A DNA stretch of 64,000 nucleotides. Origin: Candidatus Omnitrophota bacterium. Its GTDB lineage: Bacteria > Omnitrophota > Gorgyraeia > B26-G9. Under the pieces are notes generated by a model. The model made no database searches and was not told where the DNA came from. It was given only the letters and a program-made list of their open reading frames with translations. This document shows positions 1 to 64,000 of this stretch, in pieces. Made by a program: the position numbers and the translations under genes. The stretch is from positions 5,669-69,668 of the forward strand of contig JBDRPX010000037.1 in assembly GCA_043826565.1 (NCBI GenBank), written 5' to 3'. Positions within the stretch are counted from its first letter, which is position 1. Each line of letters begins with the position of its first letter.

Positions 1-72
1 TTTTAAAAAATAAAATTCTTTTTTCCTCTGTTTATCTATTTAGTTTTCGTCTTGTCTAATTTCTTTATCTAT

Positions 73-80
73 TGTATAAT
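73..80 (+). promoter_or_regulatory. extended -10 promoter (TGTATAAT) upstream of first gene
   Basis: tgtataat at 73-80, followed by SD aggagg (111-116) and ATG at 123. Confidence 0.4.
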
Positions 81-122
81 AATGAGTTAAGCACACTTGA
101 TTTCAACTTTAGGAGGAAGTGC

Positions 123-1730
123 ATGTCAAAATATTCATTTGATGCGGTAATTTTCGATATGGATGGCGTGATTACAAAAACCGCACTTGTCCATGCTCAG
201 GCATGGAAGATAGTGTTTGATGAGTATTTACGTATTTGCCAACAGCGTGATAATAAGCCATTTGAAGAATTTACTTACCAAAAAGACTATCTGACCTATG
301 TCGATGGTAAGCCGAGAGTAGAAGGCATTAAGAGTTTTCTTAAATCCAGAGGGATAACGCTTCCTTTAGGAGCGCCTGATGATGATGAGAAGGCAGAAAC
401 GGTTTACGGCATCGGCAACAAAAAGAATAAAAAATTTAAAGATGTTTTAAATACCGACGGAGTAGAGCTGTATACTGCGACTAAGGAGCTTATTAAAGCT
501 TTAAAATCCGCAGGAATAAAAGTTGGTGTTGTTTCATCGTCAAAGAATTGTGAGTTTGTCCTTAAATCAGCAGATGTTTTGCAGCTTATGGACACAAGGG
601 TTGATGGAGTAATTGCGCTTCAGGAAAATATCGCGGGAAAGCCTGAAGGGGATATGTTCGTAACCGCGGCTTTTAATCTCGGGACTATTCCCAGCCGGAG
701 TGTAGTTGTCGAAGATGCTATATCCGGTGTGCAGGCAGGCCGCAATGGCGGGTTTGGCCTGGTTATCGGAGTTGCCAGAAGCGATAATGTTGATGATTTA
801 AATAAAAACGGTGCGGATGTAGTTGTAACTTGTCTGGAAGCGATTACTCTTGATTGGATAGAGAAATGGTTTAACCGATCAGCTGTCTCTTTATTAGACG
901 CATGGGATGATGTCAATATGACCCGGCAGGGTTATGCTGATCTGAAGACAGATGATATTGTAATTAATCCTAAATATTTTCGTACACCGCGGGATATTTT
1001 AAAAGGGGACAAAAAACCGGTTTTTTTCCTTGATTATGACGGCACATTAACGCCGATTGTTTCCCGGCCTGACCTTGCGGTAATTTCCGATAAGATGAAG
1101 AGCACAGTTGCGGCTTTATCAGAAAAATGTACTACAGCTGTTGTCAGCGGAAGAATGCGGGAAGATGTGGAAAATCTTGTCGGCATAAAAGGACTTTTTT
1201 ATGCGGGAAGTCATGGGTTTGATATTCTTGGTAAAGGAGTTTCTATGGTTTTGCCTCAGGCGCAGAAAACTATTCCGGTTGTGACTGAGGTGATCGAGTG
1301 GCTTAAAAAGGAAATAGGCAGTATTGAAGGTATTATTATTGAGGAAAAAAAGTTTAGTACGGCAGTGCATTATCGCTTGGTTTCCGAGCAGCATTTGAAA
1401 AAGATAGAGCAGGCGGTAGCTCATGTTATAGAAAAGCATAAGGATTTGCGTTTGATGCGGGGGAAAATGGTATATGAGATCCTTCCGGCAATTGATTGGA
1501 ATAAAGGAAAAGCTGTATGCTGGATAATGAAGGCATTGAATATTTCCTGGGAAGAAGCTATCGTGGTATATATCGGTGATGATACTACGGACGAGGATGC
1601 GTTCCGGGCTGTTCGCAGCAGAGGTGTGTCCATATTGGTTTGCGATCAACAGCGGCCTTCATCTGCTGATTTCTGCTTGTCTTCTCCTGCTGAAGTGCTT
1701 AAATTATTTGAATTGCTATTAAAATTATGA
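123..1730 (+). CDS. bifunctional HAD protein: N-terminal beta-phosphoglucomutase-like domain fused to C-terminal trehalose-6-phosphate phosphatase-like (HAD-IIB) domain
   Basis: N-term FDAVIFDMDGVITKTALVHAQAWK matches the beta-PGM motif (DxDGV...AW); C-term FFLDYDGTLTPIV...GDDTTDE matches the OtsB/TPP family; SD aggagg 7 nt before ATG 123 (ORF track starts at 72). Confidence 0.75.
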   Translation: MSKYSFDAVIFDMDGVITKTALVHAQAWKIVFDEYLRICQQRDNKPFEEFTYQKDYLTYVDGKPRVEGIKSFLKSRGITLPLGAPDDDEKAETVYGIGNKKNKKFKDVLNTDGVELYTATKELIKALKSAGIKVGVVSSSKNCEFVLKSADVLQLMDTRVDGVIALQENIAGKPEGDMFVTAAFNLGTIPSRSVVVEDAISGVQAGRNGGFGLVIGVARSDNVDDLNKNGADVVVTCLEAITLDWIEKWFNRSAVSLLDAWDDVNMTRQGYADLKTDDIVINPKYFRTPRDILKGDKKPVFFLDYDGTLTPIVSRPDLAVISDKMKSTVAALSEKCTTAVVSGRMREDVENLVGIKGLFYAGSHGFDILGKGVSMVLPQAQKTIPVVTEVIEWLKKEIGSIEGIIIEEKKFSTAVHYRLVSEQHLKKIEQAVAHVIEKHKDLRLMRGKMVYEILPAIDWNKGKAVCWIMKALNISWEEAIVVYIGDDTTDEDAFRAVRSRGVSILVCDQQRPSSADFCLSSPAEVLKLFELLLKL

Positions 1731-1821
1731 AAGTTGAGTATTGAGAGTAGAATGTTGGTAGATAATTTTTACAATTTTCAACCTTCAATTTTCAACACTC
1801 TGTTTTAAAAAAGGTTTTACT

Positions 1822-4236
1822 GTGAAAAAAGATTTATTATGGAAACTTACTTATAATCGTTTTTCTCCGGAGGAGGAAGGATTAAGGGAATCCTTATGTA
1901 CCTTGGGTAATGGGTATATGGGAACTCGCGGCGCGGCAACCGAAGCAATTCCTTCGGAAATGCATTGTCCGGGCACCTATATAGCCGGTTTGTATAACCG
2001 GACTCCTACTGAGATTGCCGGCAGGACTATTTATAATGAAGATATGGTGAATTGTCCTAACTGGATACATATTGTCTTCCGGATCGGTAATGGCCGATGG
2101 ATTCGTCCTTCCTCAGCTAAAATTCTTTCCTATCGCCAGGAACTTGATATGCAGAAAGGTATTCTTACGCGTAATATTAGATTTCAAACTTCCAATGGGC
2201 AGAAGACATCAATTGAAGAAACGCGGCTGGTGCATATGGATAATCCGCATTTAGCGGCGATCAGATACATAATAACTCCGGAAAATTATAATGATATTAT
2301 TACCCTCCGGACAATGCTTGATGGCACGGTAGAGAATCTTAATGTGGAGCGTTACCGGGAGCTTAATACACATCATTTAACCTCTCATCACGCCGGCAGA
2401 TTTGCTAAAAATGGGATTTATCTTTGCGCAAAAACCAGTCATTCCAAGGTTGATATTTGTGTGGCGGAAAAGCTAAAAATATATATAGGAGATAAAAAGA
2501 TACAGCCGGTGATTGAGTTATTGAAGCGTCACAAAAATCAGACGATTGGGCAGGAGGCCCGTGTTTCTCTTCAAAAGGGGCAATCATTACGTATCGAAAA
2601 AATTGTTTCTATATATACATCTGGTGATGAAGGGATAGATTCTCCGAAAGAAGCAGCGATTAAAACAGTTAAAGTAGCTTCTAAGTTTAGGATGCTTTTG
2701 GAAACGCATCAAAAAGCCTGGGCAAGATTATGGGAAAAATTTGATATTAAAGTTGAGGGGCATAAATTTGCCCAGAAAGTATTAAGACTGCACATGTTTC
2801 ATTTATTGCAGACAGCTTCAACGCATAACGTTAAAGTTGATGCTGGTTTTCCGGCCCGGGGGTTGCATGGAGAGGCTTATCGCGGCCATGTTTTCTGGGA
2901 TGAGATGTTTGCGATGAAGTTCTTTTCTTTGAATAGCCCGGAAGTAGCGAAAGCATTGCTGATGTATCGGTATCGGCGGCTGTCTAAAGCCAGAGAATAC
3001 GCAAAAGAAAACGGATATAATGGGGCGATGTTCCCCTGGCAGAGCGGCTCCAGCGGCAGAGAAGAAACTCAGGAAGTCCATCTTAACCCGATGTCCGGGA
3101 AATGGGGCCCGGATTATAGCTGTTTGCAGAGGCATGTTTCTGTCGCTATCGCTTATAATATTTGGCGGCATTGGCGGATAACCGGTGACCTGGAGTTTCT
3201 GGTAAGTTATGCCGCAGAGATATTTTTATCGATCGCCCAGTTTTTTTCAAGTCTGGTTTGTTTTGATGAAAAGGACGGCAGATATCATACGGAAAGAGTG
3301 ATGGGGCCGGATGAGTTTCATGAGAAAATGCCGAATTCCTCTGAGCCGGGATTAAGAGACAATGCCTATACTAATATTATGATTGTCTGGGTATTGCTTA
3401 AAGCAGAAGAAGTTTTGGCGTTTTTGCCGGAAAAGGACAAGCAGCGTTTAATGAAAAAAATAAAACTTACTGCGGAAGAAATGCTGAGATGGGAAGATAT
3501 CTCCCGGAAGATGAATATAATTTTTGATGAAAAAGGTATTATTAGTCAGTTTGACGGGTATTTTCAATTAAAAGAATTAGACTGGAATAAGTATAAGAAA
3601 AAATACGATAATATCCACCGGATGGACAGAATTTTAAAGGCGGAAGGAAAAACTCCGGACGCATATAAATTATCTAAGCAGGCGGATGTGCTGATGATCT
3701 TCTATCTGCTGCGTTTTTCCGAAGTGCAGAAAATATTTAAACGCTTGGGGTATTCATGTGATATTAATAAGGTCAGAAAGAATTATGATTATTATGTCAA
3801 AAGAACATCCCATGGTTCTACTTTGAGCAAGGTTGTCCATTGTTTTGTAGCTCAGCTTATGGGCCGTGAACAGGAAGTGTGGAAATGGTTTTTGCAGGTG
3901 CTTGAATCCGATATTAATGATACCCAGAGCGGAACAACTCCGGAAGGAATCCATGCCGGTGTTCTGGGCGGTTCAATCGACGTGGTTATCCGCGGATTTG
4001 CGGGTATCGAGATGCTGGATGACCGGATAAAAATCACTCCCCGGGTGCCCCGGCAGCTTAAAAGAATATGTTTTAAGATTTGTTATCGGAAGCGTTGGAT
4101 TGACATAGAAGTAACTAAGAAAGAATTAAAAATTCATATTGGCGGCCGGCGTAAGGTTGTTAACATGATGCCGGTGGAGATTAATTCTAAGCTTCATCTT
4201 CTACCAGAAGGCCGGGCGGTTAAATTTTCTATATAA
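1822..4236 (+). CDS. glycoside hydrolase family 65 disaccharide phosphorylase (trehalose/trehalose-6-P/kojibiose/maltose phosphorylase family)
   Basis: 804 aa; GFPARGLHGEAYRGHVFWDE and the overall GH65 architecture; GTG start. Confidence 0.75.
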   Translation: MKKDLLWKLTYNRFSPEEEGLRESLCTLGNGYMGTRGAATEAIPSEMHCPGTYIAGLYNRTPTEIAGRTIYNEDMVNCPNWIHIVFRIGNGRWIRPSSAKILSYRQELDMQKGILTRNIRFQTSNGQKTSIEETRLVHMDNPHLAAIRYIITPENYNDIITLRTMLDGTVENLNVERYRELNTHHLTSHHAGRFAKNGIYLCAKTSHSKVDICVAEKLKIYIGDKKIQPVIELLKRHKNQTIGQEARVSLQKGQSLRIEKIVSIYTSGDEGIDSPKEAAIKTVKVASKFRMLLETHQKAWARLWEKFDIKVEGHKFAQKVLRLHMFHLLQTASTHNVKVDAGFPARGLHGEAYRGHVFWDEMFAMKFFSLNSPEVAKALLMYRYRRLSKAREYAKENGYNGAMFPWQSGSSGREETQEVHLNPMSGKWGPDYSCLQRHVSVAIAYNIWRHWRITGDLEFLVSYAAEIFLSIAQFFSSLVCFDEKDGRYHTERVMGPDEFHEKMPNSSEPGLRDNAYTNIMIVWVLLKAEEVLAFLPEKDKQRLMKKIKLTAEEMLRWEDISRKMNIIFDEKGIISQFDGYFQLKELDWNKYKKKYDNIHRMDRILKAEGKTPDAYKLSKQADVLMIFYLLRFSEVQKIFKRLGYSCDINKVRKNYDYYVKRTSHGSTLSKVVHCFVAQLMGREQEVWKWFLQVLESDINDTQSGTTPEGIHAGVLGGSIDVVIRGFAGIEMLDDRIKITPRVPRQLKRICFKICYRKRWIDIEVTKKELKIHIGGRRKVVNMMPVEINSKLHLLPEGRAVKFSI

Positions 4237-4298
4237 ACAAAATTAAATGCGCAGTAAATATTTAGCGGTATTCGGGTATTAAAACAGGGGGAAATAAA

Positions 4299-6131
4299 AT
4301 GATGATTGGTGCACACTATATTGATGATAATAAGTGTGAATTTACGGTTTGGGCTCCTTTTTTGAATGATGTTTCTTTGAAAATTGTTTCGCCGGATAGT
4401 ATGACTATTCCGATGCAAAAGGATGAACAGGGTTATTGGCGGATTATTGTCGAAAATATTCATGCGAACGTCTGCTACTTATATGAGCTTGATCATGCCC
4501 AGGAAAAACCCGATCCTGCGTCTTTTTATCAACCCAAAGGAGTACATGGCCCGTCACAGGTAATTAACCATAAAAATTTTTCTTGGGGAGACGGCGGATG
4601 GAATGGCATCTCCATTGATAAGATGATAATCTATGAGCTTCACGTAGGGACATTCACTCCGGAGGGAACCTTTGATGCGATTATTCCCCGGCTTGAGGAA
4701 TTAGTGGATCTTGGTATAAATACAATAGAAGTTATGCCGGTAGCGCAATTCCCGGGAACAAGGAACTGGGGGTATGACGGGGTGTACCCATATGCGGTAC
4801 AGAATTCTTATGGCGGCCCGGACGGTTTTAAACGGTTTATTAATGCCTGTCATAAAAAAGGCATAGCGGTAATTCTTGATGTTGTTTATAATCATCTTGG
4901 CCCGGAAGGTAATTACCTTTGCGAGTTCGCGCCATATTTTACTAATAAATATTATACCCCTTGGGGAAATGCTATAAATTTTGATGATGCCTATAGCCCG
5001 GGGGTAAGGAATTATTTTATTGAAAACGCTTTAAGCTGGCTTGAAAATTATCATGTGGACGGTTTGCGATTAGATGCGGTACACAGCATATATGATTTTG
5101 GGGCAAAACATATATTAGAAGAACTGGCGGAAAAAATTTATGATCTTTCTGTCCAAAAAACAAGGAAGCTGTATTTAATAGCCGAAAGCAATCTTAACGA
5201 TATCCGGATTATTAAGCCGGTCGGGGCCGGCGGTTATGGGATTGATGCCCAGTGGTGTGATGATTTTCATCATTGTCTTCACGTTTTACTTACCGGGGAG
5301 CAAACCGGATACTATGCTGATTACGGAAGTACCGGGCAAATGGTAAAATCCTTAAGAGAAGGATTTGTATATTCCGGTCAATATTCTTCTTTTAGAAAAA
5401 AATGTTACGGCAGTTCCTCTAAAGATATCCCGGCAAATCAGCTAATTGTTTTTTCACAAAATCATGATCAGGTGGGCAATCGTATGCTCGGAGACAGGCT
5501 TTCCGGGCTGGTATCATTTGAAGCTTTAAAACTGGCGGCAGCAGCAACAATCTTGTCTGTATATACTCCGATGATTTTTATGGGGCAGGAATATGGAGAA
5601 GAAACACCGTTTCAGTATTTTGTAGATCATTCGGACGAAGATTTAATTGCGGCAGTACGCCGGGGAAGAAAAGAAGAATTTGCCGCGTTTAAATGGAGCG
5701 GAAATCCTCCGGATCCGCAGGATGAGGGATCTTTTTTAGCTTCAAAATTGAAATGGGAACAAAAGAATGAGGGAAGGTACAAGATTTTATGGCAATTTTA
5801 TAAAATTCTTATTATGTTGAAAAAACGTATTCCTGCGATTTCTGATGGCGGAAAAACCCAGATGGAAGTATCGTATGATGAGACGAAAAAACTTATTTTT
5901 TGGAGAAGATGGTATAAACGAAGTGAAATTTTTTGTATAATGAATTTCAGCAAAGAAGATGCGCAGTGCCGCATCGTTCTTCCTTTAGGCAAATGGAAAA
6001 GATTGATAAATTCCTCGCAAGAGCAATGGATGGGAAAAGGGGCATTGCTGCCTGAGTATATAGAGAATAACCAGGAGATCCAGGTGCGCTCATTCGGGAT
6101 AGCTTTGTATGAGAAAGAATTACTAAAATAG
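4299..6131 (+). CDS. treZ: malto-oligosyltrehalose trehalohydrolase (GH13, CBM48 N-term)
   Basis: N-term CEFTVWAP...; GINTIEVMPVAQFPGTRNWGYDGV; ILDVVYNHLGPEGNYL; ~610 aa is typical of TreZ. Confidence 0.8.
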   Translation: MMIGAHYIDDNKCEFTVWAPFLNDVSLKIVSPDSMTIPMQKDEQGYWRIIVENIHANVCYLYELDHAQEKPDPASFYQPKGVHGPSQVINHKNFSWGDGGWNGISIDKMIIYELHVGTFTPEGTFDAIIPRLEELVDLGINTIEVMPVAQFPGTRNWGYDGVYPYAVQNSYGGPDGFKRFINACHKKGIAVILDVVYNHLGPEGNYLCEFAPYFTNKYYTPWGNAINFDDAYSPGVRNYFIENALSWLENYHVDGLRLDAVHSIYDFGAKHILEELAEKIYDLSVQKTRKLYLIAESNLNDIRIIKPVGAGGYGIDAQWCDDFHHCLHVLLTGEQTGYYADYGSTGQMVKSLREGFVYSGQYSSFRKKCYGSSSKDIPANQLIVFSQNHDQVGNRMLGDRLSGLVSFEALKLAAAATILSVYTPMIFMGQEYGEETPFQYFVDHSDEDLIAAVRRGRKEEFAAFKWSGNPPDPQDEGSFLASKLKWEQKNEGRYKILWQFYKILIMLKKRIPAISDGGKTQMEVSYDETKKLIFWRRWYKRSEIFCIMNFSKEDAQCRIVLPLGKWKRLINSSQEQWMGKGALLPEYIENNQEIQVRSFGIALYEKELLK

Positions 6132-6170
6132 AAGATATTAACTCAAAAATCAAAGGTCAAAAGTCAAAAC

Positions 6171-6200
6171 TGCCAGCCTCGCCAGCTTAGCTAGGCGGGC
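6171..6200 (+). terminator. GC-rich hairpin flanked by TCAAAA/TTTTGA repeats after treZ
   Basis: gcctcgccagcttagctaggcgggc forms a stem-loop in an otherwise AT-rich spacer. Confidence 0.35.
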
Positions 6201-6317
6201 AACTTAAAAGTCAAGATTTAAAGTTTATATGGTTTTAAGTTTTATTTGTATTTTTGAATTTTGATTTTAAAAAGTATGTGGATTGAAATATTTTCAGTTT
6301 CAAAAGCTTAGTTTTGT

Positions 6318-8756
6318 ATGGAGATTAAAGTTATGAATAGATACTTATGTGTACATGGTCATTTCTATCAGCCTCCCCGGGAAAACCCCTGGTTAGAGGA
6401 AGTGGAACTTCAGGATTCGGCTTATCCTTTTCATGATTGGAATCAGCGGATTACTACTGAATGTTATGCTCCGAATGCTGCCTCCCGGATTTTAGATAAT
6501 GAAGATAAGATTACTGATCTTATCAGCAACTATGCTCAGATCAGTTTTAATTTTGGCCCAACACTGCTTTCCTGGATGGAACGGAATATGTCCGATACAT
6601 ACAAGATGATCCTGGAAGCGGATAAATTAAGCCAAAAGAACTTTTCCGGACATGGCTCGGCGATTGCTCAGGTTTATAACCATATGATAATGCCGCTGGC
6701 CAATACCAGAGATAAGCATACGCAGGTGGTTTGGGGGATAAAGGATTTCAAGTATCGTTTTAAAAGAGAACCGGAAGGGATGTGGCTTGCGGAAACAGCA
6801 GTGGATACTGAAACATTGGAAGTTTTAGCTGAGCATAATATAAAGTTTACAATTCTTTCTCCGTATCAGGCACAGAACGTTAAAACCATAGCCGCTCAGG
6901 AATGGACTGATGCCAGCGGAGGAAAAATAGATCCCAAAATGCCGTATCTGTGTATCCTTCCTTCGGGTAAAAAAATTAGTATTTTCTTTTACGACGGGCC
7001 GGTATCACGGGATATTGCTTTTGGAGGTTTATTGGATAACGGAGAAAAATTAGCCAGCCGGCTAGTGGGAACATTTTCCGATAATGAAGACCAGCCGCAG
7101 CTAGTGCATATTGCTACGGATGGGGAGACTTATGGCCATCATCATCATTACGGAGAGATGGCTTTATCATACGGATATCACTATATAGCGTCCCGACAGC
7201 TTGCTCATATTACGGTTTACGGAGAATATCTGGAAAAGTTTCCGCCGACTCATCAAGTGCAGATAATTGAGAATTCCTCGTGGAGTTGTATGCATGGAGT
7301 AGAGCGATGGCAAAGTGATTGCGGTTGTAAGCTCGGAGGAAATAACTGGAATCAGGCTTGGCGCGGGCCGCTGCGTAAGGCTATGGACTGGCTGCGGAAT
7401 AGTTTGACTAAAATTTATGATAATCAAATAGCTGAATATGTTAATGATCCGCACAAGGCCAGAAATGATTATATAGAAATCATATTAAACCGGACGGATA
7501 AAAATATCGATAAGTTTTTTGCCGAACATGGGGTGGCTACGCTGTCGGGTCAGGAAAAAACAAAAGTTTTAAAACTGCTGGAAATGCAGCGTCACGCAAT
7601 GCTGATGTATACAAGCTGCGGCTGGTTTTTTAATGAAATTTCCGGTATAGAAACGATCCAAATAATGCAGTATGCGGCCCGGGCTATTCAGCTGGCCAGA
7701 GAAGTCAGCGAAAAGGATCTGGAGCCGGAGTATATTAAAAGACTGCATAAAGCTCTCAGTAATCTTGAGGAATATGAGACCGGAGCTTTTATCTATGAGA
7801 AATTTGTAAAGCCAACGGTTATTGATCTGCATCGTGTGGGAGCGCATTATGCAGTATCGTCTCTTTTTGAAGAATATGAAAAAAAGAGCGACATCTATTG
7901 TTATACGGTCGAAAGCGAGGTTTATGAGCGTTCCCAAGCCGGCAGGCAGAAGATTGTTTTCGGGCGGGCGGCAATAAGGTCGAATATTACATATGAAGAG
8001 AATATTGTAAGCTTTGCGGCTTTGCATTTAGGGGATCATAACCTTTTCGGCGGGGTTCGTGATTATATGGGTGCGGAACCATTTGAAGAAATGCAGCAAC
8101 AGATAAAAGAAGCGTTTTTAAAAAGTAATATATCGGAGATAATCCATCTTATTGATACTCACTTTGGCAGCCATAATTATTCGTTATGGCATTTGTTTAA
8201 GGATGAACAGAGAAAAGTGCTTAATGAGATACTTGTTTCCACCCTTGATGAAATCGAAAATTCATTCCGCCAGATAAACGAACATCATTATCCGGTAATG
8301 CAGGTTATAAAAGAAATGAATATGCCTTTACCTAAAATCTTTTCGACGACACTTGAATTTGTCGTTAACTCTGATATTAGAAAGATGCTGCAAAATAATG
8401 AGACGGATCTGGAACGTTTGAAAAATCTTGTTAAAGAGGCGAGAAGGTGGTCGCTGGAGCTTGATCGTCCGATGTTGAAATATGTTGCCAGCAAAAGGAT
8501 TCTTAAGTTAATGAAAAAGCTGCAGCAAAGTCCGGAGGATGTCTCCGTAATAGAAGTTATTGAGGGATTGTTTAAGATCCTGCGTCCGCTGGGATTAGAG
8601 CTTAGTTTGTGGAAAACTCAAAATATTTACTTTTCTATTAATCAGCAGCTGCATGATTTAATGATTAGAAAAGCTGACCAAAAAGACAGGATTGCCAGGA
8701 AGTGGATTAAACATTTCGACACGCTGGGTAATTATTTGCGCGTAAGAAGCAAGTGA
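6318..8756 (+). CDS. glycoside hydrolase family 57 protein (long form with C-terminal DUF3536-like extension)
   Basis: HGHFYQPPRENPW is the hallmark GH57 N-terminus; 812 aa; start may be ATG 6333. Confidence 0.7.
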   Translation: MEIKVMNRYLCVHGHFYQPPRENPWLEEVELQDSAYPFHDWNQRITTECYAPNAASRILDNEDKITDLISNYAQISFNFGPTLLSWMERNMSDTYKMILEADKLSQKNFSGHGSAIAQVYNHMIMPLANTRDKHTQVVWGIKDFKYRFKREPEGMWLAETAVDTETLEVLAEHNIKFTILSPYQAQNVKTIAAQEWTDASGGKIDPKMPYLCILPSGKKISIFFYDGPVSRDIAFGGLLDNGEKLASRLVGTFSDNEDQPQLVHIATDGETYGHHHHYGEMALSYGYHYIASRQLAHITVYGEYLEKFPPTHQVQIIENSSWSCMHGVERWQSDCGCKLGGNNWNQAWRGPLRKAMDWLRNSLTKIYDNQIAEYVNDPHKARNDYIEIILNRTDKNIDKFFAEHGVATLSGQEKTKVLKLLEMQRHAMLMYTSCGWFFNEISGIETIQIMQYAARAIQLAREVSEKDLEPEYIKRLHKALSNLEEYETGAFIYEKFVKPTVIDLHRVGAHYAVSSLFEEYEKKSDIYCYTVESEVYERSQAGRQKIVFGRAAIRSNITYEENIVSFAALHLGDHNLFGGVRDYMGAEPFEEMQQQIKEAFLKSNISEIIHLIDTHFGSHNYSLWHLFKDEQRKVLNEILVSTLDEIENSFRQINEHHYPVMQVIKEMNMPLPKIFSTTLEFVVNSDIRKMLQNNETDLERLKNLVKEARRWSLELDRPMLKYVASKRILKLMKKLQQSPEDVSVIEVIEGLFKILRPLGLELSLWKTQNIYFSINQQLHDLMIRKADQKDRIARKWIKHFDTLGNYLRVRSK

Positions 8757-8772
8757 TCCCAAAAGGCTCTAC

Positions 8773-11562
8773 ATGAAAATTCCAATATCCACCTATAGAT
8801 TACAGTTTAATCCGGCATTTACTTTTGCGGATGCTAAAAAAAACCTTTCTTATTTAAAATCATTAGGAATATCCGATATATATGCTTCTCCGATTTTCAA
8901 GTCCCGTAAAGGGAGCATGCATGGTTATGATATTGTTGATCCTAATCAGCTTAATCCGGAATTGGGATCTACTGAAGATTTCAATGCGCTGACTGAAGAT
9001 GTGAAAAACCGTCAGATGGGATGGGTGCAGGATATTGTGCCCAACCACATGGCATTTGACCGTGAGAATGAGATGCTTATGGATGTGTTGGAGATGGGAA
9101 AGCTTTCCCCATATTATAAATATTTTGATATTGACTGGAACCATCCGTATGAGAGTATGCGGGGAAGGCTGCTGGCCCCGTTTCTGGGAAAATTCTATGC
9201 AGAATGTTTAGAAGCTGGGGAAATTAAACTTCAATACAGTGAAAAAGGATTAAGCATAAACTACTACTCATTACAATTTCCCTTAAAAATAGAATCTTAC
9301 AAAATGGTTTGTCTGTTTAATATCGACGAACTTAAACTGACATTAGGGCAGAGCCATCCGCTTTTTTTAAAATACCTTAATATTTGTTCTGTTTTTGATG
9401 TTGATGATAATTTGCCGGAGATGGAAAAATATAATCAGCTTAGGCAGGGGAAAGATCTGTTGCGGGAGCTTTATGTTAATGATGAGCTGATTAAAAATTT
9501 TATAGATGGTAATATCAAAGCTTTTAACGGGACACCGGCAGATGTGGAGAGTTTTAATCTGCTGGAGGATATTCTTTCACGTCAGTTATTCCGCTTGTCA
9601 TTCTGGAAGGTGGCTACCGAGGAAATTAATTATCGAAGATTTTTTAATATTAACGAATTAATCTGTCTGAGAATAGAAGATGATGACGTATATCGTCGTA
9701 CGCATGTACTTCTTGGCCGTCTTTTTGACGAGGGAAAAATTAGCGGGATTCGCGTTGACCATATTGATGGTTTGTATGACCCCGGGACATATTTGGAAAA
9801 ACTAAAAAAACAGTTTCCGGACAGCTACCTGCTTGTCGAAAAGATTTTAATCTCGCAGGAAAAGCTTCCGGGATGCTGGCCGGTGCAGGGCACCACCGGA
9901 TATGATTTCTTAAATTATGTGAACGGTTTATTTTGCTTAAAGAGAAATCAGCGAAAAATTAACCGGATATACAGTAAATTTACGTCTAATAATATTGCTT
10001 ATGATGAACTCGCGGGAAATAAAAAGAGATTAATAATCGGTAAGCATATGGCCGGGAATATTGATAATCTTGCTCATTTCATGAAAAAGATATCCAGTTA
10101 TAGCCGTTATGGCAGTGATATTACGCTTTACGGGCTTAGGAGAGCTTTGGTGGAAGTGTTGACCAATTTTCCGGTTTATCGGACATATATTAGCCGGGAT
10201 AATTTTAAAGATACGGATGTGCAATATGTTTTAAGCGCGATAAAAAAAGCAAAGCAGTCAATCCCCGGTCTTGTATATGAACTTGATTTTATAGAAAAAT
10301 TTCTTTTGCTTAAACCTGAGCACTATATCCGGGAGCAGGAACGGGGAGAAGTTACTGATTTTGTTATGCAGTTTCAGCAGGTCAGCGGGCCGCTGATGGC
10401 TAAAGGTGTAGAAGATACCGTATGTTACGTTTATAACAGGCTTTTGTCTTTAAATGAAGTTGGCGCAAGCCCGGATAAGTTTGGGATTTTTTCTAGTGAT
10501 TTTCATTATTTTAGTAAAAGAAAGAAAAAAAAATGGCCGTATTCTTTAAACTCTTTATCAACGCATGATACCAAAAGAGGAGAGGATGTCCGGGCGAGAA
10601 TTAACGTGCTTTCGGAAATACCCGCGGTCTGGGAGCAGAATATAAAGCATTGGCATAGACTAAATAAAAAGTTTAAAACTTCGGTAAATGGAATGCTGGC
10701 TCCGGATAAAAATGATGAATACTTTTTATATCAGACCTTAATTGGGGCATTCCCGTTTTTTGAAAAGCAATACCCGAGATTTTTAGACCGGGTTAAAGAA
10801 TATATTATTAAAGCGGTCAGAGAGGCGAAAGTTCATACCGCGTGGTTAAAGCCGGATATTGACTATGAGAACGCTTATATTTCATTTGCCGAGGAATTGC
10901 TGAAATTTTCTCCGGCAAGTGTGTTTATGAATGAGTTCTTATCGTTTCAAAAAAAAGTTGCGCATTATGGGATTTTTAATTCTTTAGCCCAGGCCTTGAT
11001 TAAAATAACCGCTCCCGGAGTTCCGGATTTTTATCAGGGAACTGAACTATGGGATCTTACTTTGGTTGATCCGGATAACCGCCGTCCGGTTGATTTTGGG
11101 CTAAGACAAAAGTTTTTAGCGGATATTATTGAAAAAGCGGGTACGGATTTGCCGGGATTGATTTCTGAATTATGCAATACTCATGAAGATGGCCGGATAA
11201 AATTATTTTTAATATATATGGCTTTGCGGGCAAGAAAAGAAAACAGTATCCTTTTTCGCGAAGGCGCATATGTTCCCATAAATACCGGAGGTAAATACAA
11301 AGATCATATTATTGCGTTTGCCAGAAAATATGATAATATGATAGCCATAACTGTTATTCCGAGATTTCTCGCTTTGCTTATAAAGGAGAGTGAATATCCA
11401 TTTGGGGAATATGTTTGGCAGGATACGTATGTGGTGAGCCCTGAAGATGGTAAGTGTAAATGGAAGAATGCATTCACCGGTGAAGAAATAGAAGGAAAAA
11501 AGATTTTATCAGTGAGTGATATTTTTAAATCTTTTCCGGTTGCGTTATTAATTAGCGTTTAG
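8773..11562 (+). CDS. treY: malto-oligosyltrehalose synthase
   Basis: 929 aa; N-term IPISTYRLQFNPAFTFADA...LGISDIYASPIF is typical of TreY. Confidence 0.8.
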   Translation: MKIPISTYRLQFNPAFTFADAKKNLSYLKSLGISDIYASPIFKSRKGSMHGYDIVDPNQLNPELGSTEDFNALTEDVKNRQMGWVQDIVPNHMAFDRENEMLMDVLEMGKLSPYYKYFDIDWNHPYESMRGRLLAPFLGKFYAECLEAGEIKLQYSEKGLSINYYSLQFPLKIESYKMVCLFNIDELKLTLGQSHPLFLKYLNICSVFDVDDNLPEMEKYNQLRQGKDLLRELYVNDELIKNFIDGNIKAFNGTPADVESFNLLEDILSRQLFRLSFWKVATEEINYRRFFNINELICLRIEDDDVYRRTHVLLGRLFDEGKISGIRVDHIDGLYDPGTYLEKLKKQFPDSYLLVEKILISQEKLPGCWPVQGTTGYDFLNYVNGLFCLKRNQRKINRIYSKFTSNNIAYDELAGNKKRLIIGKHMAGNIDNLAHFMKKISSYSRYGSDITLYGLRRALVEVLTNFPVYRTYISRDNFKDTDVQYVLSAIKKAKQSIPGLVYELDFIEKFLLLKPEHYIREQERGEVTDFVMQFQQVSGPLMAKGVEDTVCYVYNRLLSLNEVGASPDKFGIFSSDFHYFSKRKKKKWPYSLNSLSTHDTKRGEDVRARINVLSEIPAVWEQNIKHWHRLNKKFKTSVNGMLAPDKNDEYFLYQTLIGAFPFFEKQYPRFLDRVKEYIIKAVREAKVHTAWLKPDIDYENAYISFAEELLKFSPASVFMNEFLSFQKKVAHYGIFNSLAQALIKITAPGVPDFYQGTELWDLTLVDPDNRRPVDFGLRQKFLADIIEKAGTDLPGLISELCNTHEDGRIKLFLIYMALRARKENSILFREGAYVPINTGGKYKDHIIAFARKYDNMIAITVIPRFLALLIKESEYPFGEYVWQDTYVVSPEDGKCKWKNAFTGEEIEGKKILSVSDIFKSFPVALLISV

Positions 11563-11627
11563 CGTAGAGCGGATAGCGAATAGAAAAAATTTTTACTAAA
11601 CACGATAGATCAGAGAATGGAGTTAAG

Positions 11628-13124
11628 ATGGAAAAACGAGGCAGCGGCATATTATTGCATATTTCGTCATTACCTTCTGATTTTGGCATCGGAGATATGG
11701 GCGAAGCGGCCTACAAATTCGTTGATTTTTTAGCCCAGGCAAAACAAAAATACTGGCAGGTACTCCCCTTTAACCCGACAAGTTTGATCAACGGCAGCTC
11801 TCCCTACAGCAGTGTCTCGGCGTTTGCCACCAATACATTATTGATCAGCCCGGAATTGTTGTGTAAGGACGGATTTCTTACCTCGGGGGAAATAGATTCA
11901 TCCTCTCAGAACGGCAGCAGGGCGGTTGACTATGAAAATGTTTTGGAATTAAAAGCCAAATTATTTGCCATAGCTTTCGAACGGTTTGAAAAACTTAAAG
12001 ATAAAGCTGGTTTTAATAATTTTTGTTCTGAAAATAAATATTGGTTGGATGATTTTGCCGCGTTCATCGCTTTTAAAGAACATTTTCAGGACTGCATTTG
12101 GACTGACTGGCCGAAGGAGATCAGGGATCGGGATAAAAAATCCATGAATGAGCTTAAAGAGCAGCTGACCCGGCAGATTAAAAAAGAAAAGTTTCTTCAA
12201 TATTTGTTTTTAAAACAATGGATTGGTTTGAAGAATTATTGTAACCAAAAAGGCGTTCAAGTTATCGGAGATATCCCGATCTATGTCACCTATGATAGTG
12301 TTGACGTGTGGAAAAATCCGGAAATTTTTAAACTTGATGAAAATAAAAACCCGGTTTATGTTGCCGGTGTACCTCCGGATTATTTTAGCAAAACCGGTCA
12401 GTTGTGGGGTAATCCGGTATATGATTGGGATGTGCTTGCTGAAAATAATTATTCCTGGTGGATGCAGCGAATAAATCATAATTTAAAACTTTTTGATTTA
12501 ATAAGGATTGATCATTTCCGGGGATTTGTGGATTATTGGCAGGTGAAAAACGCAGAGAAAACAGCAATTAATGGAGAGTGGCAAAAAGCTCCGGCAAAAG
12601 AATTCTTTAAAGCTTTGCTAAAAGAATTTCCCGAACTGCCGTTAATTGCGGAAGATCTGGGGATTATTACTGATGAGGTAAGGGAAACAATGAAATACTT
12701 TGGGTTCCCGGGGATGAAGATAGTGATGTTTGCCTTCGGAGAGGATGATCCGGAGCATCCTTATTTGCCGCAGAATTTTGCGACTAATTGTGTTGCTTAT
12801 ACCGGAACGCATGATAATAATACCGCCCGGGGCTGGTTTGAGCAAGAAACAACCCCGGAAGACCGAAAAAGACTTTCTGATTGTTTAGGTAAGGAAACAA
12901 ATGCCGATAAATTGCACTGGGATCTTATTGAGTTGTTAATGAAGTCTGCAGCGCATACAGTTATTTTTCCTTTGCAGGATGTTTTTGGCCTTCCACAAGC
13001 GGATCGTATGAATATCCCGGGAACAGTGGGCAATAACTGGAAATGGCGTTTTAAACCGGAACAAATTACTCCTCAGGTAACAGTTCAGCTGGCAAAAATG
13101 ACCGAGCAATATTCTCGCACCTAA
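11628..13124 (+). CDS. malQ: 4-alpha-glucanotransferase (amylomaltase, GH77)
   Basis: GSGILLHISSLPSDFGIGDMG N-terminus and GH77 motifs. Confidence 0.85.
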   Translation: MEKRGSGILLHISSLPSDFGIGDMGEAAYKFVDFLAQAKQKYWQVLPFNPTSLINGSSPYSSVSAFATNTLLISPELLCKDGFLTSGEIDSSSQNGSRAVDYENVLELKAKLFAIAFERFEKLKDKAGFNNFCSENKYWLDDFAAFIAFKEHFQDCIWTDWPKEIRDRDKKSMNELKEQLTRQIKKEKFLQYLFLKQWIGLKNYCNQKGVQVIGDIPIYVTYDSVDVWKNPEIFKLDENKNPVYVAGVPPDYFSKTGQLWGNPVYDWDVLAENNYSWWMQRINHNLKLFDLIRIDHFRGFVDYWQVKNAEKTAINGEWQKAPAKEFFKALLKEFPELPLIAEDLGIITDEVRETMKYFGFPGMKIVMFAFGEDDPEHPYLPQNFATNCVAYTGTHDNNTARGWFEQETTPEDRKRLSDCLGKETNADKLHWDLIELLMKSAAHTVIFPLQDVFGLPQADRMNIPGTVGNNWKWRFKPEQITPQVTVQLAKMTEQYSRT

Positions 13125-13151
13125 CCTATTGAAATCATTAGAGAAATTAAT

Positions 13152-13180
13152 TTGCTAAAAAGAAAAAACTATGGTATAAT
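13152..13180 (+). promoter_or_regulatory. sigma70-type promoter TTGCTA-17-TGGTATAAT driving the riboswitch leader
   Basis: -35 ttgcta 13152-13157; extended -10 tggtataat 13172-13180. Confidence 0.55.
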
Positions 13181-13221
13181 TAAGTAGATTTAAAAAGTAT
13201 GTAATTTCTTAAATAAATCCG

Positions 13222-13362
13222 AAAAGGCAAAACTCAAGAAATTGAGTGACGCAAAGCCACGGGTCTAAAGCTTGATGCTAGGATCGCCGGGTATATCGAT
13301 AACGCGAAACTAGGAGCTTGTGATGGCCGGACTGCCGAAGAAAAAGGTAGTCTGGTTTTTTA
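13222..13362 (+). promoter_or_regulatory. c-di-GMP-I (GEMM) riboswitch aptamer (13222-13296) plus intrinsic terminator expression platform (13327-13361)
   Basis: GGCAAAAC-CUCAA-GAAA-UUGAG-UGACGCAAAGCC-ACGGGUCUAAAGC...GCCGGGU aligns almost position by position with the Vibrio Vc2 aptamer (GGCAAACC-P1 GNRA hairpin-GGGACGCAAAGCC-...CUAAA...). Downstream hairpin CCGGACUGCC-gaagaaaaa-GGUAGUCUGG followed by UUUUUU. Confidence 0.8.
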
Positions 13363-13551
13363 ACATATGGAGACAAGATCATGAGGATACAGCGTGTTAC
13401 CCGAAAAATACAGGATGTATTAAGAGGGGATTTTGTACTTTACTCTCTCAAAAAAGAAGGAATAGTAAAGGTAATCTGGTTAACTGTGGTTACTTATATT
13501 ATTTTTTCTTTAATGATTATTTTAGGTAAATGATTACATTAAACCCCACAT

Positions 13552-13568
13552 AGTGATAAAATATCACT
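13552..13568 (+). promoter_or_regulatory. perfect palindrome AGTGATA-aaa-TATCACT (possible operator)
   Basis: 7-bp inverted arms, 3-nt spacer, located between the riboswitch and the promoter of gene A. Confidence 0.3.
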
Positions 13569-13648
13569 AATCTTTCCTAATTTATTATCCTTCAATATGT
13601 TATGCCTCTAAAAAAAGGCCATTTTTGTTTGCGCTACCCTCTAGAATA

Positions 13649-13657
13649 TGGTATACT
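13649..13657 (+). promoter_or_regulatory. extended -10 promoter TGGTATACT upstream of gene A
   Basis: tggtatact at 13649-13657; the same 9-mer recurs upstream of the sixth paralog (40478-40486). Confidence 0.4.
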
Positions 13658-13749
13658 TTAAAACCTTTTATGACTTCTCGCTTTTGCCCCTAACATTTTT
13701 TGTTTTAGCAGGTTAAGATTAATTAATAAAATAAAAGAACGTAGAAGAA

Positions 13750-16700
13750 ATGATGACCAGAAAAAGATTAAAGACTAGACGCTATACGCTGTGCGCTAAA
13801 CGCTTGGTTGTGTTTTTCCTGGTGCAGGCGATGGTTGCCGGCCCTTTGCCGGCGGCGCCGGCGGAGATGCTTACTCCCGCAATCCAAATTAACCATTCCG
13901 GACTGCAGCAGGCTTTTGTCGAAGCCGGCCAAGGAGAAAATTTTCTGCGGGAGTTTGTGGTCCGCAGAAAAGAGATATTATGTGAAGAATATTACGATAA
14001 GCAGAAACTATTACGTAAGGCGGCATATTCTACCGGAGAGATATTTGCGCAGTTTGATTATGACCAACACCGTCAGCTGCAGCATCCTGAAGCAATAGTT
14101 GATACTCTGGTTAACGCTGTTTTAACCAATACGGATATAGGAAAACAACAGGCCGCGGCGTATGTTTTAGAAACTATCAGAATCCCCAGGCGGGATCCCG
14201 GCATAGTTCGGACGGTCAGCAAAACAGATTTAAAAGTAATTGCCGAGAGCCTCGGTATTGCGCTGCACGGAGCTGATATTGATACGATAATTTTAAGTAA
14301 TGGGATCGTGCTTATGCCGGAGGGATATTCTCCCTCAAAAGTACGTGCTCGGGAACAGGTTAGCTTTTCTACTTTGTATTCCGGGGAACGGGCGTTTGGA
14401 GAATATCTTAGCCGGTTGGAAGCGCGGCGTGAGTCCGGGGAAAATAATTCGGCTTTGGATGAGGAGATTGTAACTCTTCGAAAGCTTAGGGATATGCGTA
14501 GATATATGCTTCGATTAACAGAAAAGGCGGATCAGGAGCGTGATTCGGTGATACCGATGCAGGAATATATTGCCGAGAAGGTAAAAACTGAATGGCTGGC
14601 TTGTGCCGGACAAGAAGGCCTTAGTAAAGACCAAGCTTTAAAATCAATCCAACAGGCGCGTATGCTGAACGTCGATTTAAAGTTAGCAGAGGATTTGCTA
14701 GATTTAGCCAAAAGGCATGAACAGGCTTTAGAAAACGAGTGGGTAATTGTTGGGCAGGAATTGCTTCAGGCACAGGAATTGTCCCGGCAAAACAGTAGTC
14801 AGGCAAACAGACAAATAGCTGATTATTGGCAGCGTTCTCACGCGTGTTTAGAACAACAGCTTGAGCAGGCCAAAGAGGAACGGAAAAAGGCTGAGCAGAA
14901 TTTTGAGGAAGAACGCACTTTACAGCTTAGGCAGGTTGAGGAGCACAGAAAAATCGTCAGAGATAATTCTCCGCACCAGATTTTGTTCGCCAAAAAAAGG
15001 AATATTAACACGATTACTTATCGCTTATTAACAATAGCCTTATGTTGTGCCGGGATAGAAGAGTTTAATGAATTAGACATAGACCTGGGCGCGGCCATTA
15101 TTATCGAGCGCGGAGAAAACGGGCCGTTTACAACCAGAGATGATTTTGTGCGGCGGATGTGCGAACGTTTAGGCGCGGATAAGAAATCGTTGATGAAAAA
15201 TATCTGCAAAAATTTCAGTAAGCTTACTATCCGCTTTTCCGCTGAACCTGTCGGAGAGCTGGAACTGGGGGTTGCCAGATATTATATGGACACGATGGAC
15301 GAATTACAGCGGGCGAAAGAACGATTTTCTTACCTGCGGCAGAGGCTGCATCAGGCCCAAGAAGAGCTGAGAGTTGCTTTATATCAGGAGTTAAAAATAA
15401 ACAATTCGTTTGCTGCGGCTGTGAGCGGTTATCCTGAATTGCAGCTGGATATTGAACGGACAGTTTCTTATTGTGAACGCAGTAGAGTTTCCTTCTCTGA
15501 TTATCATTCGCCAAAGTCTGAGTTTATTTCGGTTTTGCATGCTTTACAAAAAATATTTTCAAAAAGAGAGAACGCGGTTAGTTCCCGGATTGATTTCTAT
15601 ACCAATATTATATTTCAATTAATAGGCAGGCTTAGTTACTGGGAGGAAAAAGAAGATAAAGGGCTGAAGTTTTCTTCGAAAGAGATCCATGAATTTGAGC
15701 AGATAAAAATAATGTTGAGACTGCGCAAAATTGCGGAAAGCGGGCGCTATGTTTCGGACATCCATTGTTTTCAGCGTTTGCGGGATGAAGTAAGCAGGAT
15801 TAACTATACGGATGTATTACCGGGTTATCTGTCTACGGTAGCGATGAATGAGACATTATATGCCCGGGTGAATTCTCCGTGGAACATATTGATGAAAAAT
15901 CACCGGCGGGAGGCTCTGACGATGATTCCGGGAGCGGATGATGCGGTTCTTTTAGGAGTGCCGGCAAGGCATATCCTCTCCGAAGAACAGTCGCATCGAA
16001 TATTGGAGATCCCCATAGGATGGGAAATAGAGTTTACTTCGTCACAGCGGTATTTGCCTCCGGTGCCGCGGGAAAAATGGATAGATGCCATTATTCCCAA
16101 CGCCATAGAATTGCACGATAAAGGAGTTATTCTGGCGGATTTGCACAGGTTAAAAGAATATAATCTGCAGCCGACCTGGAGTTGGCGGACACAGCTATTG
16201 ATGCTGCGCAGAGTTATGTCCTTGGCGGGATTTAGCGGGACGCAGGCGGATTCTTTGCAGATTAATGTAGGGATTAAAGAAAAGGATTGGCAGATATTAA
16301 CTCCGGTGATGCGGGAAGACCTGGAAACCGATGCGCACTGGCTAATGTTTAATATTGTAGCAGCTTATGTCTCACCGGGAAGGATTGAACGCAAAAAAGT
16401 GGATAAAGTAGTCCAGGCAAAAGATGTTCAGGTTGTAGATATCGACGGAGAAAAATACCGCCGTTTCGAATATGCGTTTTGTGATTTTGAGAATATCGAA
16501 ATGATCGCGCCGCTGGTGCAGTATGGCCATACTTGTTTATTTTATTATTACTATGTGAGAAACGAATATGAACTGGGAAATTATAATGTTCCCGAATTAT
16601 ATAAGAAATTAGCCGCATTGGGAGAAAAATTAAGAAAGGCGGCTGACCGGGAGGATCTGGTAGGATTATTTGGTATCCAGCTGGATAAAGCTGGTACATA

Positions 16701-16905
16701 CCGGGAAAGCAGTTTGTTGACTCACCGGGAAAGAGGATCTAAACAGATTTTACAAATTAAAGGTATGTTGGATAATTTTCTGCGGGAATTTTGTGATCTT
16801 GCCGGATTACCCCGGGAAGTTGTATTGCCTGCAGAAGAACAAAAGCTTGTGCAGAAATTGAGTGATGAGGGATTTGAGATATTAATTATTGAACAGGCGA
16901 TATAG
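13750..16905 (+). CDS. large secreted protein, member A of EQAI-terminus paralog family (coiled-coil/Q-E-R-rich central region)
   Basis: signal-peptide-like N-term (LVVFFLVQAMVAGPLPAAPA), post-signal motif MLTPAIQINHSGLQQAF, C-terminal ...LIIEQAI-stop. Confidence 0.7.
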   Translation: MMTRKRLKTRRYTLCAKRLVVFFLVQAMVAGPLPAAPAEMLTPAIQINHSGLQQAFVEAGQGENFLREFVVRRKEILCEEYYDKQKLLRKAAYSTGEIFAQFDYDQHRQLQHPEAIVDTLVNAVLTNTDIGKQQAAAYVLETIRIPRRDPGIVRTVSKTDLKVIAESLGIALHGADIDTIILSNGIVLMPEGYSPSKVRAREQVSFSTLYSGERAFGEYLSRLEARRESGENNSALDEEIVTLRKLRDMRRYMLRLTEKADQERDSVIPMQEYIAEKVKTEWLACAGQEGLSKDQALKSIQQARMLNVDLKLAEDLLDLAKRHEQALENEWVIVGQELLQAQELSRQNSSQANRQIADYWQRSHACLEQQLEQAKEERKKAEQNFEEERTLQLRQVEEHRKIVRDNSPHQILFAKKRNINTITYRLLTIALCCAGIEEFNELDIDLGAAIIIERGENGPFTTRDDFVRRMCERLGADKKSLMKNICKNFSKLTIRFSAEPVGELELGVARYYMDTMDELQRAKERFSYLRQRLHQAQEELRVALYQELKINNSFAAAVSGYPELQLDIERTVSYCERSRVSFSDYHSPKSEFISVLHALQKIFSKRENAVSSRIDFYTNIIFQLIGRLSYWEEKEDKGLKFSSKEIHEFEQIKIMLRLRKIAESGRYVSDIHCFQRLRDEVSRINYTDVLPGYLSTVAMNETLYARVNSPWNILMKNHRREALTMIPGADDAVLLGVPARHILSEEQSHRILEIPIGWEIEFTSSQRYLPPVPREKWIDAIIPNAIELHDKGVILADLHRLKEYNLQPTWSWRTQLLMLRRVMSLAGFSGTQADSLQINVGIKEKDWQILTPVMREDLETDAHWLMFNIVAAYVSPGRIERKKVDKVVQAKDVQVVDIDGEKYRRFEYAFCDFENIEMIAPLVQYGHTCLFYYYYVRNEYELGNYNVPELYKKLAALGEKLRKAADREDLVGLFGIQLDKAGTYRESSLLTHRERGSKQILQIKGMLDNFLREFCDLAGLPREVVLPAEEQKLVQKLSDEGFEILIIEQAI

Positions 16906-16998
16906 AGTGGATTGCAAATTGCAAATAACAAATTGCAGATTAAACTAATGAAAATAAAAAAACAAATAAACTACATAATAATATTTTTGCTGGTGCAG
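16891..16998 (+). repeat. 108-nt junction repeat copy 1 (3' end of upstream gene + spacer + 5' signal-peptide coding of next gene)
   Basis: gaacaggcgatatagagtggattgcaaattgcaaataacaaattgcagattaaactaatgaaaataaaaaaacaaataaac...ctggtgcag, near-identical to 19720-19827. Confidence 0.9.
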
Positions 16999-19734
16999 AT
17001 GATAGCAATGAACAATGTTGTTTTTGCTCTTTCTCCTCAAATTAATATTAAAGGGGCAGCCTTGCAGAAAATTTTTGAGAGTAATAAAAAACCGCAAACC
17101 AGCCAGTTAATGGAACATGATTCCGGGAGGGGATACAGAGTATTTGATTTGCCGGAAGGATATCGTGATATTACTGTTGTTTTGATCCATCGCGGGGCCG
17201 GTTTTGGGAACCGGGGTGCGGTTAATAACCTATTAGTTAGTTTACAGCATCAATTCCGCGGTAAAAATATTAGTTTGCGATTAGCTTATAGTTTGGGGCG
17301 GCCGGGAGAAGAATCTGATCAGGAACTGCGTATGCAACAGGAGCTGATTGCTCAAAGAAATAGTAAGGCAGAAGCTGAAGGCCTGCCGAAAATTGAATTG
17401 GAAACATATTATACATTTACCATGGATGGAACACCGGTCATATCGGGGCTTCGAAAAACTGATGTGGCGATTTATTTTGGGTATGATTCTGCGGAAATGT
17501 TGGATGTGGCGCAGGATGAAGCTGATTTTTTAAGAAGAGAACAGATGGATGCAAAACTGGCATTTCATATTCCGATTTATGCTACCGGATACAGGCTTCG
17601 CGATGTTGATTATGCCCGCATTCTCAGAGGGGGAACAATACACAGAGTTATTCCGACAGCTAATTTTTTAAAAGGAACAGGCCGGATTGTTATTAACCCG
17701 GAACTTGTTGCGAAAAGTATCAAAATTGACGGATTAAATAAACAAGATGTTTTGCAGGAAAGAAGAAAGTTATTAGATAAACTGGGAGTAACGGAGATAC
17801 CTGATGGAGCTGAAGAAACAACTTGGGCATTTGCTTATACCCATAATTACGGAAAACTGGAAGAGTTTTTAAGAAATTGTGGAAAAAGCAAACAAAAGAT
17901 AACTCTTTTTCTTGCTCCAGGATATCTTATTAACCGGACGGTTAAATATTATTATAAAGATAATATCCGGCAGTTATTGGAATATTTTAAGGCTATCCCG
18001 GACAATGTTAATATTGTATTCTTAGAAGAAAATTTAGAGCGTAAAGACGCATATAACCAGATCATGCTTTTATCAGGAGTGTTGACGGAATATGGTTTAA
18101 AAGGGGGGTTTCCCAATCTGATTACCGGCGATCAATCGACCAGTGAAGTACTTTCGGCGCGCAGATTATTTGTGCATGACGGGATGAATGCGCAGGATGG
18201 AGATGAATTATGGCAGGGGTTATTTGCCGGGCCGCTGCAGAGATTTACCGTGCAATACAATGACTTGGAAGATATAGATAATAATTGGCCTAATCTGTTT
18301 ACTGCTAATCCCCAGGGAATGCCGGGAGAGTTTTCTGTCTTTAAGGCCATGGAAATGCAGATGGAATTTATTGCGGCCATAGACAGTATTCTAGAGCGGC
18401 GCAATATTGTTGATCATATTGGAAAGACGATTGTTGCCGAGGCAAGCCGTCAGGCTGCGGATGAGAACCTGGAAGCGATGTTAGATACTGCAGTGGTATT
18501 AAGAGAACAGTTAAATGGTTCGGTTTTTGAAAAAGTTTCCGCAGATATTTTTCAGGATGTTTATGTCTGTGTAAATCCCCGGACAAACCAATTTGTTACT
18601 TTATATGTTCCGACCAACATTGCTCAGCAATGGGAAACTAGTAATGGTGAAAAAGGTAAGCGTTTTGGCGGCCAGTATTCAGGAATGGTTGAACTGCACA
18701 ACCTGACGGGTATCGTCGGTGGAGAGCAACAGAAGCTTACTTTGGCTTTTGCCCATCCGGAAAATGGATTAGAACAAAATAATGATTTATCTATTCCCGG
18801 CAAAAAAGATCCGATGCTTGCTTTGACTGATGAGACATTTGGTTCCGGAGAAATAGCTAACTATGTGCAGAGGGTGCGGAATTTAATTATGGGAGAAAGC
18901 ATTGAGATTGTTAATATCCATTCTGAGCAGGAATTTAATGATTATCTGGGGATAGCGCCGGAGGAACATTCTGCGATTTTGTATTCAGAACATCCGGAGA
19001 CAACCTTAAGAGTTATGTGTAAAAACTTTAATGAAGATAAACCGCTGGCTAATATTAGAAAAGAACATACTTTTGCCGCGCGTATTCAGGCTAATGGCCG
19101 GGAATATATTTGGTTTGCCCAATTCTCCATCGGAGATGATAAGCAGATAAGATATAATGAAGCATATTTAATGAAGGTATTAGAGGAAACTGAGCATAAG
19201 TACCTGGAAGTCGGCCATGGATATTATGATGTGCCTAAAAATCCTGTTCCCGGTCATTGCTGTATTGATCTTATGTATGGAATTGATAACCGCTTTCGAT
19301 TTCAGGAAGCGCATATTAAGCATGCCCGGGCATTATTTGAACTGCGGTTAAAAGCGCTGGATAAGCTCTATAAACCTGCTGCATTTGTTATTCCTTCCGG
19401 ACAAATAATTTCAGATATTGCATTGTATTTTTACGGCCGGTTTGGATTTTTGCCCTTGGACTACGGAGCCAGAGCAGATGTGACTTCTAAATATTTAATT
19501 CCTTACCGGATTAAATCTCCGGGAAAAATGATCGGGGAGGGGATGGAAGTTTTTGGTAAATATCTGATTATCGGAGCGTTTGGAGATTTTGCTCTGGTGT
19601 TGAGACCGCAAGGGATCAAAGGGAGTAAAAGACATTTTGATATGCCGGAGATGTTAAAAAATAGAGGTATTCCCATATCAATGCAGCAACCGCCGGCACG
19701 AAGACATCTGGAGCTTATTGAACAGGCGATATAG
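16948..19734 (+). CDS. large secreted protein, member B of EQAI-terminus paralog family
   Basis: [17 protein letters not shown] signal peptide; ALSPQINIKGAALQKIF motif; C-term LELIEQAI-stop; C-terminal ~150-aa domain (EYIWFAQ...GHGYYD...FGFLPL) is shared with member E. Confidence 0.75.
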   Translation: MKIKKQINYIIIFLLVQMIAMNNVVFALSPQINIKGAALQKIFESNKKPQTSQLMEHDSGRGYRVFDLPEGYRDITVVLIHRGAGFGNRGAVNNLLVSLQHQFRGKNISLRLAYSLGRPGEESDQELRMQQELIAQRNSKAEAEGLPKIELETYYTFTMDGTPVISGLRKTDVAIYFGYDSAEMLDVAQDEADFLRREQMDAKLAFHIPIYATGYRLRDVDYARILRGGTIHRVIPTANFLKGTGRIVINPELVAKSIKIDGLNKQDVLQERRKLLDKLGVTEIPDGAEETTWAFAYTHNYGKLEEFLRNCGKSKQKITLFLAPGYLINRTVKYYYKDNIRQLLEYFKAIPDNVNIVFLEENLERKDAYNQIMLLSGVLTEYGLKGGFPNLITGDQSTSEVLSARRLFVHDGMNAQDGDELWQGLFAGPLQRFTVQYNDLEDIDNNWPNLFTANPQGMPGEFSVFKAMEMQMEFIAAIDSILERRNIVDHIGKTIVAEASRQAADENLEAMLDTAVVLREQLNGSVFEKVSADIFQDVYVCVNPRTNQFVTLYVPTNIAQQWETSNGEKGKRFGGQYSGMVELHNLTGIVGGEQQKLTLAFAHPENGLEQNNDLSIPGKKDPMLALTDETFGSGEIANYVQRVRNLIMGESIEIVNIHSEQEFNDYLGIAPEEHSAILYSEHPETTLRVMCKNFNEDKPLANIRKEHTFAARIQANGREYIWFAQFSIGDDKQIRYNEAYLMKVLEETEHKYLEVGHGYYDVPKNPVPGHCCIDLMYGIDNRFRFQEAHIKHARALFELRLKALDKLYKPAAFVIPSGQIISDIALYFYGRFGFLPLDYGARADVTSKYLIPYRIKSPGKMIGEGMEVFGKYLIIGAFGDFALVLRPQGIKGSKRHFDMPEMLKNRGIPISMQQPPARRHLELIEQAI

Positions 19735-19827
19735 AGTGGATTGCAAATTGCAAATAACAAATTGCAGATTAAACTAATGAAAATAAAAAAACAAATAAAC
19801 CACATAATAATATTTTTACTGGTGCAG
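19720..19827 (+). repeat. 108-nt junction repeat copy 2
   Basis: about 2 mismatches versus 16891-16998. Confidence 0.9.
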
Positions 19828-21069
19828 GTATTGTTTTTAATTCCGCATGCTTTAGCTTTAGATGAATATACATTGTCCCCCCAGCTGGTGGTAGGCGGAG
19901 GTTTTTTTGGTGAAGCTTATCTGCGGTTATTAGCGCAGGACGAAGCGCGTTTAAGCCGGCAGGAACAGGAAATTTTCACGCAGCTTTTTGATGCGCTTGA
20001 AATAGACCTGAACAGTTTGGCTTGGGACACACAAGGGAATGATTATGATTTATCCGAAGTGCCGGTTGCTGATATTAATGAAGATACTTTGCGGGAAATG
20101 TTTTGTTTGCCTTTTAGTTATAAAATCGGTGGTACTTTAGGGATTATTCGTTATCAAAATTTTCCGATATTAATTTATCTTTGTGATCAAGTAAGGAACG
20201 TAACTTTTATTGACCTGACAAAATATTATCGTTCATCATTTGCCGCTAATTTAGGCTGGGGAATTAAACAGGATATATGTATAATCTTTAAAAGGAAGAA
20301 TTTTTTTAAAGTAAGTCAAATTGAAATAACTCATCCGTATGTTACCGTAGCTATCAACGGCAGCGGTGATCTTGCTCATATTACCGAATATGATTTTAGT
20401 GATGAAGAGGCGGATGTCTTCCCCAGAAGAAAGATAGAATTACCTTTATTGCCCGGGGTCTGGATGCCCAAAAGTACGTCAAGTTATTTAATTGCCGAGG
20501 CAACTGCAGAATTTGTGCGTCCGGGGATGAGAGTGCTGGTTATTGGAACCGGAGCTGGCCTGGAAGCGCGGATTGCCGCGGAAAAAGGAGCCTTGGTCGA
20601 TGCGGTTGATATTAAGAAGCTGGCAGTTAGAAATACAAAACTGACATGTTCAGAAGAAGAGTATGCGGTGCGGGTTAATGCTTTTGTTAATAATATGTTT
20701 CATGGCTTGGGAAAATATGATTTGATTATCTGGAATATGCCGCATTTTGTCGGGACGGAAGAGCCAAAAGAGGATTTTCCCGATTATTCCAATAGTTCTG
20801 ATTTTACGGGGAAAATATTGCGGGAATTTGCGCAAAACGTATGTTCGCATTTGAAAAAAAATGGAAAAGCTGTTGTGATTAACAAAAGCGATGAACAGGT
20901 GAAACAGATCCTGGAATATTTTTCGGGTAAACATGTTGAGGATTATGGGGTCTCTAAAAAACGATACTCTCAAGGGTATATTATAGATAATCAACGGGTA
21001 AAAAGATGGAAGAAGATGAGGCCTTTCCCGGAAGGGATAATAAGTGTTTATATGGAGCAGGCGGTATAA
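19777..21069 (+). CDS. secreted protein, member C of EQAI-terminus family, with class I SAM-methyltransferase-like Rossmann domain
   Basis: [17 protein letters not shown]; TLSPQLVVGG motif; VLVIGTGAGLEARIAAEKGALVDAVDI (motif I) and IIWNMPHF (NPPY-like motif IV); C-term VYMEQAV-stop. Confidence 0.7.
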   Translation: MKIKKQINHIIIFLLVQVLFLIPHALALDEYTLSPQLVVGGGFFGEAYLRLLAQDEARLSRQEQEIFTQLFDALEIDLNSLAWDTQGNDYDLSEVPVADINEDTLREMFCLPFSYKIGGTLGIIRYQNFPILIYLCDQVRNVTFIDLTKYYRSSFAANLGWGIKQDICIIFKRKNFFKVSQIEITHPYVTVAINGSGDLAHITEYDFSDEEADVFPRRKIELPLLPGVWMPKSTSSYLIAEATAEFVRPGMRVLVIGTGAGLEARIAAEKGALVDAVDIKKLAVRNTKLTCSEEEYAVRVNAFVNNMFHGLGKYDLIIWNMPHFVGTEEPKEDFPDYSNSSDFTGKILREFAQNVCSHLKKNGKAVVINKSDEQVKQILEYFSGKHVEDYGVSKKRYSQGYIIDNQRVKRWKKMRPFPEGIISVYMEQAV

Positions 21070-21073
21070 GTAA

Positions 21074-21105
21074 AGAGTAGTGAGTAGCAAGTAGAGAGTA
21101 GAGAG
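21074..21105 (+). repeat. tandem heptamer array (AGAGTAG TGAGTAG CAAGTAG AGAGTAG) directly after stop codon
   Basis: 7-nt period places TAG in all three frames. Confidence 0.7.
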
Positions 21106-21123
21106 AAAGATAAAAAGTAAATA

Positions 21124-23568
21124 ATGAAAATAAAAAAACAAATAAACCACATAATAATATTTTTGCTGGCGCAAACATTTTTGTTCGGACAGTGTGTTTG
21201 GGCCGGACAGACGGATACTCTTGCGCCGCAATTAAAGGTGTATACACCTGTTTTGCATAAAGATTTTCTCCAACAGATGTCTATTTCTGTTGTCCCGATG
21301 CTTGCTGAACATCTTGATAAATTAGATATCAAGGAGCAATACATAGACGGGAAAGAGGATACTTTAACATTAATTCGCCAGGCGCATGACGGGCTTATAA
21401 GAGCAGGATATCCGATTTCTTCCCGGATAGTCAAAACATATACTCCGGAATACTTGCATATTGACGGTTGCTCAGCTTTTTCAACGGGAAGAATTCAAAT
21501 GGTTTGTTTTCGGGTAAACGGAAATTTTGATCAAAAAAGCATTGCTATCCCGCGGCCTCATGATGAAGCATATTGTTTTTCTTTAATAAGCGGAGGAAAA
21601 GTTGTCGGCCATGGAGTTCTAGCCTATGATTACCATCATCCGGATACGGTATTTTTTAGATATGCTATACACGGCAGCCATTTTATTGTAGATGGATATG
21701 ATTTTACAAATCAGGGGTTTGGAACAGACAGCCTCACATTACTGGCGGCAATCATAAAAACCGGGAAGCTTTTTCCTGCGAATATGCGGAAAATGGAGTA
21801 TTTAGCCAGTAATGATGACCTTTTAAAATGGGGCAATTTTTCTCCCATTTATAACCGGATGAAGAAGTTTTTGCTGAAATCCGGATTTGTTGATGCCTCA
21901 GAAGAGAGAATTGCGCCGTTTTTTGATATTACTAAACAAAACATCGGATTTAAGTTAGGAAATAATGATGAAGGCAGTGTTGCCGGACAAAGAGTTTATT
22001 TGTCAGCTAGTGTTGCCGGCTGTATTGGTAAGCCGGCAAAATATATTCATGATGCTTTGCTGAAAGTACCTCCGGAACTTATTGCGGAAGCATATTACCG
22101 GCGTTTTAACTTATTATCAAATCCATATGGCAAGGAATTTCAAGGTTTGTGGGGCCGGGATGAAACCAAAGCTATAGAATTCCTTGCGAGAGGATATAAA
22201 ACATTGCATGATCTTAATAGTCAGGGCCATGTCCGGGTAGATTTTATTCCGCATGATATGAAAGGAGATGTTCCGGAAGGATTAGAAGGCATGGTTTTGT
22301 TCAGTAATTCCAAGAAAGCTTATCAGACTGAATTTGTAGAATGGGCATGGGTTCCGGAAGTAGAAGCATGGCTGCCGGTAGCAGATGAAAGCGCTAAGAC
22401 TTCGCAACGGCCGGCATTTATACGTGTTGTGCTTACCGCGGATAAAAAGAAAGTAGTAAGAGTAGCGAAGAGCCTTACAAAAGATAAGTTACAGGAACTT
22501 ATCTTAGAGCATGGAGATTGTATTGTCTGCGGCAGAGTTCCGCCAAGTGCTCACTTGTCACTTGTGCGTGACAGTTCTCTGGGCATACGTGAAAGCGGAA
22601 ACTATACTATTGATGGAAAAGGAAATAATTTGTATATAGCATCTCTTAGCCGGGAAGGGGTGCCGACCGGTTTTCAGTTTTTTGGGAACGGAGAAAAGGT
22701 TCCACTGCGGGTAGCTGTAAAAAGAAATCGTGAAGGGAAAGTGATGGAGAGGATCGAATCCCAGAGATATTTTGCCGGAGAAACATTGGCGCAGATATAT
22801 GCGAAAAAAGGGCAGTATTGGGTGATGCCGGTCTATGTGCAAACCCCTGTTCATTCAGCCCGGCATACAAAGATCCAGGCTGGCTCACGTTTTGTTGTGA
22901 CCGGAGAAAAAGGAAAAAAAATCAAGAGCGAAGTAACAGAAGAAGTGGAATATAATTATTATCTGGATGCGGCATATTCCGGAGCAGAGGCGCAGCTTTT
23001 GATCGGCCGCTCCGGGGTGCCGGTTTATTTATATGTTTCCGGTGATGTCCGGAAGGGGGTGCCGGCATTAGAGTGCTTGTTAAAATTGATAGAGGTGAGG
23101 AATAGCCGGGATGAAGTTATTGATGTTATAAACTCATCTAATGCCGAGATATCCCGGCAAATTCTGCAAATAGCAGTAAAAAATGCCCGGGTTAAAGATG
23201 GACGCGTAGTAGTAACACGAATACCGGTAGAATCCTCTTTTTTAAAACGAAGCACTTTAGCTGTACGCTGCGGCGGAGAGGAAATATGTGTTAATCAAAA
23301 ATTGCCGGATTTCCCCGGTCAAAAATATGCGGAGCTGGTTTATGGAAAAAATAAATTTGATGCGCCGGTTCCGATTAGTATCAGAATAGGATTTTATGAG
23401 GGTGATGATCCGCTTAATTTTAACAAAATAAAATTTCATGTGTTAAAGGAATTTTTCATTGAACGTGCGCAAAATAATAAGTTCTATGAGACCAGAGAAA
23501 CAAAGACTTTGGTGGAAACTGAAAAAATGCCGCTGGAAAATTTAACTATTCTGGAACAGGCGATATGA
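21124..23568 (+). CDS. large secreted protein, member D of EQAI-terminus family
   Basis: [17 protein letters not shown]; TLAPQLKVYTPVLHKDF; C-term LTILEQAI-stop. Confidence 0.75.
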   Translation: MKIKKQINHIIIFLLAQTFLFGQCVWAGQTDTLAPQLKVYTPVLHKDFLQQMSISVVPMLAEHLDKLDIKEQYIDGKEDTLTLIRQAHDGLIRAGYPISSRIVKTYTPEYLHIDGCSAFSTGRIQMVCFRVNGNFDQKSIAIPRPHDEAYCFSLISGGKVVGHGVLAYDYHHPDTVFFRYAIHGSHFIVDGYDFTNQGFGTDSLTLLAAIIKTGKLFPANMRKMEYLASNDDLLKWGNFSPIYNRMKKFLLKSGFVDASEERIAPFFDITKQNIGFKLGNNDEGSVAGQRVYLSASVAGCIGKPAKYIHDALLKVPPELIAEAYYRRFNLLSNPYGKEFQGLWGRDETKAIEFLARGYKTLHDLNSQGHVRVDFIPHDMKGDVPEGLEGMVLFSNSKKAYQTEFVEWAWVPEVEAWLPVADESAKTSQRPAFIRVVLTADKKKVVRVAKSLTKDKLQELILEHGDCIVCGRVPPSAHLSLVRDSSLGIRESGNYTIDGKGNNLYIASLSREGVPTGFQFFGNGEKVPLRVAVKRNREGKVMERIESQRYFAGETLAQIYAKKGQYWVMPVYVQTPVHSARHTKIQAGSRFVVTGEKGKKIKSEVTEEVEYNYYLDAAYSGAEAQLLIGRSGVPVYLYVSGDVRKGVPALECLLKLIEVRNSRDEVIDVINSSNAEISRQILQIAVKNARVKDGRVVVTRIPVESSFLKRSTLAVRCGGEEICVNQKLPDFPGQKYAELVYGKNKFDAPVPISIRIGFYEGDDPLNFNKIKFHVLKEFFIERAQNNKFYETRETKTLVETEKMPLENLTILEQAI

Positions 23569-23573
23569 TCAAA

Positions 23574-23591
23574 GAGTAGCGAGTAGAGAGA
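23574..23591 (+). repeat. GAGTAG heptamer repeat (AGAGTAG CGAGTAG AGAG) after stop codon
   Basis: same motif as 21074-21105 and 30676-30710. Confidence 0.6.
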
Positions 23592-23607
23592 ATATATAAC
23601 GTAAGAT

Positions 23608-25593
23608 ATGAAAATAAAAAAACAAATAAACCACATAATAATATTTTTACTGGTACAGGCGATGAGTGCTGGTTCCCTGGCTATTGCTGTTCCGGAAGAC
23701 CGGACTTTATCTGCGAAAATTATCATTAATCAGCAATCCTTGCAGGAAGTATTTGCCCGTCTATCTCAACAGGATGATGAGGTGTTACAATGGGGTAGTT
23801 CCCGTATTCCTAACTCTCTGCCTCAAGAAAGTATCCCCGCGGAAATGTGGCGGGATACTTTTAGCAGAAATCCGGTTTCTCGATATATTCAAAATATTAG
23901 AGATAATATTACCGGAGCAGATGTTGATATTACTGTTTTAGATTCCACGGCGCAGTTATTAGAGTATCTGGGATTGACAGAACCGAGAGATATTGTTTGT
24001 TCCGGATATCTTAGTGAGCTGCAGCTTATGTGTCAATCAGCGGAAAAGCCGGAGTTTGTCAAAATGGTGACGCAATTAAAACAGCTTATGCCATCACAAA
24101 TGCCTGTGGGTAATATGCTGGCAGCACGTATTTATAAGAATGGGTATGAATATATCTGGATAACCCAGGTGCTTCCCGATCAGTCTATCCCGCCGGATGA
24201 TTTTATTTTTAATGAAACATATTTAGTAGCTGAAACTCAAAAGGGAAGAAAGAAATATGTTGAAATAGGTCATGGTTATTATGGAGTCAGCGGAGTTCAA
24301 GGCGGAAGAATCGGCTTATCTTTTGGGATTGATGAGGATTATCAATCCCGGCATAGAAACGGCGGGAAATTCAGCCATGCGCATAATATATTTGAATTCA
24401 GGCTGCAGGCATTAGAGACACTCTTTAGGCCGAGTATTCTTATTGTGCCTCAGGCGCAGGCAACAAGTGCACCTGATTTTTCCCGGAAAACAGTTTTATT
24501 TTACGCCGGATTCGGGTTTCTGCCTTTAAAAGATTTTAGAAGGGAACAGCTGGTTAACGGATATCTTTTGCCGGTGAAAATAAACCGGACTTTGGCAAAG
24601 ATAAAAAATCCCGCGGCGGTTTTTGACGATAAGTTTATGTATAAAGCCGGCGACTTCATGCTGATTTTAAGAGATAAAAGAACGGAAATAAAAGATGTTT
24701 GCAGACGATACCGGATCTTTGATGAAGCCGAAGTCCGGCAATATGAAGCGCTGAATGCGCGTTACGGTCAAAACCCCTCAGCTTTAGATGACTCAGAAGC
24801 ATACGATCTGTTTGGGTATTTGAGTATTACAGGAAGGCTTAACCAGGGAAATAATTATGCCGTGCTTATTCAGAGAATCGGATGGCTGAAGGCTCAGGCC
24901 CAAAAAGGAGGAGAATTTAAACAGCAAATCGGCGGTAAATACATTGGCCATATTGTCGGGATGAACGATGTCTTGAATCCGGCAGCGCCGTATTTAGATA
25001 TTAAGCCCCAGGATACTGTGCTTGATATCGGTTTTGCCGTCGGCGGAGAAACGATTGGTTTAGCAGCAGCTCATCCGGAGGCTGATTTTGTTATGGCTAA
25101 CCCGGAACTGAGATTTGTACAGCATGCTGTTCGTCAGGCGGAATCTTACCGGCCTTTGTTAAATAATTTGCGGATTGCTCCAAAAGTTTTTGAGGAACTT
25201 GCTTTACCGGCACATTCGGTTAATCATATTATTATTCGTAACATTTTCTTTGACTTAGATGAGGTGAAGATAAAAGATATGCTGATAGAATTAATGCGCA
25301 TTGCCGCCCCGGATGCTACGATTGTAATTACCGGATATCGGCATTTAGAGAAAAATACACAGGAAAATGCTCGAGCTGGTATAAAACCTGAGTATAATCT
25401 GGAGTTATTGACAGAAGTATGTGCAGAGATGGGGATTAGTTATACGGTTGATCATCCCACATCTTTTCCTAATCGTGATGCGCGGATCAGGCTAATTCCG
25501 GCGAGTCGACGAAATACATTATTCGAAGAGACCCAAGCTGTGAGTTTAAAAAAGAAAGCAGAGCCAGCTGTTTTTGTCGAACAGGCAATATAA
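23608..25593 (+). CDS. secreted protein, member E of EQAI-terminus family; N-terminal half shares domain with B, C-terminal half SAM-MTase-like
   Basis: [27 protein letters not shown]; [18 protein letters not shown]; YEYIWITQ...GHGYYGV...FGFLPL; [14 protein letters not shown] (motif I); C-term VFVEQAI-stop. Confidence 0.75.
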
Positions 25594-25639
25594 TCCATCC
25601 TTTACCCTTACCGGTTTTTCCTATATAATAACATCTACT

Positions 25640-26884
25640 ATGGAAAAAGTTATCCTTGTTACTATCAAGCTTGATGATAAGTCGGAGCAATGGTCTTTGG
25701 AAGAACTAAGCCAGGAGCTTCGGGTCCTTTCAAAAACCGCGCATGCTGATATCGTCGGTGAAATAAAATGTAATCGTCACGCGCCGATGCCTTCCTTATA
25801 TATAGGGAAAGGAAAAGCCGAGGAACTGAAACAATTGATAGCCGAAACTGGAGCCCAGACGGTTATCTTTAATAATGACCTTACTCCCACCCAGGGGCGG
25901 AATCTTGAAGAAATCCTTGATGTGAAAACAATCGACCGGACCCAGTTAATTCTGGATATCTTTGCTTCTCATGCCAAAAGTCAGGAAGGAAAAGTTCAAG
26001 TTGAATTAGCTCAATTGCAATATCTTCTGCCGAGGCTTTCCGGGAAGGGAACGGAACTTTCGCGTTTAGGCGGCGGAATCGGAACCCGCGGCCCGGGAGA
26101 ACAGAAGCTGGAAATAGACCGCAGAAGAATCCGGGACAGAATAGATCTTCTTAAAAAAGATATAACCGCGGTCAAAAACCGCCGTTTGGAAATTAGAAAA
26201 AAACGCCGGGAAAATGATATCCCCGCGATCGCGATGGTCGGATATACTAATGCCGGGAAATCGACTTTGCTCAATGCCTTGACTGATGCCCGGGTAAAGG
26301 TAAAGGATGAGATGTTTAGTACTCTTGATGCGATTACCCGAAGATTTGTTTTGCCGGTAAGCGGACAGACTGTGCTTTTTTCCGATACCGTCGGATTTTT
26401 GTATAAATTACCGCATCATCTGATTGAAGCATTTAAAGCTACACTTGAAGTGGTAACCGAAGCTGATCTTTTACTTGTGGTGCTTGATGTTTCCAGTGAA
26501 AAAATGCATCAGCATAATGACGCGATATGGCAGGTCTTAGGAGAGCTTCAGGCCCTGAATAAGCCGGTTTTGTATGTTTTGAATAAAATTGATAATCTGC
26601 ATGACGAGAGCATGATGGAACGATTTAAATTAAAATTCGACCAATGTATTTCGATTTCCGCTAAAGACAGGATCAATTTAGATGGACTTATCAATTATAT
26701 AGAAACACATTTATTTAACCGGGTTACTGACCTGAAAATATTTATCGAACACGCTAATGCCAAAGTAATACATTACATTCATGAACATGGTAAAGTGAAT
26801 TATTGTGAATATCGTGATGAGGGGGTATACCTGGAAGCAAAACTTCCGGCTTTGCTCGCTAAAAAAGTGATCACTCAGATATAA
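25640..26884 (+). CDS. hflX: GTPase HflX
   Basis: [34 protein letters not shown]; start taken at MEKVILV (ORF track begins upstream at 25574). Confidence 0.85.
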
Positions 26885-26918
26885 TTCTTTAGAGGGTAAT
26901 TGGAGAGTAAAAAAAATC

Positions 26919-26948
26919 TTGACATAAATTTGGATGTTATGATATATT
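26919..26948 (+). promoter_or_regulatory. sigma70-like promoter (TTGACA ... TATATT) upstream of hrcA
   Basis: ttgaca 26919-26924; -10-like tatatt 26943-26948 immediately abutting CIRCE. Confidence 0.45.
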
Positions 26949-26973
26949 AGCACTCTGAGAGAGAGAGTGCTAA
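26947..26973 (+). promoter_or_regulatory. CIRCE operator (TTAGCACTC-N9-GAGTGCTAA)
   Basis: perfect match to the HrcA operator consensus: ttagcactc tgagagaga gagtgctaa. Confidence 0.95.
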
Positions 26974-26992
26974 TTGCATATTAGGTGAAAAA

Positions 26993-28045
26993 ATGTCCAT
27001 AGATATTGAAGCAAGAAGAGAGAAAATATTAAGAGTAATTATTAATACCTATATTAATTCCGGTAATCCGGTGAGCTCGCGTACGGTAAGTTCTCGTTCC
27101 CGGTTGGGGCTTTGTTCAGCTTCGGTACGTAATGTAATGGCGGATCTTGAGGAAATGGGATTAATTACTCATTTACATACTTCTGCGGGAAGAGTTCCCA
27201 CGGATCGGGGGTATCGTTTTTATGTGGATAGGCTGTTAGAACATTCCGGGCTTACGAAACAGGAAGAATCGGATATTCGCCGGGAAATAATCGCCCGGCA
27301 TTTAGTGCTCGAGGAAGTTATATCTAAAACAACAAAAGTATTGTCGGATTTTACTAAATACACCGGAGTTGTTTCTCAGCCGGTGACAACGAAAAGTTAT
27401 TTTAAACAGATACATTTTACTCTCTTGGGAGAGGGTAGAATTTGTGTGACGGTAGTGGCTAATACCGGCGCGGCTAAAAGTTCGGTTGTATCTTTGAATT
27501 TTGATATTGGAAAAGATCAATTAAAAAGAATTGAGAATTTTTTAAATGTTCAGCTTGAAAGTACTCCTTTAAGTAAGATTAAAACAAAACTGCGCCGGCT
27601 GATGATCCAGGAAAGAGACTCGCTTTTTTATTTGCTAGAGCAGGCCGCGGTCCTGATCGAGATGAGTTTGCCGGCAAATGAAAATACCCGGGTGTATTTT
27701 GAAGGGATAAGCAATATTTTGAGTTTTCCGGAATTTTCCGATTCAACAATAATGCGTTCACTTTTTTCCACACTTGATGAAAAAAGCACAGTAGCGGAAT
27801 TGGTTCAGGAGATTGTTGATGAAGAATTCGGAGATAAAAAGGTTAAGATTTTTATCGGCGGCGAAAATCCGCACAGTGAGATGAATAATTGTACGATCAT
27901 ATTAAGCAGGTATCGTATTGATGATGAGACTGTAGGCGGATTGGGAATTATCGGGCCCAAGCGTATGAATTACGGCAGAACTATCGCCGCGGTAGAATAT
28001 GCTTCGGATATGTTAAGTAACTTGTTAACACAATTAAATATTTAA
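26993..28045 (+). CDS. hrcA: heat-inducible transcription repressor HrcA
   Basis: 350 aa; N-term winged-helix region characteristic of HrcA; sits behind CIRCE and ahead of grpE-dnaK-dnaJ. Confidence 0.85.
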   Translation: MSIDIEARREKILRVIINTYINSGNPVSSRTVSSRSRLGLCSASVRNVMADLEEMGLITHLHTSAGRVPTDRGYRFYVDRLLEHSGLTKQEESDIRREIIARHLVLEEVISKTTKVLSDFTKYTGVVSQPVTTKSYFKQIHFTLLGEGRICVTVVANTGAAKSSVVSLNFDIGKDQLKRIENFLNVQLESTPLSKIKTKLRRLMIQERDSLFYLLEQAAVLIEMSLPANENTRVYFEGISNILSFPEFSDSTIMRSLFSTLDEKSTVAELVQEIVDEEFGDKKVKIFIGGENPHSEMNNCTIILSRYRIDDETVGGLGIIGPKRMNYGRTIAAVEYASDMLSNLLTQLNI

Positions 28046-28171
28046 TGAGCGCGGTATTTAGAGAACGTAGCAAACTAAATGATATGCGCGAATTAAACCC
28101 TGTACCGAAGGAGCATTGTGTAATAATGCGAGTTCTGGTATCGGGGGTAAGATAATCAGAGGACAATAAAC

Positions 28172-28750
28172 GTGAAAAAACACAATAAACAGCAACAAGA
28201 AAAAGAAGAAATTCAGCCGGAAAATATAATTGATGAGCAGGGATCCTTAGATGTCCCGGCAGCGGCAATGGTTACTATTTCTGAGAAAGAATTCCGGGAA
28301 TTGAAAGCCAGGGAAACCGAAGTCAACGAACGTATGGCTCGGGCGCAGGCTGATTTTGATAATGCGCGTAAACGGCTGGAACGGGATAAACTTGAATTTT
28401 TGAAATTTTCCGATGAGAAAATAATCGGAGAACTGATTCCGTTTATTGATGATTTTCAGCGTGCTTTTGCCGCGGCGGATAAAACAAAAGACTTTGAGGT
28501 TCTTCATAAAGGAGTGGAAATGATCCTGAATCATTTACTTGAACTTTTGAAGAAAAAAGGGATCATGTCAATTGAAGCACAGGGAAAACCATTTGATCCG
28601 GCTTATCATGAAGCATTGATGCAGGTTGAATCTGATGAATATCCGGAGGATACGGTTGTTGAGGAATTAGAAAAAGGATATTTATTAAATAATAAAGTAC
28701 TGCGTACAGCAAAAGTGAAGGTGTCTAAACCTTCGGGGAATAACGAATAA
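28172..28750 (+). CDS. grpE: nucleotide exchange factor GrpE
   Basis: 192 aa; coiled-coil N-term and the [10 protein letters not shown] motif. Confidence 0.85.
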
Positions 28751-28778
28751 CCTTAATATTAACGAGGAGGTAAATATC

Positions 28779-30659
28779 ATGGCAAAAGTAATTGGAATTG
28801 ATTTAGGGACTTCAAATTCAGCAGCCTCTGTTTTAGAAGGCGGCAGACCGGTGATTATTCCTTCCGCTGAAGGGACTACGGTCGGCGGCGGAAAAGCATT
28901 TCCGTCATATGTCGCGTTTACTAAAGACGGACAAAGGCTTGTGGGAGAACCGGCACGTCGGCAGGCAGCGATTAATCCGCTGGGAACGATTGTTGCGGCA
29001 AAAAGAAAAATGGGAATGGATTATAAATTCTCGGCTCATGGACAGGAATATACTCCGCAGCAGATCTCCGCGTTTATCCTACAGAAGATTAAGCAGGATG
29101 CCGAGGCGTATTTGGGAGATAAGGTTGAAGAAGTAGTTATTACGGTTCCGGCGTATTTCGATGATAATCAAAGAACCGCAACTATCGATGCCGGAGAAAT
29201 TGCCGGATTGAAGGTTTTACGACTTATTAATGAACCTACGGCAGCGTGTCTGGCTTATGGTTTGGATAAATCCGGGGCTGAGCAGAAGATCATGGTATTT
29301 GATTTAGGCGGAGGAACACTTGATGTTACGGTTATGGAAATGGCCGAAGGAGTGTTTGAGGTCAAGTCTACACACGGTGATACTCAGCTGGGTGGTACAG
29401 ACATGGATAATGCTGTGCTTGATTATATTGCTGAGGAGTTTAAGAAAACAGACGGAATTGATATTCGTAAGGATAAGATGGCGATGCAGCGTTTAAGAGA
29501 AGCCGCGGAAAAAGCAAAGATCGAGCTTTCCAGTACGCTGACTACGGATATTAATCTGCCGTTTATTACTGCGGATGCAACCGGTCCGAAGCATCTTACG
29601 ATGAATATTAACCGGGCAAAACTTGAAGAATTGATCTCGCCGATTATTGACCGCTGCCGGGGTCCGCTGGAATCAGCGATCAGTGATGCGAAACTTTCTC
29701 CGAAAGATGTTGACCGGGTTATTATGGTTGGCGGACCGACCCGTATGCCGATTGTTCAGAAATTTGTCGAAGATTTTATCGGTAAAAAAATTGAGCGCGG
29801 TGTAGATCCGATGGAATGTGTTTCTATGGGCGCGGCAATTCAGGCCGGAATTATTAAAGGAGACGTAAAAGATGTATTATTGCTGGATGTTACGCCGCTT
29901 TCTTTAGGAATTGAAACATTAGGAAGTGTCTGTACAAAACTTATCGAACGCAATACTACAGTACCGACGAAAAAAAGCCAGACATTTTCCACGGCTGCGG
30001 ATAATCAGTCAGCAGTAACCATCCGTGTTTTACAGGGTGAACGCCAGATGGCTAATGATAATGTTGAGTTGGGACAGTTTAATTTAGAAGGTATTCCTCC
30101 GGCTCCGCGCGGGATTCCGCAAATTGAAGTAAGTTTTGATATTGATGCTAATGGGATTGTGCATGTTTCCGCAAAAGATCTGGGTACCGGGAAAGAGCAG
30201 TCAATCCGGATTACCGCTCCGAAGAAACTTTCTAAAGAAGAGATTGACAGAATGGTTAAAGATGCTGAGCAGTTTGCTGAAGCTGATGCCAAGAGAAAAG
30301 AAGAAGTGGAATCGCGTAATCAGGCGGAGCAGCTTGTTTATGCTACGGAAAAATCTCTGAAAGATTACGGAGATAAGGTAAGTGCTCCGGAAAAAGAAGC
30401 TATTGAAAAGAAATCCGCGGCGCTTAAAGAAGCATTAAAGGGTACAGATATTGAAAAGATAAAAAAATCAACCGAAGAACTAACCCAGGCTTCCCATAAG
30501 CTTGCCGAAGCGGTATATAAAGCGCAAGCACAGCAGCAGCAGGCTGCGGCCGGCGGGCAGGCACAGCAGCAGACTCAGGGACAACAGCAGTCCCAGGAAG
30601 AAACTAAAAAACCGGAGGATGTTGTTGACGCTGAATATAAAGTAGAGGATGATAAATAA
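28779..30659 (+). CDS. dnaK: molecular chaperone DnaK (Hsp70)
   Basis: [26 protein letters not shown]-rich C-terminus; strong SD gaggagg. Confidence 0.95.
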
Positions 30660-30675
30660 ATAACTAACTAAATAA

Positions 30676-30734
30676 GAAGTAGCGAGTAGAGAGTAGCAGG
30701 TAGAGAGAGAAAGCCTGCTACTCACTGCTTTTTT
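30676..30734 (+). terminator. GAGTAG heptamer array merged with rho-independent terminator after dnaK
   Basis: GAAGTAG CGAGTAG AGAGTAG CAGGTAG; stem gagtagcagg/cctgctactc with 13-nt loop, then T-tract ctttttt. Confidence 0.7.
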
Positions 30735-30743
30735 AGGAGAAAT

Positions 30744-31877
30744 ATGTCGACAAAACGTGATTATTACGAAATATTAGGTGTTAGCAAAGAATCCTCTATT
30801 GATGAAATAAAAAAATCCTATCGCCAGCTGGCGATGAAATATCATCCTGATCGTGTGACTTCGGATAAACGCAAGGAAGCGGAAGCGCAGTTTAAGGAGA
30901 TATCTGAAGCGTACGCGGTATTATCTGATCAGAATAAGCGTTCTCAATATAACCAGTTCGGACATGCCGGGATTGACGGCCGGTACTCTTCTGAAGATAT
31001 ATTCCGGGGTGCGGATTTTAGTTCAATTTTTGAGGATTTTGGTTTTGGCGATGTTTTTTCCAGTTTTGGTTTTGGCGGCGGAACGCGGCGAAGCCGTGGC
31101 GGTTCCCGGCGCGGCGCAGACCTTGAGCATTCACTGACACTTACTTTTGAAGAAACAGCTTCCGGTGTAGAAAAAACTATTTCCATAAGACGCAGAGAAA
31201 TATGCAGCACCTGTAATGGAGAAGGTGCTAAGCCGGGCACGAAGAAAGTAACTTGTCAGACATGTCAGGGGCAGGGACAGGTCGGGCAGTCTGCGGGCTT
31301 TTTTACTATCGCCAGAACCTGCGATCGTTGCCAGGGGCAAGGCCAGATAATCGAGACACCGTGTAAAGATTGTCAGGGGGCCGGCATGGTTGCTACACCC
31401 CGAAAAATACAGGTTAAAATTCCTGCGGGAGTTGATTCCGGGGCGCATCTTCGTGTTCGCGGAGAAGGTGAAGCCGGAACAAAAGGCGGGCCGCGCGGTG
31501 ATCTGTATGTGGTTATCCGGCTTAAACAGCATGATCTTTTTGAACGCCATAATAATGATGTGTATTGTAAAATGCCGGTTAGTTTTGTTACCGCGGCATT
31601 AGGGGGAGAAATTGAAGTTCCCACGATATATAAGGAAACTGTGCGGATGAAAATACCGGCGGGAACGCAAAGTAATAAAATGTTTAGATTGAGCGGTAAA
31701 GGATTTCCGGATTTGCGCGGGCATGGCAAAGGCGATGCTTATGTTGTTGTGCATGTTGCCGTACCGGTTAATCTTACCGGAGCGCAGAAAAAGTTACTGC
31801 AGGAATTTGCTAAAATTAGCGGTGAAGATGGAAACCATAAATCTTTTAAAGAAAAAATAAAGAAAGCTTTTAAATGA
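30744..31877 (+). CDS. dnaJ: co-chaperone DnaJ
   Basis: J-domain with HPD (YHPDR), G/F-rich region, four CxxCxGxG zinc-finger repeats. Confidence 0.95.
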   Translation: MSTKRDYYEILGVSKESSIDEIKKSYRQLAMKYHPDRVTSDKRKEAEAQFKEISEAYAVLSDQNKRSQYNQFGHAGIDGRYSSEDIFRGADFSSIFEDFGFGDVFSSFGFGGGTRRSRGGSRRGADLEHSLTLTFEETASGVEKTISIRRREICSTCNGEGAKPGTKKVTCQTCQGQGQVGQSAGFFTIARTCDRCQGQGQIIETPCKDCQGAGMVATPRKIQVKIPAGVDSGAHLRVRGEGEAGTKGGPRGDLYVVIRLKQHDLFERHNNDVYCKMPVSFVTAALGGEIEVPTIYKETVRMKIPAGTQSNKMFRLSGKGFPDLRGHGKGDAYVVVHVAVPVNLTGAQKKLLQEFAKISGEDGNHKSFKEKIKKAFK

Positions 31878-31925
31878 CGACATTGGTTATGGAGTATTGC
31901 GAACATAACCGATAAGTCGGAATTT

Positions 31926-31981
31926 ATCCCGCCCTTTGGGTGGGAGTTGATAATTTAATAGGTTTGCCCAAAGGGCGGGAT
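31926..31981 (+). other. long perfect hairpin (15-bp stem ATCCCGCCCTTTGGG / CCCAAAGGGCGGGAT, 26-nt loop)
   Basis: seen directly in the dnaJ-fmdB spacer; extends to about 20 bp with flanking AATTT/TTAATT. Confidence 0.6.
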
Positions 31982-32053
31982 TTAATTCGCAGACGGATAA
32001 ATTCCTATGATTTTCATGTTTGCAAATCATCTGCTCATTAAAGGAGGGAAGAA

Positions 32054-32395
32054 GTGCCTACATATGATTATAACTGTCCGAAATGCGGAACGTTTGAGTT
32101 ATGGCAAAAAATGACGGACAAGGTTTTAACTAAGTGTCCGGAATGCGGCTCAAAAAAGATTCGCCGGCTGATTGGTTCCGGAATAGGAGTTATTTTTAAG
32201 GGCTCCGGGTTTTACGAGACTGATTATAAGAGAAAAGACTGGCCGTCTGAGAAAAAAACAGAATCGAAAGATACTCCGAAAACTGAAAAAAAACCAGAAG
32301 CAAAAACAGAGTCTAAAGCGGAAAATAAAACATCAGATACTTCCAAAAGTACGGAAAAGAAAACGGAAAAGAAAACGGAAAAGAAAAAGAAATGA
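32054..32395 (+). CDS. FmdB-family zinc-ribbon protein with C-terminal K/E/T-rich repeat tail
   Basis: CPKCG...CPECG double CxxC; tail KTEKKTEKKTEKKKK. Confidence 0.7.
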   Translation: MPTYDYNCPKCGTFELWQKMTDKVLTKCPECGSKKIRRLIGSGIGVIFKGSGFYETDYKRKDWPSEKKTESKDTPKTEKKPEAKTESKAENKTSDTSKSTEKKTEKKTEKKKK

Positions 32396-32748
32396 TAATC
32401 CCATTTATAAAATATTGGCTGCCGGTAGGAATATGGGCAGTAATTATTTTCACCTTATCTTCTTTTTCGTCATTTCCCGATCCGGTTGCTCCGCTTGGTG
32501 ACTATAGTAATATTTGGCATTTAGCAGAATATGCGATATTGAGTTTTCTGCTGGCCCGGGCATTAAAAAACTCAAAACAAGAAACTTTAAGTCAAAAATT
32601 TCGTATTTTAGCGTTTGTCCTGGCGGTTTTTTATGGGATTTCCGATGAGTTTCATCAGTATTTTGTTCCATTGCGTTGTGTTTCGGTTTTGGATTTAGCT
32701 TTTGATGCCGTCGGGGCTTTTATCGGACAAATGATTTATAGAACTTAA
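32392..32748 (+). CDS. VanZ-like membrane protein
   Basis: GISDEFHQYFVP motif typical of the VanZ family; 3-4 TM segments. Confidence 0.55.
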   Translation: MIIPFIKYWLPVGIWAVIIFTLSSFSSFPDPVAPLGDYSNIWHLAEYAILSFLLARALKNSKQETLSQKFRILAFVLAVFYGISDEFHQYFVPLRCVSVLDLAFDAVGAFIGQMIYRT

Positions 32749-32777
32749 CCTTTTTACAAATAAAGGAGTAATTTGAG

Positions 32778-34049
32778 ATGGCTGATATTTTTCCGTTTCA
32801 CGGTTTGCGGTATAATGATAAAAAAGTAAAAAACACAAACAAGGTTTTTGCTCCGCCTTATGATGTGATTTCAGAAAAAGAACAGGATAAACTTTATTCT
32901 GAGCATCCGCATAATGTGATCCGGCTGATTTTGGGTAAACAATCCGCTAAAGATACCGCTAAGGATAATCGCTATACCAGAGCGGCATCATGCTTCTCTA
33001 AGTGGATTGATGATGAAATTATGGTTCTCGACGAGAAACCATCCATATATGTATATGTGCAGGATTATGTGACCGTAGAAGGGGTGGCGAAGCAAAGAAT
33101 AGGCTTTTTTGCCCGGATGAAGTTTGATGATAAAGAGGAAGGATGTTTGCCGCATGAGCTGACCCTGGCAAAACCTAAAGTTGACAGGCTGAAGCTGATG
33201 CGGGCAGTGCAGGCAAACCTAAGCCCGATTTTTTCTTTTTATCTTGATCCTAAAAATGCTGTAGAGGCGGTATTAAAGCCGTATATAAAGAAAAAAGCGA
33301 TCATTGATTTTAAGGACAAAGAAAATATTCGTCATCGTTTTTGGCAAATTGACGATCCGAAGGCAATTCAAAAGGTAAGAAAACTTATGCGTGCTAAGAG
33401 AATTTTTATTGCCGATGGCCATCACCGGTATGAAGTATCGCGTACTTATCGGGATGAGATGATTGCCAAAGGAAACACCGCGATTGACGGATATAACTAT
33501 TGCATGATATATTTTACCGGATTTAATGAAGAAAATTTAAGTGTTTTACCGACACATCGTTTAGTGAAAGGAATCACAAATATCGATGATAAAATTAAAG
33601 ACATTGAAGAATATTTTGAAAAGAAAAAATGCAAAAATCTCAGTGAGATGCTTTCTCGTCAGAGTAAATCAAAGGGATTTACTTTAGGAATGTATTATCA
33701 GGGTGGTTTTTATACCTTAGCTATGAAGAGCAAGGCTCTGCTTAATAATTTAATGAAAGATGCTCCGGAACAGTGGAGAAATCTTGATGTGGCAATGTTA
33801 AATAAAGTAGTGTTTGAGCATATATTTAAATTGAATGAGAAACAGAAGGAAGAAAAAATAAGCTATACCCGGGATCCGGAGTTTGCGGTAACTGCGGTTA
33901 AGAAAAAACTTGCCGATGTATCATTCTTTCCCAATACAACAAAACCCGAGCAGGTGAGAAAGATCGCGTCCAGCGGACATAGGATGCCTCAGAAATCGAC
34001 TTATTTTTATCCAAAGCCGATTACCGGGTTAGTGATACATAAATTTTAA
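32778..34049 (+). CDS. DUF1015 family protein
   Basis: N-term MADIFPFHGLRYN and FIADGHHRYE are characteristic of DUF1015. Confidence 0.65.
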   Translation: MADIFPFHGLRYNDKKVKNTNKVFAPPYDVISEKEQDKLYSEHPHNVIRLILGKQSAKDTAKDNRYTRAASCFSKWIDDEIMVLDEKPSIYVYVQDYVTVEGVAKQRIGFFARMKFDDKEEGCLPHELTLAKPKVDRLKLMRAVQANLSPIFSFYLDPKNAVEAVLKPYIKKKAIIDFKDKENIRHRFWQIDDPKAIQKVRKLMRAKRIFIADGHHRYEVSRTYRDEMIAKGNTAIDGYNYCMIYFTGFNEENLSVLPTHRLVKGITNIDDKIKDIEEYFEKKKCKNLSEMLSRQSKSKGFTLGMYYQGGFYTLAMKSKALLNNLMKDAPEQWRNLDVAMLNKVVFEHIFKLNEKQKEEKISYTRDPEFAVTAVKKKLADVSFFPNTTKPEQVRKIASSGHRMPQKSTYFYPKPITGLVIHKF

Positions 34050-34166
34050 ATCAAAAATCAAAAGGCAAAAGTCAAAATTACAAGTTACAAATCAAAATTA
34101 TTAAAAACTAAAAAAACAAAAGGCTTTAGAATTTTTTAAGTTTGAGTTAACTATAAGGTATTAAAA

Positions 34167-34745
34167 ATGAAGAAAACAAAAGAAATGCTGGATCTTTTCG
34201 CGGAAACCGGGCTTTTAAAACGGGTTAAAAGAAGCGGCTGGTGGGTTATTGGAATTAAAGACCCGGAAACTGTTGCTGAGCATTGTTATCGCTGCGCGGT
34301 GATCGGATATGTGATGGCTAAGTTGGAAAAGGCTAATGTCCATGAAACAACTATGATGTGTCTTTTTAATGATCTGCACGAAGCCAGGATTAATGATCAT
34401 CATAAAGTAACTATCCGCTATATAAACCATAAAGAAGCCGAGGATAAAGCGTTTAAAGAACAGGTACAGTCTTTGCCCAAGGTTCTAAAGGATGAGATGT
34501 GGGGATGGCGCACGGAATACACGGGTCAAAAAACCAAAGAAAGTATTATTGCCCGGGACGCGGATATATTAGAATGCCTTTTACAGGCAAAGGAATATTA
34601 TGAACAAGGTGTGCCTCAGGCCAAGCTGTTCTTTCAGAAGGCCCCGAAGTTTTTAAAGACAAAAACCGCCAAAAAATTCTGGAAAGAAATTAAAACCTGG
34701 AAAAGCAGTGATTGGTGGCAGAAGGTGTGTAGTTTTGAGAGATAA
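34167..34745 (+). CDS. HD-domain phosphohydrolase
   Basis: AEHCYR...H..D motif arrangement of the HD superfamily, 192 aa. Confidence 0.55.
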   Translation: MKKTKEMLDLFAETGLLKRVKRSGWWVIGIKDPETVAEHCYRCAVIGYVMAKLEKANVHETTMMCLFNDLHEARINDHHKVTIRYINHKEAEDKAFKEQVQSLPKVLKDEMWGWRTEYTGQKTKESIIARDADILECLLQAKEYYEQGVPQAKLFFQKAPKFLKTKTAKKFWKEIKTWKSSDWWQKVCSFER

Positions 34746-34901
34746 AATTAAATCAAAAGTCAAAGGTCAAAAGTCAAAAATGCAACTCAAAATTAAAAAG
34801 TGAGATGTGTTTTTTGCTTATTCTGGTGAAAGTAATTTTGCTTTTTGAATTTTGACTTTAGAAGATTATGTTGAATATTCTTAAGAAAGGAGCTTCAAAA
34901 A

Positions 34902-35378
34902 ATGGCTGCAGGAGATGTTTTTTTAACACGCGAAGGATATGAAAAGCTAAAAAAAGAATACGAAAATTTAAAGAAGGTCAAGCGTCCGGAGATATCACTG
35001 GCCATAGAAAAAGCCCGGGAACTCGGTGATTTAAAAGAAAACGCGGAATATCACGCGGCCAAAGAAGCCATGGCCTATAGTGAAAAGAGAATTGCGGAGC
35101 TGGAAGATTTAATCAGCCGCGGCCGGATAATAGATGATGAAAATATAGATAAAGATAAAGTTTTGCTTGGAGCTACGGTGAAAATTCGTGATGCCAGCGA
35201 TGAGGAGATAGAGACCTATACACTGGTATCGGAAGCAGAAGCAGATTTTAGTATAAATAAAATTTCGATTACTTCTCCTCTGGGGCAGGGCATGCTTGGC
35301 CATAAAAAAGGTGACGTTATCCAGGTTAAGATTCCGGCGGGTGTAATGACGATTGAGATACTGGAAATAACAAGATAA
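34902..35378 (+). CDS. greA: transcription elongation factor GreA
   Basis: LTREGYEKLKKEYENLK...AEYHAAKEAM...; 158 aa. Confidence 0.9.
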   Translation: MAAGDVFLTREGYEKLKKEYENLKKVKRPEISLAIEKARELGDLKENAEYHAAKEAMAYSEKRIAELEDLISRGRIIDDENIDKDKVLLGATVKIRDASDEEIETYTLVSEAEADFSINKISITSPLGQGMLGHKKGDVIQVKIPAGVMTIEILEITR

Positions 35379-35413
35379 GAAACAAATTCAAAAATCAAAA
35401 GTCAAAATTCAAA

Positions 35414-36463
35414 ATGACAAATCAAAAATCAAAAATAATAAAAAATTATCCTGTAGGGGCGGGCCTTGCGTCCGTCCGGGACAAAAAGAATATTAGAGCG
35501 CTTGGACTTTTATCCGGCGGCCTTGATAGTATCCTGGCGGTTAAGGTTTTACAACAGCAGGGAATTGAAGTTACCGGCCTTTCCTTTACTACCCCGTTTT
35601 TTGGGTCAGCTGCAGCGGAAAAAGCTGCCGAGGCTTTAGGTATTGAACTTTTAATCGAGGATATCACCGAAGAGCATTTTGAGATGGTTAAAAATCCTCC
35701 CCATGGATATGGTAAAACAATGAATCCTTGTATTGATTGCCATGCAATGATGGTTAATGCAGCCGGGAAAATAATGAAGGATAAAGGGTTTGATTTCATT
35801 TTTACCGGAGAAGTTCTTGATGAACGGCCAATGTCTCAGAATAGAGGTTCCTTAGAAGTAGTTGCCAAAACATCAGGATATAAAGGATATCTTCTCCGGC
35901 CCTTAAGTGCAAAATTACTTAATCCGATTATTCCCGAGCAGAATGGGTTGATTGATCGCGATAAATTATTAGATCTCCGGGGACGCTCCCGAAAAAGACA
36001 GTTTGCTTTGGCCGAGGAATTTAACGTTACTGAATATCCTAATCCTGCCGGAGGCTGTCTGCTTACTGACCGCGGTTTTTCCCAAAGGCTTAAGGAATTA
36101 CTTTCGAAGGAGGAAAATCCCAGTATAAAAGATGTGCGCATGTTAAGAGCTGGCCGGCATTTTAGATTTTCCGATACCGTTAAATTATTAGTCGGCAGGG
36201 ATGAAAAAGATAATAAAAGACTTGAGGATCTTTATGATGGGTCGGACTATATTATGGACGCGGGGGATATTCCGGGGCCCATATGCGTATTAACAGGAAT
36301 TGATGCTCAGCTTTTTCTGAATAAAGCCGCGGCTATCTGTGCTTCTTATAGTGATATTGATGAAGGCTCGGAGTGTTTAATTATGGTAAGAAGAGGGGAA
36401 CACAAACAGCAGATAAAAGTTATTGCCTGCAAAGATGCCAGAGATCAAGTACCGATGCTCTGA
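35414..36463 (+). CDS. PP-loop superfamily ATPase with Cys cluster (tRNA thiolase / ThiI-TtuA-like; exact function uncertain)
   Basis: LLSGGLDS PP-loop motif; NPCIDCH cysteine cluster; N-terminus is encoded by the TCAAAA repeat region, so the true start is uncertain. Confidence 0.5.
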   Translation: MTNQKSKIIKNYPVGAGLASVRDKKNIRALGLLSGGLDSILAVKVLQQQGIEVTGLSFTTPFFGSAAAEKAAEALGIELLIEDITEEHFEMVKNPPHGYGKTMNPCIDCHAMMVNAAGKIMKDKGFDFIFTGEVLDERPMSQNRGSLEVVAKTSGYKGYLLRPLSAKLLNPIIPEQNGLIDRDKLLDLRGRSRKRQFALAEEFNVTEYPNPAGGCLLTDRGFSQRLKELLSKEENPSIKDVRMLRAGRHFRFSDTVKLLVGRDEKDNKRLEDLYDGSDYIMDAGDIPGPICVLTGIDAQLFLNKAAAICASYSDIDEGSECLIMVRRGEHKQQIKVIACKDARDQVPML

Positions 36464-36485
36464 TAATTTTTAGTCAAATAAATAA

Positions 36486-36520
36486 AAACCCGGACAGCAT
36501 ATGAAATGCTGCCCGGGTTT
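36486..36520. terminator. bidirectional rho-independent terminator between convergent genes
   Basis: aaacccggacagcat-atgaa-atgctgcccgggttt; T-tracts on both strands. Confidence 0.75.
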
Positions 36521-36535
36521 AAGTTTTGTTTTTAA

Positions 36536-36883
36536 TTATAGATCTTCAGAATCCGGTTCAGATGGCGGCGGCGCGTATAATTCCGGAAACGCCTGTAAAT
36601 CATCTTTGTTCCCCCACTGAGATACTTTATTGTTTAGGAAATATATCTGATAAGTTGCTTTTGTTTTCTTGTCATAATATTCCCAAAGATCGAGCATATC
36701 ACCCTGGCCGTTTACTTTTGAAGCTTTAGCAACAAAACTATCGCCGAAAAGCGCCCGGACATCATCTTTGTGCATATTAATACTGAGCCTGTTCATCTTG
36801 GCGAGCAAATTAGCGCACCCGGTAAGACTTACGGCAATAATTACTGCTAGTACCGCAACGAGAATTCTATTCTGTTTAACCAT
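36536..36883 (-). CDS. small lipoprotein (BamE/SmpA-OmlA-like fold suspected)
   Basis: signal peptide with lipobox LTGC; 115 aa. Confidence 0.5.
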   Translation of the reverse strand: MVKQNRILVAVLAVIIAVSLTGCANLLAKMNRLSINMHKDDVRALFGDSFVAKASKVNGQGDMLDLWEYYDKKTKATYQIYFLNNKVSQWGNKDDLQAFPELYAPPPSEPDSEDL

Positions 36884-36982
36884 TTCCCCTCCCTAAGTTA
36901 AGGATTAATAATATATTGCTGTAGATATATATTACTAAATTATTTAATTTTGTCAAGTGAATGAATTAAGAAGTTTGCTTAA

Positions 36983-38029
36983 TTGACAAAACATGATGAT
37001 AGGATTAAACTAAAGTACATGATAAACAGGAGAAAGTTTAAAAATATACTAATTTTCGGGCATAGCAATATTGGAGATGTTTGTTATGACCTGATCCTGG
37101 CTAAGCCTTTGCGCGATACATTCCCGCAGGCGCGGATTAGTTTTGTTACTTCCGCGCAGGCGATGGAAATAGCTAAAAGTGTCAAAAGTATAGATGAGGT
37201 GATTGTTTTTGATAAACACAGCGTGCATAAAGGCTTATCCGGATATCTGAGATTTATCAGCCAAATCCGCAGAAAACATTTTGACTTAAATATTATTTTG
37301 CGTGATGTCCAAATGCATTATTTTTTCGGTATTCCTACCCAAATAAAGAGTAAAAAAAAATCCACCCAAGTTAAACAGAAGCATCCGGCTCAGAAGAACA
37401 TTGAATTGCTCGAGAGGATTGGCATTAGCTGGGTAACTCCGGAGTTTGAACTTGATTTTTCTGATAAAGAAGAAGATTCTGTTAATCAGATAATCGGCGC
37501 AGTAGGTAAAGATTCTTTAACCGTAGGGATAATGCCGTTTTCCGCCTGGAGGCTTAAATGCTGGCCGGTGGATAAATGGAATAAATTGATTGAATTTTTA
37601 ACCGGAGAGTTAACCGCAAAAGTTTTTGTTTTTGGAAAAAGCAGCGGAAGTCCCTGGGAAGAAGATTTTAAAATAAAACTCACTCAAAAGGCAATTTCAC
37701 TTATTGATAAATGTACTTTACGGGAAAGCTTGGCGGCAATTAAAAAACTGGATTTGTTTATCGGCTCGGATACCAGCTTGCTTCATTTTGCAAGTTGTCT
37801 GCATATCCCAACGATCGGATTATACGGGCCTACGGACCATAAAGTGTTTTATCCGTTTTTTCACAAAAATCTTGTTCTGAGCGCGGAAAGTCCGCTTGAG
37901 TGTATGCCTTGCTACCGCAACCCGGAAGTCGGCCCCTGCGGAGTTAAGGACAACCCGGCGCAATGCATGTTGGATATTACCGTCGAACAGGTAATCAACA
38001 AGGTGAAACAGGTAACAGAATTCAGATGA
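36983..38029 (+). CDS. glycosyltransferase family 9 (LPS heptosyltransferase-like)
   Basis: ILIFGHSNIGDVCYDL N-terminus and C-terminal GSDTSLLHFA motif typical of GT9. Confidence 0.65.
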   Translation: MTKHDDRIKLKYMINRRKFKNILIFGHSNIGDVCYDLILAKPLRDTFPQARISFVTSAQAMEIAKSVKSIDEVIVFDKHSVHKGLSGYLRFISQIRRKHFDLNIILRDVQMHYFFGIPTQIKSKKKSTQVKQKHPAQKNIELLERIGISWVTPEFELDFSDKEEDSVNQIIGAVGKDSLTVGIMPFSAWRLKCWPVDKWNKLIEFLTGELTAKVFVFGKSSGSPWEEDFKIKLTQKAISLIDKCTLRESLAAIKKLDLFIGSDTSLLHFASCLHIPTIGLYGPTDHKVFYPFFHKNLVLSAESPLECMPCYRNPEVGPCGVKDNPAQCMLDITVEQVINKVKQVTEFR

Positions 38030-38076
38030 CAGATGTCAGAAAAAATTTTAATGCAAAAACAAAATAGAGGCGTTAA

Positions 38077-38877
38077 ATGAATATAATAAAACCGATGTTA
38101 ATAATTGGATTTTTATTCTTATTTATGTATTTTTACGCGCGATATCTGGAAAGAAGCAGTCTGTATTATCCGGATAAAAATACAGAATCCACTCCCCAAG
38201 ATGCGGGAATCACTTATGAAGATGTATTTTTTAGCGCTGCGGATAAGGTCAAACTTCATGGATGGTTTATCCCTGCCGCCGGGCTAAACACAATAATTTT
38301 TTGTCACGGCAATGGCGGTAATATCAGCCATCGGATAGACAAGATATCGTTTTTTCATAACCTGGGGGTTAATATTTTTATGTTTGATTACCGCGGTTAT
38401 GGTAAAAGCGCGGGCCGGCCGAGCGAAGCCGGGCTGTATCAGGATGCTCAGGCTGCTTATGAGTATGTGAAATCACGCACAGCTTCAGAAAAGCAAAAAA
38501 TCATTATTTACGGAGAATCATTAGGCGGAGCAGTTGCGGTTGATCTGGCAAGTAAAGTAAAAGCTGATGGGCTTATTTTAGAAAGTACGTTTTCTAATGT
38601 CGCGGATATGGCCCGGGTTATTTATCCGTTTTTACCGGAATTTTTAATAAAAAGTAAATTTAATTCGATAGCAAAAATTACTGATATCAAAATCCCCAAA
38701 TTGTTCATGCATAGTGAAGATGATAATATTGTTCCTTTTAAATTAGGTAAAAAGCTTTTTGATACAGCGGGCTTGCCAAAGACCTTTTTAAAAATAGAAG
38801 GTATCCATAATGACGCGTTTTATATATCTCAGGCCAAGATAAAACCAATTATTAAATCATTCCTGGAATCAATATAA
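38077..38877 (+). CDS. alpha/beta-hydrolase (S9/S33-like serine hydrolase) with N-terminal TM anchor
   Basis: HGNGGN oxyanion region, GESLGG nucleophile elbow, downstream D/H. Confidence 0.6.
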   Translation: MNIIKPMLIIGFLFLFMYFYARYLERSSLYYPDKNTESTPQDAGITYEDVFFSAADKVKLHGWFIPAAGLNTIIFCHGNGGNISHRIDKISFFHNLGVNIFMFDYRGYGKSAGRPSEAGLYQDAQAAYEYVKSRTASEKQKIIIYGESLGGAVAVDLASKVKADGLILESTFSNVADMARVIYPFLPEFLIKSKFNSIAKITDIKIPKLFMHSEDDNIVPFKLGKKLFDTAGLPKTFLKIEGIHNDAFYISQAKIKPIIKSFLESI

Positions 38878-38903
38878 CTAATTATTTTTAAATTATTAAT
38901 GGG

Positions 38904-39455
38904 CTAATCTGTGTTTACCGGCTGTATTGGCCGGGGCGGAGGTAGCGGTATGCGCAGCTGCTGTTGCTGGAGAATTCTCATTTGCTGCTGATGTTGGATC
39001 TGCATTTGAATTCTTTGAGAATTTTGATAGGTGTTGACAGTATCTAGTGTTTGTTTTGTCCGGATCGCTTCTTCGGTTATGGAGCGAAGCCATTGCTGGT
39101 AATGCTGCATGTCAAAATCAGTATACTCTGTTGAGATCACGCCGAGTTTTTGCAGTTCATCCATAATCGCTCCGGGATTATCTTCGGCCCAGCTGTAAAG
39201 TTCTCCGTCAACGAATATCAAAGATATGATTTTATCTTTCTTGAAAAGACTGCCTTTTTCTTTGTAATCCCAAACTTCCACGGGATATTTATCGCGGGTC
39301 ATTCCCACCGGGGCTTTTGTTGAGGGTTCTCCCCAAAGTTGAACTACCTGTTCCATGGTAAAACCGTTTTCTAAAGCAGGTTTTTTCTTTTGCGCAGTGG
39401 CACAGCCAGCGCTGGTAAAAGCGATTAAAATTAGGATGGTAATAAATCTTCTCAT
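38904..39455 (-). CDS. lipoprotein with BamE-like N-domain and C-terminal Gln-rich tail
   Basis: MRRFITILILIAFTSAGC lipobox; GFTMEQVVQLWGEP; tail QMQIQHQQQMRILQQQQLRIPLPPPRP. Confidence 0.45.
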   Translation of the reverse strand: MRRFITILILIAFTSAGCATAQKKKPALENGFTMEQVVQLWGEPSTKAPVGMTRDKYPVEVWDYKEKGSLFKKDKIISLIFVDGELYSWAEDNPGAIMDELQKLGVISTEYTDFDMQHYQQWLRSITEEAIRTKQTLDTVNTYQNSQRIQMQIQHQQQMRILQQQQLRIPLPPPRPIQPVNTD

Positions 39456-39550
39456 ATCTTGAAATTTAACATAAATAATATTAATTGTCAAAGTAATAAA
39501 GTGAGTGTATCAAATCCTATTTGCCATTTTATATGAGAAATTTTTTAAGA

Positions 39551-39588
39551 TTGTCAATTTTGACAATCTTAAAAGAGTATTATATAAT
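39551..39588 (+). promoter_or_regulatory. canonical promoter TTGACA-17-TATAAT whose -35 lies inside perfect palindrome TTGTCAA-TT-TTGACAA
   Basis: ttgtcaattttgacaa 39551-39566; tataat about 39583-39588; ATG at 39599. Confidence 0.5.
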
Positions 39589-39598
39589 ATTACGAAAT

Positions 39599-40201
39599 AT
39601 GAAAATAACCCTGAAATCACTTTTAGCATCTATCGTAGCAATATTTATATGTTTCCTTTTAACTATCGGGTATTCAGATGTAAAAGGAGAAGAAGAACTA
39701 GCCTGCGTTTTAAAAGCGTCTAAAAACGTATTTAATAGCGGCGAAAATATAACTTTATTAGTAACTGTAAAAAATTATACCCACAAAGAGATTTATTTCA
39801 TAGACTATAAACAAAGGAATGCTCCGTTTGGCAGTACTATGCCGATTATAACTAATGATCAAGAGCAAAAAATCAATATTATTTGGAAGATATCTAAAGT
39901 ATATCCGCCTCTTCCTCCAACAGTTACAGCAATTAAAATCATTCCGGACGGAGAATGGACAACAAAAATTCAATTAAGCCCGGACAATCTGCGTTTAGTG
40001 CAAAAAGATGTAGATAGTTTCATGCCGCCGGGAAAGTATCAGATTAAAATTAACTTTAATCCGCCAGCTTTAGAAGTTTGCGAGATTAAAGTAGAAGAAC
40101 TTAGAAATCCGTTTGGATTAGAAGAATTGAAGAAAATGAATGTTGATTTTTGGTCTGGAAATGTTCAATCAAATGCGATTAATATAAAAACAATTAAATA
40201 A
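39599..40201 (+). CDS. hypothetical secreted protein
   Basis: N-terminal signal peptide MKITLKSLLASIVAIFICFLL; no recognisable domain. Confidence 0.45.
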   Translation: MKITLKSLLASIVAIFICFLLTIGYSDVKGEEELACVLKASKNVFNSGENITLLVTVKNYTHKEIYFIDYKQRNAPFGSTMPIITNDQEQKINIIWKISKVYPPLPPTVTAIKIIPDGEWTTKIQLSPDNLRLVQKDVDSFMPPGKYQIKINFNPPALEVCEIKVEELRNPFGLEELKKMNVDFWSGNVQSNAINIKTIK

Positions 40202-40538
40202 AAAATAGTAACTTGAAATAAAAGTTGATTTTTCGACTCAAAACTAAATTAGCAGTAATTAAGAAAGTATGATATACTTGAACATAGAGGACAGGCGAGT
40301 TCGTGTAGTACGTTTTAGATTTGGATCAAGAAATAAGTTCAAAAGTTAAAGTGTAGTGTAACACCGCCTGTCCTTATTTAATTCTACTAAAAGATCATCA
40401 AGCATAACCCCTTTAATACAAAGGGGTTATGTAATAATAGGCCATTCTGATAAAAATTTGCAAGAATATTTTTCTTATGGTATACTTTATAATCTTATTT
40501 TATATATTTAAAAAGATTTTCTAAACAAAAAGAAAGCA

Positions 40539-42947
40539 ATGAAAAAAATGTCCAAACAAAAATACATAATCTATATTGTCGCATTAATATTTGTGCTGAA
40601 TGTATCTTTAGCCCAGGCAGAAGAAGTATTTATTCAGAGGGATCACCTGGCGCCTCAGGTACAGATAGACAGTATTAATTTTAAAGATGCATATGCCCAA
40701 TTAAGTCAAAAAGATGCTGATGATGCGCGGCAGGCAATGTGGAGTTCTTTAAGAAACGTTTTAAACACACATGGTTTGAAATGGGAAAATTTTGCCAAAG
40801 CTCTTATGGATATAAGATCTAATCTGGACGTTTCTTTTGCTCAGAACCGGGGCAAAAAAACAGGGAAAATCACTAAAGTTGAAAATCTAGCCAGAATGCG
40901 CGGGCTTATTGACGCTTATTTTGGGGACGAGAGCCAATACGGAATGGTCCATATTGAAAAGAATGACGAGCGTCTTGCGGTGATTGACGCGGTTTGGAGT
41001 GATTTAAAAGAACAGTTCCGTTTATTGCAGGAAGCCGGCTTTGCATTTGAAGGGACAAAAGCGGTGGCCCGGGCATTTAAGCGAGATTGGAAAACTATTG
41101 GTAATGAATTTGGATATATTAAAAATGCTGTTGCCGTGGCTTATGCTTTAAAGCGTGGGGTTAGGCGTATAGATTCTTTAGATAAATTACCGGGAAATGA
41201 AAATATTGATAACCTGATCCAGGGGTTTTTTGATACTAACGGAACTTTGGGAATTAAAGATGCCAAGGCTGCCGAGGCTTTTTTAAATGCGGTAAGAGGA
41301 GATATGCAGGCGTATATGGATGAATTGATCGCCCGCGGAAGCAGGTTTAACGGAGTGGAAAGATTGCTTGAAGGCAGAAATATCGATAGGACGAAGATAG
41401 AGGCATTTAAGCAGGAAGCCAGAGAAATTATCCGCGATACATTTTCACAAAACAGATCGCTCAGGGAATTGCCGGAGATGGATGCGATAAAACCGCATAT
41501 GCGTAAAATCGCTACTATCGGCGGACAGAGAGAAAATCTGGGAATAACTGATAAAACATTAGGGAATGATATTATCAGAGCAATATGGGGTGATCTTTTA
41601 TTTTATTTTAATGAAATGAAGGCGCAAGGATCTGAGTTTAGCGGAGCTTTAGAGCTTGCTTCTAAAGTACAAGGTGCTGACCTGAATGCTATCCGCGATC
41701 AGCGGAATAATCTGCGCGCGGAAATTTCCCGGCAATATCATCTGGATCGTACGATTGAACATGTGGAAGATATTACTGCGGTATCCTTGGTTATGGAGTT
41801 TTTATTCGGGGAGAATATGCGGGGAGGCATAGCTAAAATCGGGAATCCCACTACAGCCCGCGCAATACAAACTGCTTTGATCCATGAATTGCAAATATTC
41901 TTACATGAATTGTCCGGAGACGGAGTAAAAATTCCGGCAGAGCAATTATTTTATGAGGAAAACAAAGGGCCTGTTGCCGGAAACTCGCTGGCGGCTTTAG
42001 CCGAATCTTTACGAAACAGGAATGTAAGCCCTGACCAGTGGAATGAAATGATGAGCGCGTTTAAATGTATGCAGAGAAATATTGATTCGGACCATCCTTA
42101 TCCGCGGGCATATGAAAGAGCTCAATCGCCTAATCTGGTTGACCAGTGGCTGAAGCAGTTTAGCCCGTATTATTTTCCGGCAATAACGGATTCCGCAGCA
42201 TTGGCTGAACTCCACCAGGTATTATTGACGGTTTTTTATGATCAACATGGAAATGCGCGGGATCAGCACATGGCTTTGTCTTTAGGATCGCTGGCAAGAA
42301 AGCAGATTACCAAAAAAGAGTGGCTTGAACCGAGAAAAGAGCCGGAACCGGATGGTGCATATGTTATTGAAGATGCTGATCTTGATTCCGCAGATTGGGT
42401 AAATCTTATATACAGCCCAAATGCCCATGGTATTGCAGGAGAAACAGTGGCAAGTTTACAAACTGTTTTAGATGGGTATAATGAAAATATAGATATTATT
42501 ACCCGGGAACAGTGGAGTGAGATTGCCGAGGCTTTTGCGGTTATGAATGGAGCGACTCAGGACGGACCGCATTATCCTGCGGAATACAACAGCCAGGTTG
42601 TGGATGATTGGTATAATTCATTTATTTTTGTTTATACCGACCGTGTTAACGGAAGGTATGCAAGGAATTTTCCGGATGCTTTAAAGCAGCTGCTGATCGC
42701 AGCTTTTTATCGCGATAATGGCCGGGCCAGGGATAAAAGTGAAGCCTTAACATTTACTAAGGCTATTGGTAATATGTTGACCGCGGAATCCAGATATACA
42801 AGAATACGGAAAAAACTGTTGGCAGAACGTGTTCCGGAGCTTGATCTGGATGCCTATCTGAATGAAAATCCTGGGGACGGCCCGCAACAGATGTTTCAGG
42901 AATTTGGAATTAATAGAGCGGCTGAGTTAGTGGAAAACGCCATATAA
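40539..42947 (+). CDS. large secreted protein, diverged sixth member (F) of the EQAI-terminus family, with internal tandem domain duplications
   Basis: signal peptide KQKYIIYIVALIFVL; HLAPQVQIDSINFKDAYAQLSQKD motif; C-term AELVENAI-stop; two pairs of internal repeats about 90 aa each. Confidence 0.65.
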   Translation: MKKMSKQKYIIYIVALIFVLNVSLAQAEEVFIQRDHLAPQVQIDSINFKDAYAQLSQKDADDARQAMWSSLRNVLNTHGLKWENFAKALMDIRSNLDVSFAQNRGKKTGKITKVENLARMRGLIDAYFGDESQYGMVHIEKNDERLAVIDAVWSDLKEQFRLLQEAGFAFEGTKAVARAFKRDWKTIGNEFGYIKNAVAVAYALKRGVRRIDSLDKLPGNENIDNLIQGFFDTNGTLGIKDAKAAEAFLNAVRGDMQAYMDELIARGSRFNGVERLLEGRNIDRTKIEAFKQEAREIIRDTFSQNRSLRELPEMDAIKPHMRKIATIGGQRENLGITDKTLGNDIIRAIWGDLLFYFNEMKAQGSEFSGALELASKVQGADLNAIRDQRNNLRAEISRQYHLDRTIEHVEDITAVSLVMEFLFGENMRGGIAKIGNPTTARAIQTALIHELQIFLHELSGDGVKIPAEQLFYEENKGPVAGNSLAALAESLRNRNVSPDQWNEMMSAFKCMQRNIDSDHPYPRAYERAQSPNLVDQWLKQFSPYYFPAITDSAALAELHQVLLTVFYDQHGNARDQHMALSLGSLARKQITKKEWLEPRKEPEPDGAYVIEDADLDSADWVNLIYSPNAHGIAGETVASLQTVLDGYNENIDIITREQWSEIAEAFAVMNGATQDGPHYPAEYNSQVVDDWYNSFIFVYTDRVNGRYARNFPDALKQLLIAAFYRDNGRARDKSEALTFTKAIGNMLTAESRYTRIRKKLLAERVPELDLDAYLNENPGDGPQQMFQEFGINRAAELVENAI

Positions 42948-43182
42948 ATATTAAAAAAACCCTCCGAAATTTCCTTTTACTTCGACTATTGCAGTACCTC
43001 ATGGTTTATGCTAATATACTATCTACTGATTAAATAACCACCCACTAATGGAACTTTTGAAAAATTTTCAGATGCAAGGCCCCGACGAGTGAGCGCGGAG
43101 GCGTCCATTTCGGACGTCGCACAAGTGAAAGAGGAGGAAACGCCGCAGATGGGTGTTTTGCAAAAGTTTCCAAATGCATTTC

Positions 43183-46047
43183 ATGAGTAAAGAGTACATA
43201 ACAATCAAAGGTGCTAAAGAGCACAACCTTAAATCCATAGACCTGGAATTACCGCGGAACAGTTTAGTTGTTATTACCGGGCTTTCCGGTTCCGGGAAAT
43301 CTTCTTTGGCTTTTGATACTATCTATGCCGAAGGTCAGAGAAGGTATGTGGAAAGCCTTTCCGCTTATGCCCGGCAATTTTTAGAGCAGCTGCATAAACC
43401 GGATGTTGAATATATTGAAGGGCTTTCTCCGGCGATTGCTATTGAACAGCGTAATACCGGCTCAAATCCCCGTTCTACTGTAGCCACTCAAACCGAAATT
43501 TATGATTACCTGAGGCTTCTTTTTGCCAGGATCGGCACTCCGTTTTGTTACCGCTGCGGCAGAAAAATTTCCCGGCAGTCATCTCAGCAGATCGTCGACA
43601 GGATACTCGAGATTCCGGTACAGACAAAAATTTATTTACTCGCGCCTTTGGTTCGGGGGCGTAAAGGAGAGTATCGTAAAATATTTGAAGATGTCGGAAA
43701 ATCAGGTTTTGTCCGGGTGCGGGTTGACGGAAATATTTATGATATCAATGAGCCGATCAAGTTGAATAAAAAAAAGAAACATTCCATAGAAGTCGTGGTG
43801 GACCGGCTGATTGTAAAACCGGAAATGTCCCGTCTAAAAACCTTCACATCCTGTGAACCGACCCGATCATTTCATCCTGAAATGAAAAAAAGGCTGACTG
43901 ATTCTGTAGAGACGGCCTTAAAAGTAGGAAATGGAACTTTAATTCTCGCAACTGAAGATGAATCAGGAGCATTAAAAGAGATAATTTTCAGTGAAGTTTA
44001 TGCTTGTGCTGAGTGCGGGATAAGTTTTGAAGAAATGCAGCCGCGGATGTTTTCATTTAATAGTCCATACGGAGCTTGTTCTGCCTGCGCCGGCTTAGGT
44101 AATAAAGTGGAGATAGATGAAGATCTTGTGGTGCAGGATAAGAACAAAACTTTAAGAGAAGGAGCATTGGAGCCCTGGCGCAGAGGCGGCAAAGGTTATC
44201 TGATGTATTATCGCAGTTTGCTGGGAGAGTTGGCTTCTGTAGAAGGATTTAGTCTGGATGCTCCGTTTAAAAAATTGCCCAGAGAAACCCAGAAACTTAT
44301 TCTTTACGGCGGAGATGTTCAGGTCTGGGGAAAACCCTATGAGGGAATAATCCCGCATTTAGAAAGACTTTTTCAGCAGACCGACAGTGATTTTCTAAAG
44401 CAGGAAATTAATAAGTATATGAGTAATCTTCCTTGTCCGGAATGCCGGGGAGCGCGTTTGCGTCCGGAAAGCCTGGCGGTTAAAATCGGGAAATTATCAA
44501 TTAATGATGTGACCAGGTTATCCATATCCGCGGGTTTGGAATTCTTTAATTCTTTAAAATTAAGTGAAAAAGAAAAAATTATTTCCCACCAGGTATTAAA
44601 AGAGATAAAACAGCGTCTTGAATTTATGCTGAATGTCGGCCTGGGATATTTAACTCTGGACCGGCAAAGCAGTACACTCTCCGGCGGAGAAGCCCAGAGA
44701 ATTCGATTAGCTACCCAGATCGGGTCACGTCTTACCGGAGTTATTTATATTCTTGATGAGCCGAGTATCGGGTTGCACCAGCGGGATAATGAAAAACTGC
44801 TGGATACTTTAAAAGCATTAAGAGATTTGGGAAATACCCTGGTGGTTGTTGAGCATGATGAGGCGACCATAACTGCGGCTGATTACATTGTTGATTTGGG
44901 TCCGGGAGCCGGAAGAAACGGCGGCAGTGTTGTCTGTAAAGGAACATTAGCGCAAGTGTTAAAGTGTAAAAATTCTTCAACCGCGAATTATCTTAACGGA
45001 AAACTTAAAATAATTCCGCATTTTGCCAAGCGTTTATATGAAAATAAGAAAATACTTAAGATAATCGGAGCATGTGAACATAATCTGAAAAATATTGATG
45101 TAAGTATTCCTCTGGGGTTATTTGTTTGTGTGACCGGAGTCTCCGGCTCGGGCAAGTCCACGCTTATTGATGAGATCACTTATAAAGCTTTGGCGAAAAA
45201 ATTATATCGTTCTAAGGAAAAACCCGGCCGGCATAAGCAGATAACCGGGATTGAACATATTGATAAAGTAATTGTTATTGATCAGTCGCCGATCGGACGT
45301 ACTCCCCGGTCAAATCCGGCTACCTATACAGGAATTTTTTCTCCGATCCGGGAGTTCTTCGCGCAATTACCGGAGTCAAGGATCAGAGGATATAAGCCGG
45401 GACGGTTCAGTTTTAATGTTAAAGGCGGCCGTTGTGAAGCTTGTCAGGGCGATGGAATTAAAAAAATTGAAATGCATTTTTTACCGGATATATATGTTGA
45501 ATGTGAGATTTGTAAAGGGAAGCGTTATAATGAACAGACATTAGAAGTGAAATATAAAGGCATGTCGATCTCCGATGTATTGGAAATGACGGTAGAAGAT
45601 GCCAAGGAACTGTTCAAGAATATTTCGCGGATTATGAATAAATTACAGGTTTTAAATGATGTCGGATTGGGGTATATTCAGTTAGGACAATCCGCAACTA
45701 CTTTATCCGGCGGGGAAGCGCAAAGAGTAAAACTTTCTACGGAGCTGGCAAAAAAAGCTACCGGACGCACATTATATATTCTTGATGAGCCGACTACCGG
45801 CCTGCACTTTGCGGATGTGGACAAATTGTTGAAAGTTTTGCACACTTTGGTAGACTATGGTAATACCGTGCTGGTTATCGAGCACAATCTGGATGTTATA
45901 AAAACCGCTGATTATATTATTGATCTAGGCCCGGAGGGCGGGGAAAACGGCGGAGAAGTTGTCGGAGCGGGGAGTCCGCAGGAGTTAATGGACAATACAC
46001 GTTCATATACCGGAAAATATTTAAAAAAACACATAGAAAGACACTAA
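43183..46047 (+). CDS. uvrA: excinuclease ABC subunit A
   Basis: two ABC ATPase modules ([18 protein letters not shown]), zinc-finger CxxC pairs, 950+ aa; start taken at MSKEY (track's GTG at 43153 is probably too early). Confidence 0.95.
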
Positions 46048-46099
46048 AAATAAGTGTAGGGGCGGGGCTTGCCCCCGCCCGTTATAGAACAAAAATATA

Positions 46100-48604
46100 A
46101 TGAGTAATTTAATGAAGATATATTACAAAAAAATCATTTTTTTTCTTATAGTCTTTTGTCTCTGGTCTTTTGTCTCTGGTCGGGGAACGCCGGCCTACTC
46201 TCAGCAAAACGAATACAAAGATTTATTTCTGGCCAAGCAGGCTTTTGAAGACGGTTTTTATGATGTTGCCGAGCGGCAGTTAAATAAGTTTTTAAGATAT
46301 TACCCTTATAGTAAACGCAGCTTTGATGTTCAGCTCTTACTTGCTCAGAGTTATTTAAAACAAGGCCAGGTGTATAAAGCTTCTAATATTTTTGAAGAAT
46401 TGTTAAAGGGTGGAGCGGCCCAGGAAAAAGGCAGATTGGATGAAGTTAATTTCTGGCTGGGTGAGACTTATTTTAAAGGGAAAGACTATGAAGGCGCGCT
46501 TGTTTTTTATGAAAAGATGATCAATGAATTTCCGGATACAAAATGGCTTTCTTACGCCTATTATAACAAGGCCTGGTGTTTGTACGAGTTGAAACGGTTT
46601 GAGGATTCTAAGCGGCAGTTCGAGGATTTTATCCGCAAATATCCGGGACATGAATACGTGTTTGAAGCTGAGTATAAGATCGGGGAGATTTTATTTGAAT
46701 CGCAGAAATTTGAGCAGGCTAAAAAATATCTTTTAATCTATGTCAAAAAACATCCGGCCCAGCATAGTGTACCCAGGCCGTATTGTCTACTGGGAGAAAT
46801 TCATTACCGGATTGGGGATTACAGCCAAGCCATAAAATTTTATGAAGAATCTCTTAAGTATGGACTGCGTTCACAATATACTCCCTACGCGCGTTATGGA
46901 ATCGGCTGGTCATATTATAAATTGGGCGCTTATAAAGAAAGTCTTGATGCTTTTGCGAAATTCATGGAATTTTTTCCTAAGCATAATCTGGCCCAACTGG
47001 TAATTCTGCAGATGGGGCAGTGTGGTTTGGAATTAAAGGATTATGAAGGGGCCTTGGGATATTACAATGAGCTCATCAGCCGATTCCCTAAAGGTGATCT
47101 GCTCCATCGCGCGTATCTATCAAAGGCCAAGACAGTATTTGAACTTGGCAGGATCGATGAATCGATAATTGTTTATAAAGAACTGCTGGAGAGATTTACT
47201 CAGGCCGATATTATTTCCGAAGCCCATTATAATCTGGGGATTGCCTATCTGGAAAATAAAGATTTAAATAATGCGGTCGATGAATTTAAGTTAGCTGAGA
47301 AACTTTCTCCGGAGGCGGTTATGAAAGTAAATGCCTTGACCAAGATCGCCGATATCCATCTTGAAAAAGGCGAGTTTGATTTAGCTCAAAAATTATATGA
47401 TAAAATCCTGATTGATTTTAGTGATAGCAAAGATGCTGATTATGCGCAATATCAATTAGGGGTAAGCTTTCTGGGGCAAGGCCGGTTTGATGCGGCGATA
47501 CTCGCGTTCGCGAATATTTTAAATAATTTTCCTAAAAGCCGGATTATCGGAAAAACACAATATCATTTGGGAATTGCGTATTTTAAAAAGGGTAATTTTT
47601 CTGTTGCCGAAAGCAAACTTAAAAGTTTTATAGAGCAGTATCCGAAGAGTGAATTTAATGATCAGGCTCTTTTCCATATGGCGGCTTCTATGTATAATTT
47701 AAAAAATTGTAAAGAGGCAATAATACTCTATACCCGTCTAATAAGATCTGTTACCGACCGGGAGCTTCTCTGGCGCTCTACTTATCAGCGGGCGTGGTGT
47801 TATTATCATTTGGGAAAAGAAAAAGAAGCGATTAACGGCTTTGTTGCTTGTCTTTCCCAATTCAGTGATATCCCGATTAGTGCCGATATTCAATTCTGGC
47901 TGGGGCAGTATTATCTGGAGAAAAATGATTTTGGCAAGGCGCAAGGGTATTTTCTTGCGGTATTGAATAATCCGCTGCCGAATGAATTAAAGGATGACGC
48001 GATGTTCCAGTTGGGCGTATGTTATCGAAAGTCCGGCCGGCTTAGTTTAGCGGTAAAGCAGTTTAATAATTTTAAAAGAGGGTTTCCGGAGAGTGAATTT
48101 ATTCCTGAGGTTATGTTAAGGATTTCCCATATGTTTATAACTCAGAAAAAGAAGGACAAGGCCCAGGCGGAATTAAAAGAGCTTATTAATAAATTTGCGT
48201 CAACGGCATATGAAAGCATCGCCTATAAAAAACTGGCGGATATTGAAGAATCGGAAAATAATATTCAGCAGGCGATAAGCTATCTTAACAGCGCTTTAAA
48301 TAATACTCAGGTCTTGGCGGAGTTTAAAGCGCAGTTACAGTATGATGTGGCGCGTTTGTGGGAAGCCTCCGGAGATGATGAGCAGGCAACAGAAGAATAT
48401 TTGAAAGTAGGGTATCTTTATCCGGATAATAAAGAACAGGCGGGTAATTCATATTGGAAAGTAAGCATGATTTTTGAAAATAATAAAGAATATGAAAAAG
48501 CAGTAAGTATCTATGAAAAAATAATTGCCCAGGGGCTAAAAGAAAAAGAAAAAGCTAAGGAGAGATTAGAATGTTTAAAAGAAAAATTATCTGCTACACC
48601 GTAA
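46100..48604 (+). CDS. TPR-repeat protein (834 aa, secreted/periplasmic)
   Basis: N-terminal signal/TM; more than 15 TPR-like repeats (YxxAxxxYxxGxYxxA pattern). Confidence 0.7.
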   Translation: MSNLMKIYYKKIIFFLIVFCLWSFVSGRGTPAYSQQNEYKDLFLAKQAFEDGFYDVAERQLNKFLRYYPYSKRSFDVQLLLAQSYLKQGQVYKASNIFEELLKGGAAQEKGRLDEVNFWLGETYFKGKDYEGALVFYEKMINEFPDTKWLSYAYYNKAWCLYELKRFEDSKRQFEDFIRKYPGHEYVFEAEYKIGEILFESQKFEQAKKYLLIYVKKHPAQHSVPRPYCLLGEIHYRIGDYSQAIKFYEESLKYGLRSQYTPYARYGIGWSYYKLGAYKESLDAFAKFMEFFPKHNLAQLVILQMGQCGLELKDYEGALGYYNELISRFPKGDLLHRAYLSKAKTVFELGRIDESIIVYKELLERFTQADIISEAHYNLGIAYLENKDLNNAVDEFKLAEKLSPEAVMKVNALTKIADIHLEKGEFDLAQKLYDKILIDFSDSKDADYAQYQLGVSFLGQGRFDAAILAFANILNNFPKSRIIGKTQYHLGIAYFKKGNFSVAESKLKSFIEQYPKSEFNDQALFHMAASMYNLKNCKEAIILYTRLIRSVTDRELLWRSTYQRAWCYYHLGKEKEAINGFVACLSQFSDIPISADIQFWLGQYYLEKNDFGKAQGYFLAVLNNPLPNELKDDAMFQLGVCYRKSGRLSLAVKQFNNFKRGFPESEFIPEVMLRISHMFITQKKKDKAQAELKELINKFASTAYESIAYKKLADIEESENNIQQAISYLNSALNNTQVLAEFKAQLQYDVARLWEASGDDEQATEEYLKVGYLYPDNKEQAGNSYWKVSMIFENNKEYEKAVSIYEKIIAQGLKEKEKAKERLECLKEKLSATP

Positions 48605-50067
48605 TCGTTCTATTATTTATAGCGGCGATAAATACGGTAAAGGTATACGGGGAGGATTTGAAAAAACCGCTATTGGATCTGCCGCATGTGGTTGGGGATG
48701 ATCTCCTGCCGGATGCGTTTATGCCTGAAGAAAGCCGGGAGAAAACCGGAATTGAAGATAGTTCCGGGTTTTTCAGCTTTGCTTATGGCAGGTTTCATTC
48801 CAGTACTTATGATATTAAACAATCAGCCCGGGGAGACAATTTTTATTATACCGCGCGAATCAATATTGATGATTCCGGCGGAGAACGTGATAACAGTAAA
48901 TTCACAACGTACCGGCCGAGTTTTGAGTTAGGTATCCCTTTTGACCGGGAAAATGAGGCTGTTTTCAAGGTTAATTATTTCAATAAGATTATGAATCTTC
49001 CCGGGAAAATGGATGCGCTTACTCCCGGGGCAAAAAGGAAGAACACGGATTTTGAGATATCTGCGCAGTTTATTCGCGGATTGGATAATGGGCAGGTGAA
49101 AATAGAGCCTTATTATGGCCGCTCAATATTGGATGAAGATATTAATCGCCGGGATTTCCGAAATAAACTTTTGGGAACAAGGATAAATTTTGAAGCTGAT
49201 GAAAATGAAGTAAAAATAGACGCGTTTGATAATAAACTGGTGGACCGGTATGAGCATTTAATTACGGATGCTAAGATAAGATTAAAACCCATTCCGCTTG
49301 ATGAGCAATGGCAGTTTAGGCTGGGGGCTAATATTTTTGCTCAGGAAGGTTTTGGGCAAAGGCCCTCTCCTTATGTAGAGTTAATGTTTAGTTCACAAGA
49401 GGACAGTTCTCATAAATTAAAAGCCACGCGTGAATTTGCTCCGCTTGTGTTTCGGGAAATCTACCTTAATGATAATTTCGTGGAAGCAACCCCTCTGGAA
49501 TTACGCCCGCGAAGAAAGTCGATTATTTCCTATGAATTCGACAAATATGTCAGCCGGGAGTGGAGGACAAACTTAGTTATCTATGTACAGCAGGACAAAG
49601 ATCTGTGGTTTTGGAATGATCCGGATAATAATGGCTTATACTCTCCGGAGATCATTGAAAAGGTAAATTTCGGCGGGATAAAGATATCTACTGAGTATAC
49701 CTGGAGTGAAGCCTTCAGCCATTTTATTAGTTTGAATTTACGCAGTATAACCAGTAAAGATCCTGATTATGAGTTTGTGCCGTTTGAGCCTAAGCAAAGA
49801 ATAGCTGTCGGGCTTACTTATAAGATTGACGAAAGATTTAAGATGGATATTACCGGCGATTACTTCGGCCGGCGCTTTTTTCAGGGTAATTCCAAGGAGA
49901 GTTTTAGCGCGTATTTTCTCTTGGCAAGCAAGCTGACCTATCAACTGAAAGATTACTTGACTTTATTTGTGTTAGTTGATAATTTATTAAATGACCATTA
50001 TGAAATAGTAAAAGGTTATCCCAGCCAGAGTAGGAGTGCCTTGGCCGGAGCATCGGTTAAATTCTAA
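48571..50067 (+). CDS. putative outer-membrane beta-barrel protein
   Basis: signal peptide; alternating amphipathic strands; C-terminal ...GASVKF ends in an aromatic residue as in OMPs. Confidence 0.45.
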   Translation: MFKRKIICYTVIVLLFIAAINTVKVYGEDLKKPLLDLPHVVGDDLLPDAFMPEESREKTGIEDSSGFFSFAYGRFHSSTYDIKQSARGDNFYYTARINIDDSGGERDNSKFTTYRPSFELGIPFDRENEAVFKVNYFNKIMNLPGKMDALTPGAKRKNTDFEISAQFIRGLDNGQVKIEPYYGRSILDEDINRRDFRNKLLGTRINFEADENEVKIDAFDNKLVDRYEHLITDAKIRLKPIPLDEQWQFRLGANIFAQEGFGQRPSPYVELMFSSQEDSSHKLKATREFAPLVFREIYLNDNFVEATPLELRPRRKSIISYEFDKYVSREWRTNLVIYVQQDKDLWFWNDPDNNGLYSPEIIEKVNFGGIKISTEYTWSEAFSHFISLNLRSITSKDPDYEFVPFEPKQRIAVGLTYKIDERFKMDITGDYFGRRFFQGNSKESFSAYFLLASKLTYQLKDYLTLFVLVDNLLNDHYEIVKGYPSQSRSALAGASVKF

Positions 50068-50246
50068 TAAATCTTTTATTATGAATATGTTATGTTCTGG
50101 GGAAATCTTACCGGGTTTTTTATGCTGAAAAGATTTTAATATTAGTATAAACTTCTAATCATAAAAAATCCGATATTAATTTGTTGGTACTAAAAGACCT
50201 CTCACCTTTGCAGGTTCGAGGTTAATTTACGTAGTAAATTAAGGAG

Positions 50247-50939
50247 ATGATTATGCAGAGAATAATGTATCGTATCGCGTGGGTGGCCATGTCGTTATTG
50301 ATTTCCATAGGTTTATATATGAAAGTAGACATAATCAGTAAAGGCGGGCCGGTAATGATTCCGATAATTTTGTGTTCTATTTTCGCGCTGGCGATAATGC
50401 TCGAAAGAGCAGTAAGTTTATATCGTTCAAAAATAGATACAAATAAGTTTATGGATGAAATAACCACGGCCTTAAAACGCAATCGAATTAACGAGGCCTT
50501 GGATATTTGTGAGCAGACCCAAGGACCGATTGCCCGGATCTTAAAAGCGGGAATTTCTAAACATGACCGTCAGCGCCACGAAATTAGAGAGGCAATTGAA
50601 GACGCGGGATTACATGAGGTGCCTAAGCTGGAAAAGAACTTAAGCGCCTTGGCAACGATTGCCCATGTCAGCCCGTTGTTGGGATTATTAGGCACGGTTA
50701 CCGGGATGGTTTCTACATTTCAGATAATTCAGCAAAAAGCGGTAGCCATGTATCCGGTGGATCCATCTGTTCTGGCTAAGGGAATATGGGAAGCGTTAAT
50801 TACTACCGTAGCCGGGCTTATCGTGGCGATCCCTTGTTTTGTCGCTTATAATTATTTGGTATCGAAAGTCCAGAATTTGGTAGTGGAGATGGAAGTTTCC
50901 GCGACTGATCTGGTTAATATACTTACGCAGCGAAGATGA
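50247..50939 (+). CDS. exbB: MotA/TolQ/ExbB proton-channel protein
   Basis: three TM segments; TIAHVSPLLGLLGTVTGM motif. Confidence 0.8.
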   Translation: MIMQRIMYRIAWVAMSLLISIGLYMKVDIISKGGPVMIPIILCSIFALAIMLERAVSLYRSKIDTNKFMDEITTALKRNRINEALDICEQTQGPIARILKAGISKHDRQRHEIREAIEDAGLHEVPKLEKNLSALATIAHVSPLLGLLGTVTGMVSTFQIIQQKAVAMYPVDPSVLAKGIWEALITTVAGLIVAIPCFVAYNYLVSKVQNLVVEMEVSATDLVNILTQRR

Positions 50940-50981
50940 ATCTTTGTGGATTTTCAATAAATTCAAATATCAAAGATCAAA

Positions 50982-51353
50982 ATGCAAAATGATAAAGAAA
51001 AATTCAAAAAGGAATTTATATCAAGATTAGTAAAATTCTCCTTGTTAGTTTTAAAGCTGGGAGAGAAAATGAGGAAAGAAAGAATTCTTTGGCCAATAAT
51101 AGACCAGTTAGTCCGGAGTAGTACTTCAATTGGAGCCAATGTAGTAGAGGCTAAGTCTTCAAGTTCAAGAAGAGATTATCTTAAGTTTTTTGAAATAGCT
51201 TTAAAGTCAGCAAATGAAACAAAGTATTGGTTGATACTAGTAAAAGAAAGCAGTAATGATTTTAAGGTGGAATCGGATAATCTCTTAAAGGAAATAAAAG
51301 AAATATCAAATGTAATTGGTGCTAGTGTGTTGACCTTAAAAGGTAAGAATTAA
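50982..51353 (+). CDS. four-helix-bundle protein (TIGR02436, 23S-rRNA-IVS protein family)
   Basis: IDQLVRSSTSIGANVVEA...ETKYWL signature. Confidence 0.75.
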   Translation: MQNDKEKFKKEFISRLVKFSLLVLKLGEKMRKERILWPIIDQLVRSSTSIGANVVEAKSSSSRRDYLKFFEIALKSANETKYWLILVKESSNDFKVESDNLLKEIKEISNVIGASVLTLKGKN

Positions 51354-51429
51354 TGTTTTTTACATTTTAATTTGTCATTTTGATTTTTGCATTTTGCAGT
51401 TTGATTTTTAATTTTAAAAAGGAGATACC

Positions 51430-51843
51430 GTGCGTTTTAGAAAGCATTTGGAACTTGAAAAAGGGCAAAAGGAAATAAATATCACGCCATTAGTGGACAT
51501 GGTATTTCTTCTGCTTATTTTTTTCATGCTCACTTCCAGCTTTATTGTAATGCCGGGGATAAGGGTTAATCTGCCCAAGGCGGTAACTTCAGAGGTTATT
51601 AAGGATAAAAACATTACGGTAACTGTTAATAATAAAAATGTTATTTATCTGAATGATAAACCGATCACGGCTAAAGAACTGACTAGTTACCTTGAAGAAG
51701 TTGTTAAAAATAAAGAAGAAAAACCACTGCTTATAAAAGCGGATACGGACACCCAATTAGGGGCAGTAGTAAGGGTCTGGGATATTTGCCGGAAAGTAGG
51801 TATCTCTCAGATCAATATTGCGACTCTTCAGGAAATAAACTAA
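51430..51843 (+). CDS. exbD: ExbD/TolR biopolymer transport protein
   Basis: INITPLVDMVFLLLIFFM N-terminal TM signature. Confidence 0.8.
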   Translation: MRFRKHLELEKGQKEINITPLVDMVFLLLIFFMLTSSFIVMPGIRVNLPKAVTSEVIKDKNITVTVNNKNVIYLNDKPITAKELTSYLEEVVKNKEEKPLLIKADTDTQLGAVVRVWDICRKVGISQINIATLQEIN

Positions 51844-51846
51844 GCG

Positions 51847-52458
51847 ATGCAGGGTAAAAATATTTTTGGTATTGCGTTATCTTGTTCTATTATTTGGCAC
51901 CTGGTTGGTTTTGGTGCGATAAATATTGTTTGTCCGGAACAATTATTGCGGCCTGAATTTGCACCGGTTAATTTTTTAGGCGCGATATTAGATCGGCCGG
52001 CGGCCCGAATTGATGTTGTACCTGAGATTTTACCGCAAGCTCAGGGCTTGGCCGGAAAAAGTATTCCCCGTTCATTAGAAAAGGAAACTCTCCCTTTTTC
52101 GGAACTTTCTAATAAAGCAATTCCCGATACTAATGCGGTTTTGACCGGGCCTAAGCAATTTATGATCACAGAAGTTTTAGGGGAGGGCTTCCGGCGCGGA
52201 ATTATACAAAAGCCGGCATTACCGGTTTGCCCGGAATGGGCGAAAAAACTCAGCAGCGATTTTGAGATACAATTAAAATTTCTGATCCTGCCCGAAGGAA
52301 CTGTCGGAACGGTAGAAAAAATTACTTCATCCGGATATCCGGAACTTGATGAAATCGGGGTCAGGTATATAAGAAAATGGAAATTCATGCCGCTTGCTGA
52401 AGATTCGCTTCTACAGGAACAATGGGGCAATATTAAGTTACTGTTTAAAATAAAATGA
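51847..52458 (+). CDS. TonB-family energy transducer (TonB_C domain)
   Basis: N-terminal TM segment; C-terminal SSGYPELDEIGVRYIRKWKFMP matches the TonB C-domain. Confidence 0.6.
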   Translation: MQGKNIFGIALSCSIIWHLVGFGAINIVCPEQLLRPEFAPVNFLGAILDRPAARIDVVPEILPQAQGLAGKSIPRSLEKETLPFSELSNKAIPDTNAVLTGPKQFMITEVLGEGFRRGIIQKPALPVCPEWAKKLSSDFEIQLKFLILPEGTVGTVEKITSSGYPELDEIGVRYIRKWKFMPLAEDSLLQEQWGNIKLLFKIK

Positions 52459-52691
52459 TAAATCTAGAATTAAGCCAGGTGGTTGCTGTTTATGTGCTCT
52501 TGTTTATCATGGGGTTTTTAGGGGCATGGACTTTTTCATTCTTGAAAAATAAAGTCAGCCGGGATATAATTCAATATAAGCTGTGTCAATGTGCTATTTG
52601 TACGTTTGTGTATTCTACGGTCATGGACATGGAAATGACAATTTGCCCAAGATGCGGCAGTTATAACAAAAAAGAGGAGGTGGGGGGATGA
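52455..52691 (+). CDS. small membrane protein with C-terminal CxxC..CPRCG zinc ribbon (hypothetical)
   Basis: translationally coupled to tonB. Confidence 0.35.
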   Translation: MINLELSQVVAVYVLLFIMGFLGAWTFSFLKNKVSRDIIQYKLCQCAICTFVYSTVMDMEMTICPRCGSYNKKEEVGG

Positions 52692-52885
52692 TTATTGGAA
52701 TCGGAATTGTTGCCGGAGATATCTGGCATTATTTAGATGATCATGGGACAGTTTTATTAAATGATCTGGTTAAGGCTCTGGATAAGCCCAGAGATATAGT
52801 TCTCATGAGCCTGGGCTGGTTGTCCCGGGAAGGGCATGTGATGATCAAGGGAGAAGATAACTTTAGTATCTCTTTGCGTAAGTAG
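52688..52885 (+). CDS. small hypothetical protein (65 aa)
   Basis: overlapping start/stop with the previous gene; no recognisable motif. Confidence 0.3.
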   Translation: MIIGIGIVAGDIWHYLDDHGTVLLNDLVKALDKPRDIVLMSLGWLSREGHVMIKGEDNFSISLRK

Positions 52886-52909
52886 ATAGTTATCTAAGCG
52901 GAGTAGCTT

Positions 52910-53233
52910 ATGGGTATTGAAAGCGGTTATATTATTGTATTTGTTACTGCTTCTTCAGCAGAAGAAGCTGGTAAATTATCAAAGGCTTTGATTGATCATA
53001 AGTTAGCGGCTTGTGTTAACACAGCTCCGGTGGCCTCTGTTTTTACCTGGCAGGGGAAAACAGAAAAAGCCGAAGAGATATTAATGATCATTAAAACCCG
53101 GGCGGATCTGTTTGAGAAGCTGGAAACGCTGGTTAAAAAAGAGCATAGTTACGATGTGCCGGAAATAATCGCTATCCCAATATTTGCAGGGAGTAAGGAT
53201 TATTTGGATTGGATAGACGAGAGCACTAAGTAA
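52910..53233 (+). CDS. cutA: divalent-cation tolerance protein CutA
   Basis: 107 aa; YIIVFVT..S...A..I...L..KLAAC.N motif. Confidence 0.8.
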   Translation: MGIESGYIIVFVTASSAEEAGKLSKALIDHKLAACVNTAPVASVFTWQGKTEKAEEILMIIKTRADLFEKLETLVKKEHSYDVPEIIAIPIFAGSKDYLDWIDESTK

Positions 53234-53262
53234 TACCTGAGAAGATAGTTTGTTATGTACTA

Positions 53263-53292
53263 AGGCCGGGTTAATTCTAACCCGGCCTTTTT
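53263..53292 (+). terminator. rho-independent terminator after cutA
   Basis: aggccgggtt-aattcta-aacccggcct followed by ttttt. Confidence 0.8.
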
Positions 53293-53475
53293 AGTTCTTA
53301 AAAAGTGGATAAAAATTTGCATGTGTAGCTAAAAACACCCCCAGAGCACTCAATAATAGTATATTTTAAATTATGTTTAACTAATTTGAGTGTTATATGA
53401 TATAATAACAAATAATATTAAATAGTGATTTTTGTACTTTTAACCTGAAAATGTGATAAAAATGCAGGAGGGGCT

Positions 53476-54483
53476 GTGAGAGGAGAAATTCAATCTGCTA
53501 AAGCTTTCAAGAGGTTTTTTGGAGAAATTGAAGATTTTAATAGAATAATGACTGAGTTAGAATCGTCTTTATCTAAAAAATTGGTTACAAATAATGAGGT
53601 GTATTACAAAAAGTTATGTAAAGCTATGGGAAAACTAGTTCAAAAAATTAACTGTTTGGAGAAGCATATTGCTGGGTCAAAAGAATTATTGCTGTTTAGT
53701 AAGAATGCTTTTAGAGTTTTATCGGGAAAATTATTTGATAAAAGTTCGATATTAAAACACTGTTTTTATAAACCTCAGGGATATCCTGGTGATTATATTA
53801 CGATGGAAAGATTTTATGATGGGCGCCCTCGAGGAAGAGGAATAGGGAGGTTGCTTGATCGTTATTATTTAGAAGGAGATGGCCCTCAAGCTATTCGTTG
53901 CAGAAAAGAAGCAATTTTAAATATAGTAACTGATTTTATTAAAAATTCTCATAAAAAAATTTCTTTGATTGATATTGGTTGTGGTTCCTGCCGTATAGAA
54001 AAAGAACTAATTGATCTTGTTGGGGAGCAAGTATTTTCAAAAATTGTTTTTGTTGATCAGGATATAGATGCGCTCTCATTTAGTAAAAAGATTAATGAGA
54101 AACATGTAGAAAAGTGCAAAATGCGATTTCAGCAAATGGATGTGATTAGTTTACTGAGGCGATCACAATTATTCACGGAAGAAAAATTCGATGTAATCTT
54201 TTGTATTGGGTTATTTGATTATATTTATGATGCTACTTTTGGCAGGCTTGTCAAATATTTATGGCGTATGTTAGCTCCGGGGGGAATGATTGTGCTATCT
54301 AACTGTAGCCTTGCTCATTTAAATAGGACGGAAAGAGAATGGATTGTTGATTGGAGAATGCATCATCGCAGCAAGGAGCAGATACAAGGGATTTTAGAAC
54401 AGACGGAAATACAGGATTTAAAGTTTAAATTTTCCATGGAGAGGTCAAACGGTATTATTATTATTACACTTTATAAGCGGTAG
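53476..54483 (+). CDS. class I SAM-dependent methyltransferase (atypical codon usage)
   Basis: LIDIGCGSC (motif I), VFVDQD, GGMIVLSN; Arg mostly AGA/AGG, unlike the rest of the window. Confidence 0.65.
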   Translation: MRGEIQSAKAFKRFFGEIEDFNRIMTELESSLSKKLVTNNEVYYKKLCKAMGKLVQKINCLEKHIAGSKELLLFSKNAFRVLSGKLFDKSSILKHCFYKPQGYPGDYITMERFYDGRPRGRGIGRLLDRYYLEGDGPQAIRCRKEAILNIVTDFIKNSHKKISLIDIGCGSCRIEKELIDLVGEQVFSKIVFVDQDIDALSFSKKINEKHVEKCKMRFQQMDVISLLRRSQLFTEEKFDVIFCIGLFDYIYDATFGRLVKYLWRMLAPGGMIVLSNCSLAHLNRTEREWIVDWRMHHRSKEQIQGILEQTEIQDLKFKFSMERSNGIIIITLYKR

Positions 54484-54492
54484 GGGGTAGCT

Positions 54493-55947
54493 ATGGGGGA
54501 TTATAGAGAAAATAATTATGATGTAGTTATTATCGGAGCAGGGGTTGGTGGGTTGGTATGCGGTTGCTTTTTAGCTAAATCAGGGTTTAAAGTTATGATT
54601 GTTGAGAGTAATAAGAATCCTGGCGGATGTTGTGTTTCTTTTAGGAGAAAAGGGTTTGTTTTTGATGCAGGAGTTTTTTCTTTAGGTGATTGTGATGATG
54701 GCGGAAAACTGGGGCAAATTATTGAGATGTTGTCATTAAAAGAATTTGTGAATTTAATACAGTTAGATCCTACCGAAGTTATTGTTACTCCAGACGTAAA
54801 TGTTGTCGTAAGTAAATCATTTCATAGTACTATGTCAGCATTTCAGCGATGTTTTCCTTCTCAGGCAAATAAAATTGAAAAGTTTTTAGAGTTTTTGCAA
54901 GAATCTTCTCCGGTCAGATTGCTTGCTGCATTTAAGGATTATTCTTTTGAGGAATTGCTGGATAGTTATTTTTCTGATGATCAGTTGAAGCTAGTTTTTT
55001 ATACAATTATGGCTACGTTTGGTCAACCAAGCAAAAACATTTCTGCAGTGACGGCAGCAGTTGTTCTTAAAGAGTTTATTGTAAATGGAGGGTATTATCC
55101 TGAAGGGGGTGTGCAGAAATTTGCCGAAGGGTTAGTGAGTGTTTTTGAAAAAATGGGAGGAGTTATAAAATATTCTTGCACTGCTACCAAAATATTGGTG
55201 AAAGATAATAAAGTAAAAGGAGTTTTTGTGAATAAGGAAACCCTGATTAATGCAGATATTGTTATCTCCAATTGTGATGCTTCCCAGACTTTTTTAAAAC
55301 TAATAGATTGTGAGCATTTAGACAATAATTTTATTGAGATAATTCAGAATAGAATTCCTTCAATATCATCATTTATGGTTTTTTTGGGGGTTGGACACAA
55401 GTTTAATGAATTAAAGTATAAATGTAAATATTGGTGCGCGCTAAATTCCAATATAATTTCGGGGGGGGAGGGAGATATTAAAAATGATTGGTCGCGTATA
55501 GGGGATCATTTGATCGTGAGTTTTCCTTCTTTGTATGACAGTTCTTTGTCACCGGAGAATAAAGAAAGTGTTTGCATCTTAGTAAGTGTTCCTTTTGGAA
55601 ATAAAGAATTTTGGATAAAAAACAAGGCTGAGATAGCGGAGCAAGTGATTAGTAAAACGGAGAAAATATTTCCTGGACTTTCTAAGGATATCGAAATTAA
55701 AGAAATTGCAACTCCATTGACTTATGTTAGATTTACGCAAAACCGTAATGGCGCAGCCTATGGGTGGGATGGAACAAGAGCACAGTTAACAGAAAACGTT
55801 TTGTCTTATAAAACCCCAATCAAGGGACTTTATGTTGTCGGGCATTGGACAAAGGATGGTTTTGGGGTTTCCCGCGCTGCTTTTTCGGGGTATAATGTAT
55901 CAAGACTAGTTTCTGCATCTTATAAAAAAGATTTAACAGTTAATTAA
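54493..55947 (+). CDS. FAD-dependent oxidoreductase, phytoene-desaturase (CrtI)-like family
   Basis: VVIIGAGVGGLVCGCFLAKSG...VESNKNPGG dinucleotide-binding motif; 484 aa. Confidence 0.65.
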   Translation: MGDYRENNYDVVIIGAGVGGLVCGCFLAKSGFKVMIVESNKNPGGCCVSFRRKGFVFDAGVFSLGDCDDGGKLGQIIEMLSLKEFVNLIQLDPTEVIVTPDVNVVVSKSFHSTMSAFQRCFPSQANKIEKFLEFLQESSPVRLLAAFKDYSFEELLDSYFSDDQLKLVFYTIMATFGQPSKNISAVTAAVVLKEFIVNGGYYPEGGVQKFAEGLVSVFEKMGGVIKYSCTATKILVKDNKVKGVFVNKETLINADIVISNCDASQTFLKLIDCEHLDNNFIEIIQNRIPSISSFMVFLGVGHKFNELKYKCKYWCALNSNIISGGEGDIKNDWSRIGDHLIVSFPSLYDSSLSPENKESVCILVSVPFGNKEFWIKNKAEIAEQVISKTEKIFPGLSKDIEIKEIATPLTYVRFTQNRNGAAYGWDGTRAQLTENVLSYKTPIKGLYVVGHWTKDGFGVSRAAFSGYNVSRLVSASYKKDLTVN

Positions 55948-55950
55948 ATT

Positions 55951-58122
55951 ATGGATATATTATTGTTCCCTGTCCCAGTGGTTGCTGTTTTTGCTTTAGT
56001 TCTGGGCATTTTTGTTTTTAAGCATAATACTGCTGCAAGTGTAAATAGAGGGTTTTTAGCTTGCGGGATAGCGGTATTTATATGGCTATTTGTTACGAGC
56101 CTTGGATATATTATTAAGGATCGCTCAATGGCTCTTGTCTTGGGAAAACTGGGATATATTGGTGTCCTGTATATCCCCGCTGTATTTTATCATTTTACTA
56201 TTGGTTTTCTGAAAAAAACTGAAAAGGCAAAGTTTATAGCGGTCATTTATGGCATAAGCTCTATATTTACTTTTTATCTATTCTTAACTTCTTGCTTGGT
56301 TTCAGGGGTAAATGTTTTCCCGTGGGGATATTATATTCGTGCAGGTATTCTCACTCCGGTTTTTCTTCTTTTTTTTGTTTCTTCTTATCTGAGTTGCTTG
56401 ATACTTTTATTGTTGGCGGTAAAAGAAGAAAAAGGGGGTGCTATAGATCAGATTAAAAAGAAATACATTTTTATTGCTTTTTTTATTCCGGTATTTGCTT
56501 GTATAGATTTTATTCCGCAGTTTAATATTTTAGTGTATCCGTTAGGCTATATATTTATTTTCATTTGGCTTTCAGTAGTAGCTTATACAATACTTAAATA
56601 TCAATTTTTGGACATTCGCCTTGTTTTTACACGCACGGCAATTTTAATTATTGTTTACGCTTTAATTATTAGTACTCCGTTTGTTTTTATAGGTTGTTTC
56701 AGAAGCTGGCTGGTAACGGTGTTGAAAGACAAGTGGTTTTACCCGCCGTTATTTTTATATTCGGTATTAGCTTTGCTGGCTCCGTATATTTATTTGCGGC
56801 TGCAGGAAAAAGCCGAGCATAAAAGGATGATGCGGCAGTTGTGGCTGCACCAGTCACTGGCCGCGGCTTCTAAAACCACGATCGAAGTCCAGAGTGTAAA
56901 TAAGTTAGCCAAAGTAATTCCGCGTTATTTATTAAGGCTTTATGCGAAACTGGACAATAAAATTGAGCATATTAGTTTATTTCTTTTAGACAAAAGCAAA
57001 AAAATGTATCAGCTTAGATCTTCCGTAGGCAAGAAAAAATTAGATGCTGATACAGTAATTTGCGCGGACAGTTATCTGGTGGAGTGGTTTACCCGTACCC
57101 GGAATACCCTGATCGAAGCCGGTGTTGTCAGGTTGAAGGAGGTTGCCGTATTAGTTTATGAGGATATTGACTATTTGCTGGGTAAAACTCATCGGGGGAA
57201 TATCCCGGGGGAAGACCTGCGCCATATTTTAGAAAGATTGAAAGGTATTCTTTGGGCATTAGATGCCCGGATTGTTATCCCCTCGGTTTATCAAAACGAG
57301 CTGTTGGGTTTTTTGATCTTAGGTGAAAAAACGCCGGACCTTTATACCTCAAGCGATATCGATACTTTTTCTGTTTTAGCTAATGACAGTGCCATGTCTT
57401 TTAAAGCCGCCGAATTATTTGAGGATTTAAAAATTGCCCAGGCCCGGATGATTCAGTCGGAGAAATTAAGTTTGCTCGGACAGCTGGCTTCTTCAATGGC
57501 GCATGAGATCAATAATCCCTTAGCGATCATTTCCGGGCATACTCAGCTGCTGATCATGGAGGAAAAAGATAAACGAAAACGGGAAACACTGGAAAAAATT
57601 GATGCCCAGACCGCCCGGGGGTATAAGATAATCCGCCGTTTGCTTAATTTTTCGCGTCTGCCTAAAGAAGAAATTAAAGATATTAATATTAATGATCTTA
57701 TTGATGAGACATTGGAACTGGTTGACCATAAGATGATGCATACTAAAATAATCATAAACAAAAAATTCGGAAGCTTAAATATTATCCAGGGTAACCCTAC
57801 TCAAATCCAGGAAGTTTTGCTCAATCTTTTTGTCAATGCCATTCAGGCTATGCCGCAGGGCGGCAGTTTGAGTATTTTTACCGAGCAAGTTGATTGTATG
57901 GTAATCATAGAAGTGCAGGATGCCGGGGAAGGGGTAAAAGAGGAAGATCTGGAAAATGTTTTTGATCCCTTTTATACGAAGGGCAAAGAGAACGGTACCG
58001 GGTTAGGATTATTTGTTGCCGACCAGATAATGAAACTGCATAAAGGAAGTATAGGTTTGAAAAGCACAATAGGTAAAGGTACTACCTTTACTTTGAAATT
58101 CCCGCTTAATTTAGATGGTTGA
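55951..58122 (+). CDS. membrane sensor histidine kinase (N-terminal multi-TM domain + HisKA + HATPase_c), orphan
   Basis: about 8 predicted TM helices; H-box SMAHEINNPL; G-boxes GTGLGL; no adjacent response regulator. Confidence 0.75.
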   Translation: MDILLFPVPVVAVFALVLGIFVFKHNTAASVNRGFLACGIAVFIWLFVTSLGYIIKDRSMALVLGKLGYIGVLYIPAVFYHFTIGFLKKTEKAKFIAVIYGISSIFTFYLFLTSCLVSGVNVFPWGYYIRAGILTPVFLLFFVSSYLSCLILLLLAVKEEKGGAIDQIKKKYIFIAFFIPVFACIDFIPQFNILVYPLGYIFIFIWLSVVAYTILKYQFLDIRLVFTRTAILIIVYALIISTPFVFIGCFRSWLVTVLKDKWFYPPLFLYSVLALLAPYIYLRLQEKAEHKRMMRQLWLHQSLAAASKTTIEVQSVNKLAKVIPRYLLRLYAKLDNKIEHISLFLLDKSKKMYQLRSSVGKKKLDADTVICADSYLVEWFTRTRNTLIEAGVVRLKEVAVLVYEDIDYLLGKTHRGNIPGEDLRHILERLKGILWALDARIVIPSVYQNELLGFLILGEKTPDLYTSSDIDTFSVLANDSAMSFKAAELFEDLKIAQARMIQSEKLSLLGQLASSMAHEINNPLAIISGHTQLLIMEEKDKRKRETLEKIDAQTARGYKIIRRLLNFSRLPKEEIKDININDLIDETLELVDHKMMHTKIIINKKFGSLNIIQGNPTQIQEVLLNLFVNAIQAMPQGGSLSIFTEQVDCMVIIEVQDAGEGVKEEDLENVFDPFYTKGKENGTGLGLFVADQIMKLHKGSIGLKSTIGKGTTFTLKFPLNLDG

Positions 58123-58218
58123 TAAAAACCAAAAATTGAATATTGATTTCTATTTTCAACTTTCAATGCTAAATGATTTACTATTCATGCATTATCCTTC
58201 CTGTGTTATAATACAATT

Positions 58219-58830
58219 ATGAGAAATGGGTTTACATTATTAGAAGTATTGATTGGGATTACCATATTTGCGATTGTCGCGGCTTCGGTTTATACCAGCC
58301 TGGCCTTAGGGATCAAGGTTTTTAAGCAGGAAGAAGCGCGTGATGAGCTGATGCAGGAAGCCATGGTCACTATCGGAGAAGTGCAAAGGTGCGTGCGCTG
58401 TGCTTTTATTAACCCGGAAAATGAAAATATTAAGTTTTTGGGAACAAAGGACAGTTTAGATTTATTTTCGGTTAATCAGGAAGGCGATGTGGAAAATGTT
58501 TCTTTTTATCTGGAAGCTTCCGATGGAGACCCCGGAGTGAAAGCTCTTTTTCGGGTAACCCGGCCGTATCTACAAAGTGAAAATGAAGAAATCCCGGGTA
58601 ATGTCGAGCTTATCCATGAAGGAATAGAGAAATTTGAATTAAGTTACTTTGACGCGAAAGATCAGAAGTGGTATGAAGAATGGCCCGAGGAATTGACTCT
58701 TCCGTCACAGATCAAGCTGGATATCGGGTTTAAGGCGGCGAACGAAAAACAAAGCGGTATTGAGCTGGCTAAGTATATGAATATCCCCTTGGCCAAAATA
58801 ATAAATTTTTCAGGGCCGGAAAGTGAATAA
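58219..58830 (+). CDS. prepilin-type N-terminal cleavage/methylation domain protein (minor pseudopilin, GspJ/PilW-like)
   Basis: GFTLLEVLIGITIFAIV class III signal. Confidence 0.6.
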   Translation: MRNGFTLLEVLIGITIFAIVAASVYTSLALGIKVFKQEEARDELMQEAMVTIGEVQRCVRCAFINPENENIKFLGTKDSLDLFSVNQEGDVENVSFYLEASDGDPGVKALFRVTRPYLQSENEEIPGNVELIHEGIEKFELSYFDAKDQKWYEEWPEELTLPSQIKLDIGFKAANEKQSGIELAKYMNIPLAKIINFSGPESE

Positions 58831-59665
58831 AACAATTCAGAATAAAAGCGGGACGATTTTAGTCTTAGTATTGTGGGTGCTGTTCTTTTTGTCGGTAGTG
58901 GTGCTGACTTTAGGATTTAAGAACAGGATAAGCATAAGGCTGCGCAGTTTAAATAATGAGCAATTAAAAATGTTTTATCTGGCGAAAGAAGGCCTTAACC
59001 GCGCGATTATGGAACTTGCCGAAGATAACCCTGATTTTGATGCTTTTATGGATAATTGGAGTAAAGATTTTACTTTACAAAATGAAGAGGGATTGTTATC
59101 TTACAAAGTGATTGATGAAGACAGGCGTGTTAATATCAATACTGTTGAACAGGATATTTTAAATAATATAAAGTTGATCGTGCCTGGTTTTACAGATCAG
59201 GAAAAAGAACTAATTGCCAAGCTTCGCCCCTTTAATGTGGAGCGGGAAATTCTGGCTGCGGCGGGGATTGATGAAGAGGTTTTTTGCGCTGATGAGGCTG
59301 TCGGGGGAGTAGGTTTAAGTGATTTAATTACCGTATATTCTGATGGTAGAATAAACTTAAATACTGCTTCTAAAGAAGTTCTCATGATTTTACCACAGGT
59401 AACGGAAGCTGTGGCCATGTCGATAATCGACCATCGCGCGGGGGCTCCGTTTGAAAGTGAAGAGGCTTTATCTGAAGACTTATCGCTTTTGGGTTTAACT
59501 CCGGCGCAGGTAAGTTCGATTGTAAAATTTACTAAAGTTAGTTCTTCTGTATTTCGGATCAGGGCAACAGCTTCTTCCGGGAATAAGCATATTTCCAAAG
59601 ACTTGGAAATGGTCATCAGCCGTAATAAAGGAAAATTTAATACATTGTTTTTTAAGGAGAATTAG
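58823..59665 (+). CDS. GspK/PilX-like minor pseudopilin with HhH motif
   Basis: N-terminal hydrophobic LVLVLWVL; internal ININTAS..VL helix-hairpin-helix as in GspK. Confidence 0.5.
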   Translation: MNKTIQNKSGTILVLVLWVLFFLSVVVLTLGFKNRISIRLRSLNNEQLKMFYLAKEGLNRAIMELAEDNPDFDAFMDNWSKDFTLQNEEGLLSYKVIDEDRRVNINTVEQDILNNIKLIVPGFTDQEKELIAKLRPFNVEREILAAAGIDEEVFCADEAVGGVGLSDLITVYSDGRINLNTASKEVLMILPQVTEAVAMSIIDHRAGAPFESEEALSEDLSLLGLTPAQVSSIVKFTKVSSSVFRIRATASSGNKHISKDLEMVISRNKGKFNTLFFKEN

Positions 59666-59667
59666 TT

Positions 59668-61023
59668 TTGCTCAAATACATTGCTTACCTTACAAAGAAA
59701 AAATTACGCATAGTTGTGTTTAATGTTTCTCGTGATTTCCGCAGGATCATTAAAGACAAAAGTATTGAATTACCGCAGGAAATAGTCGATCCGTCTCATC
59801 TAAAAGGTATTATTCAAAAAGAAGGTTTAGCAAAATCACGCTTTTTAAGTTGTTTTTTTCGTCATGAAGTAGGTGTAAGATTTTTCTCTTTTCCTTCCCG
59901 TCAGGAGCAGGAAATCGCGAGGATGGTAGATTACGAAGCGGCCGAGCTTCTACCTCTAAAACCGGAAGAGACAATTACCCGGCATTTGGTGTTAAATTCC
60001 CGCCCGGACGGGTATTCTGATACTTTTGTGGTTGTTACCCATAAAGAAGAGGTGGAAAAGCGGGTAAAAATTTTTGAGTCAGCCGGAGCTGAGATCGAGA
60101 GTTTAGGATTAAGCAGTCTGGCGATTTTCGCTTGTGTTAAAAAATTGATCATTGAAAAAAACAAATCTTCGTCAAAAGGGAATTTTCTGATTGTTTATCA
60201 GGAAGATGATGCGGTAGAGGTCATTATTATTAAAAACGAAAATTTAGTATTCAGCCGGGGTTTTTTGATGGAAACCGGCAATGATTTTCATAAAGGGCTT
60301 ATTAGTGAAATACGTCATAGTATTTCCTTGTTTTCCGATACTAAAAAAGAGGATAATTTTGACCGGATTATAATTAGCGGACACGGAGTGAACTTGGACG
60401 AAATAAAGGAAACTCTTAAAGATAAATTTGATGTGCCGATATATATAGAAGAAAAAATTGATATTGCTTATGGTTTGTCACTGGGGAATAAATCAGGGAT
60501 AAATCTCCTAAGCAATGAATTTGTAAATGCCAGAACCAAGAAAAAGCTAAAGAAAAAAATTTTACTAATGCTTTCTCTTCTAACTATAAGTATTATTCTT
60601 TCCGGGGTGCTTTTTATTACTCGTTTGCATAATAAAAAAGCTTATCTGGATAGTTTAAAAGAGCGTATGACGCAATTAAAACCCCAGGCGAAGGAGCTTC
60701 AGAATAAATTGGTTAAAATCCAGATGGTTAAGGTGCAGTTAAATTCGCAGATATTGATTTTAAATGCTATTAGCGATTTGGTAAGAGTGACCTCTTCTTC
60801 CTGCGTTTTAAACATGCTTTCGGTTAATGAAGAAGGGGTTTTGGTACTGCGCGGTCAGGCAGAAAATCTACAGGAAGTCCTGGATTTTGTTTCAAAGCTT
60901 GAAAATTCTCCATATTTTGAAGATAGCCATCTTAACTACTCCAGTCGAAGAAAGATAAGAGATAAAGAGGTCTTGGATTTTGAAATACAGGCAAGATTAA
61001 TGAAAGAGAAAATTAATAATTAA
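59668..61023 (+). CDS. PilM/PilN-fusion or GspL-like pilus/T2SS assembly protein
   Basis: actin-like ATPase fold N-term, single TM about aa 295-320, coiled-coil periplasmic C-term. Confidence 0.4.
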   Translation: MLKYIAYLTKKKLRIVVFNVSRDFRRIIKDKSIELPQEIVDPSHLKGIIQKEGLAKSRFLSCFFRHEVGVRFFSFPSRQEQEIARMVDYEAAELLPLKPEETITRHLVLNSRPDGYSDTFVVVTHKEEVEKRVKIFESAGAEIESLGLSSLAIFACVKKLIIEKNKSSSKGNFLIVYQEDDAVEVIIIKNENLVFSRGFLMETGNDFHKGLISEIRHSISLFSDTKKEDNFDRIIISGHGVNLDEIKETLKDKFDVPIYIEEKIDIAYGLSLGNKSGINLLSNEFVNARTKKKLKKKILLMLSLLTISIILSGVLFITRLHNKKAYLDSLKERMTQLKPQAKELQNKLVKIQMVKVQLNSQILILNAISDLVRVTSSSCVLNMLSVNEEGVLVLRGQAENLQEVLDFVSKLENSPYFEDSHLNYSSRRKIRDKEVLDFEIQARLMKEKINN

Positions 61024-61159
61024 AGCCCGTCAATAAAATATCCATAATTTAAACCCATAACCAATAATAATTCAAAAAGATGGAGTCATTCTTCTTTAGA
61101 CTGGAAGATATTTATAATTAAGTAAAATAATAATAGACAATAAAAATTAAAGAATGACC

Positions 61160-61259
61160 CTGATTACAATGATTAAAAAACTGATTACACCGATTGGATA
61201 ACTTATTTTAATAGTTATATTAAAATCTGTGTAATCTTTTAAAAATCTGTGAAATCAGG
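61160..61259 (+). promoter_or_regulatory. array of CTGATTACAC motifs (2 direct + 2 inverted copies) in the rsmD upstream spacer
   Basis: ctgattaca 61160, ctgattacac 61181, gtgtaatc 61229, gtgaaatcag 61249. Confidence 0.35.
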
Positions 61260-61295
61260 TTCTTTTATTCAACTTAAACAAGAAAGAACCAAAAG

Positions 61296-61868
61296 ATGCG
61301 AATTACATCAGGAGACTTTAAAGGCAGGACTTTAAAGATCCCTAAATCGAAAAATGTACGGCCGACTAGCGAAAAAGTCCGTCAGGCCATATTTGATGTG
61401 CTCGGTGATTTTGTGCAGGGAAAAGAAGTCCTGGATCTCTTTAGCGGCAGCGGAGCGCTAGGCTGTGAGGCATTAAGCCGTGGGGCGAAAGGGGTTACGT
61501 TTGTTGAAAACAGGAGAGAAAGTGTCCGGATTATTCGTGAAAACCTGGTATCATTGAAGTTAGATAAAAAATGCACCATATTAGCTCAAGATGTGCTTAC
61601 TGTGGGGGGTATTTTAGCCAAAAAAAACAAGAAATTTCAGGTTATTTTAGCGGATCCTCCTTACCGCCAAGACCTGGCAAAAAAATGCTTGCTCGAAATA
61701 GTCAAGTATGATATATTGAACGCGCCAACTATTATTATAATAGAACATTATAAAAAAGATGAGTTGCCCCAACAACTTGGAGACATTGAACTTTGGCAGC
61801 TTAAAAAGTATGGGGACACTTTTGTGTCTTTTTATCAAATGAGGCAATCACTTAGCGGACAAAGTTAA
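61296..61868 (+). CDS. rsmD: 16S rRNA (guanine966-N2)-methyltransferase
   Basis: LDLFSGSGALG and DPPY motifs; 190 aa. Confidence 0.85.
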   Translation: MRITSGDFKGRTLKIPKSKNVRPTSEKVRQAIFDVLGDFVQGKEVLDLFSGSGALGCEALSRGAKGVTFVENRRESVRIIRENLVSLKLDKKCTILAQDVLTVGGILAKKNKKFQVILADPPYRQDLAKKCLLEIVKYDILNAPTIIIIEHYKKDELPQQLGDIELWQLKKYGDTFVSFYQMRQSLSGQS

Positions 61869-61970
61869 GCTAAGTGATATTACCGAATTTGACCCCGCCA
61901 AGATTTCCGCCAAAAAAAATAGCGGACAGGTATGGCGGGTTAAAGAAGGCAGGACTAGGGAGGGATTATC

Positions 61971-62453
61971 TTGAAAAGGCGTGCGGTATATCCGGGAACA
62001 TTTGATCCGGTGACCTATGGTCATATTGATATAATTAAACGGGCGGCAGCCATTTATGATGAAGTTATTGTTGCTGTTGCTCATAATGCGTCGAAAAAAC
62101 CATTGTTTAACTGGGACGAGCGGGTAGCGATGATTAAAAAGGCAACCTGTAATTTAAAAGGTGTTGTCGTGGATAGGTTTGAATGTCTAATGGTTGATTA
62201 CGTAAGCAGTAAAAATGCTAAAGTAGTTATTCGCGGATTAAGGATGATCTCTGATTTTGAATCTGAATTTCAGATGGCCTTGACCAATAGAAAGCTTAAT
62301 AACAAAATTGAGACTATCTTTATGATGCCGAATGAATCGTATTCTTTTGTTTCCAGTAAGCTTATCAAAGAAGTTGCTCTATTAAGTGCTGATTTGTCAG
62401 CGTTTGTGCCGTTGTTTGTGGAAAAGAAACTTAAAGCAGTGCTAAAGAAATAA
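61971..62453 (+). CDS. coaD: phosphopantetheine adenylyltransferase
   Basis: AVYPGTFDPVTYGHIDII; 160 aa; non-ATG (TTG) start per ORF track. Confidence 0.9.
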   Translation: MKRRAVYPGTFDPVTYGHIDIIKRAAAIYDEVIVAVAHNASKKPLFNWDERVAMIKKATCNLKGVVVDRFECLMVDYVSSKNAKVVIRGLRMISDFESEFQMALTNRKLNNKIETIFMMPNESYSFVSSKLIKEVALLSADLSAFVPLFVEKKLKAVLKK

Positions 62454-62465
62454 GGTGGAGAAATA

Positions 62466-63461
62466 ATGGATATTATTAGTCAAATAAGAGAGAAATCAGT
62501 ACAAAAGCAGCGGACAATAGTACTGCCGGAAACAGCAGACAAACGAATTTTAGAAGCAACGAAGATCATCATTGAAAAAAACTATGCGAAAATAATACTT
62601 ATCGGGGCCGAAGAAAACCTTAAAGGTCCGGCAGCGGAAATAGGATTGGATTTATCAAAGGTTACGGTGGTTAATCCTTTAACAAGTCCGGACTTGGAAA
62701 AGTATGCGAGAGAGTTTTATGAGTTAAGAAAACATAAAGGTATCACTGAGGCAGAGGCCAAAGAGCAGATATGTAATTTTGTTTATTTTGGCGCGATGAT
62801 GGTGCGTAACGGGATTGCTGACGGGCTGGTTGCCGGAGCGATTACCACCACGGCCGATGTCGCAAAATCTGCAATTTATTGTATTGGTTTTGGGGAGCAG
62901 GTAAGGACTCTATCAAGCTGTTTTTTGATGAGTATTCCGGATAGTGAGTACGGTGAAAAGGGAACATTCGCTTTTGCCGATTGCGGGATCATTCCTGATC
63001 CCAAACCAGCGCAGTTAGCTAATATCGCGAAGTCCGCAGCAGATTTATTTGAGTTGTTGGTGGGGGTGCAGGCCAGGGTTGCTTTGTTGAGTTTTTCTAC
63101 TATGGGAAGCGCGGAGCATCCGACAATAGAAAAAGTTTTAAGCGCGAAAAAAATAATTGATGAAAAATATCCCGATCTAATTGCCGACGGAGAATTACAG
63201 GTTGATGCGGCAATTGTTCCGGAAATAGCTAAAATGAAAGCTCCGGACAGCAAAGTTGCCGGCCGGGCTAATGTGTTGATTTTTCCAACTCTTAATGCGG
63301 GAAATATCTCATATAAATTAGTGCAGCGTTTAGCCAAGGCTCAGGTTGTCGGGCCGATGCTGATTGGTTTTAAGAAGCCTTGCTGTGATCTATCCCGGGG
63401 CTGTACTATAGATGAGATTATTAATGCCGTGTGTTCAACAGCGATAAGAGTAACTGACTAA
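62466..63461 (+). CDS. pta: phosphate acetyl/butyryl-transferase
   Basis: about 330 aa; RTIVLPE...; C-terminal ...DLSRGC motif; followed by ackA. Confidence 0.75.
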   Translation: MDIISQIREKSVQKQRTIVLPETADKRILEATKIIIEKNYAKIILIGAEENLKGPAAEIGLDLSKVTVVNPLTSPDLEKYAREFYELRKHKGITEAEAKEQICNFVYFGAMMVRNGIADGLVAGAITTTADVAKSAIYCIGFGEQVRTLSSCFLMSIPDSEYGEKGTFAFADCGIIPDPKPAQLANIAKSAADLFELLVGVQARVALLSFSTMGSAEHPTIEKVLSAKKIIDEKYPDLIADGELQVDAAIVPEIAKMKAPDSKVAGRANVLIFPTLNAGNISYKLVQRLAKAQVVGPMLIGFKKPCCDLSRGCTIDEIINAVCSTAIRVTD

Positions 63462-63660
63462 AAAAGTAGAGAGTTCTTTGAAATTACAATATTCAATAAA
63501 CAAATTACAACCAATAGACAATTAAAAAAATAATATGCAATTTTAGTTTTTATAATTTGAGGTATCGTTTTATCTTTGTTGATTTGTATATTGGGATTTA
63601 TTTGTAATTTGGATTTTGTTTATTGTAATTTGCGAAAATACAAATTAATTTAAGGATAGA

Positions 63661-64000
63661 ATGAATATATTAATTATAAATTGCGGTAGTTCTTCGATAA
63701 AATATCAGCTTTTTTGCATGGAAACAAAATGCCCCCTGTTAAACGGGATAGTGGAAAAAGTCGGAGAAAGTAATGCTTATATAGAGCATCATAAAGATGG
63801 GCAGGAATATAAATCAAAAATTAAGGATTGCACGTATTTTACCGCGGTAAATAAAATTGCCGAATTGCTTGTCGATGAGACCTGGGGCGCGATGAAACAT
63901 GAAGACCAAATCGGGGCGATCGGACACCGGGTTGTGCACGGAGGTGAGGAGTTTACCTCTTCGGTTGTTATTGATAACCATGTAATGAAGAGAATTAAGT
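63661..64000 (+). CDS. ackA: acetate kinase (N-terminal fragment, runs off window)
   Basis: MNILIINCGSSSIKYQLF. Confidence 0.85.
   Translation, partial: MNILIINCGSSSIKYQLFCMETKCPLLNGIVEKVGESNAYIEHHKDGQEYKSKIKDCTYFTAVNKIAELLVDETWGAMKHEDQIGAIGHRVVHGGEEFTSSVVIDNHVMKRIK

What the first reader, a model, noticed from the sequence alone, without database searches (positions are those of the whole stretch)
123..4236. Split counterpart of the mycobacterial OtsB1 architecture: (beta-PGM::TPP fusion) + GH65 phosphorylase, a possible UDP-glucose-independent route to trehalose
Gene 1 fuses a beta-phosphoglucomutase-like HAD domain with a trehalose-6-phosphate-phosphatase-like HAD domain. Gene 2 is a GH65 phosphorylase, a family that uses beta-glucose-1-phosphate. 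Established chemistry: beta-PGM interconverts G6P and beta-G1P, and GH65 trehalose-6-P phosphorylase catalyses beta-G1P + G6P <-> T6P + Pi. With a TPP this would give net trehalose synthesis from G6P alone. The same three domains occur fused in M. tuberculosis OtsB1 (function unknown). The cluster continues with treZ, GH57, treY and malQ, which suggests several converging trehalose/alpha-glucan routes.
Basis: partly seen in the sequence, partly recalled or inferred. Interest (0 to 1): 0.6.

Follow-up and report, generated by a model that had tools for sequence, protein, structure and literature searches.

The report
Split three-enzyme trehalose-6-phosphate module
Two adjacent genes in an uncultured Omnitrophota bacterium encode a beta-phosphoglucomutase fused to a trehalose-6-phosphate phosphatase, followed by a trehalose-6-phosphate phosphorylase; the pair is conserved across bacteria and archaea, is sometimes fused into one protein, and could make trehalose from glucose-6-phosphate without UDP-glucose, though the direction in the cell is not proven.

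Summary
Gene 1 (123-1730) is a 535-aa fusion of an Rv3400-type beta-phosphoglucomutase domain and an OtsB-type trehalose-6-phosphate phosphatase domain. Both have intact catalytic motifs. Gene 2 (1822-4236) is a GH65 phosphorylase. Its six published specificity positions read DQGQDE, the signature of trehalose-6-phosphate phosphorylases. It groups with the characterised Lactococcus enzyme (100/100 NJ bootstraps) and away from kojibiose, glucosylglycerol and maltose phosphorylases.

The pair is not a local oddity. In 74 of 80 related loci, from more than ten phyla including archaea, the same GH65 type lies immediately downstream. In 12 loci the genes form one ORF: 10 are complete OtsB1-sized triple fusions, one is cut by its contig end and one lacks the phosphatase domain.

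The most likely function is nucleotide-sugar-independent trehalose synthesis (2 G6P -> trehalose + 2 Pi). This is inferred from domain logic, the fusions, the neighbouring trehalose-synthesis genes and published reversibility of the phosphorylase. It has not been demonstrated.

Absence of otsA could not be tested genome-wide. In 10 of 80 relatives an OtsA gene lies within 10 kb, often directly adjacent. Reviews up to 2025 list this phosphorylase only as degradative.

The parts
52..80 (+). Promoter-like site (TTGTCT-17-TATAAT) upstream of gene 1
   Evidence: Top-scoring consensus match, 10 of 12. The scan as a whole found no more sites than shuffled sequence, so this is weak evidence.
111..116 (+). 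Ribosome-binding site AGGAGG, 6 nt before ATG 123
   Evidence: Read directly from the sequence.
123..1730 (+). Gene 1: bifunctional beta-phosphoglucomutase / trehalose-6-phosphate phosphatase (535 aa)
   Evidence: Deposited as 'trehalose-phosphatase [Candidatus Omnitrophota bacterium]'.
141..857 (+). N-terminal HAD-IA domain, Rv3400-type beta-phosphoglucomutase (residues ~7-245)
   Evidence: Best solved relative is 8h5s 'Beta-phosphoglucomutase' (E 4.6e-61); L. lactis beta-PGM scores ~4e-21. D12/D14 (DxD), T20, H24, G62, R65, S138-S140-K141-N142, K173 and E197-D198 are conserved in 80 relatives.
1011..1724 (+). C-terminal HAD-IIB domain, trehalose-6-phosphate phosphatase (residues ~297-534)
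   Evidence: TIGR00685 equivalog 186.7 bits vs cut-off 68. M. tuberculosis OtsB2 structure 5gvx, E 4.5e-46. D304-Y-D306-G-T308, S342-G-R344, H364, K461 and G-D486-D487-x-T-D490-E491 are conserved.
1822..4236 (+). Gene 2: GH65 trehalose-6-phosphate phosphorylase type (804 aa)
   Evidence: Pfam GH65 N/m/C domains. Best solved relative is 9lb6 (E 2.4e-145), which is 63% identical to L. lactis T6PP. Specificity positions D74, Q407, G409, Q417, D431, E608 read DQGQDE. Catalytic acid E498. Phosphate site R346, S666, T667, H711. Y353. -1 subsite W359, D360, K619, Q620.
4299..6131 (+). treZ, malto-oligosyltrehalose trehalohydrolase
   Evidence: TIGR02402 751 bits, cut-off 539.
6318..8756 (+). GH57 + DUF3536 alpha-glucan enzyme (specificity not determined)
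   Evidence: PF03065 and PF12055; no NCBIfam hit.
8773..11562 (+). treY, malto-oligosyltrehalose synthase
   Evidence: TIGR02401 927 bits, cut-off 499.
11628..13124 (+). malQ, 4-alpha-glucanotransferase (GH77); last gene of the putative operon
   Evidence: PF02446 608 bits; NF011080 695 bits. It is followed by a 625-bp gap holding a new promoter-like site and a riboswitch.

Best explanation
The two genes encode three activities that share one intermediate, trehalose-6-phosphate (T6P). [quoted passage not shown] The GH65 enzyme of gene 2 runs in the synthetic direction and joins beta-G1P to a second G6P, giving T6P and phosphate. The C-terminal domain of gene 1 removes the phosphate irreversibly and pulls the sequence forward. 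The net reaction is 2 G6P + H2O -> trehalose + 2 Pi, with no UDP- or ADP-glucose. In this organism the pair heads a probable six-gene operon that also holds TreY/TreZ/MalQ and a GH57 enzyme. Trehalose could therefore come both from hexose phosphate and from stored alpha-glucan. What is shown: the domain identities, the intact catalytic residues, the T6P-type specificity signature, and the conserved adjacency and fusion. What is inferred: each activity in this particular protein, the direction of flux in the cell, and an osmolyte or stress role.
For: (1) GH65 identity. The specificity positions read DQGQDE, the published T6PP motif that was validated on the Caldithrix abyssi enzyme (PMC8537180). 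The characterised L. lactis T6PP and 9lb6 give the same string in my alignment. CsKP gives EEAP.., B. subtilis MP gives KV.N.E, matching their published motifs, so the mapping is sound. The clade {pair-linked GH65 + LlT6PP + 9lb6} had 100/100 NJ bootstrap support against KP, GGP, MP and two paralogues. The catalytic acid and phosphate site are present, so it is a phosphorylase, not a hydrolase or transferase.
(2) Both HAD domains are catalytically intact here and in 80 relatives.
(3) Conserved linkage. In 74 of 80 loci from Omnitrophota, Planctomycetia, Atribacterota, Desulfobacterota, Proteobacteria, Bacteroidota, Gemmatimonadota, Actinomycetota, Nitrospirota, Binatia and archaea, a T6PP-type GH65 lies directly downstream on the same strand. 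Two of the six exceptions are contig ends. Twelve pairs are single ORFs.
(4) Pathway logic. Only in the synthetic direction are all three activities consecutive steps. Degradation needs only T6PP and beta-PGM, as in L. lactis, which has no phosphatase in the pathway (PMC7608592).
(5) Recurrent neighbours are trehalose-synthesis or osmotic genes: OtsA(-TPP) 10 loci, TreS 7, TreT 3, MscS-type channel 4, TreY/Z about 4. No PTS or sugar-uptake family was found among the 20 recurrent neighbour clusters that were annotated.
(6) Where OtsA-TPP fusions lie beside the pair, each candidate T6P source carries its own phosphatase.
(7) Reversibility. T6PP forms T6P from beta-G1P + G6P in vitro (PMC8537180; the cascade table in PMC11442529) and in vivo in beta-PGM-deficient L. 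lactis (PMC7608592). The synthetic direction is reported as strongly favoured (PMC13121652).
(8) Ca. Ethanoperedens thermophilum carries a triple fusion (L022). It dominates an enrichment culture in which trehalose is abundant, and the culture's core consortium assimilated added trehalose poorly (PMC13597711).
Against: No experiment shows flux in this direction in any organism. The beta-PGM equilibrium lies far towards G6P (from memory, about 28:1), so the first step is uphill and depends on the later steps pulling it. The only physiologically studied T6PP (L. lactis) is catabolic, and a 2025 review lists TrePP only as T6P degradation (PMC12125463). In M. tuberculosis the related beta-PGM Rv3400 is needed for growth on trehalose, so there beta-G1P flows towards G6P (bioRxiv 10.1101/2025.11.20.689507). 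OtsA lies within 10 kb of the pair in 10 of 80 loci, so the module is not simply a substitute for OtsA. Most Ethanoperedens genomes also encode OtsA. The N-domain misses the NCBIfam beta-PGM equivalog cut-off (95.4 vs 189.4) and narrowly misses the family cut-off (152.5 vs 153.35). The tree contained no characterised trehalose or nigerose phosphorylase sequence.
Confidence: 0.55

Rival explanations
1. Catabolic module as in Lactococcus. T6P + Pi -> beta-G1P + G6P (GH65), then beta-G1P -> G6P (beta-PGM domain), recovering carbon from T6P or trehalose. The phosphatase domain would have a separate or regulatory role.
For: This is the only physiologically established role of T6PP (PMC7608592; PMC12125463). 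M. tuberculosis Rv3400, the closest solved relative of the N-domain, is needed for trehalose use, and its loss raises beta-G1P 30-fold. The L. lactis T6PP and 9lb6 are not separated from the pair-linked GH65s: monophyly of the pair-linked set got only 11/100 bootstraps.
Against: T6P entry requires a trehalose PTS or kinase. None is in the 64-kb window, and none was found among the 20 annotated neighbour clusters, although PfkB sugar kinases of unknown specificity occur in 4 loci. Triple fusions occur in methanogen-related archaea; that these lack a sugar PTS is my own knowledge and was not tested. A fully intact phosphatase that competes for the same substrate is conserved, and often covalently fused, in 80 of 80 relatives. 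Co-expression with OtsA, TreY/Z or TreT would create a futile cycle.
Confidence: 0.22
2. Reversible T6P buffer or safety valve. The near-equilibrium T6PP/beta-PGM pair ties the T6P pool to G6P and Pi. It would prevent toxic T6P build-up when OtsA outruns the phosphatase, and could supply T6P when hexose phosphates are high.
For: T6PP is reversible in vitro and in vivo. The pair lies directly beside OtsA or OtsA-TPP in several loci. T6P toxicity in otsB2-depleted mycobacteria is from my own knowledge and was not checked here. Some Omnitrophota T6PPs carry a receiver domain, which implies regulated activity.
Against: It does not explain why a phosphatase rather than only a mutase is fused to the system in genomes that already have OtsA-TPP. 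It does not explain loci with no OtsA nearby (70 of 80). It overlaps largely with the main explanation and differs only in how much net flux is carried.
Confidence: 0.15
3. The GH65 is not T6P-specific. It could be a trehalose, kojibiose or other alpha-glucoside phosphorylase, with the phosphatase domain belonging to an ordinary OtsA/OtsB route encoded elsewhere.
For: Overall identity to L. lactis T6PP (35%) is only slightly above that to C. saccharolyticus kojibiose phosphorylase (33%). Databases name these proteins 'trehalose/maltose hydrolase-like predicted phosphorylase' or 'alpha,alpha-trehalase'. No enzyme of this exact sub-branch was compared directly; the Kuenenia and Caldithrix sequences were not obtainable.
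Against: All six specificity positions match T6PP and none of the published KP, MP, TP or oligoNP motifs. The clade has 100/100 bootstrap support. True KP-like and TP-like paralogues in L004 and L039 carry the other motifs and fall outside it.
Confidence: 0.06

Closest known systems
Lactococcus lactis trehalose-6-phosphate phosphorylase (TrePP, Q9CID5, EC 2.4.1.216) with beta-phosphoglucomutase PgmB
   Same: Same GH65 sub-family: identical DQGQDE specificity positions, the same R-S-T-H phosphate site, and one clade at 100/100. It is paired with a beta-PGM and uses the same reversible chemistry.
   Different: Only 35% identical. In Lactococcus the pathway is fed by a trehalose PTS and is catabolic, with no phosphatase. 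Here a T6P phosphatase is fused to the mutase, no PTS is nearby, and the mutase is the long-cap Rv3400 type rather than the PgmB type.
In-vitro characterised T6PPs of Ca. Kuenenia stuttgartiensis (CAJ75349.1) and Caldithrix abyssi (APF18594.1), GH65 subgroup 22
   Same: Environmental, non-lactic-acid bacteria. The Caldithrix enzyme has the same DQGQDE motif and makes T6P from beta-G1P + G6P (PMC8537180; PMC11442529).
   Different: They were characterised only as isolated enzymes. Their gene context and physiological role are not discussed in the texts I could read. I could not obtain their sequences to measure identity or check for a neighbouring mutase-phosphatase fusion.
Mycobacterium tuberculosis OtsB1 (Rv2006), 1327 aa, function unknown
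   Same: Ten relatives of this pair are complete single ORFs of 1323-1482 aa in the order mutase-phosphatase-GH65, including two Nocardia. All catalytic residues and a T6PP-type motif (SQGQDE in Nocardia) are intact.
   Different: Here the GH65 is a separate gene, 91 bp downstream. Rv2006 itself was not examined. OtsB1 is reported to lack phosphatase activity, a claim since questioned for lack of data.
M. tuberculosis Rv3400 beta-phosphoglucomutase (probably PDB 8h5s)
   Same: Closest solved relative of the N-terminal domain (E 4.6e-61, aligned over 232 residues including the long cap insert). Beta-PGM activity is demonstrated genetically and by metabolomics.
   Different: Rv3400 is a stand-alone protein and its shown role is trehalose utilisation. 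That 8h5s is Rv3400 is inferred from its name, its length and the D27-x-D29 numbering, not from a citation.
OtsA/OtsB (TPS/TPP) trehalose pathway
   Same: Same final step and the same phosphatase family (TIGR00685; 5gvx OtsB2, E 4.5e-46). T6P is the intermediate.
   Different: T6P would be made by a phosphorylase from beta-G1P rather than by a GT20 transferase from UDP- or ADP-glucose. No GT20 gene is in the window.
Engineered one-pot T6P synthesis (maltose phosphorylase + T6PP + beta-PGM; Taguchi 2020 as tabulated in PMC11442529)
   Same: Uses T6PP in the synthetic direction together with beta-PGM.
   Different: It is artificial. Beta-G1P comes from maltose phosphorolysis, so the beta-PGM runs towards G6P, and no phosphatase is included.

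Membership tests
GH65 trehalose-6-phosphate phosphorylase (EC 2.4.1.216; subgroup 22 of De Beul et al. 2021) | GH65 N-terminal, (alpha/alpha)6 catalytic and C-terminal domains | tested here: met
   PF03636, PF03632 and PF03633 all above cut-off.
GH65 trehalose-6-phosphate phosphorylase (EC 2.4.1.216; subgroup 22 of De Beul et al. 2021) | Catalytic acid Glu (CsKP E483) and the conserved -1 subsite (W343, D344, K596, Q597) | tested here: met
   E498 in GPDEFHE; W359, D360, K619, Q620. Definitions from PMC11442529.
GH65 trehalose-6-phosphate phosphorylase (EC 2.4.1.216; subgroup 22 of De Beul et al. 2021) | A phosphate-binding site (K/R, two consecutive Ser, His) in place of the hydrolase catalytic base, and Tyr (not His) at CsKP 337 | tested here: met
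   R346, S666, T667, H711 and Y353. The second Ser is Thr, exactly as in the characterised L. lactis T6PP and 9lb6.
GH65 trehalose-6-phosphate phosphorylase (EC 2.4.1.216; subgroup 22 of De Beul et al. 2021) | Specificity-determining positions 64/392/394/402/416/585 (CsKP numbering) read DQGQDE | tested here: met
   D74, Q407, G409, Q417, D431, E608 = DQGQDE. All 69 scorable sequences in the alignment (the window GH65 plus pair-linked relatives) have xQxQD at the first five positions, and 64 of 68 scorable have E at the sixth.
GH65 trehalose-6-phosphate phosphorylase (EC 2.4.1.216; subgroup 22 of De Beul et al. 2021) | Phylogenetic grouping with characterised T6PP rather than other specificities | tested here: met
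   100/100 NJ bootstraps with LlT6PP and 9lb6, against CsKP, BsGGP, BsuMP and KP-like and TP-like paralogues. Limitation: no characterised trehalose or nigerose phosphorylase was in the tree.
GH65 trehalose-6-phosphate phosphorylase (EC 2.4.1.216; subgroup 22 of De Beul et al. 2021) | Phosphorolysis of T6P and synthesis from beta-G1P + G6P, with no activity on trehalose | not testable with these tools
   Needs an enzyme assay.
Beta-phosphoglucomutase (EC 5.4.2.6, HAD-IA) | NCBIfam models: bPGM equivalog TIGR01990 and family model TIGR02009 | tested here: not met
   TIGR01990 95.4 bits vs cut-off 189.4. TIGR02009 152.5 vs 153.35, missed by 0.85 bit. So it is not a canonical PgmB-type equivalog.
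Beta-phosphoglucomutase (EC 5.4.2.6, HAD-IA) | Close similarity to a beta-PGM with demonstrated activity (Rv3400 type) | tested here: met
   8h5s 'Beta-phosphoglucomutase', E 4.6e-61 over residues 8-239. Rv3400 activity.
Beta-phosphoglucomutase (EC 5.4.2.6, HAD-IA) | Catalytic DxD, cap Gly/Arg, distal phosphate site SxSKN, Lys, and Mg site ED (L. lactis D8, D10, T16, H20, G46, R49, S114-N118, K145, E169, D170; this numbering is from memory) | tested here: met
   D12, D14, T20, H24, G62, R65, S138, S140, K141, N142, K173, E197 and D198 are all present. All are near-invariant in 80 relatives except K141, which varies K/R.
Trehalose-6-phosphate phosphatase (OtsB, HAD-IIB, TIGR00685) | Equivalog model above its cut-off | tested here: met
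   TIGR00685 186.7 bits vs 68.05; PF02358 177.7 vs 27.
Trehalose-6-phosphate phosphatase (OtsB, HAD-IIB, TIGR00685) | HAD motifs I-IV (DxDGT, S/T-G-R, K, GDDxTDE) | tested here: met
   D304, D306, G307, T308, S342, G343, R344, K461, D486, D487, D490, E491. Alignment to M. tuberculosis OtsB2 (5gvx).
OtsB1-type triple-domain protein (mutase-phosphatase-GH65 in one chain) | All three domains in a single polypeptide | tested here: not met
   A stop at 1730 and 91 bp separate the genes. Ten related loci are complete single ORFs of 1323-1482 aa carrying all three domains. This locus is the split form.
Lactococcus-type catabolic trePP-pgmB system | Linked trehalose PTS (T6P supplied by uptake) and no phosphatase | tested here: not met
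   No PTS domain was found among the window ORFs of at least 150 aa that were scanned or among the 20 annotated neighbour clusters. A phosphatase is fused to the mutase. The whole genome was not available.

The most novel reading that the evidence does not exclude
The mutase-phosphatase + T6P-phosphorylase module is a previously unrecognised trehalose biosynthesis pathway that needs no nucleotide sugar (2 G6P -> trehalose + 2 Pi). It is widespread in bacteria and archaea, with relatives of the fusion protein in at least 543 species-representative genomes. It would be favoured in energy-limited anaerobes because it saves the UTP or ATP spent on sugar activation. It would also be the long-sought function of mycobacterial OtsB1.
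Probability: 0.45. Interest if true: 0.8.

Novelty: new variant of a known kind. Interest (0 to 1): 0.62.

Why it matters
Trehalose is a major stress protectant, and its synthesis routes (OtsAB, TreYZ, TreS, TreT, TreP) are regarded as a closed list. Current reviews treat T6P phosphorylase purely as a degradative enzyme of Gram-positive bacteria and fungi (PMC12125463). If this module runs forward, three things follow.

- It adds a route that needs no nucleotide sugar. That suits the energy-limited anaerobes in which it is common: Omnitrophota, Atribacterota, sulfate reducers and alkane-oxidising archaea.
- Metagenomic inferences of who can make trehalose would change. Such studies currently score the GH65 as 'TreP/MalP' or 'trehalase' and the fusion as plain 'trehalose-phosphatase'.
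- It gives a concrete, testable hypothesis for M. tuberculosis OtsB1, a DosR-regulon protein whose function has stayed unknown for two decades.

If it runs backward, the conserved covalent coupling of a T6P-consuming phosphatase to a T6P-degrading pair would itself need explaining.

Tried and rejected
- The third and last large homologue search used a Planctomycetia-labelled GH65 (L007). The aim was to reach the characterised Ca. Kuenenia T6PP and inspect its gene context. It returned the same Omnitrophota-like set, with no Kuenenia. Dead end.
- Literature look-ups for PDB 9LB6/9LB7/8H5S and Rv3401 found nothing useful. The likely source paper for the T6PP structure (Feng 2025) is not held.
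- A supplement search of the Antarctic Omnitrophota paper, to see which trehalose genes were scored per MAG, found nothing. Its main table lists Ca. Saelkia and Ca. Susulua, both of which carry the pair or the fusion (L005, P0078), without 'trehalose synthesis'. That is suggestive only.
- The idea that treY/treZ/malQ/GH57 are part of the conserved module was rejected. Only about 4 of 80 loci have treY or treZ nearby and none has the GH57 gene.
- The idea that the module replaces OtsA was not supported as a rule. OtsA lies within 10 kb of the pair in 10 of 80 loci. Genome-wide absence of otsA in this organism could not be tested; only the 64-kb window was, and it has no GT20, TreS or TreT.
- The idea that the GH65 is a kojibiose, maltose or trehalose phosphorylase was rejected on motif and tree.
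- The promoter and terminator scans gave no more sites than shuffled sequence. They were used only to note the best site upstream of gene 1.
- Structure prediction and fold search were not used. Sequence evidence was already decisive for family assignment.

Full report
**Source and gene calls**

The window comes from an uncultured Candidatus Omnitrophota bacterium. Both proteins are 100% identical to NCBI MAG proteins, named 'trehalose-phosphatase' and 'glycosyl hydrolase family 65 protein' (P0001, P0121). The same gene order occurs on an independent Logan contig.

Gene 1 runs from ATG 123 to 1730 (535 aa), with AGGAGG six bases upstream of the start. The longer TTG-72 ORF from the mechanical list is not supported by homologues or by the gene call.

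Gene 2 runs from GTG 1822 to 4236 (804 aa). It is followed on the same strand, across short gaps, by four genes:
- treZ, 4299-6131
- a GH57+DUF3536 gene, 6318-8756
- treY, 8773-11562
- malQ, 11628-13124

After malQ there is a 625-bp gap that holds a new promoter-like site and a riboswitch. A six-gene operon is therefore plausible but not proven.

**Gene 1: two intact HAD domains**

Residues ~7-245 are most similar to the solved 'Beta-phosphoglucomutase' 8h5s (E 4.6e-61). They are far less similar to L. lactis beta-PGM (about 4e-21). The name, length and D27-x-D29 numbering of 8h5s fit M. tuberculosis Rv3400. Loss of Rv3400, or its D29A mutation, raises beta-G1P 30-fold (bioRxiv 10.1101/2025.11.20.689507).

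The following residues are all present and conserved across 80 relatives:
- the DxD nucleophile and acid
- the cap Gly and Arg
- the SxSKN distal phosphate site
- the Lys
- the Mg-binding ED pair

By NCBIfam the domain is not a canonical PgmB equivalog: TIGR01990 scores 95.4 against a cut-off of 189.4, and the family model TIGR02009 is missed by 0.85 bit. I therefore call it an Rv3400-type beta-PGM.

Residues ~297-534 pass the T6P phosphatase equivalog TIGR00685 (186.7 vs 68). They align to M. tuberculosis OtsB2 (5gvx, E 4.5e-46) with HAD motifs I-IV intact.

**Gene 2: a phosphorylase of the T6P type**

It has the catalytic acid (E498) and the phosphate site R346/S666/T667/H711 in place of a hydrolase base. 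It has Tyr, not His, at the position that marks the GH65 glycosyltransferase. The definitions come from PMC11442529; the residues come.

De Beul et al. (PMC8537180) defined six specificity-determining positions (CsKP 64, 392, 394, 402, 416, 585). Their published motifs are:
- DQGQDE for T6P phosphorylase, confirmed experimentally on the Caldithrix abyssi enzyme
- EEAPxx for kojibiose phosphorylases
- KV[MF]NES for maltose phosphorylases
- TRIGPP for the trehalose phosphorylase they tested

The window protein reads DQGQDE (D74, Q407, G409, Q417, D431, E608).

I recovered the L. lactis T6PP (Q9CID5) and B. subtilis MP sequences from the supplement of PMC13121652. I transcribed 9lb6, CsKP and BsGGP from the PDB alignments. 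In one MAFFT alignment:
- LlT6PP and 9lb6 read DQGQDE with the same R-S-T-H phosphate site
- CsKP reads EEAPWE
- BsuMP reads KV-N-E

This validates the position mapping. 9lb6 is labelled 'Trehalose-6-phosphate hydrolase' but is 63% identical to LlT6PP.

Overall identity of the window GH65 is 35% to LlT6PP and 33% to CsKP. The assignment therefore rests on the motif and the tree, not on raw identity. In NJ bootstraps the clade {pair-linked GH65s + LlT6PP + 9lb6} separated from KP, GGP, MP and two paralogues in 100 of 100 replicates. Monophyly of the pair-linked enzymes excluding the lactic-acid-bacterial ones got only 11 of 100. The tree lacked characterised trehalose and nigerose phosphorylases.

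**The pair is a widespread, conserved module**

A scan of one genome per species, using an alignment of the fusion, found at least 543 genomes encoding a relative of the fusion protein. The 80 best loci span Omnitrophota, Planctomycetia, Atribacterota, Elusimicrobia, Desulfobacterota, Alpha- and Gammaproteobacteria, Bacteroidota, Gemmatimonadota, Actinomycetota, Nitrospirota and Binatia. They include the cultured Thioalkalivibrio, Thiohalocapsa, Legionella saoudiensis and Marivirga lumbricoides, and Nocardia. They also include archaea: Ca. Ethanoperedens, Ca. Argoarchaeum and Methanomassiliicoccus.

Synteny:
- In 74 of 80 loci a GH65 gene follows immediately on the same strand, usually within a few tens of bases or overlapping.
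- Two of the six exceptions are contig ends.
- All 69 scorable sequences (the window GH65 plus pair-linked relatives) carry xQxQD at the first five specificity positions, and 64 of 68 scorable have E at the sixth. Forty-three read exactly DQGQDE. The catalytic acid and phosphate site are conserved.

Fusions:
- In 12 loci the two genes are one ORF.
- Ten are complete triple fusions of 1323-1482 aa.
- L018 is cut by its contig end (819 aa).
- L081 is a 1059-aa mutase-GH65 fusion without the phosphatase.
- The complete triple fusions include two Nocardia genes. Nearly all catalytic residues are intact and the motif is T6PP-type.

An exhaustive search of 1.84 billion cluster representatives gave 2074 proteins at E <= 1e-30. 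Most of the top 150 are two-domain proteins of about 500-550 aa, and several are 1298-1336 aa. M. tuberculosis OtsB1 is 1327 aa and still of unknown function (PMC11046441; bioRxiv 2024.11.12.623260). This locus is the split form of that architecture.

**Gene context**

Beyond the pair, no neighbour is universal. Recurrent neighbours within 10 kb:
- OtsA or OtsA-TPP fusions (GT20), 10 loci, often directly abutting the pair
- PEP synthase / PPDK, 9 loci
- TreS, 7 loci
- an MscS-type mechanosensitive channel, 4 loci
- PfkB sugar kinase, 4 loci
- TreT, 3 loci

TreY or TreZ occur in about 4 loci, and the GH57 gene in none. The TreYZ/MalQ linkage seen in the window is therefore lineage-specific. No PTS or sugar importer was found among the 20 recurrent neighbour clusters I annotated. 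The 64-kb window holds no GT20, TreS or TreT, and I found no PTS domain among the ORFs scanned.

**Mechanism**

The best-supported reading is net synthesis:
1. G6P <-> beta-G1P (mutase domain).
2. Beta-G1P + G6P -> T6P + Pi (GH65).
3. T6P -> trehalose + Pi (phosphatase domain).

Reasons:
- Only in this direction are the three conserved, frequently fused activities consecutive steps. The degradative Lactococcus system needs no phosphatase and has none (PMC7608592).
- T6P can otherwise arise only from OtsA or a PTS. Degrading OtsA-made T6P would be futile, and no PTS is associated.
- Where an OtsA-TPP fusion lies beside the pair, each candidate T6P source carries its own phosphatase.
- The chemistry is established. 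T6PPs make T6P from beta-G1P + G6P in vitro (PMC8537180; the cascades in PMC11442529). They do so in vivo in beta-PGM-deficient L. lactis. The synthetic direction is reported as strongly favoured (PMC13121652).
- The hosts are often from saline or soda-lake sediments or are energy-limited anaerobes. Ca. Ethanoperedens thermophilum, which has a triple fusion, dominates an enrichment culture rich in trehalose, and that culture's core consortium assimilated added trehalose poorly (PMC13597711).

Against this reading:
- The mutase equilibrium favours G6P (about 28:1, from memory).
- All physiological data on T6PP and Rv3400 are catabolic.
- OtsA often co-occurs with the pair.
- Nothing has been measured in any carrier of the module.

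I put net synthesis at about 0.55. A catabolic role (about 0.22) and a reversible T6P buffer (about 0.15) are the main rivals. A different GH65 specificity is unlikely (about 0.06).

**Novelty**

Each enzyme family is known, and T6PPs from Kuenenia and Caldithrix have been characterised in vitro. I found no paper that describes the mutase-phosphatase fusion, its near-universal pairing with T6PP-type GH65, or a biosynthetic role. A 2025 review of T6P metabolism lists TrePP only as degradation in Gram-positive bacteria and fungi. A 2026 metagenomic study scores these GH65s as 'TreP/MalP'. The library excludes most subscription journals, so prior description cannot be ruled out. I rate the finding a new variant of a known kind: known enzymes in an undescribed, widely conserved pathway arrangement.

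Noticed in passing
window 13216-13300 (+), with ORFs 13750-25593: A c-di-GMP-I riboswitch (RF01051, 67.5 bits, E 4.7e-11) lies in the 625-bp gap after malQ, just downstream of a promoter-like site at 13152-13180. It precedes a run of large same-strand ORFs (1051, 940, 814 and 661 aa) that have no Pfam match at all.
   Followed up: no
P0197 (residues 838-948); L003 11616-14009 and beyond; also P0218, P0225, P0229, P0237, P0248: Several Omnitrophota T6PP-type GH65 proteins carry a C-terminal response-regulator receiver domain. They still sit next to a mutase-phosphatase fusion, which suggests phosphorelay control of the phosphorylase.
   Followed up: partly
L081 5189-8239: In a Bacteroidales MAG the beta-PGM domain is fused directly to the T6PP-type GH65 (1059-aa ORF) with no phosphatase domain in between.
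   Followed up: partly
L004 5728-8540; L039 4470-6692: Two loci carry extra GH65 paralogues beside the T6PP pair. L004 has a stand-alone beta-PGM-like gene plus a kojibiose-phosphorylase-like GH65 (motif EEAPHR). L039 has a GH65 with a trehalose-phosphorylase-like motif (TR-A-H). Both fall outside the T6PP clade.
   Followed up: partly
GH65 tree: The two lactic-acid-bacterial T6PPs (L. lactis and 9lb6) are not resolved as an outgroup to the pair-linked enzymes (11/100 support for monophyly of the latter). The well-known catabolic enzyme may be a derived offshoot of the wider, fusion-linked clade.
   Followed up: partly
window 6318-8756: A GH57+DUF3536 protein sits between treZ and treY, where TreX-type GH13 debranching enzymes are usually found. 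It may supply linear glucan for TreY. It has no NCBIfam match.
   Followed up: no
P0002 (871 aa): A metagenomic protein made of three tandem beta-PGM-like HAD domains, 57% identical to the N-domain of gene 1.
   Followed up: no
window 1-64000: Almost every ORF of at least 150 aa is on the + strand, and GC skew is positive throughout (0.08-0.33). Other identifiable genes: hflX-like GTPase 25574-26884, hrcA-grpE-dnaK-dnaJ 26993-31877, uvrA 43153-46047, a 7TM histidine kinase 55951-58122, pilus/T2SS-like genes 58219-61023, and phosphotransacetylase 62466-63461. No tRNA genes were found.
   Followed up: partly
L005 (Ca. Saelkia tenebricola) and P0078 (Ca. Susulua stagnicola): Saelkia carries the pair and Susulua carries the fusion. 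The paper describing these two named Antarctic-lake Omnitrophota lists only glycogen synthesis for them, not trehalose synthesis (PMC8542988). Canonical routes may be absent there.
   Followed up: partly

Follow-up and report, generated by a model that had tools for sequence, protein, structure and literature searches.

The leader upstream of a five-gene array of secreted paralogs in an uncultured Omnitrophota bacterium is, judging from its sequence and predicted folding, a genuine c-di-GMP riboswitch of class I; it is followed by an intrinsic terminator, and its predicted ligand is c-di-GMP. Its aptamer can be closed by two alternative 3' strands, an arrangement that recurs in related leaders. 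We consider the whole best explained by a riboswitch that acts on transcription as a c-di-GMP ON switch, an explanation to which we give somewhat better than even credence. Apart from the duplicated strand in the expression platform, the element is of an ordinary kind within a well-known class. If read correctly, it probably places an orphan secreted family under c-di-GMP control. All positions refer to the window, the stretch of 64,000 nucleotides that was analyzed as a whole, and the features of the leader and its surroundings are collected in the table.

We scanned the entire 64-kb window against Rfam 15 with Infernal cmscan, and the sole match above gathering score was to the c-di-GMP-I family, RF01051 (67.5 bits at a gathering score of 35, E = 4.7e-11, positions 1-87 of the model, its full length). 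Even with a permissive rescan, no other GEMM-like site was found in the window. A preliminary description made from the letters alone had assigned the leader to GEMM-I and named the RF01051 score as a check; the match goes well past what chance would give and confirms the assignment, and all the leader elements it listed (GGCAAAAC, CUCAA-GAAA-UUGAG, UGACGCAAAGCC, ACGGGUCUAAAGC and GCCGGGU) lie where it had placed them. The aptamer has the features that define type 1: two hairpins, the ACGCAAAGCC junction, a GNRA tetraloop and its receptor (consensus CUAA...UAu). The first hairpin contains the pairs G27-C52 and C28-G51 and a 6-bp stem (13232-37/13242-47) capped by the GAAA tetraloop (13238-41), and all six stem pairs showed double-sided changes among five homologous leaders. 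In the proximal form, the receptor is made of UCUAAA at 13264-69 and UAG at 13279-81.

The cmscan alignment, transferred to Vc2 numbering by our own mapping (anchors C44, G83 and A47; landmarks GACGC-A47 and AG83C), equates G13226 with Vc2 G20, C13250 with C44 and A13253 with A47. The roles of G20, C92 and G83 in Vc2 have been stated previously (bioRxiv 10.1101/617340), and an A in place of G at position 20 marks the GEMM-Ib variant responding to c-AMP-GMP (PMC9481103). The G at this position points to c-di-GMP rather than c-GAMP as the ligand, and we rejected the GEMM-Ib variant on the presence of G13226. The c-di-GMP-I-GGC variant (RF03167), defined by a G at the A47 position (GACGCGAA) and by a best-in-clan score above 59 bits, was likewise rejected: the window has GACGCAAA, no RF03167 match reached the gathering score in the window, and RF01051 was the best clan member. 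A GGC/UAU variant aptamer was dismissed with G20 and A47 both in place. The element is not a tandem riboswitch either: it has one Rfam match, and the stretch between the strands contains no further 5' half of the form GGCAAA...GACGCAAA.

Table 1. Features of the leader and the genes downstream, in window coordinates.
Feature	Positions	Strand	Basis
Sigma-70-type promoter, TTGCTA-17-TATAAT	13152-13180	+	Consensus match only
c-di-GMP-I aptamer, proximal-3'-strand form	13216-13300	+	Infernal alignment, RF01051
First aptamer hairpin (Vc2 P2)	13227-13252	+	cmscan alignment; covariation in homologous leaders
P3 5' strand AGCC-A-CGGGUC and tetraloop receptor 5' half UAAA	13255-13269	+	Pair lists of both forms
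Extended P3 apex	13268-13319	+	Minimum-free-energy fold
Proximal 3' strand, GAUCGCCGGGUaUAUCGAU	13282-13300	+	cmscan alignment
Distal 3' strand, GAUGGCCGGACUGCCGAA	13322-13339	+	PSSM score; homologous leaders
Intrinsic terminator	13327-13361	+	Fold energy; covariation
50-aa ORF	13381-13533	+	Gene call on Logan contig; coding status putative
Candidate second promoter, TTGCGC-17-TGgTATACT	13629-13657	+	Read from the sequence; inference only
Five paralogous genes (EQAI array)	13750-25593	+	Co-directional; likely regulated operon

The promoter, earlier called a good sigma70 promoter, matches the consensus at 10 of 12 positions and has an upstream TG (13172-13173), but our scan yielded about as many such sites in shuffled sequence; we regard a sigma-70-like promoter at this place as plausible, with transcription starting at about 13187. 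The terminator, also proposed earlier as a 10-bp hairpin followed by U6, stood up well. Its arms, CCGGACUGCC (13327-13336) and GGUAGUCUGG (13346-13355), enclose a 9-nt loop, the U-tract occupies 13356-13361, and the hairpin has a folding energy of -20.5 kcal/mol (z = -5.4 in comparison with shuffles). Among six homologous leaders, 95% of the cells in the stem were paired and two pairs showed compensatory changes, a degree of conservation matched by 2 of 500 shuffles. With a 9-nt loop, the hairpin is absent from the output of our terminator scan, which is limited to loops of 8 nt. Just ahead of it, an AUG at 13323, six nucleotides after an AGGAG (13312-16), belongs to a 68- to 69-aa frame (13320-13529) that crosses the terminator, probably by chance; the AGGAG itself is base-paired within the extended apex helix. 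We rejected a leader peptide translated through the terminator, as it has no counterpart in the related leaders.

The P3 5' strand of the aptamer is able to pair with either of two 3' strands. Infernal's best alignment in the window takes the proximal one, aligned as GAUCGCCGGGU-a-UAUCGAU. This strand forms a perfect P3, but one extra nucleotide (A13293) is inserted in it, and the place of C92, the base that pairs with the ligand, is taken by U13296. We took 97 distinct 3' strands from metagenomic aptamers with exactly the same P3 5' strand; in these, the C92 column holds C in 96, A in one and U in none. The distal strand is a second and more canonical copy, with the tail U-G-C-C-G-A-A: it reproduces the family consensus GacAGCcggGcUgCCgaa, with C13335 (within UGCCGAA) equivalent to C92, C13336 to C93 and G13326 to G83. 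A PSSM built from 76 independent strands gave it 19.4-19.7 bits without gaps, in comparison with 15.4 bits for the proximal strand after a 4-bit gap charge, and the next-best site in the leader other than these strands scored -15 or lower. The distal strand has departures of its own, namely G13320 in place of the receptor A, G instead of A before G83 and, in lower P3, the mismatch C57-A31. A G at the receptor-A position occurs in one of the 97 natural strands, making the 3' half of the receptor poorer in the distal form, and P1 of this form has only 2-3 bp.

The distal strand overlaps the 5' arm of the terminator: it takes in the arm (13327-13336) and the five bases preceding it. A structure mutually exclusive with the terminator, which the preliminary description had called for, is thus present: the P3 5' strand of the aptamer pairs with the terminator 5' arm. 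The minimum-free-energy fold also has an extended P3 apex, a helix between AAGCUU..CUAG (13268-81) and CUAG-GAGCUU (13310-19) that shuts the proximal strand into an apical hairpin. A classical antiterminator formed between the proximal and distal strands was rejected, the two having only a 4-bp CCGG palindrome in common. More generally, a covariance-model match can report the wrong closing strand and thereby mask both the nucleotide that contacts the ligand and the switching logic.

The layout of a proximal and a distal strand is present in four other leaders: L096 (identical to L124; Omnitrophota RA.bin136), L123 (an Elusimicrobiota MAG), L125 (Omnitrophota) and the second aptamer of L122 (an unclassified MAG). 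The order is that of a 5' half, the proximal strand, a spacer of 12-40 nt and the distal strand fused to the terminator. In L096/L124 and L123, cmscan itself selects the distal strand (63.2 and 67.8 bits); RF03167 wins there only through its tolerance of a long P3 insertion, both leaders having A47. L125 and the second aptamer of L122 have a fully canonical proximal strand as well. For L122-L125, the search pattern prescribed the canonical tail of the distal strand, and the window and L096 are the only independent cases of it. L122 and L006, both relatives of the window leader, are true tandems; the two copies of L006 and the first aptamer of L122 have the distal strand only, fused to the same terminator.

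Each strand has a signature of its own, CGAUAAC for the proximal strand in four of the five double-strand leaders and a CCGAAGAAAAGGU-like sequence for the distal, and in five leaders, which represent three lineages or more, proximal strands cluster with proximal and distal with distal. These two conserved signatures argue that both strands would have been present early and retained. The proximal tail CACCGAUAAC is conserved in L096, L123 and L122, and CGAUAAC(G) directly follows the proximal strand in the window (13297-13304), L096 (5971-5979), L123 and L122. Covariation in P1 was rejected as the cause of the CGAUAAC conservation, the 5' partner varying without compensating changes. We surveyed 111 aptamers of the same subtype, sampled without bias: only the window, L096 and, weakly, L050 had a second strand unaccompanied by another 5' half, and six of the 111 were true tandems; by this sequence survey, the double-strand layout is rare overall but recurrent in the clade.

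The regulated gene of the relatives begins 15-60 nt past the terminator. It is of prepilin type (GFTL[IL]E) after L122, L123 and L125, an MshEN+PilZ gene follows L096, and secreted proteins, including a transglutaminase-like one, follow L006. The prepilin and MshEN+PilZ genes are typical c-di-GMP outputs, and they add to the evidence that Omnitrophota use c-di-GMP for surface and secretion functions. L122 places a simple distal-only unit in tandem with a double-strand unit ahead of one pilin gene. In L006, near-identical c-di-GMP-I riboswitches at 5801-5911 and 6530-6640, 729 nt apart, each precede a secreted paralog starting MRKV(A/T)KIV..., a second case of secreted paralogs headed by riboswitches. 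Within the window, a Pfam scan of 19 ORFs found no GGDEF, EAL or PilZ domains.

The preliminary description had named the EQAI array as the next real genes. The array does lie downstream, but a 50-aa ORF and a candidate promoter had been passed over. The ORF, the first after the terminator, starts 19 nt past the U-tract, has GGAG eight nucleotides upstream and encodes a hydrophobic C-terminal segment; it is a putative membrane peptide and had no match in Pfam or NCBIfam. The candidate promoter shares ATGGTATA with the riboswitch promoter and has a -35 below the threshold of our scan; it resembles the ATGGTATAAT of the riboswitch promoter and the TATACT -10 regions of L096, L122 and L125. With the ORF and this promoter intervening, control of the array is likely rather than demonstrated. 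The five genes, each encoding a signal peptide and the C-terminus (I/L/M/V)EQA(I/V), are separated by gaps of 39-54 nt, and we found no convincing plus-strand terminator inside the array. We judge read-through into it likely and the predicted control of the array by the riboswitch plausible from this gene order. The riboswitch might instead control the 50-aa ORF only, or nothing beyond about 13620, with the array served by its own promoter at 13629-13657. The distance of 388 nt from the U-tract to gene 1, set against the 15-60 nt of the related leaders, fits this alternative, as do the TGgTATACT extended -10 motif, similar to the -10 region of the riboswitch promoter, and a sixth paralog at 40539 that manages without a GEMM element (a search for a second element ahead of it found none). 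It is less easily reconciled with the lack of a convincing terminator in 13533-13750, where only a 3-bp GCC/GGC hairpin was found, the co-directional genes with their short gaps and the poor -35, and we regard a separate promoter for the array as unlikely, though of appreciable weight.

Folding energies bear on the polarity of the switch, which the preliminary description had left open. Computed with ViennaRNA, which leaves out tertiary and ligand energies, the free fold with the terminator and the extended apex has -50.3 kcal/mol, the proximal aptamer with the terminator -41 to -45 kcal/mol and the distal aptamer without the terminator -35.4 kcal/mol. Before the 3' arm of the terminator has been transcribed, the two closures are isoenergetic (-32.0 kcal/mol for the proximal and -32.7 kcal/mol for the distal). 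In each of the five double-strand leaders, the fold with the terminator has the lowest computed energy, and stabilization of the proximal form alone would leave termination unaffected; the ligand must therefore favor the distal form if it is to act, which would give ON polarity. The distal-strand aptamer excludes the terminator, the terminator pairs C13335-G13347 and C13336-G13346 using the nucleotides equivalent to C92 and C93, and c-di-GMP would thus likely cause read-through. As in the pilM ON switch, the terminator 5' arm holds the aptamer 3' strand and the ligand-pairing C. The same polarity is the sole logic open to the single-strand relatives. It is also to be expected from L122, where, given the tandem logic described in PMC9481103, opposite polarities ahead of one pilin gene would make little sense.

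In the mechanism that we propose, an RNA starting near 13187 would first expose the 5' two-thirds of the aptamer (P2, the junction and the P3 5' strand), closable by either strand. The proximal strand, transcribed first, would form a compact hairpin without the ligand-pairing C. With no ligand, the terminator would form, the proximal strand or the extended apex holding the P3 5' strand, and transcription would stop at 13361. We infer that c-di-GMP stabilizes the distal-strand aptamer, so that C13335, C13336 and the stem nucleotides are denied to the terminator 3' arm and the polymerase passes 13361 to transcribe the 50-aa ORF and, most likely, the array of five genes. Considered by itself, ON polarity is favored by a modest margin over everything else, the opposite polarity is unlikely, and the remainder falls to a relic or other behavior. 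The role of the proximal strand could be that of a decoy tightening the OFF state, of a surrogate for early ligand capture or of a relic. The canonical proximal strands of L125 and L122 aptamer 2 and the conserved tails suggest that the proximal form may also bind the ligand, and such binding by itself would favor termination.

The latter effect is the core of an OFF switch, in which the proximal aptamer (13216-13300) binds the ligand with U13296 in a G-U wobble, the bound form frees the distal strand for the terminator and, with no ligand, the proximal strand gives way to the extended apex and the distal strand, which serve as antiterminator. Infernal's preference for the proximal form speaks for it, and RNAalifold on the five leaders returned P2, the proximal P3 and the terminator together, a coexistence seen in the Cd1 OFF switch (PMC9262584). 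The proximal strands have further retained aptamer-like unpaired nucleotides and a conserved tail, the C92U mutant of Vc2 is still partly c-di-GMP-responsive (bioRxiv 10.1101/617340), and in co-transcriptional folding the minimum-free-energy structure has the proximal P3 when the RNA reaches 13300 and the extended apex when it reaches 13322. The ligand-free ground state already contains the terminator, however, the distal UGCC being a free toehold for its 3' arm, and no ON state is evident. The two strands are alike rather than complementary, leaving no classical antiterminator, U at the C92 position occurs in none of the 97 natural strands, and in L122 an OFF unit would stand behind an ON unit for the same ligand. 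We regard an OFF switch as unlikely.

Alternatively, the proximal strand could be what remains of a tandem riboswitch whose second unit lost its 5' half by deletion. The element would then work like pilM, as a simple ON switch whose P3 carries a long insertion, and the second copy would serve no purpose. Tandems of c-di-GMP-I units are frequent (besides the six in our sample, 347 doublets in PMC9481103), L122 has a tandem beside a double-strand unit, and the proximal strand of the window, with U92 and its one-nucleotide insertion, looks partly degraded. The grouping of proximal and distal strands by their own signatures in five leaders and at least three lineages indicates, on the contrary, long-term maintenance, and we find such an origin quite improbable.

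We propose tentatively, as a view that we hold with rather less than even confidence, that the duplicated 3' strand is a distinct conserved platform of Omnitrophota, Elusimicrobiota and their relatives, where early proximal closure is followed by exchange for the distal strand, which blocks the terminator. The proximal surrogate would either hold the 5' strand for clean termination or let c-di-GMP bind before the switching strand is made. If this is true, the ligand would have more time to bind than the brief interval to which pilM-type ON switches are limited. The recurrent pair of 3' strands could serve as a compact natural case for the study of strand competition as a determinant of riboswitch polarity and leakiness, and the duplicated, competing 3' strand may be a new variant of the expression platform.

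The element can be compared with several known systems. It shares with Vc2 of Vibrio cholerae (RF01051, upstream of tfoY) the docking of the GNRA tetraloop and receptor, the junction, the equivalents of G20 and A47 and a pair of the C44-G83 type, but its compact form has U at the C92 position and one extra nucleotide, and a second strand supplies the canonical C. Vc2 gave no termination in vitro (bioRxiv 10.1101/617340), in contrast to the clear intrinsic terminator here. In the pilM ON switch of Geobacter metallireducens, a GEMM-I riboswitch for c-GAMP, the terminator sequesters the ligand-pairing C75 in the pair C75-G102 (PMC9262584). In both RNAs, the terminator 5' arm contains the 3' strand of the aptamer with the ligand-pairing C (C75 there, C13335 here), and the aptamer and terminator are exclusive; the ligand causes read-through in pilM and, by analogy, would do so here. 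The pilM switch differs in having A at the G20 position, with c-GAMP as its ligand, where the window has G, and in lacking an extra proximal strand. In Cd1, the OFF riboswitch of Clostridioides difficile (PMC9262584), an aptamer that looks complete can coexist with a terminator on one transcript, as is predicted here, but its antiterminator pairs the aptamer 3' strand with the switching strand, while the two strands of the window are near-copies that share one 5' strand as their pairing partner. Tandem c-di-GMP-I riboswitches (PMC9481103), such as the Bacillus thuringiensis triplet, likewise repeat aptamer sequence in one leader. The window repeats the 3' strand alone, with no second 5' half and a single Rfam match. 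The three-state add adenine riboswitch of Vibrio vulnificus embodies a similar idea, with an extra strand that competes to form a binding-incompetent apo conformer and so tunes the response; it is a translational purine riboswitch, has the competing strand at its 5' end and bears no sequence relationship to the element.

The products of the array appear to be an orphan secreted family, except for a domain of about 290 aa in gene 1 and weak methyltransferase domains. Counting the copy at 40539-42947, the six paralogs have 430-1051 aa, a Sec-type signal peptide followed by an L(S/A)PQ motif, and a C-terminal EQAI, EQAV or ENAI, and their middle regions are almost unrelated. Pfam and NCBIfam gave weak SAM-methyltransferase domains in genes 3 and 5; NCBIfam otherwise returned nothing useful for the array proteins. 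Genes 2 and 5 have in common a domain of about 280 aa (32% identity), for which a word-indexed search returned no relatives, AlphaFold gave a poor model (pLDDT 56) and Foldseek found no match with E below 0.1 in the PDB. The 814-aa paralog is identical to the NCBI protein ABII88_10565 of a 'Candidatus Omnitrophota bacterium' MAG, and gene 1 with the leader is identical on a Logan contig from SRR26275510; apart from this contig, exact-protein look-ups of the array proteins gave no match. Word-indexed searches with genes 4 and 1 returned only the query itself, and a genome scan with gene 1 revealed no relatives. Exhaustive HMMER searching located residues ~720-1010 of gene 1 (window 15900-16800), the ~290-aa domain, in 12 remote cluster representatives of 1.84 billion, mostly of 1.3-4.6 kaa and with unrelated domains (HATPase_c, radical SAM/B12-binding, TPR+HTH+FBPase-like and protein kinase).

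The 5' ends of genes 2-5 show 84-88% DNA identity over 67 nt, forming direct repeats that include the spacer ends (16943-17009, 19772-19838, 21119-21185 and 23603-23669), and 16886-16998 and 19715-19827 are 98% identical over 113 nt. The pattern of this repeat family suggests gene conversion or recent duplication, and the repeats probably account for the break of the Logan contig at the end of gene 1.

Elsewhere in the window, a prepilin-type gene (MRNGFTLLEVL...) lies with pseudopilin- and assembly-like ORFs at 58219-61023; unlike the pilin genes behind the related leaders, it is not preceded by a GEMM element. We found no tRNA genes in positions 1-64000. A match to the Bacillaceae-1 sRNA at 43820-43883 (34.7 bits at a threshold of 35) is probably a false positive, lying inside an ORF (43153-46047) that, from its N-terminal sequence, we take to be UvrA. 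Across the window (1-64000), the plus strand carries nearly all long ORFs, and each 2-kb bin has a positive GC skew (0.08-0.33).

Follow-up and report, generated by a model that had tools for sequence, protein, structure and literature searches.

Five consecutive genes of a Candidatus Omnitrophota genome (A–E, all on the forward strand between positions 13750 and 25593 of the 64-kb stretch of DNA analysed here, which we call the window) encode proteins that are alike at both ends and largely unrelated in between, raising the question of what such a frame around diverse bodies is for. A sequence-only reading of this locus had taken the products for a cargo family carrying dedicated sorting, docking or processing signals. 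The structural part of that proposal stands; for the functional part, neither the 64-kb window nor the 20-kb loci of relatives revealed a receptor, a peptidase or a sorting enzyme, whether as a neighbour or by co-occurrence.

Re-examination of the open reading frames (ORFs) bears out the five tandem genes and their dissimilar interiors (Table 1). The proposed length range of 442–1,051 amino acids holds at its upper end, gene A, but not at its lower, where the conserved start of gene C gives 430 residues; the NCBI annotation likewise uses the 928-residue version of B and the 430-residue version of C. The sixth protein to which the same reading alluded proved to be F, which carries both motif (listed as HLAPQVQIDSINFKDAY) and tail (listed as ELVENAI) 15 kb from the array, with neither DNA-level similarity to it nor a DNA repeat in common. 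F is the best match of a profile search with the N-terminal motif and has no homolog besides itself and no Pfam match.

Table 1 Features of the array, its leader region and gene F in the 64-kb window
Feature	Position	Strand	Details
Promoter-like site	13152–13180	+	TTGCTA-17-TATAAT, extended −10 TG, 36 nt upstream of riboswitch
c-di-GMP-I riboswitch aptamer	13216–13300	+	Rfam RF01051; heads the operon
Terminator-type expression platform	13325–13361	+	12-bp hairpin GGCCGGACUGCC/GGUAGUCUGGUU, then UUUU
Gene A	13750–16905	+	1,051 aa; NCBI MFH2138927.1; signal peptide (rule-based); tail LIIEQAI, last position 16902
A, N-motif	13870–13917	+	LTPAIQINHSGLQQAF
Junction repeat copy 1 (A/B)	16886–16998	+	113 nt, 98% identical to 19715–19827
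Gene B	16948–19734	+	928 aa from conserved ATG, 940 aa from upstream TTG; signal peptide (rule-based); tail ELIEQAI
B, N-motif	17029–17076	+	LSPQINIKGAALQKIF
Junction repeat copy 2 (B/C)	19715–19827	+	repeat family D2
Gene C	19777–21069	+	430 aa (442 aa if counted from TTG); signal peptide (rule-based); tail VYMEQAV
C, N-motif	19873–19920	+	LSPQLVVGGGFFGEAY
Gene D	21124–23568	+	814 aa; signal peptide (rule-based); tail TILEQAI
D, N-motif	21220–21267	+	LAPQLKVYTPVLHKDF
Gene E	23608–25593	+	661 aa; signal peptide (rule-based); tail VFVEQAI; B-like domain at residues 70–355, weak class I methyltransferase region at about 460–610
E, N-motif	23707–23754	+	16 residues
Gene F	40539–42947	+	802 aa; from a regular-expression scan of all window ORFs; signal peptide MKKMSKQKYIIYIVALIFVLNVSLAQA; tail AELVENAI
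F, N-motif	40647–40694	+	LAPQVQIDSINFKDAY

All six window proteins display the same three-part frame, consisting of a signal-peptide-like N terminus, an N-terminal motif (N-motif) and a C-terminal tail. The array motif, L[AST][PA]x[ILV]x[IV]-x4-[LF]-x3-[FY], lies 0–6 residues from a −3/−1 cleavage-type site in five of five proteins, which upholds the L[AST]PQ-type motif claimed near the cleavage site, with x in place of Q at its fourth position. Across the family it widens to L-[STA]-P-x-[ILV]-x-[ILVM]-(N)-x3-hydrophobic-x3-[FYL], 0–25 residues downstream of the predicted cleavage site, a strand-like alternation (L-x-P-x-hydrophobic-x-hydrophobic) followed by hydrophobics at i/i+4 spacing. The array tails, in order IIEQAI, LIEQAI, YMEQAV, ILEQAI and FVEQAI, bear the EQAI-type ending that had been called invariant; in its strict form this definition is too narrow, as F ends in ENAI and the tails of relatives are relaxed. 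The family-wide tail is hydrophobic(−5,−4)-[EGA]-polar-[AS]-[IV]-COOH, with [AS] at −1 and [IV] at 0 in all 12 members, and only A–F end in [ILVMF]E.A[IVL] among the 264 window ORFs (stop to stop, at least 60 residues). The C-terminal regions have only these last six to eight residues in common. No distinctive amphipathic pattern is apparent in the tail, and the residues ahead of it usually form a hydrophilic stretch; the 20 residues before the tail contain proline in 9 of 12 members and are enriched in disorder-type residues (one-sided Wilcoxon p = 0.03, weak evidence).

A simple rule set served to assess the signal peptides, covering the net charge of the n-region, the mean Kyte–Doolittle value of a 12-residue core and the presence of −3/−1 sites; a Sec (type I) signal peptide is expected to have a positive n-region, a hydrophobic core of 7–15 residues and small residues at −3 and −1. 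By these rules all 12 members, including the five array proteins for which Sec-type signal peptides had been proposed, have predicted Sec (type I) N termini, with n-regions of +2 to +8, core means of 1.9–3.3 and at least one −3/−1 site between core and motif. Gln or Asn is frequent in or right behind the hydrophobic core, with [LI][IV]Q in the core. In the six window proteins no Cys occurs in the context of a lipoprotein (type II) lipobox, L-[AS]-[GA]-C; in members from the related species L001, L005 and L007 a Cys is present close to the core end, without a canonical lipobox.

The bodies of A–F are mutually unrelated, with the sole exception of a domain common to B (residues 615–886) and E (70–355), which had been noticed before and spans about 290 residues (32% identity, E = 6e-33) rather than the 150 or so then estimated. 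Pfam, NCBIfam and PDB sequence searches returned no family match for the bodies of A and D, nor did Pfam and PDB searches for B, and A–F are all singletons among 15 billion proteins. Of the two Rossmann-type methyltransferases suggested earlier, the one in C is confirmed by a C-terminal SAM-dependent N-methyltransferase domain (Pfam MTS, 3.3e-7, above gathering). C contains the motifs GTGAG and NMPH, both invariant in its L001 ortholog, where the HemK/PrmC-like criteria are Rossmann motif I (GxGxG) and motif IV ((D/N)PP(Y/F/W/H)); since the NCBIfam HemK2/MTQ2-like models match it at 8e-17 to 3e-14, far below their cut-offs, we regard C as a relative of the HemK/PrmC-like fold and not as an equivalog. 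Gene E, annotated at NCBI as a class I SAM-dependent methyltransferase, gives a weak match to Methyltransf_25 (2e-4, below gathering). Two AlphaFold runs were of low confidence (pLDDT 38.7 and 48.5).

The frame recurs beyond the window. At least six intact proteins carry it in five other species (L001, L002, L005 with two genes, L006 and L007), and all six genes sit, as does the array, between malQ and hflX, with HflX 63–70% identical to that of the window. Four of their gene boundaries are identical to NCBI protein records, and a fifth protein is in NCBI with a retrieved representative equal in length only. The family thus numbers at least 12 intact members in a narrow clade, a lower bound given that the profile search missed relatives found by synteny. 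Bodies outside the window comprise a methyltransferase orthologous to C, HAD hydrolases, a 2,362-residue DHH/kinase/CYTH protein and helical proteins, with HAD, DHH, PRK and CYTH domains matched in Pfam. The L001 ortholog of C (36% identity over 353 residues, E = 8e-71) has 220 extra residues after the motif, yet keeps both motif and tail. Its tail reads VGEAI, that of L006 VEQAI, and those elsewhere ESSI, ETSI, ASAI or GQSI. The malQ–hflX locus is a hotspot; one lineage (L004 = L083 = L084) holds a decayed copy with an in-frame stop and no tail, and the family is not found at this locus in the close relatives L081, L082, L009, L012 and L014.

Motif and tail also co-occur statistically. Outside the window, 9 of 2,281 ORFs of at least 150 residues have a hydrophobic core followed by the motif, and six of these nine end in [AS][IV], compared with 38 of the other 2,272 (Fisher P = 3e-9). 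The reservations that accompanied the sequence-only reading have lost their force: the shared termini extend beyond recent tandem duplicates, as F and the six proteins in five species testify, the tail is kept in related genomes in relaxed form, and the N termini pass the signal-peptide rules. Because the frame stays at both ends while bodies exchange, selection seems to act on the frame itself.

The c-di-GMP-I riboswitch at the head of the array is a full-length match to its Rfam model (E = 5e-13), scoring 67.5 bits where 35 is the gathering threshold, and the terminator hairpin lies 25 nt downstream of the aptamer (minimum free energy (MFE) fold of 13205–13375, z = −2.95). The promoter-like site is the best-scoring forward-strand match in 13000–26000, a consensus match only in a region where the count of such matches is at chance, and the stretch ggtatggtataat...aaaaagtatgtaat of the promoter region recurs after malQ in L004. 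Riboswitches of this class often regulate surface or secreted factors. The riboswitch was not found at the corresponding loci of seven relatives, and what directly follows it is a small conserved ORF whose occurrence does not depend on the tagged family, so that the riboswitch is linked to the family by position only. The neighbouring genes are of housekeeping type (trehalose and glycogen genes, hflX-hrcA-grpE-dnaK and uvrA), which speaks against a cargo role, while in favour of one the window carries GspJ and GspK, pseudopilin genes of type II secretion, as well as PilM/N.

At the DNA level, the A/B junction takes in the end of A (its final six codons plus the stop), a 42-nt spacer containing TTGCAAAT-like repeats, and the opening 17 codons of B; as its 113 nt recur at the B/C junction at 98% identity, much of the array's DNA identity is due to concerted evolution. 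Genes B, C, D and E also have a 67-nt start region in common (repeat family D1, 84–88% identical), and the intergenic spacers of the array measure 39–54 nt, without small ORFs. Tail codons had been described as conserved beyond what the amino acids require. The codons GAACAGGCGATA are indeed exact in A, B and D, but C differs at two positions and E at one, F has GAA AAC GCC ATA, and the genome prefers GAA and CAG in any case. Synonymous variation in the tail (GCG/GCA/GCC/GCT for Ala, ATA/ATT/ATC for Ile), the occurrence of F without the DNA repeat and the taillessness of the decayed copy indicate that selection on the tail acts at the protein level. Near-identical junctions and starts around unrelated bodies, in six window proteins that are singletons, could also be read as a functionless historical residue, left by common ancestry and kept alike by gene conversion. 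We consider this very improbable and largely refuted already by the cross-species data: F and the members in five species keep motif and tail with different codons and no DNA-level similarity, the frame outlasts body replacement and the 220-residue insertion, and the motif–tail coupling outside the window and the tailless pseudogene both speak against it.

The frame could instead be architecture rather than an address label, with the N-motif contacting the tail either within one protein, as a clasp around a variable insert, or between proteins, as head-to-tail chains or an envelope anchoring domain. The two elements lie at the extreme ends and always co-occur, a strand-like motif with i/i+4 hydrophobics and a tail with two adjacent hydrophobics and a hydrophobic end are in keeping with such contact, and five tandem, co-transcribed members would suit a complex. 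We nevertheless hold this to be unlikely, as the low-confidence AlphaFold runs lend it no structural support, the distance from signal-peptide site to motif varies over 0–25 residues, the hydrophilic, often proline-containing stretch before the tail resembles a tethered peptide more than a core element, and hetero-chains are impossible in the single-copy species L001, L002, L006 and L007. Methyltransferase, kinase and phosphatase bodies normally require cytoplasmic cofactors, which would fit proteins that are not exported at all, being held by an uncleaved N-terminal membrane anchor or otherwise cell-associated, so that the frame marks a membrane-tethered enzyme set acting on the producer's own substrates. 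This seems improbable in view of the positive charge before the core and the acidic or neutral residues and −3/−1 sites behind it in 12 of 12 members; under the positive-inside rule such a charge pattern puts the body outside the cytoplasm. Distinctly improbable, in our judgement, is a C-terminal degron or quality-control tag read in the periplasm by a PDZ protein or a protease that binds C termini (Prc/Tsp, CtpA or DegP/DegS type), in which the tail would set lifetime or processing and the N-motif would be a separate element, for example for processing or folding. Polar, small and aliphatic residues with a free carboxylate, carried on a hydrophilic and often proline-containing stretch, speak for this proposal, and PDZ domains and tail-specific proteases bind peptides of that general style; however, the 64-kb window showed no gene for a PDZ or S41 protease, and neither the strict coupling to an N-terminal motif nor a need of unrelated bodies for one turnover signal would be explained.

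We tentatively favour a clade-restricted cargo family whose frame would serve as a recognition module after Sec export and whose bodies may include effectors. Since the frame persists across species amid body swaps, we infer that a shared partner reads it, and the shared ends of such body-diverse proteins suggest, as far as sequence can tell, a new lineage-specific address label. Sec export would come first, after which the putative partner would read motif and tail and sort the tagged cargo, pass it through a second secretion step or dock it. At least some members might be effectors with which a host-dependent bacterium acts within other cells, because several bodies are enzymes (the N-methyltransferase, the HAD phosphatases and the DHH/uridine-kinase-like/CYTH protein) that depend on SAM, ATP or phosphorylated metabolites, none of which is expected outside the cytoplasm. 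The malQ–hflX array would have grown to its five tandem copies by duplication and gene conversion at the junction repeats. A more far-reaching and doubtful extension takes the frame for the bipartite signal of an undescribed Omnitrophota post-Sec route, c-di-GMP-controlled here, whose machinery would read the mature N-end motif jointly with the free tail and deliver enzyme effectors; if true, methyltransferases, phosphatases and nucleotide-metabolising enzymes would be delivered to the surface or to host or prey cells.

That the tail matches no known sorting signal, as first claimed, agrees with the lack of Pfam or NCBIfam matches to the frame and of any match between members and NCBIfam sorting-domain models at E ≤ 1. 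The LPXTG/sortase, PEP-CTERM/exosortase and GlyGly-CTERM/rhombosortase systems resemble the Omnitrophota family in combining unrelated bodies with a signal peptide and a short, lineage-restricted terminal signature, and in the expansion of paralogs within genomes. Their signals, however, are tripartite (motif, transmembrane helix and basic cluster) and served by a dedicated enzyme, whereas the Omnitrophota proteins end in a 6–8-residue tail with no transmembrane segment and bear an extra N-terminal motif; we rejected a C-terminal signal of this type, as a hydrophilic stretch followed by 5–8 residues leaves no C-terminal hydrophobic helix. Type IX secretion cargo shares the Sec signal peptide, a C-terminal element for a second step across the outer membrane and diverse bodies, but its C-terminal domain is a folded, Ig-like domain of about 70–100 residues in Bacteroidota, compared with a conserved C-terminal end of at most eight residues here, and neither Pfam nor NCBIfam yielded a TIGR04183 or Por_Secre_tail match. 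RTX-type substrates of type I secretion have no Sec signal peptide, an uncleaved C-terminal signal and often GGxGxD repeats; the tagged proteins have signal-peptide-like N termini and no RTX repeat matches, and this candidate was rejected too.

Polymorphic toxin and effector arrays are similar in their tandem paralogs, variable hotspot, conserved ends, swapped enzymatic bodies and junction recombination. They differ in normally placing the toxin domain at the extreme C terminus, the very end that is conserved in the Omnitrophota frame, and a polymorphic toxin system was rejected because the genes abut with no immunity genes between them and Pfam, NCBIfam and PADLOC revealed no toxin domain and no trafficking domain (PAAR, Rhs, LXG, MIX and similar). 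Ligands of PDZ domains and tail-specific proteases (DegS with OMP YxF ends, Prc/Tsp, CtpA and the GspC PDZ) likewise present a free C-terminal hydrophobic residue outside the cytoplasm and are recognized through the preceding three to five residues as well, a general style with which the Omnitrophota tail is compatible; they differ in consensus and are not known to have a coupled N-terminal motif. Encapsulin cargo-loading and microcompartment encapsulation peptides are also short terminal labels on flexible linkers that mark unrelated enzymes, but those systems are cytoplasmic, their cargo has no signal peptide and the Omnitrophota locus has no shell genes. The YSIRK-G/S motif and the extended signal peptide region of autotransporters offer a parallel in being conserved features in or near the signal peptide of a cargo set, with other motifs, other lineages and no coupled C-terminal tail of this kind. 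Within Omnitrophota, proteins that combine a signal peptide with metabolic-type enzyme domains are reported to recur (2026 preprint, 10.64898/2026.06.07.730766), which favours the cargo reading.

The five tandem genes A–E and the dispersed gene F, which immediately precedes uvrA, encode proteins with a signal-peptide-like N-terminus, an N-motif of the form L-[STA]-P-x-hydrophobic-x-hydrophobic...[FY] and a short C-terminal tail ending in [AS][IV], a combination to which we refer as the frame. As the sequence-only reading had proposed, all five array ORFs carry both the N-motif (L-[STA]-[PA]-x-[ILV]-x-[IV]-x4-[LF]-x3-[FY], 5/5) and a common C-terminal end, and a regular-expression scan of the 264 stop-to-stop ORFs of at least 60 aa in the window returned F as the sole extra protein with both features. 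The N-terminus of B–E reads MKIKKQIN[HY]IIIFLL[VA]Q, while that of A is longer and more basic. By BLASTP, similarity among the proteins is restricted to the N-terminal segments and one body domain, common to B (residues 615–886) and E (70–355) at 32% identity (E = 6e-33); this domain had been described correctly but for its size, which is about 290 aa rather than 150. Similarly, the lengths initially given for B (940 aa) and C (442 aa) are valid from an upstream TTG, whereas the NCBI annotation takes ATG starts. The six proteins are deposited as MFH2138927-31 and MFH2138948 from a Candidatus Omnitrophota MAG, and A and F are also present in a Logan assembly (run SRR26275510 for F). A membrane-anchored alpha/beta hydrolase encoded at 38077–38877 ends in KSFLESI, resembling the family tail shifted by one residue; it was rejected as a seventh member, having no N-motif and a tail out of register, and the likeness is probably a coincidence.

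Features of the window and members of the family in other Omnitrophota species (L numbers denote loci around HflX relatives; percentages are HflX identity to the window)
Feature	Position	Strand	Length (aa)	Tail	Remarks
Promoter-like site	13152-13180				consensus match, in the 625-nt gap ahead of A
c-di-GMP-I riboswitch aptamer	13216-13300				67.5 bits; between malQ and the array
Terminator hairpin	13325-13361				with U-run; expression platform
Small ORF	13381-13533		50		GGAG 8 nt upstream; hydrophobic C-terminus; first ORF after the riboswitch
Gene A	13750-16905	+	1051	IIEQAI
Gene B	16948-19734	+	928	LIEQAI	counted from the conserved ATG
Gene C	19777-21069	+	430	YMEQAV
Gene D	21124-23568	+	814	ILEQAI
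Gene E	23608-25593	+	661	FVEQAI
Gene F	40539-42947	+	802	ELVENAI	N-motif HLAPQVQIDSINFKDAY
L001 member (70%)			653	ELVGEAI	C-like methyltransferase body
L002 member (64%)			347	LLLESSI	HAD hydrolase body
L005 member, first gene listed (63%)			526	LIASAI	helical body
L005 member, second gene listed (63%)			346	LHLETSI	HAD hydrolase body
L006 member (66%)			2362	LVEQAI	DHH + PRK + CYTH body
L007 member (63%)			about 885	FLGQSI	helical body

Relatives of these proteins emerged from gene order and escaped similarity searches. A word-indexed homolog search returned only E and B for query E and only F for query F, all six window proteins (6/6) are singleton clusters in a collection of about 15 billion proteins, and an exhaustive HMMER search with a 44-position N-motif profile built from the six sequences yielded the same six, two spurious repeat proteins and nothing further. 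The conclusion drawn from this profile search, that no wider family exists, was overturned by a synteny survey of 80 loci around HflX relatives (one genome per species), in which the region upstream of hflX was inspected and six intact members were found in five other Omnitrophota species, between malQ and hflX as in the window. Because the profile had missed these relatives, the null search reflects a failure of sensitivity rather than absence, and the 12 intact members now recognized are a lower bound. In 6/6 of the other-species members the motif comes after a signal-peptide-like N-terminus (for example, TLSPQIFLQNNSLLDVF, NLAPALAINQLHIKELL and FLSPAINMGLDVLRGIF). Exact NCBI protein matches exist for four of the six and the L002 protein is also in NCBI, with no NCBI record found for the L007 protein. 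The L006 member (131–7219 of its locus), one protein under three NCBI accessions, is named there a class IV adenylate cyclase.

C and the L001 protein have an orthologous body, which makes up the C-terminal half of the latter; identity is 36% (E = 8e-71), and GTGAG and NMPH do not vary between the two. Behind its motif, the L001 protein carries an insertion of 220 additional residues. At locus L004, recovered as identical sequence from one MAG and two metagenome contigs (L004 = L083 = L084), a HAD-type copy (8852–9811) retains an intact signal peptide and motif, but its codon 68, Gln in orthologs, is an in-frame stop, and its C-terminus is divergent and lacks the tail; it is probably a pseudogene. 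No family member lies between malQ and hflX in L081 (HflX 71% identical), L082 (67%), L009, L012 or L014. A metagenome scan with HflX added 80 loci and no further member, and one with the C/L001 alignment gave no match from poor search patterns. Since members are present in some relatives and absent in others, the malQ–hflX junction is a variable hotspot holding 0, 1, 2 or 5 copies.

The coupling of the two ends was assessed in ORFs outside the window only (loci L001–L160, 2,281 ORFs of at least 150 aa), by counting those in which L[AST]Px[ILV]x[ILVM] comes after a hydrophobic core and lies among the first 150 residues. Nine ORFs have core and motif; six of these, precisely the six other-species members, end in [AS][IV], and the other three belong to Firmicutes loci. 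The same end occurs in 38 of the remaining 2,272 ORFs (Fisher one-sided P = 3e-9, a value that is indicative only, as the tail pattern was relaxed after the data had been seen). Across species the tail reads hydrophobic(-5)-hydrophobic(-4)-[EGA]-polar-[AS]-[IV]-COOH, so the EQAI-type end first thought invariant holds for the array but is, in its strict form, a local variant.

Signal peptides, also part of the original description, are predicted from rule-based features in 12/12 members: the n-region is positively charged (net charge +2 to +8), the hydrophobic core spans 12 residues, and -3/-1 sites precede the motif. Most members have Gln or Asn in or right behind the core (LLVQ, VLIQ, IIQI), and the motif starts 0–25 residues past the likely cleavage site. 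The 20 residues ahead of the tail are slightly enriched in disorder-type residues (0.56 versus 0.50 in bodies, Wilcoxon p = 0.03) and include a proline in 9/12 members, a composition that faintly suggests that the tail may be a tethered peptide. An amphipathic helix was rejected for the tail, since its hydrophobic moment is not above interior controls, and neither a helical nor a strand moment is distinctive there.

Within the array, part of the likeness stems from events at the DNA level. The A/B and B/C junctions are 98% identical to each other over 113 nt, which run from the last codons of one gene through its stop and a 42-nt spacer into the following gene as far as codon 17, and the start regions of B–E are 84–88% identical across 67 nt; this near-identity points to duplication or gene conversion as the source of the identical signal peptides and of part of the tail identity. 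Conservation of tail codons beyond the needs of the amino acids had been claimed: GAACAGGCGATA is indeed exact in A, B and D, but C, E and F deviate, GAA and CAG are favoured codons in this genome (68% and 73%) and the Ala codon differs among genes (GCG, GCA, GCC). No DNA repeat is common to F and the array, which indicates that the motif and tail of F are conserved at the protein level. The A/B (16903–16947) and B/C (19732–19776) spacers are identical, with three TTGCAAAT-like repeats each, the C/D (21070–21123) and D/E (23569–23607) spacers are purine-rich with GAGTAG repeats, and all four lack an obvious Shine–Dalgarno sequence before the ATG.

The bodies held between these ends are diverse. 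Supported assignments, obtained with Pfam for the other-species members, comprise an MTS/HemK-like SAM-dependent N-methyltransferase in C and L001 and HAD hydrolases in L002, L005 and the probable L004 pseudogene; the L006 protein combines DHH, PRK/uridine-kinase-like and CYTH domains. Of the methyltransferase folds previously suggested for C and E, that of C is thus upheld but the class I signal in E is weak. Pfam has no match for the helical L005 and L007 proteins or for A, B, D and F; for these four window proteins NCBIfam and PADLOC gave nothing useful either, and PDB sequence searches gave no match for A, B or D. A GNAT acetyltransferase, suspected by eye in the B/E domain and part of D (FYxxFGFLPL), was dropped, as neither Pfam at E <= 10 nor the PDB profile was supportive. 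AlphaFold models of C (single sequence, pLDDT 38.7) and of the B/E domain (two sequences, pLDDT 48.5) are of low confidence, and a fold search with the latter returned noise only. SAM- or ATP-requiring enzymes behind a predicted export signal are unexpected, being odd for periplasmic proteins. Signal peptides are reported to be common on long Omnitrophota proteins with metabolic-type domains (2026 preprint, 10.64898/2026.06.07.730766), so enzyme domains behind export signals may be a trait of the phylum.

The array follows trehalose and glycogen genes and precedes hflX-hrcA-grpE-dnaK-dnaJ. In the segment 25574–25667, gene E ends 74 nt ahead of the conserved hflX ATG and overlaps a possible upstream TTG start; in other species the last family gene stops 72–323 nt ahead of hflX. 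Given this short gap and no terminator-like site between E and hflX, the family genes may be co-transcribed with hflX. The riboswitch was discarded as a conserved family feature, being missing from the corresponding place in seven loci of related Omnitrophota. The small ORF behind malQ recurs across Omnitrophota (46–62 aa, basic in its N-half and hydrophobic in a segment at the C-terminal end) at L002 8306, L004 8529, L082 9726, L009 9627, L012 9629 and L014 9666, without a match in Pfam, NCBIfam or PADLOC; kept in relatives with and without the family, it was rejected as a family-specific partner. Type II secretion pseudopilin genes (GspJ and GspK) and PilM/N lie at 58219–61023, where a PilM/PilN fusion is encoded, indicating a type II or type IV filament machine in the organism. 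All annotated genes of the window are on the + strand except two (36536–36883 and 38904–39491), and GC skew stays positive in all 2-kb bins across 1–64000, which suggests that a single leading-strand replichore covers the entire window.

The frame stays at both protein ends where bodies have been replaced, where a domain has been inserted, where a member lies dispersed at a second locus and where species have diverged, and is lost in the sole decayed copy (L004). The simplest reading of this pattern, which we favour tentatively, is that selection acts on the frame as such, as a recognition module to be read in a step common to all members after predicted Sec export, and that the proteins bearing it would be cargo. 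That the ends are historical residue only, as near-identical array junctions might invite one to think, is largely excluded by the cross-species data and seems very improbable. A structural clasp or assembly interface formed by both ends would also account for their joint presence, and we regard it as unlikely while placing it foremost among the alternatives.

Membrane tethering instead of export is distinctly doubtful for proteins whose N-termini all have -3/-1 sites. Marginally more doubtful still is a tail acting as a periplasmic degron for a PDZ-type protease. The tail is like PDZ ligands in style only. The surroundings of the family genes in the window encode neither a peptidase or PDZ protein nor a sortase-like enzyme or secretin. 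Under the preferred cargo reading, the dependence of several bodies on SAM- or ATP-type cofactors suggests that they act in another cell. Omnitrophota are described in a published study as uncultured, mostly ultra-small and thought to be host-dependent, with their interaction with other cells posed as an open question (PMC10066038).

If this is a cargo family, the two short terminal tags would provide a sequence handle for listing exported or effector proteins of Omnitrophota and would permit a search for the machine recognizing them; being short and placed on unrelated bodies, they are directly testable. The malQ–hflX junction, moreover, clearly exemplifies a variable hotspot flanked by housekeeping genes, at which close relatives differ by gain, expansion, exchange and loss of the family. 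In layout, the frame is like that of cargo families with terminal sorting tags. It departs, however, from sortase- and exosortase-type signals, which are defined by a transmembrane helix plus a basic cluster; the type IX CTD is a folded domain, unlike the short tail; type I secretion substrates do not fit the pattern either; and, in contrast to polymorphic toxins, there are no immunity genes or trafficking domains. Neither Pfam nor NCBIfam holds a model for the motif or the tail. We class what is seen here as a lineage-restricted bipartite terminal frame on predicted exported proteins.
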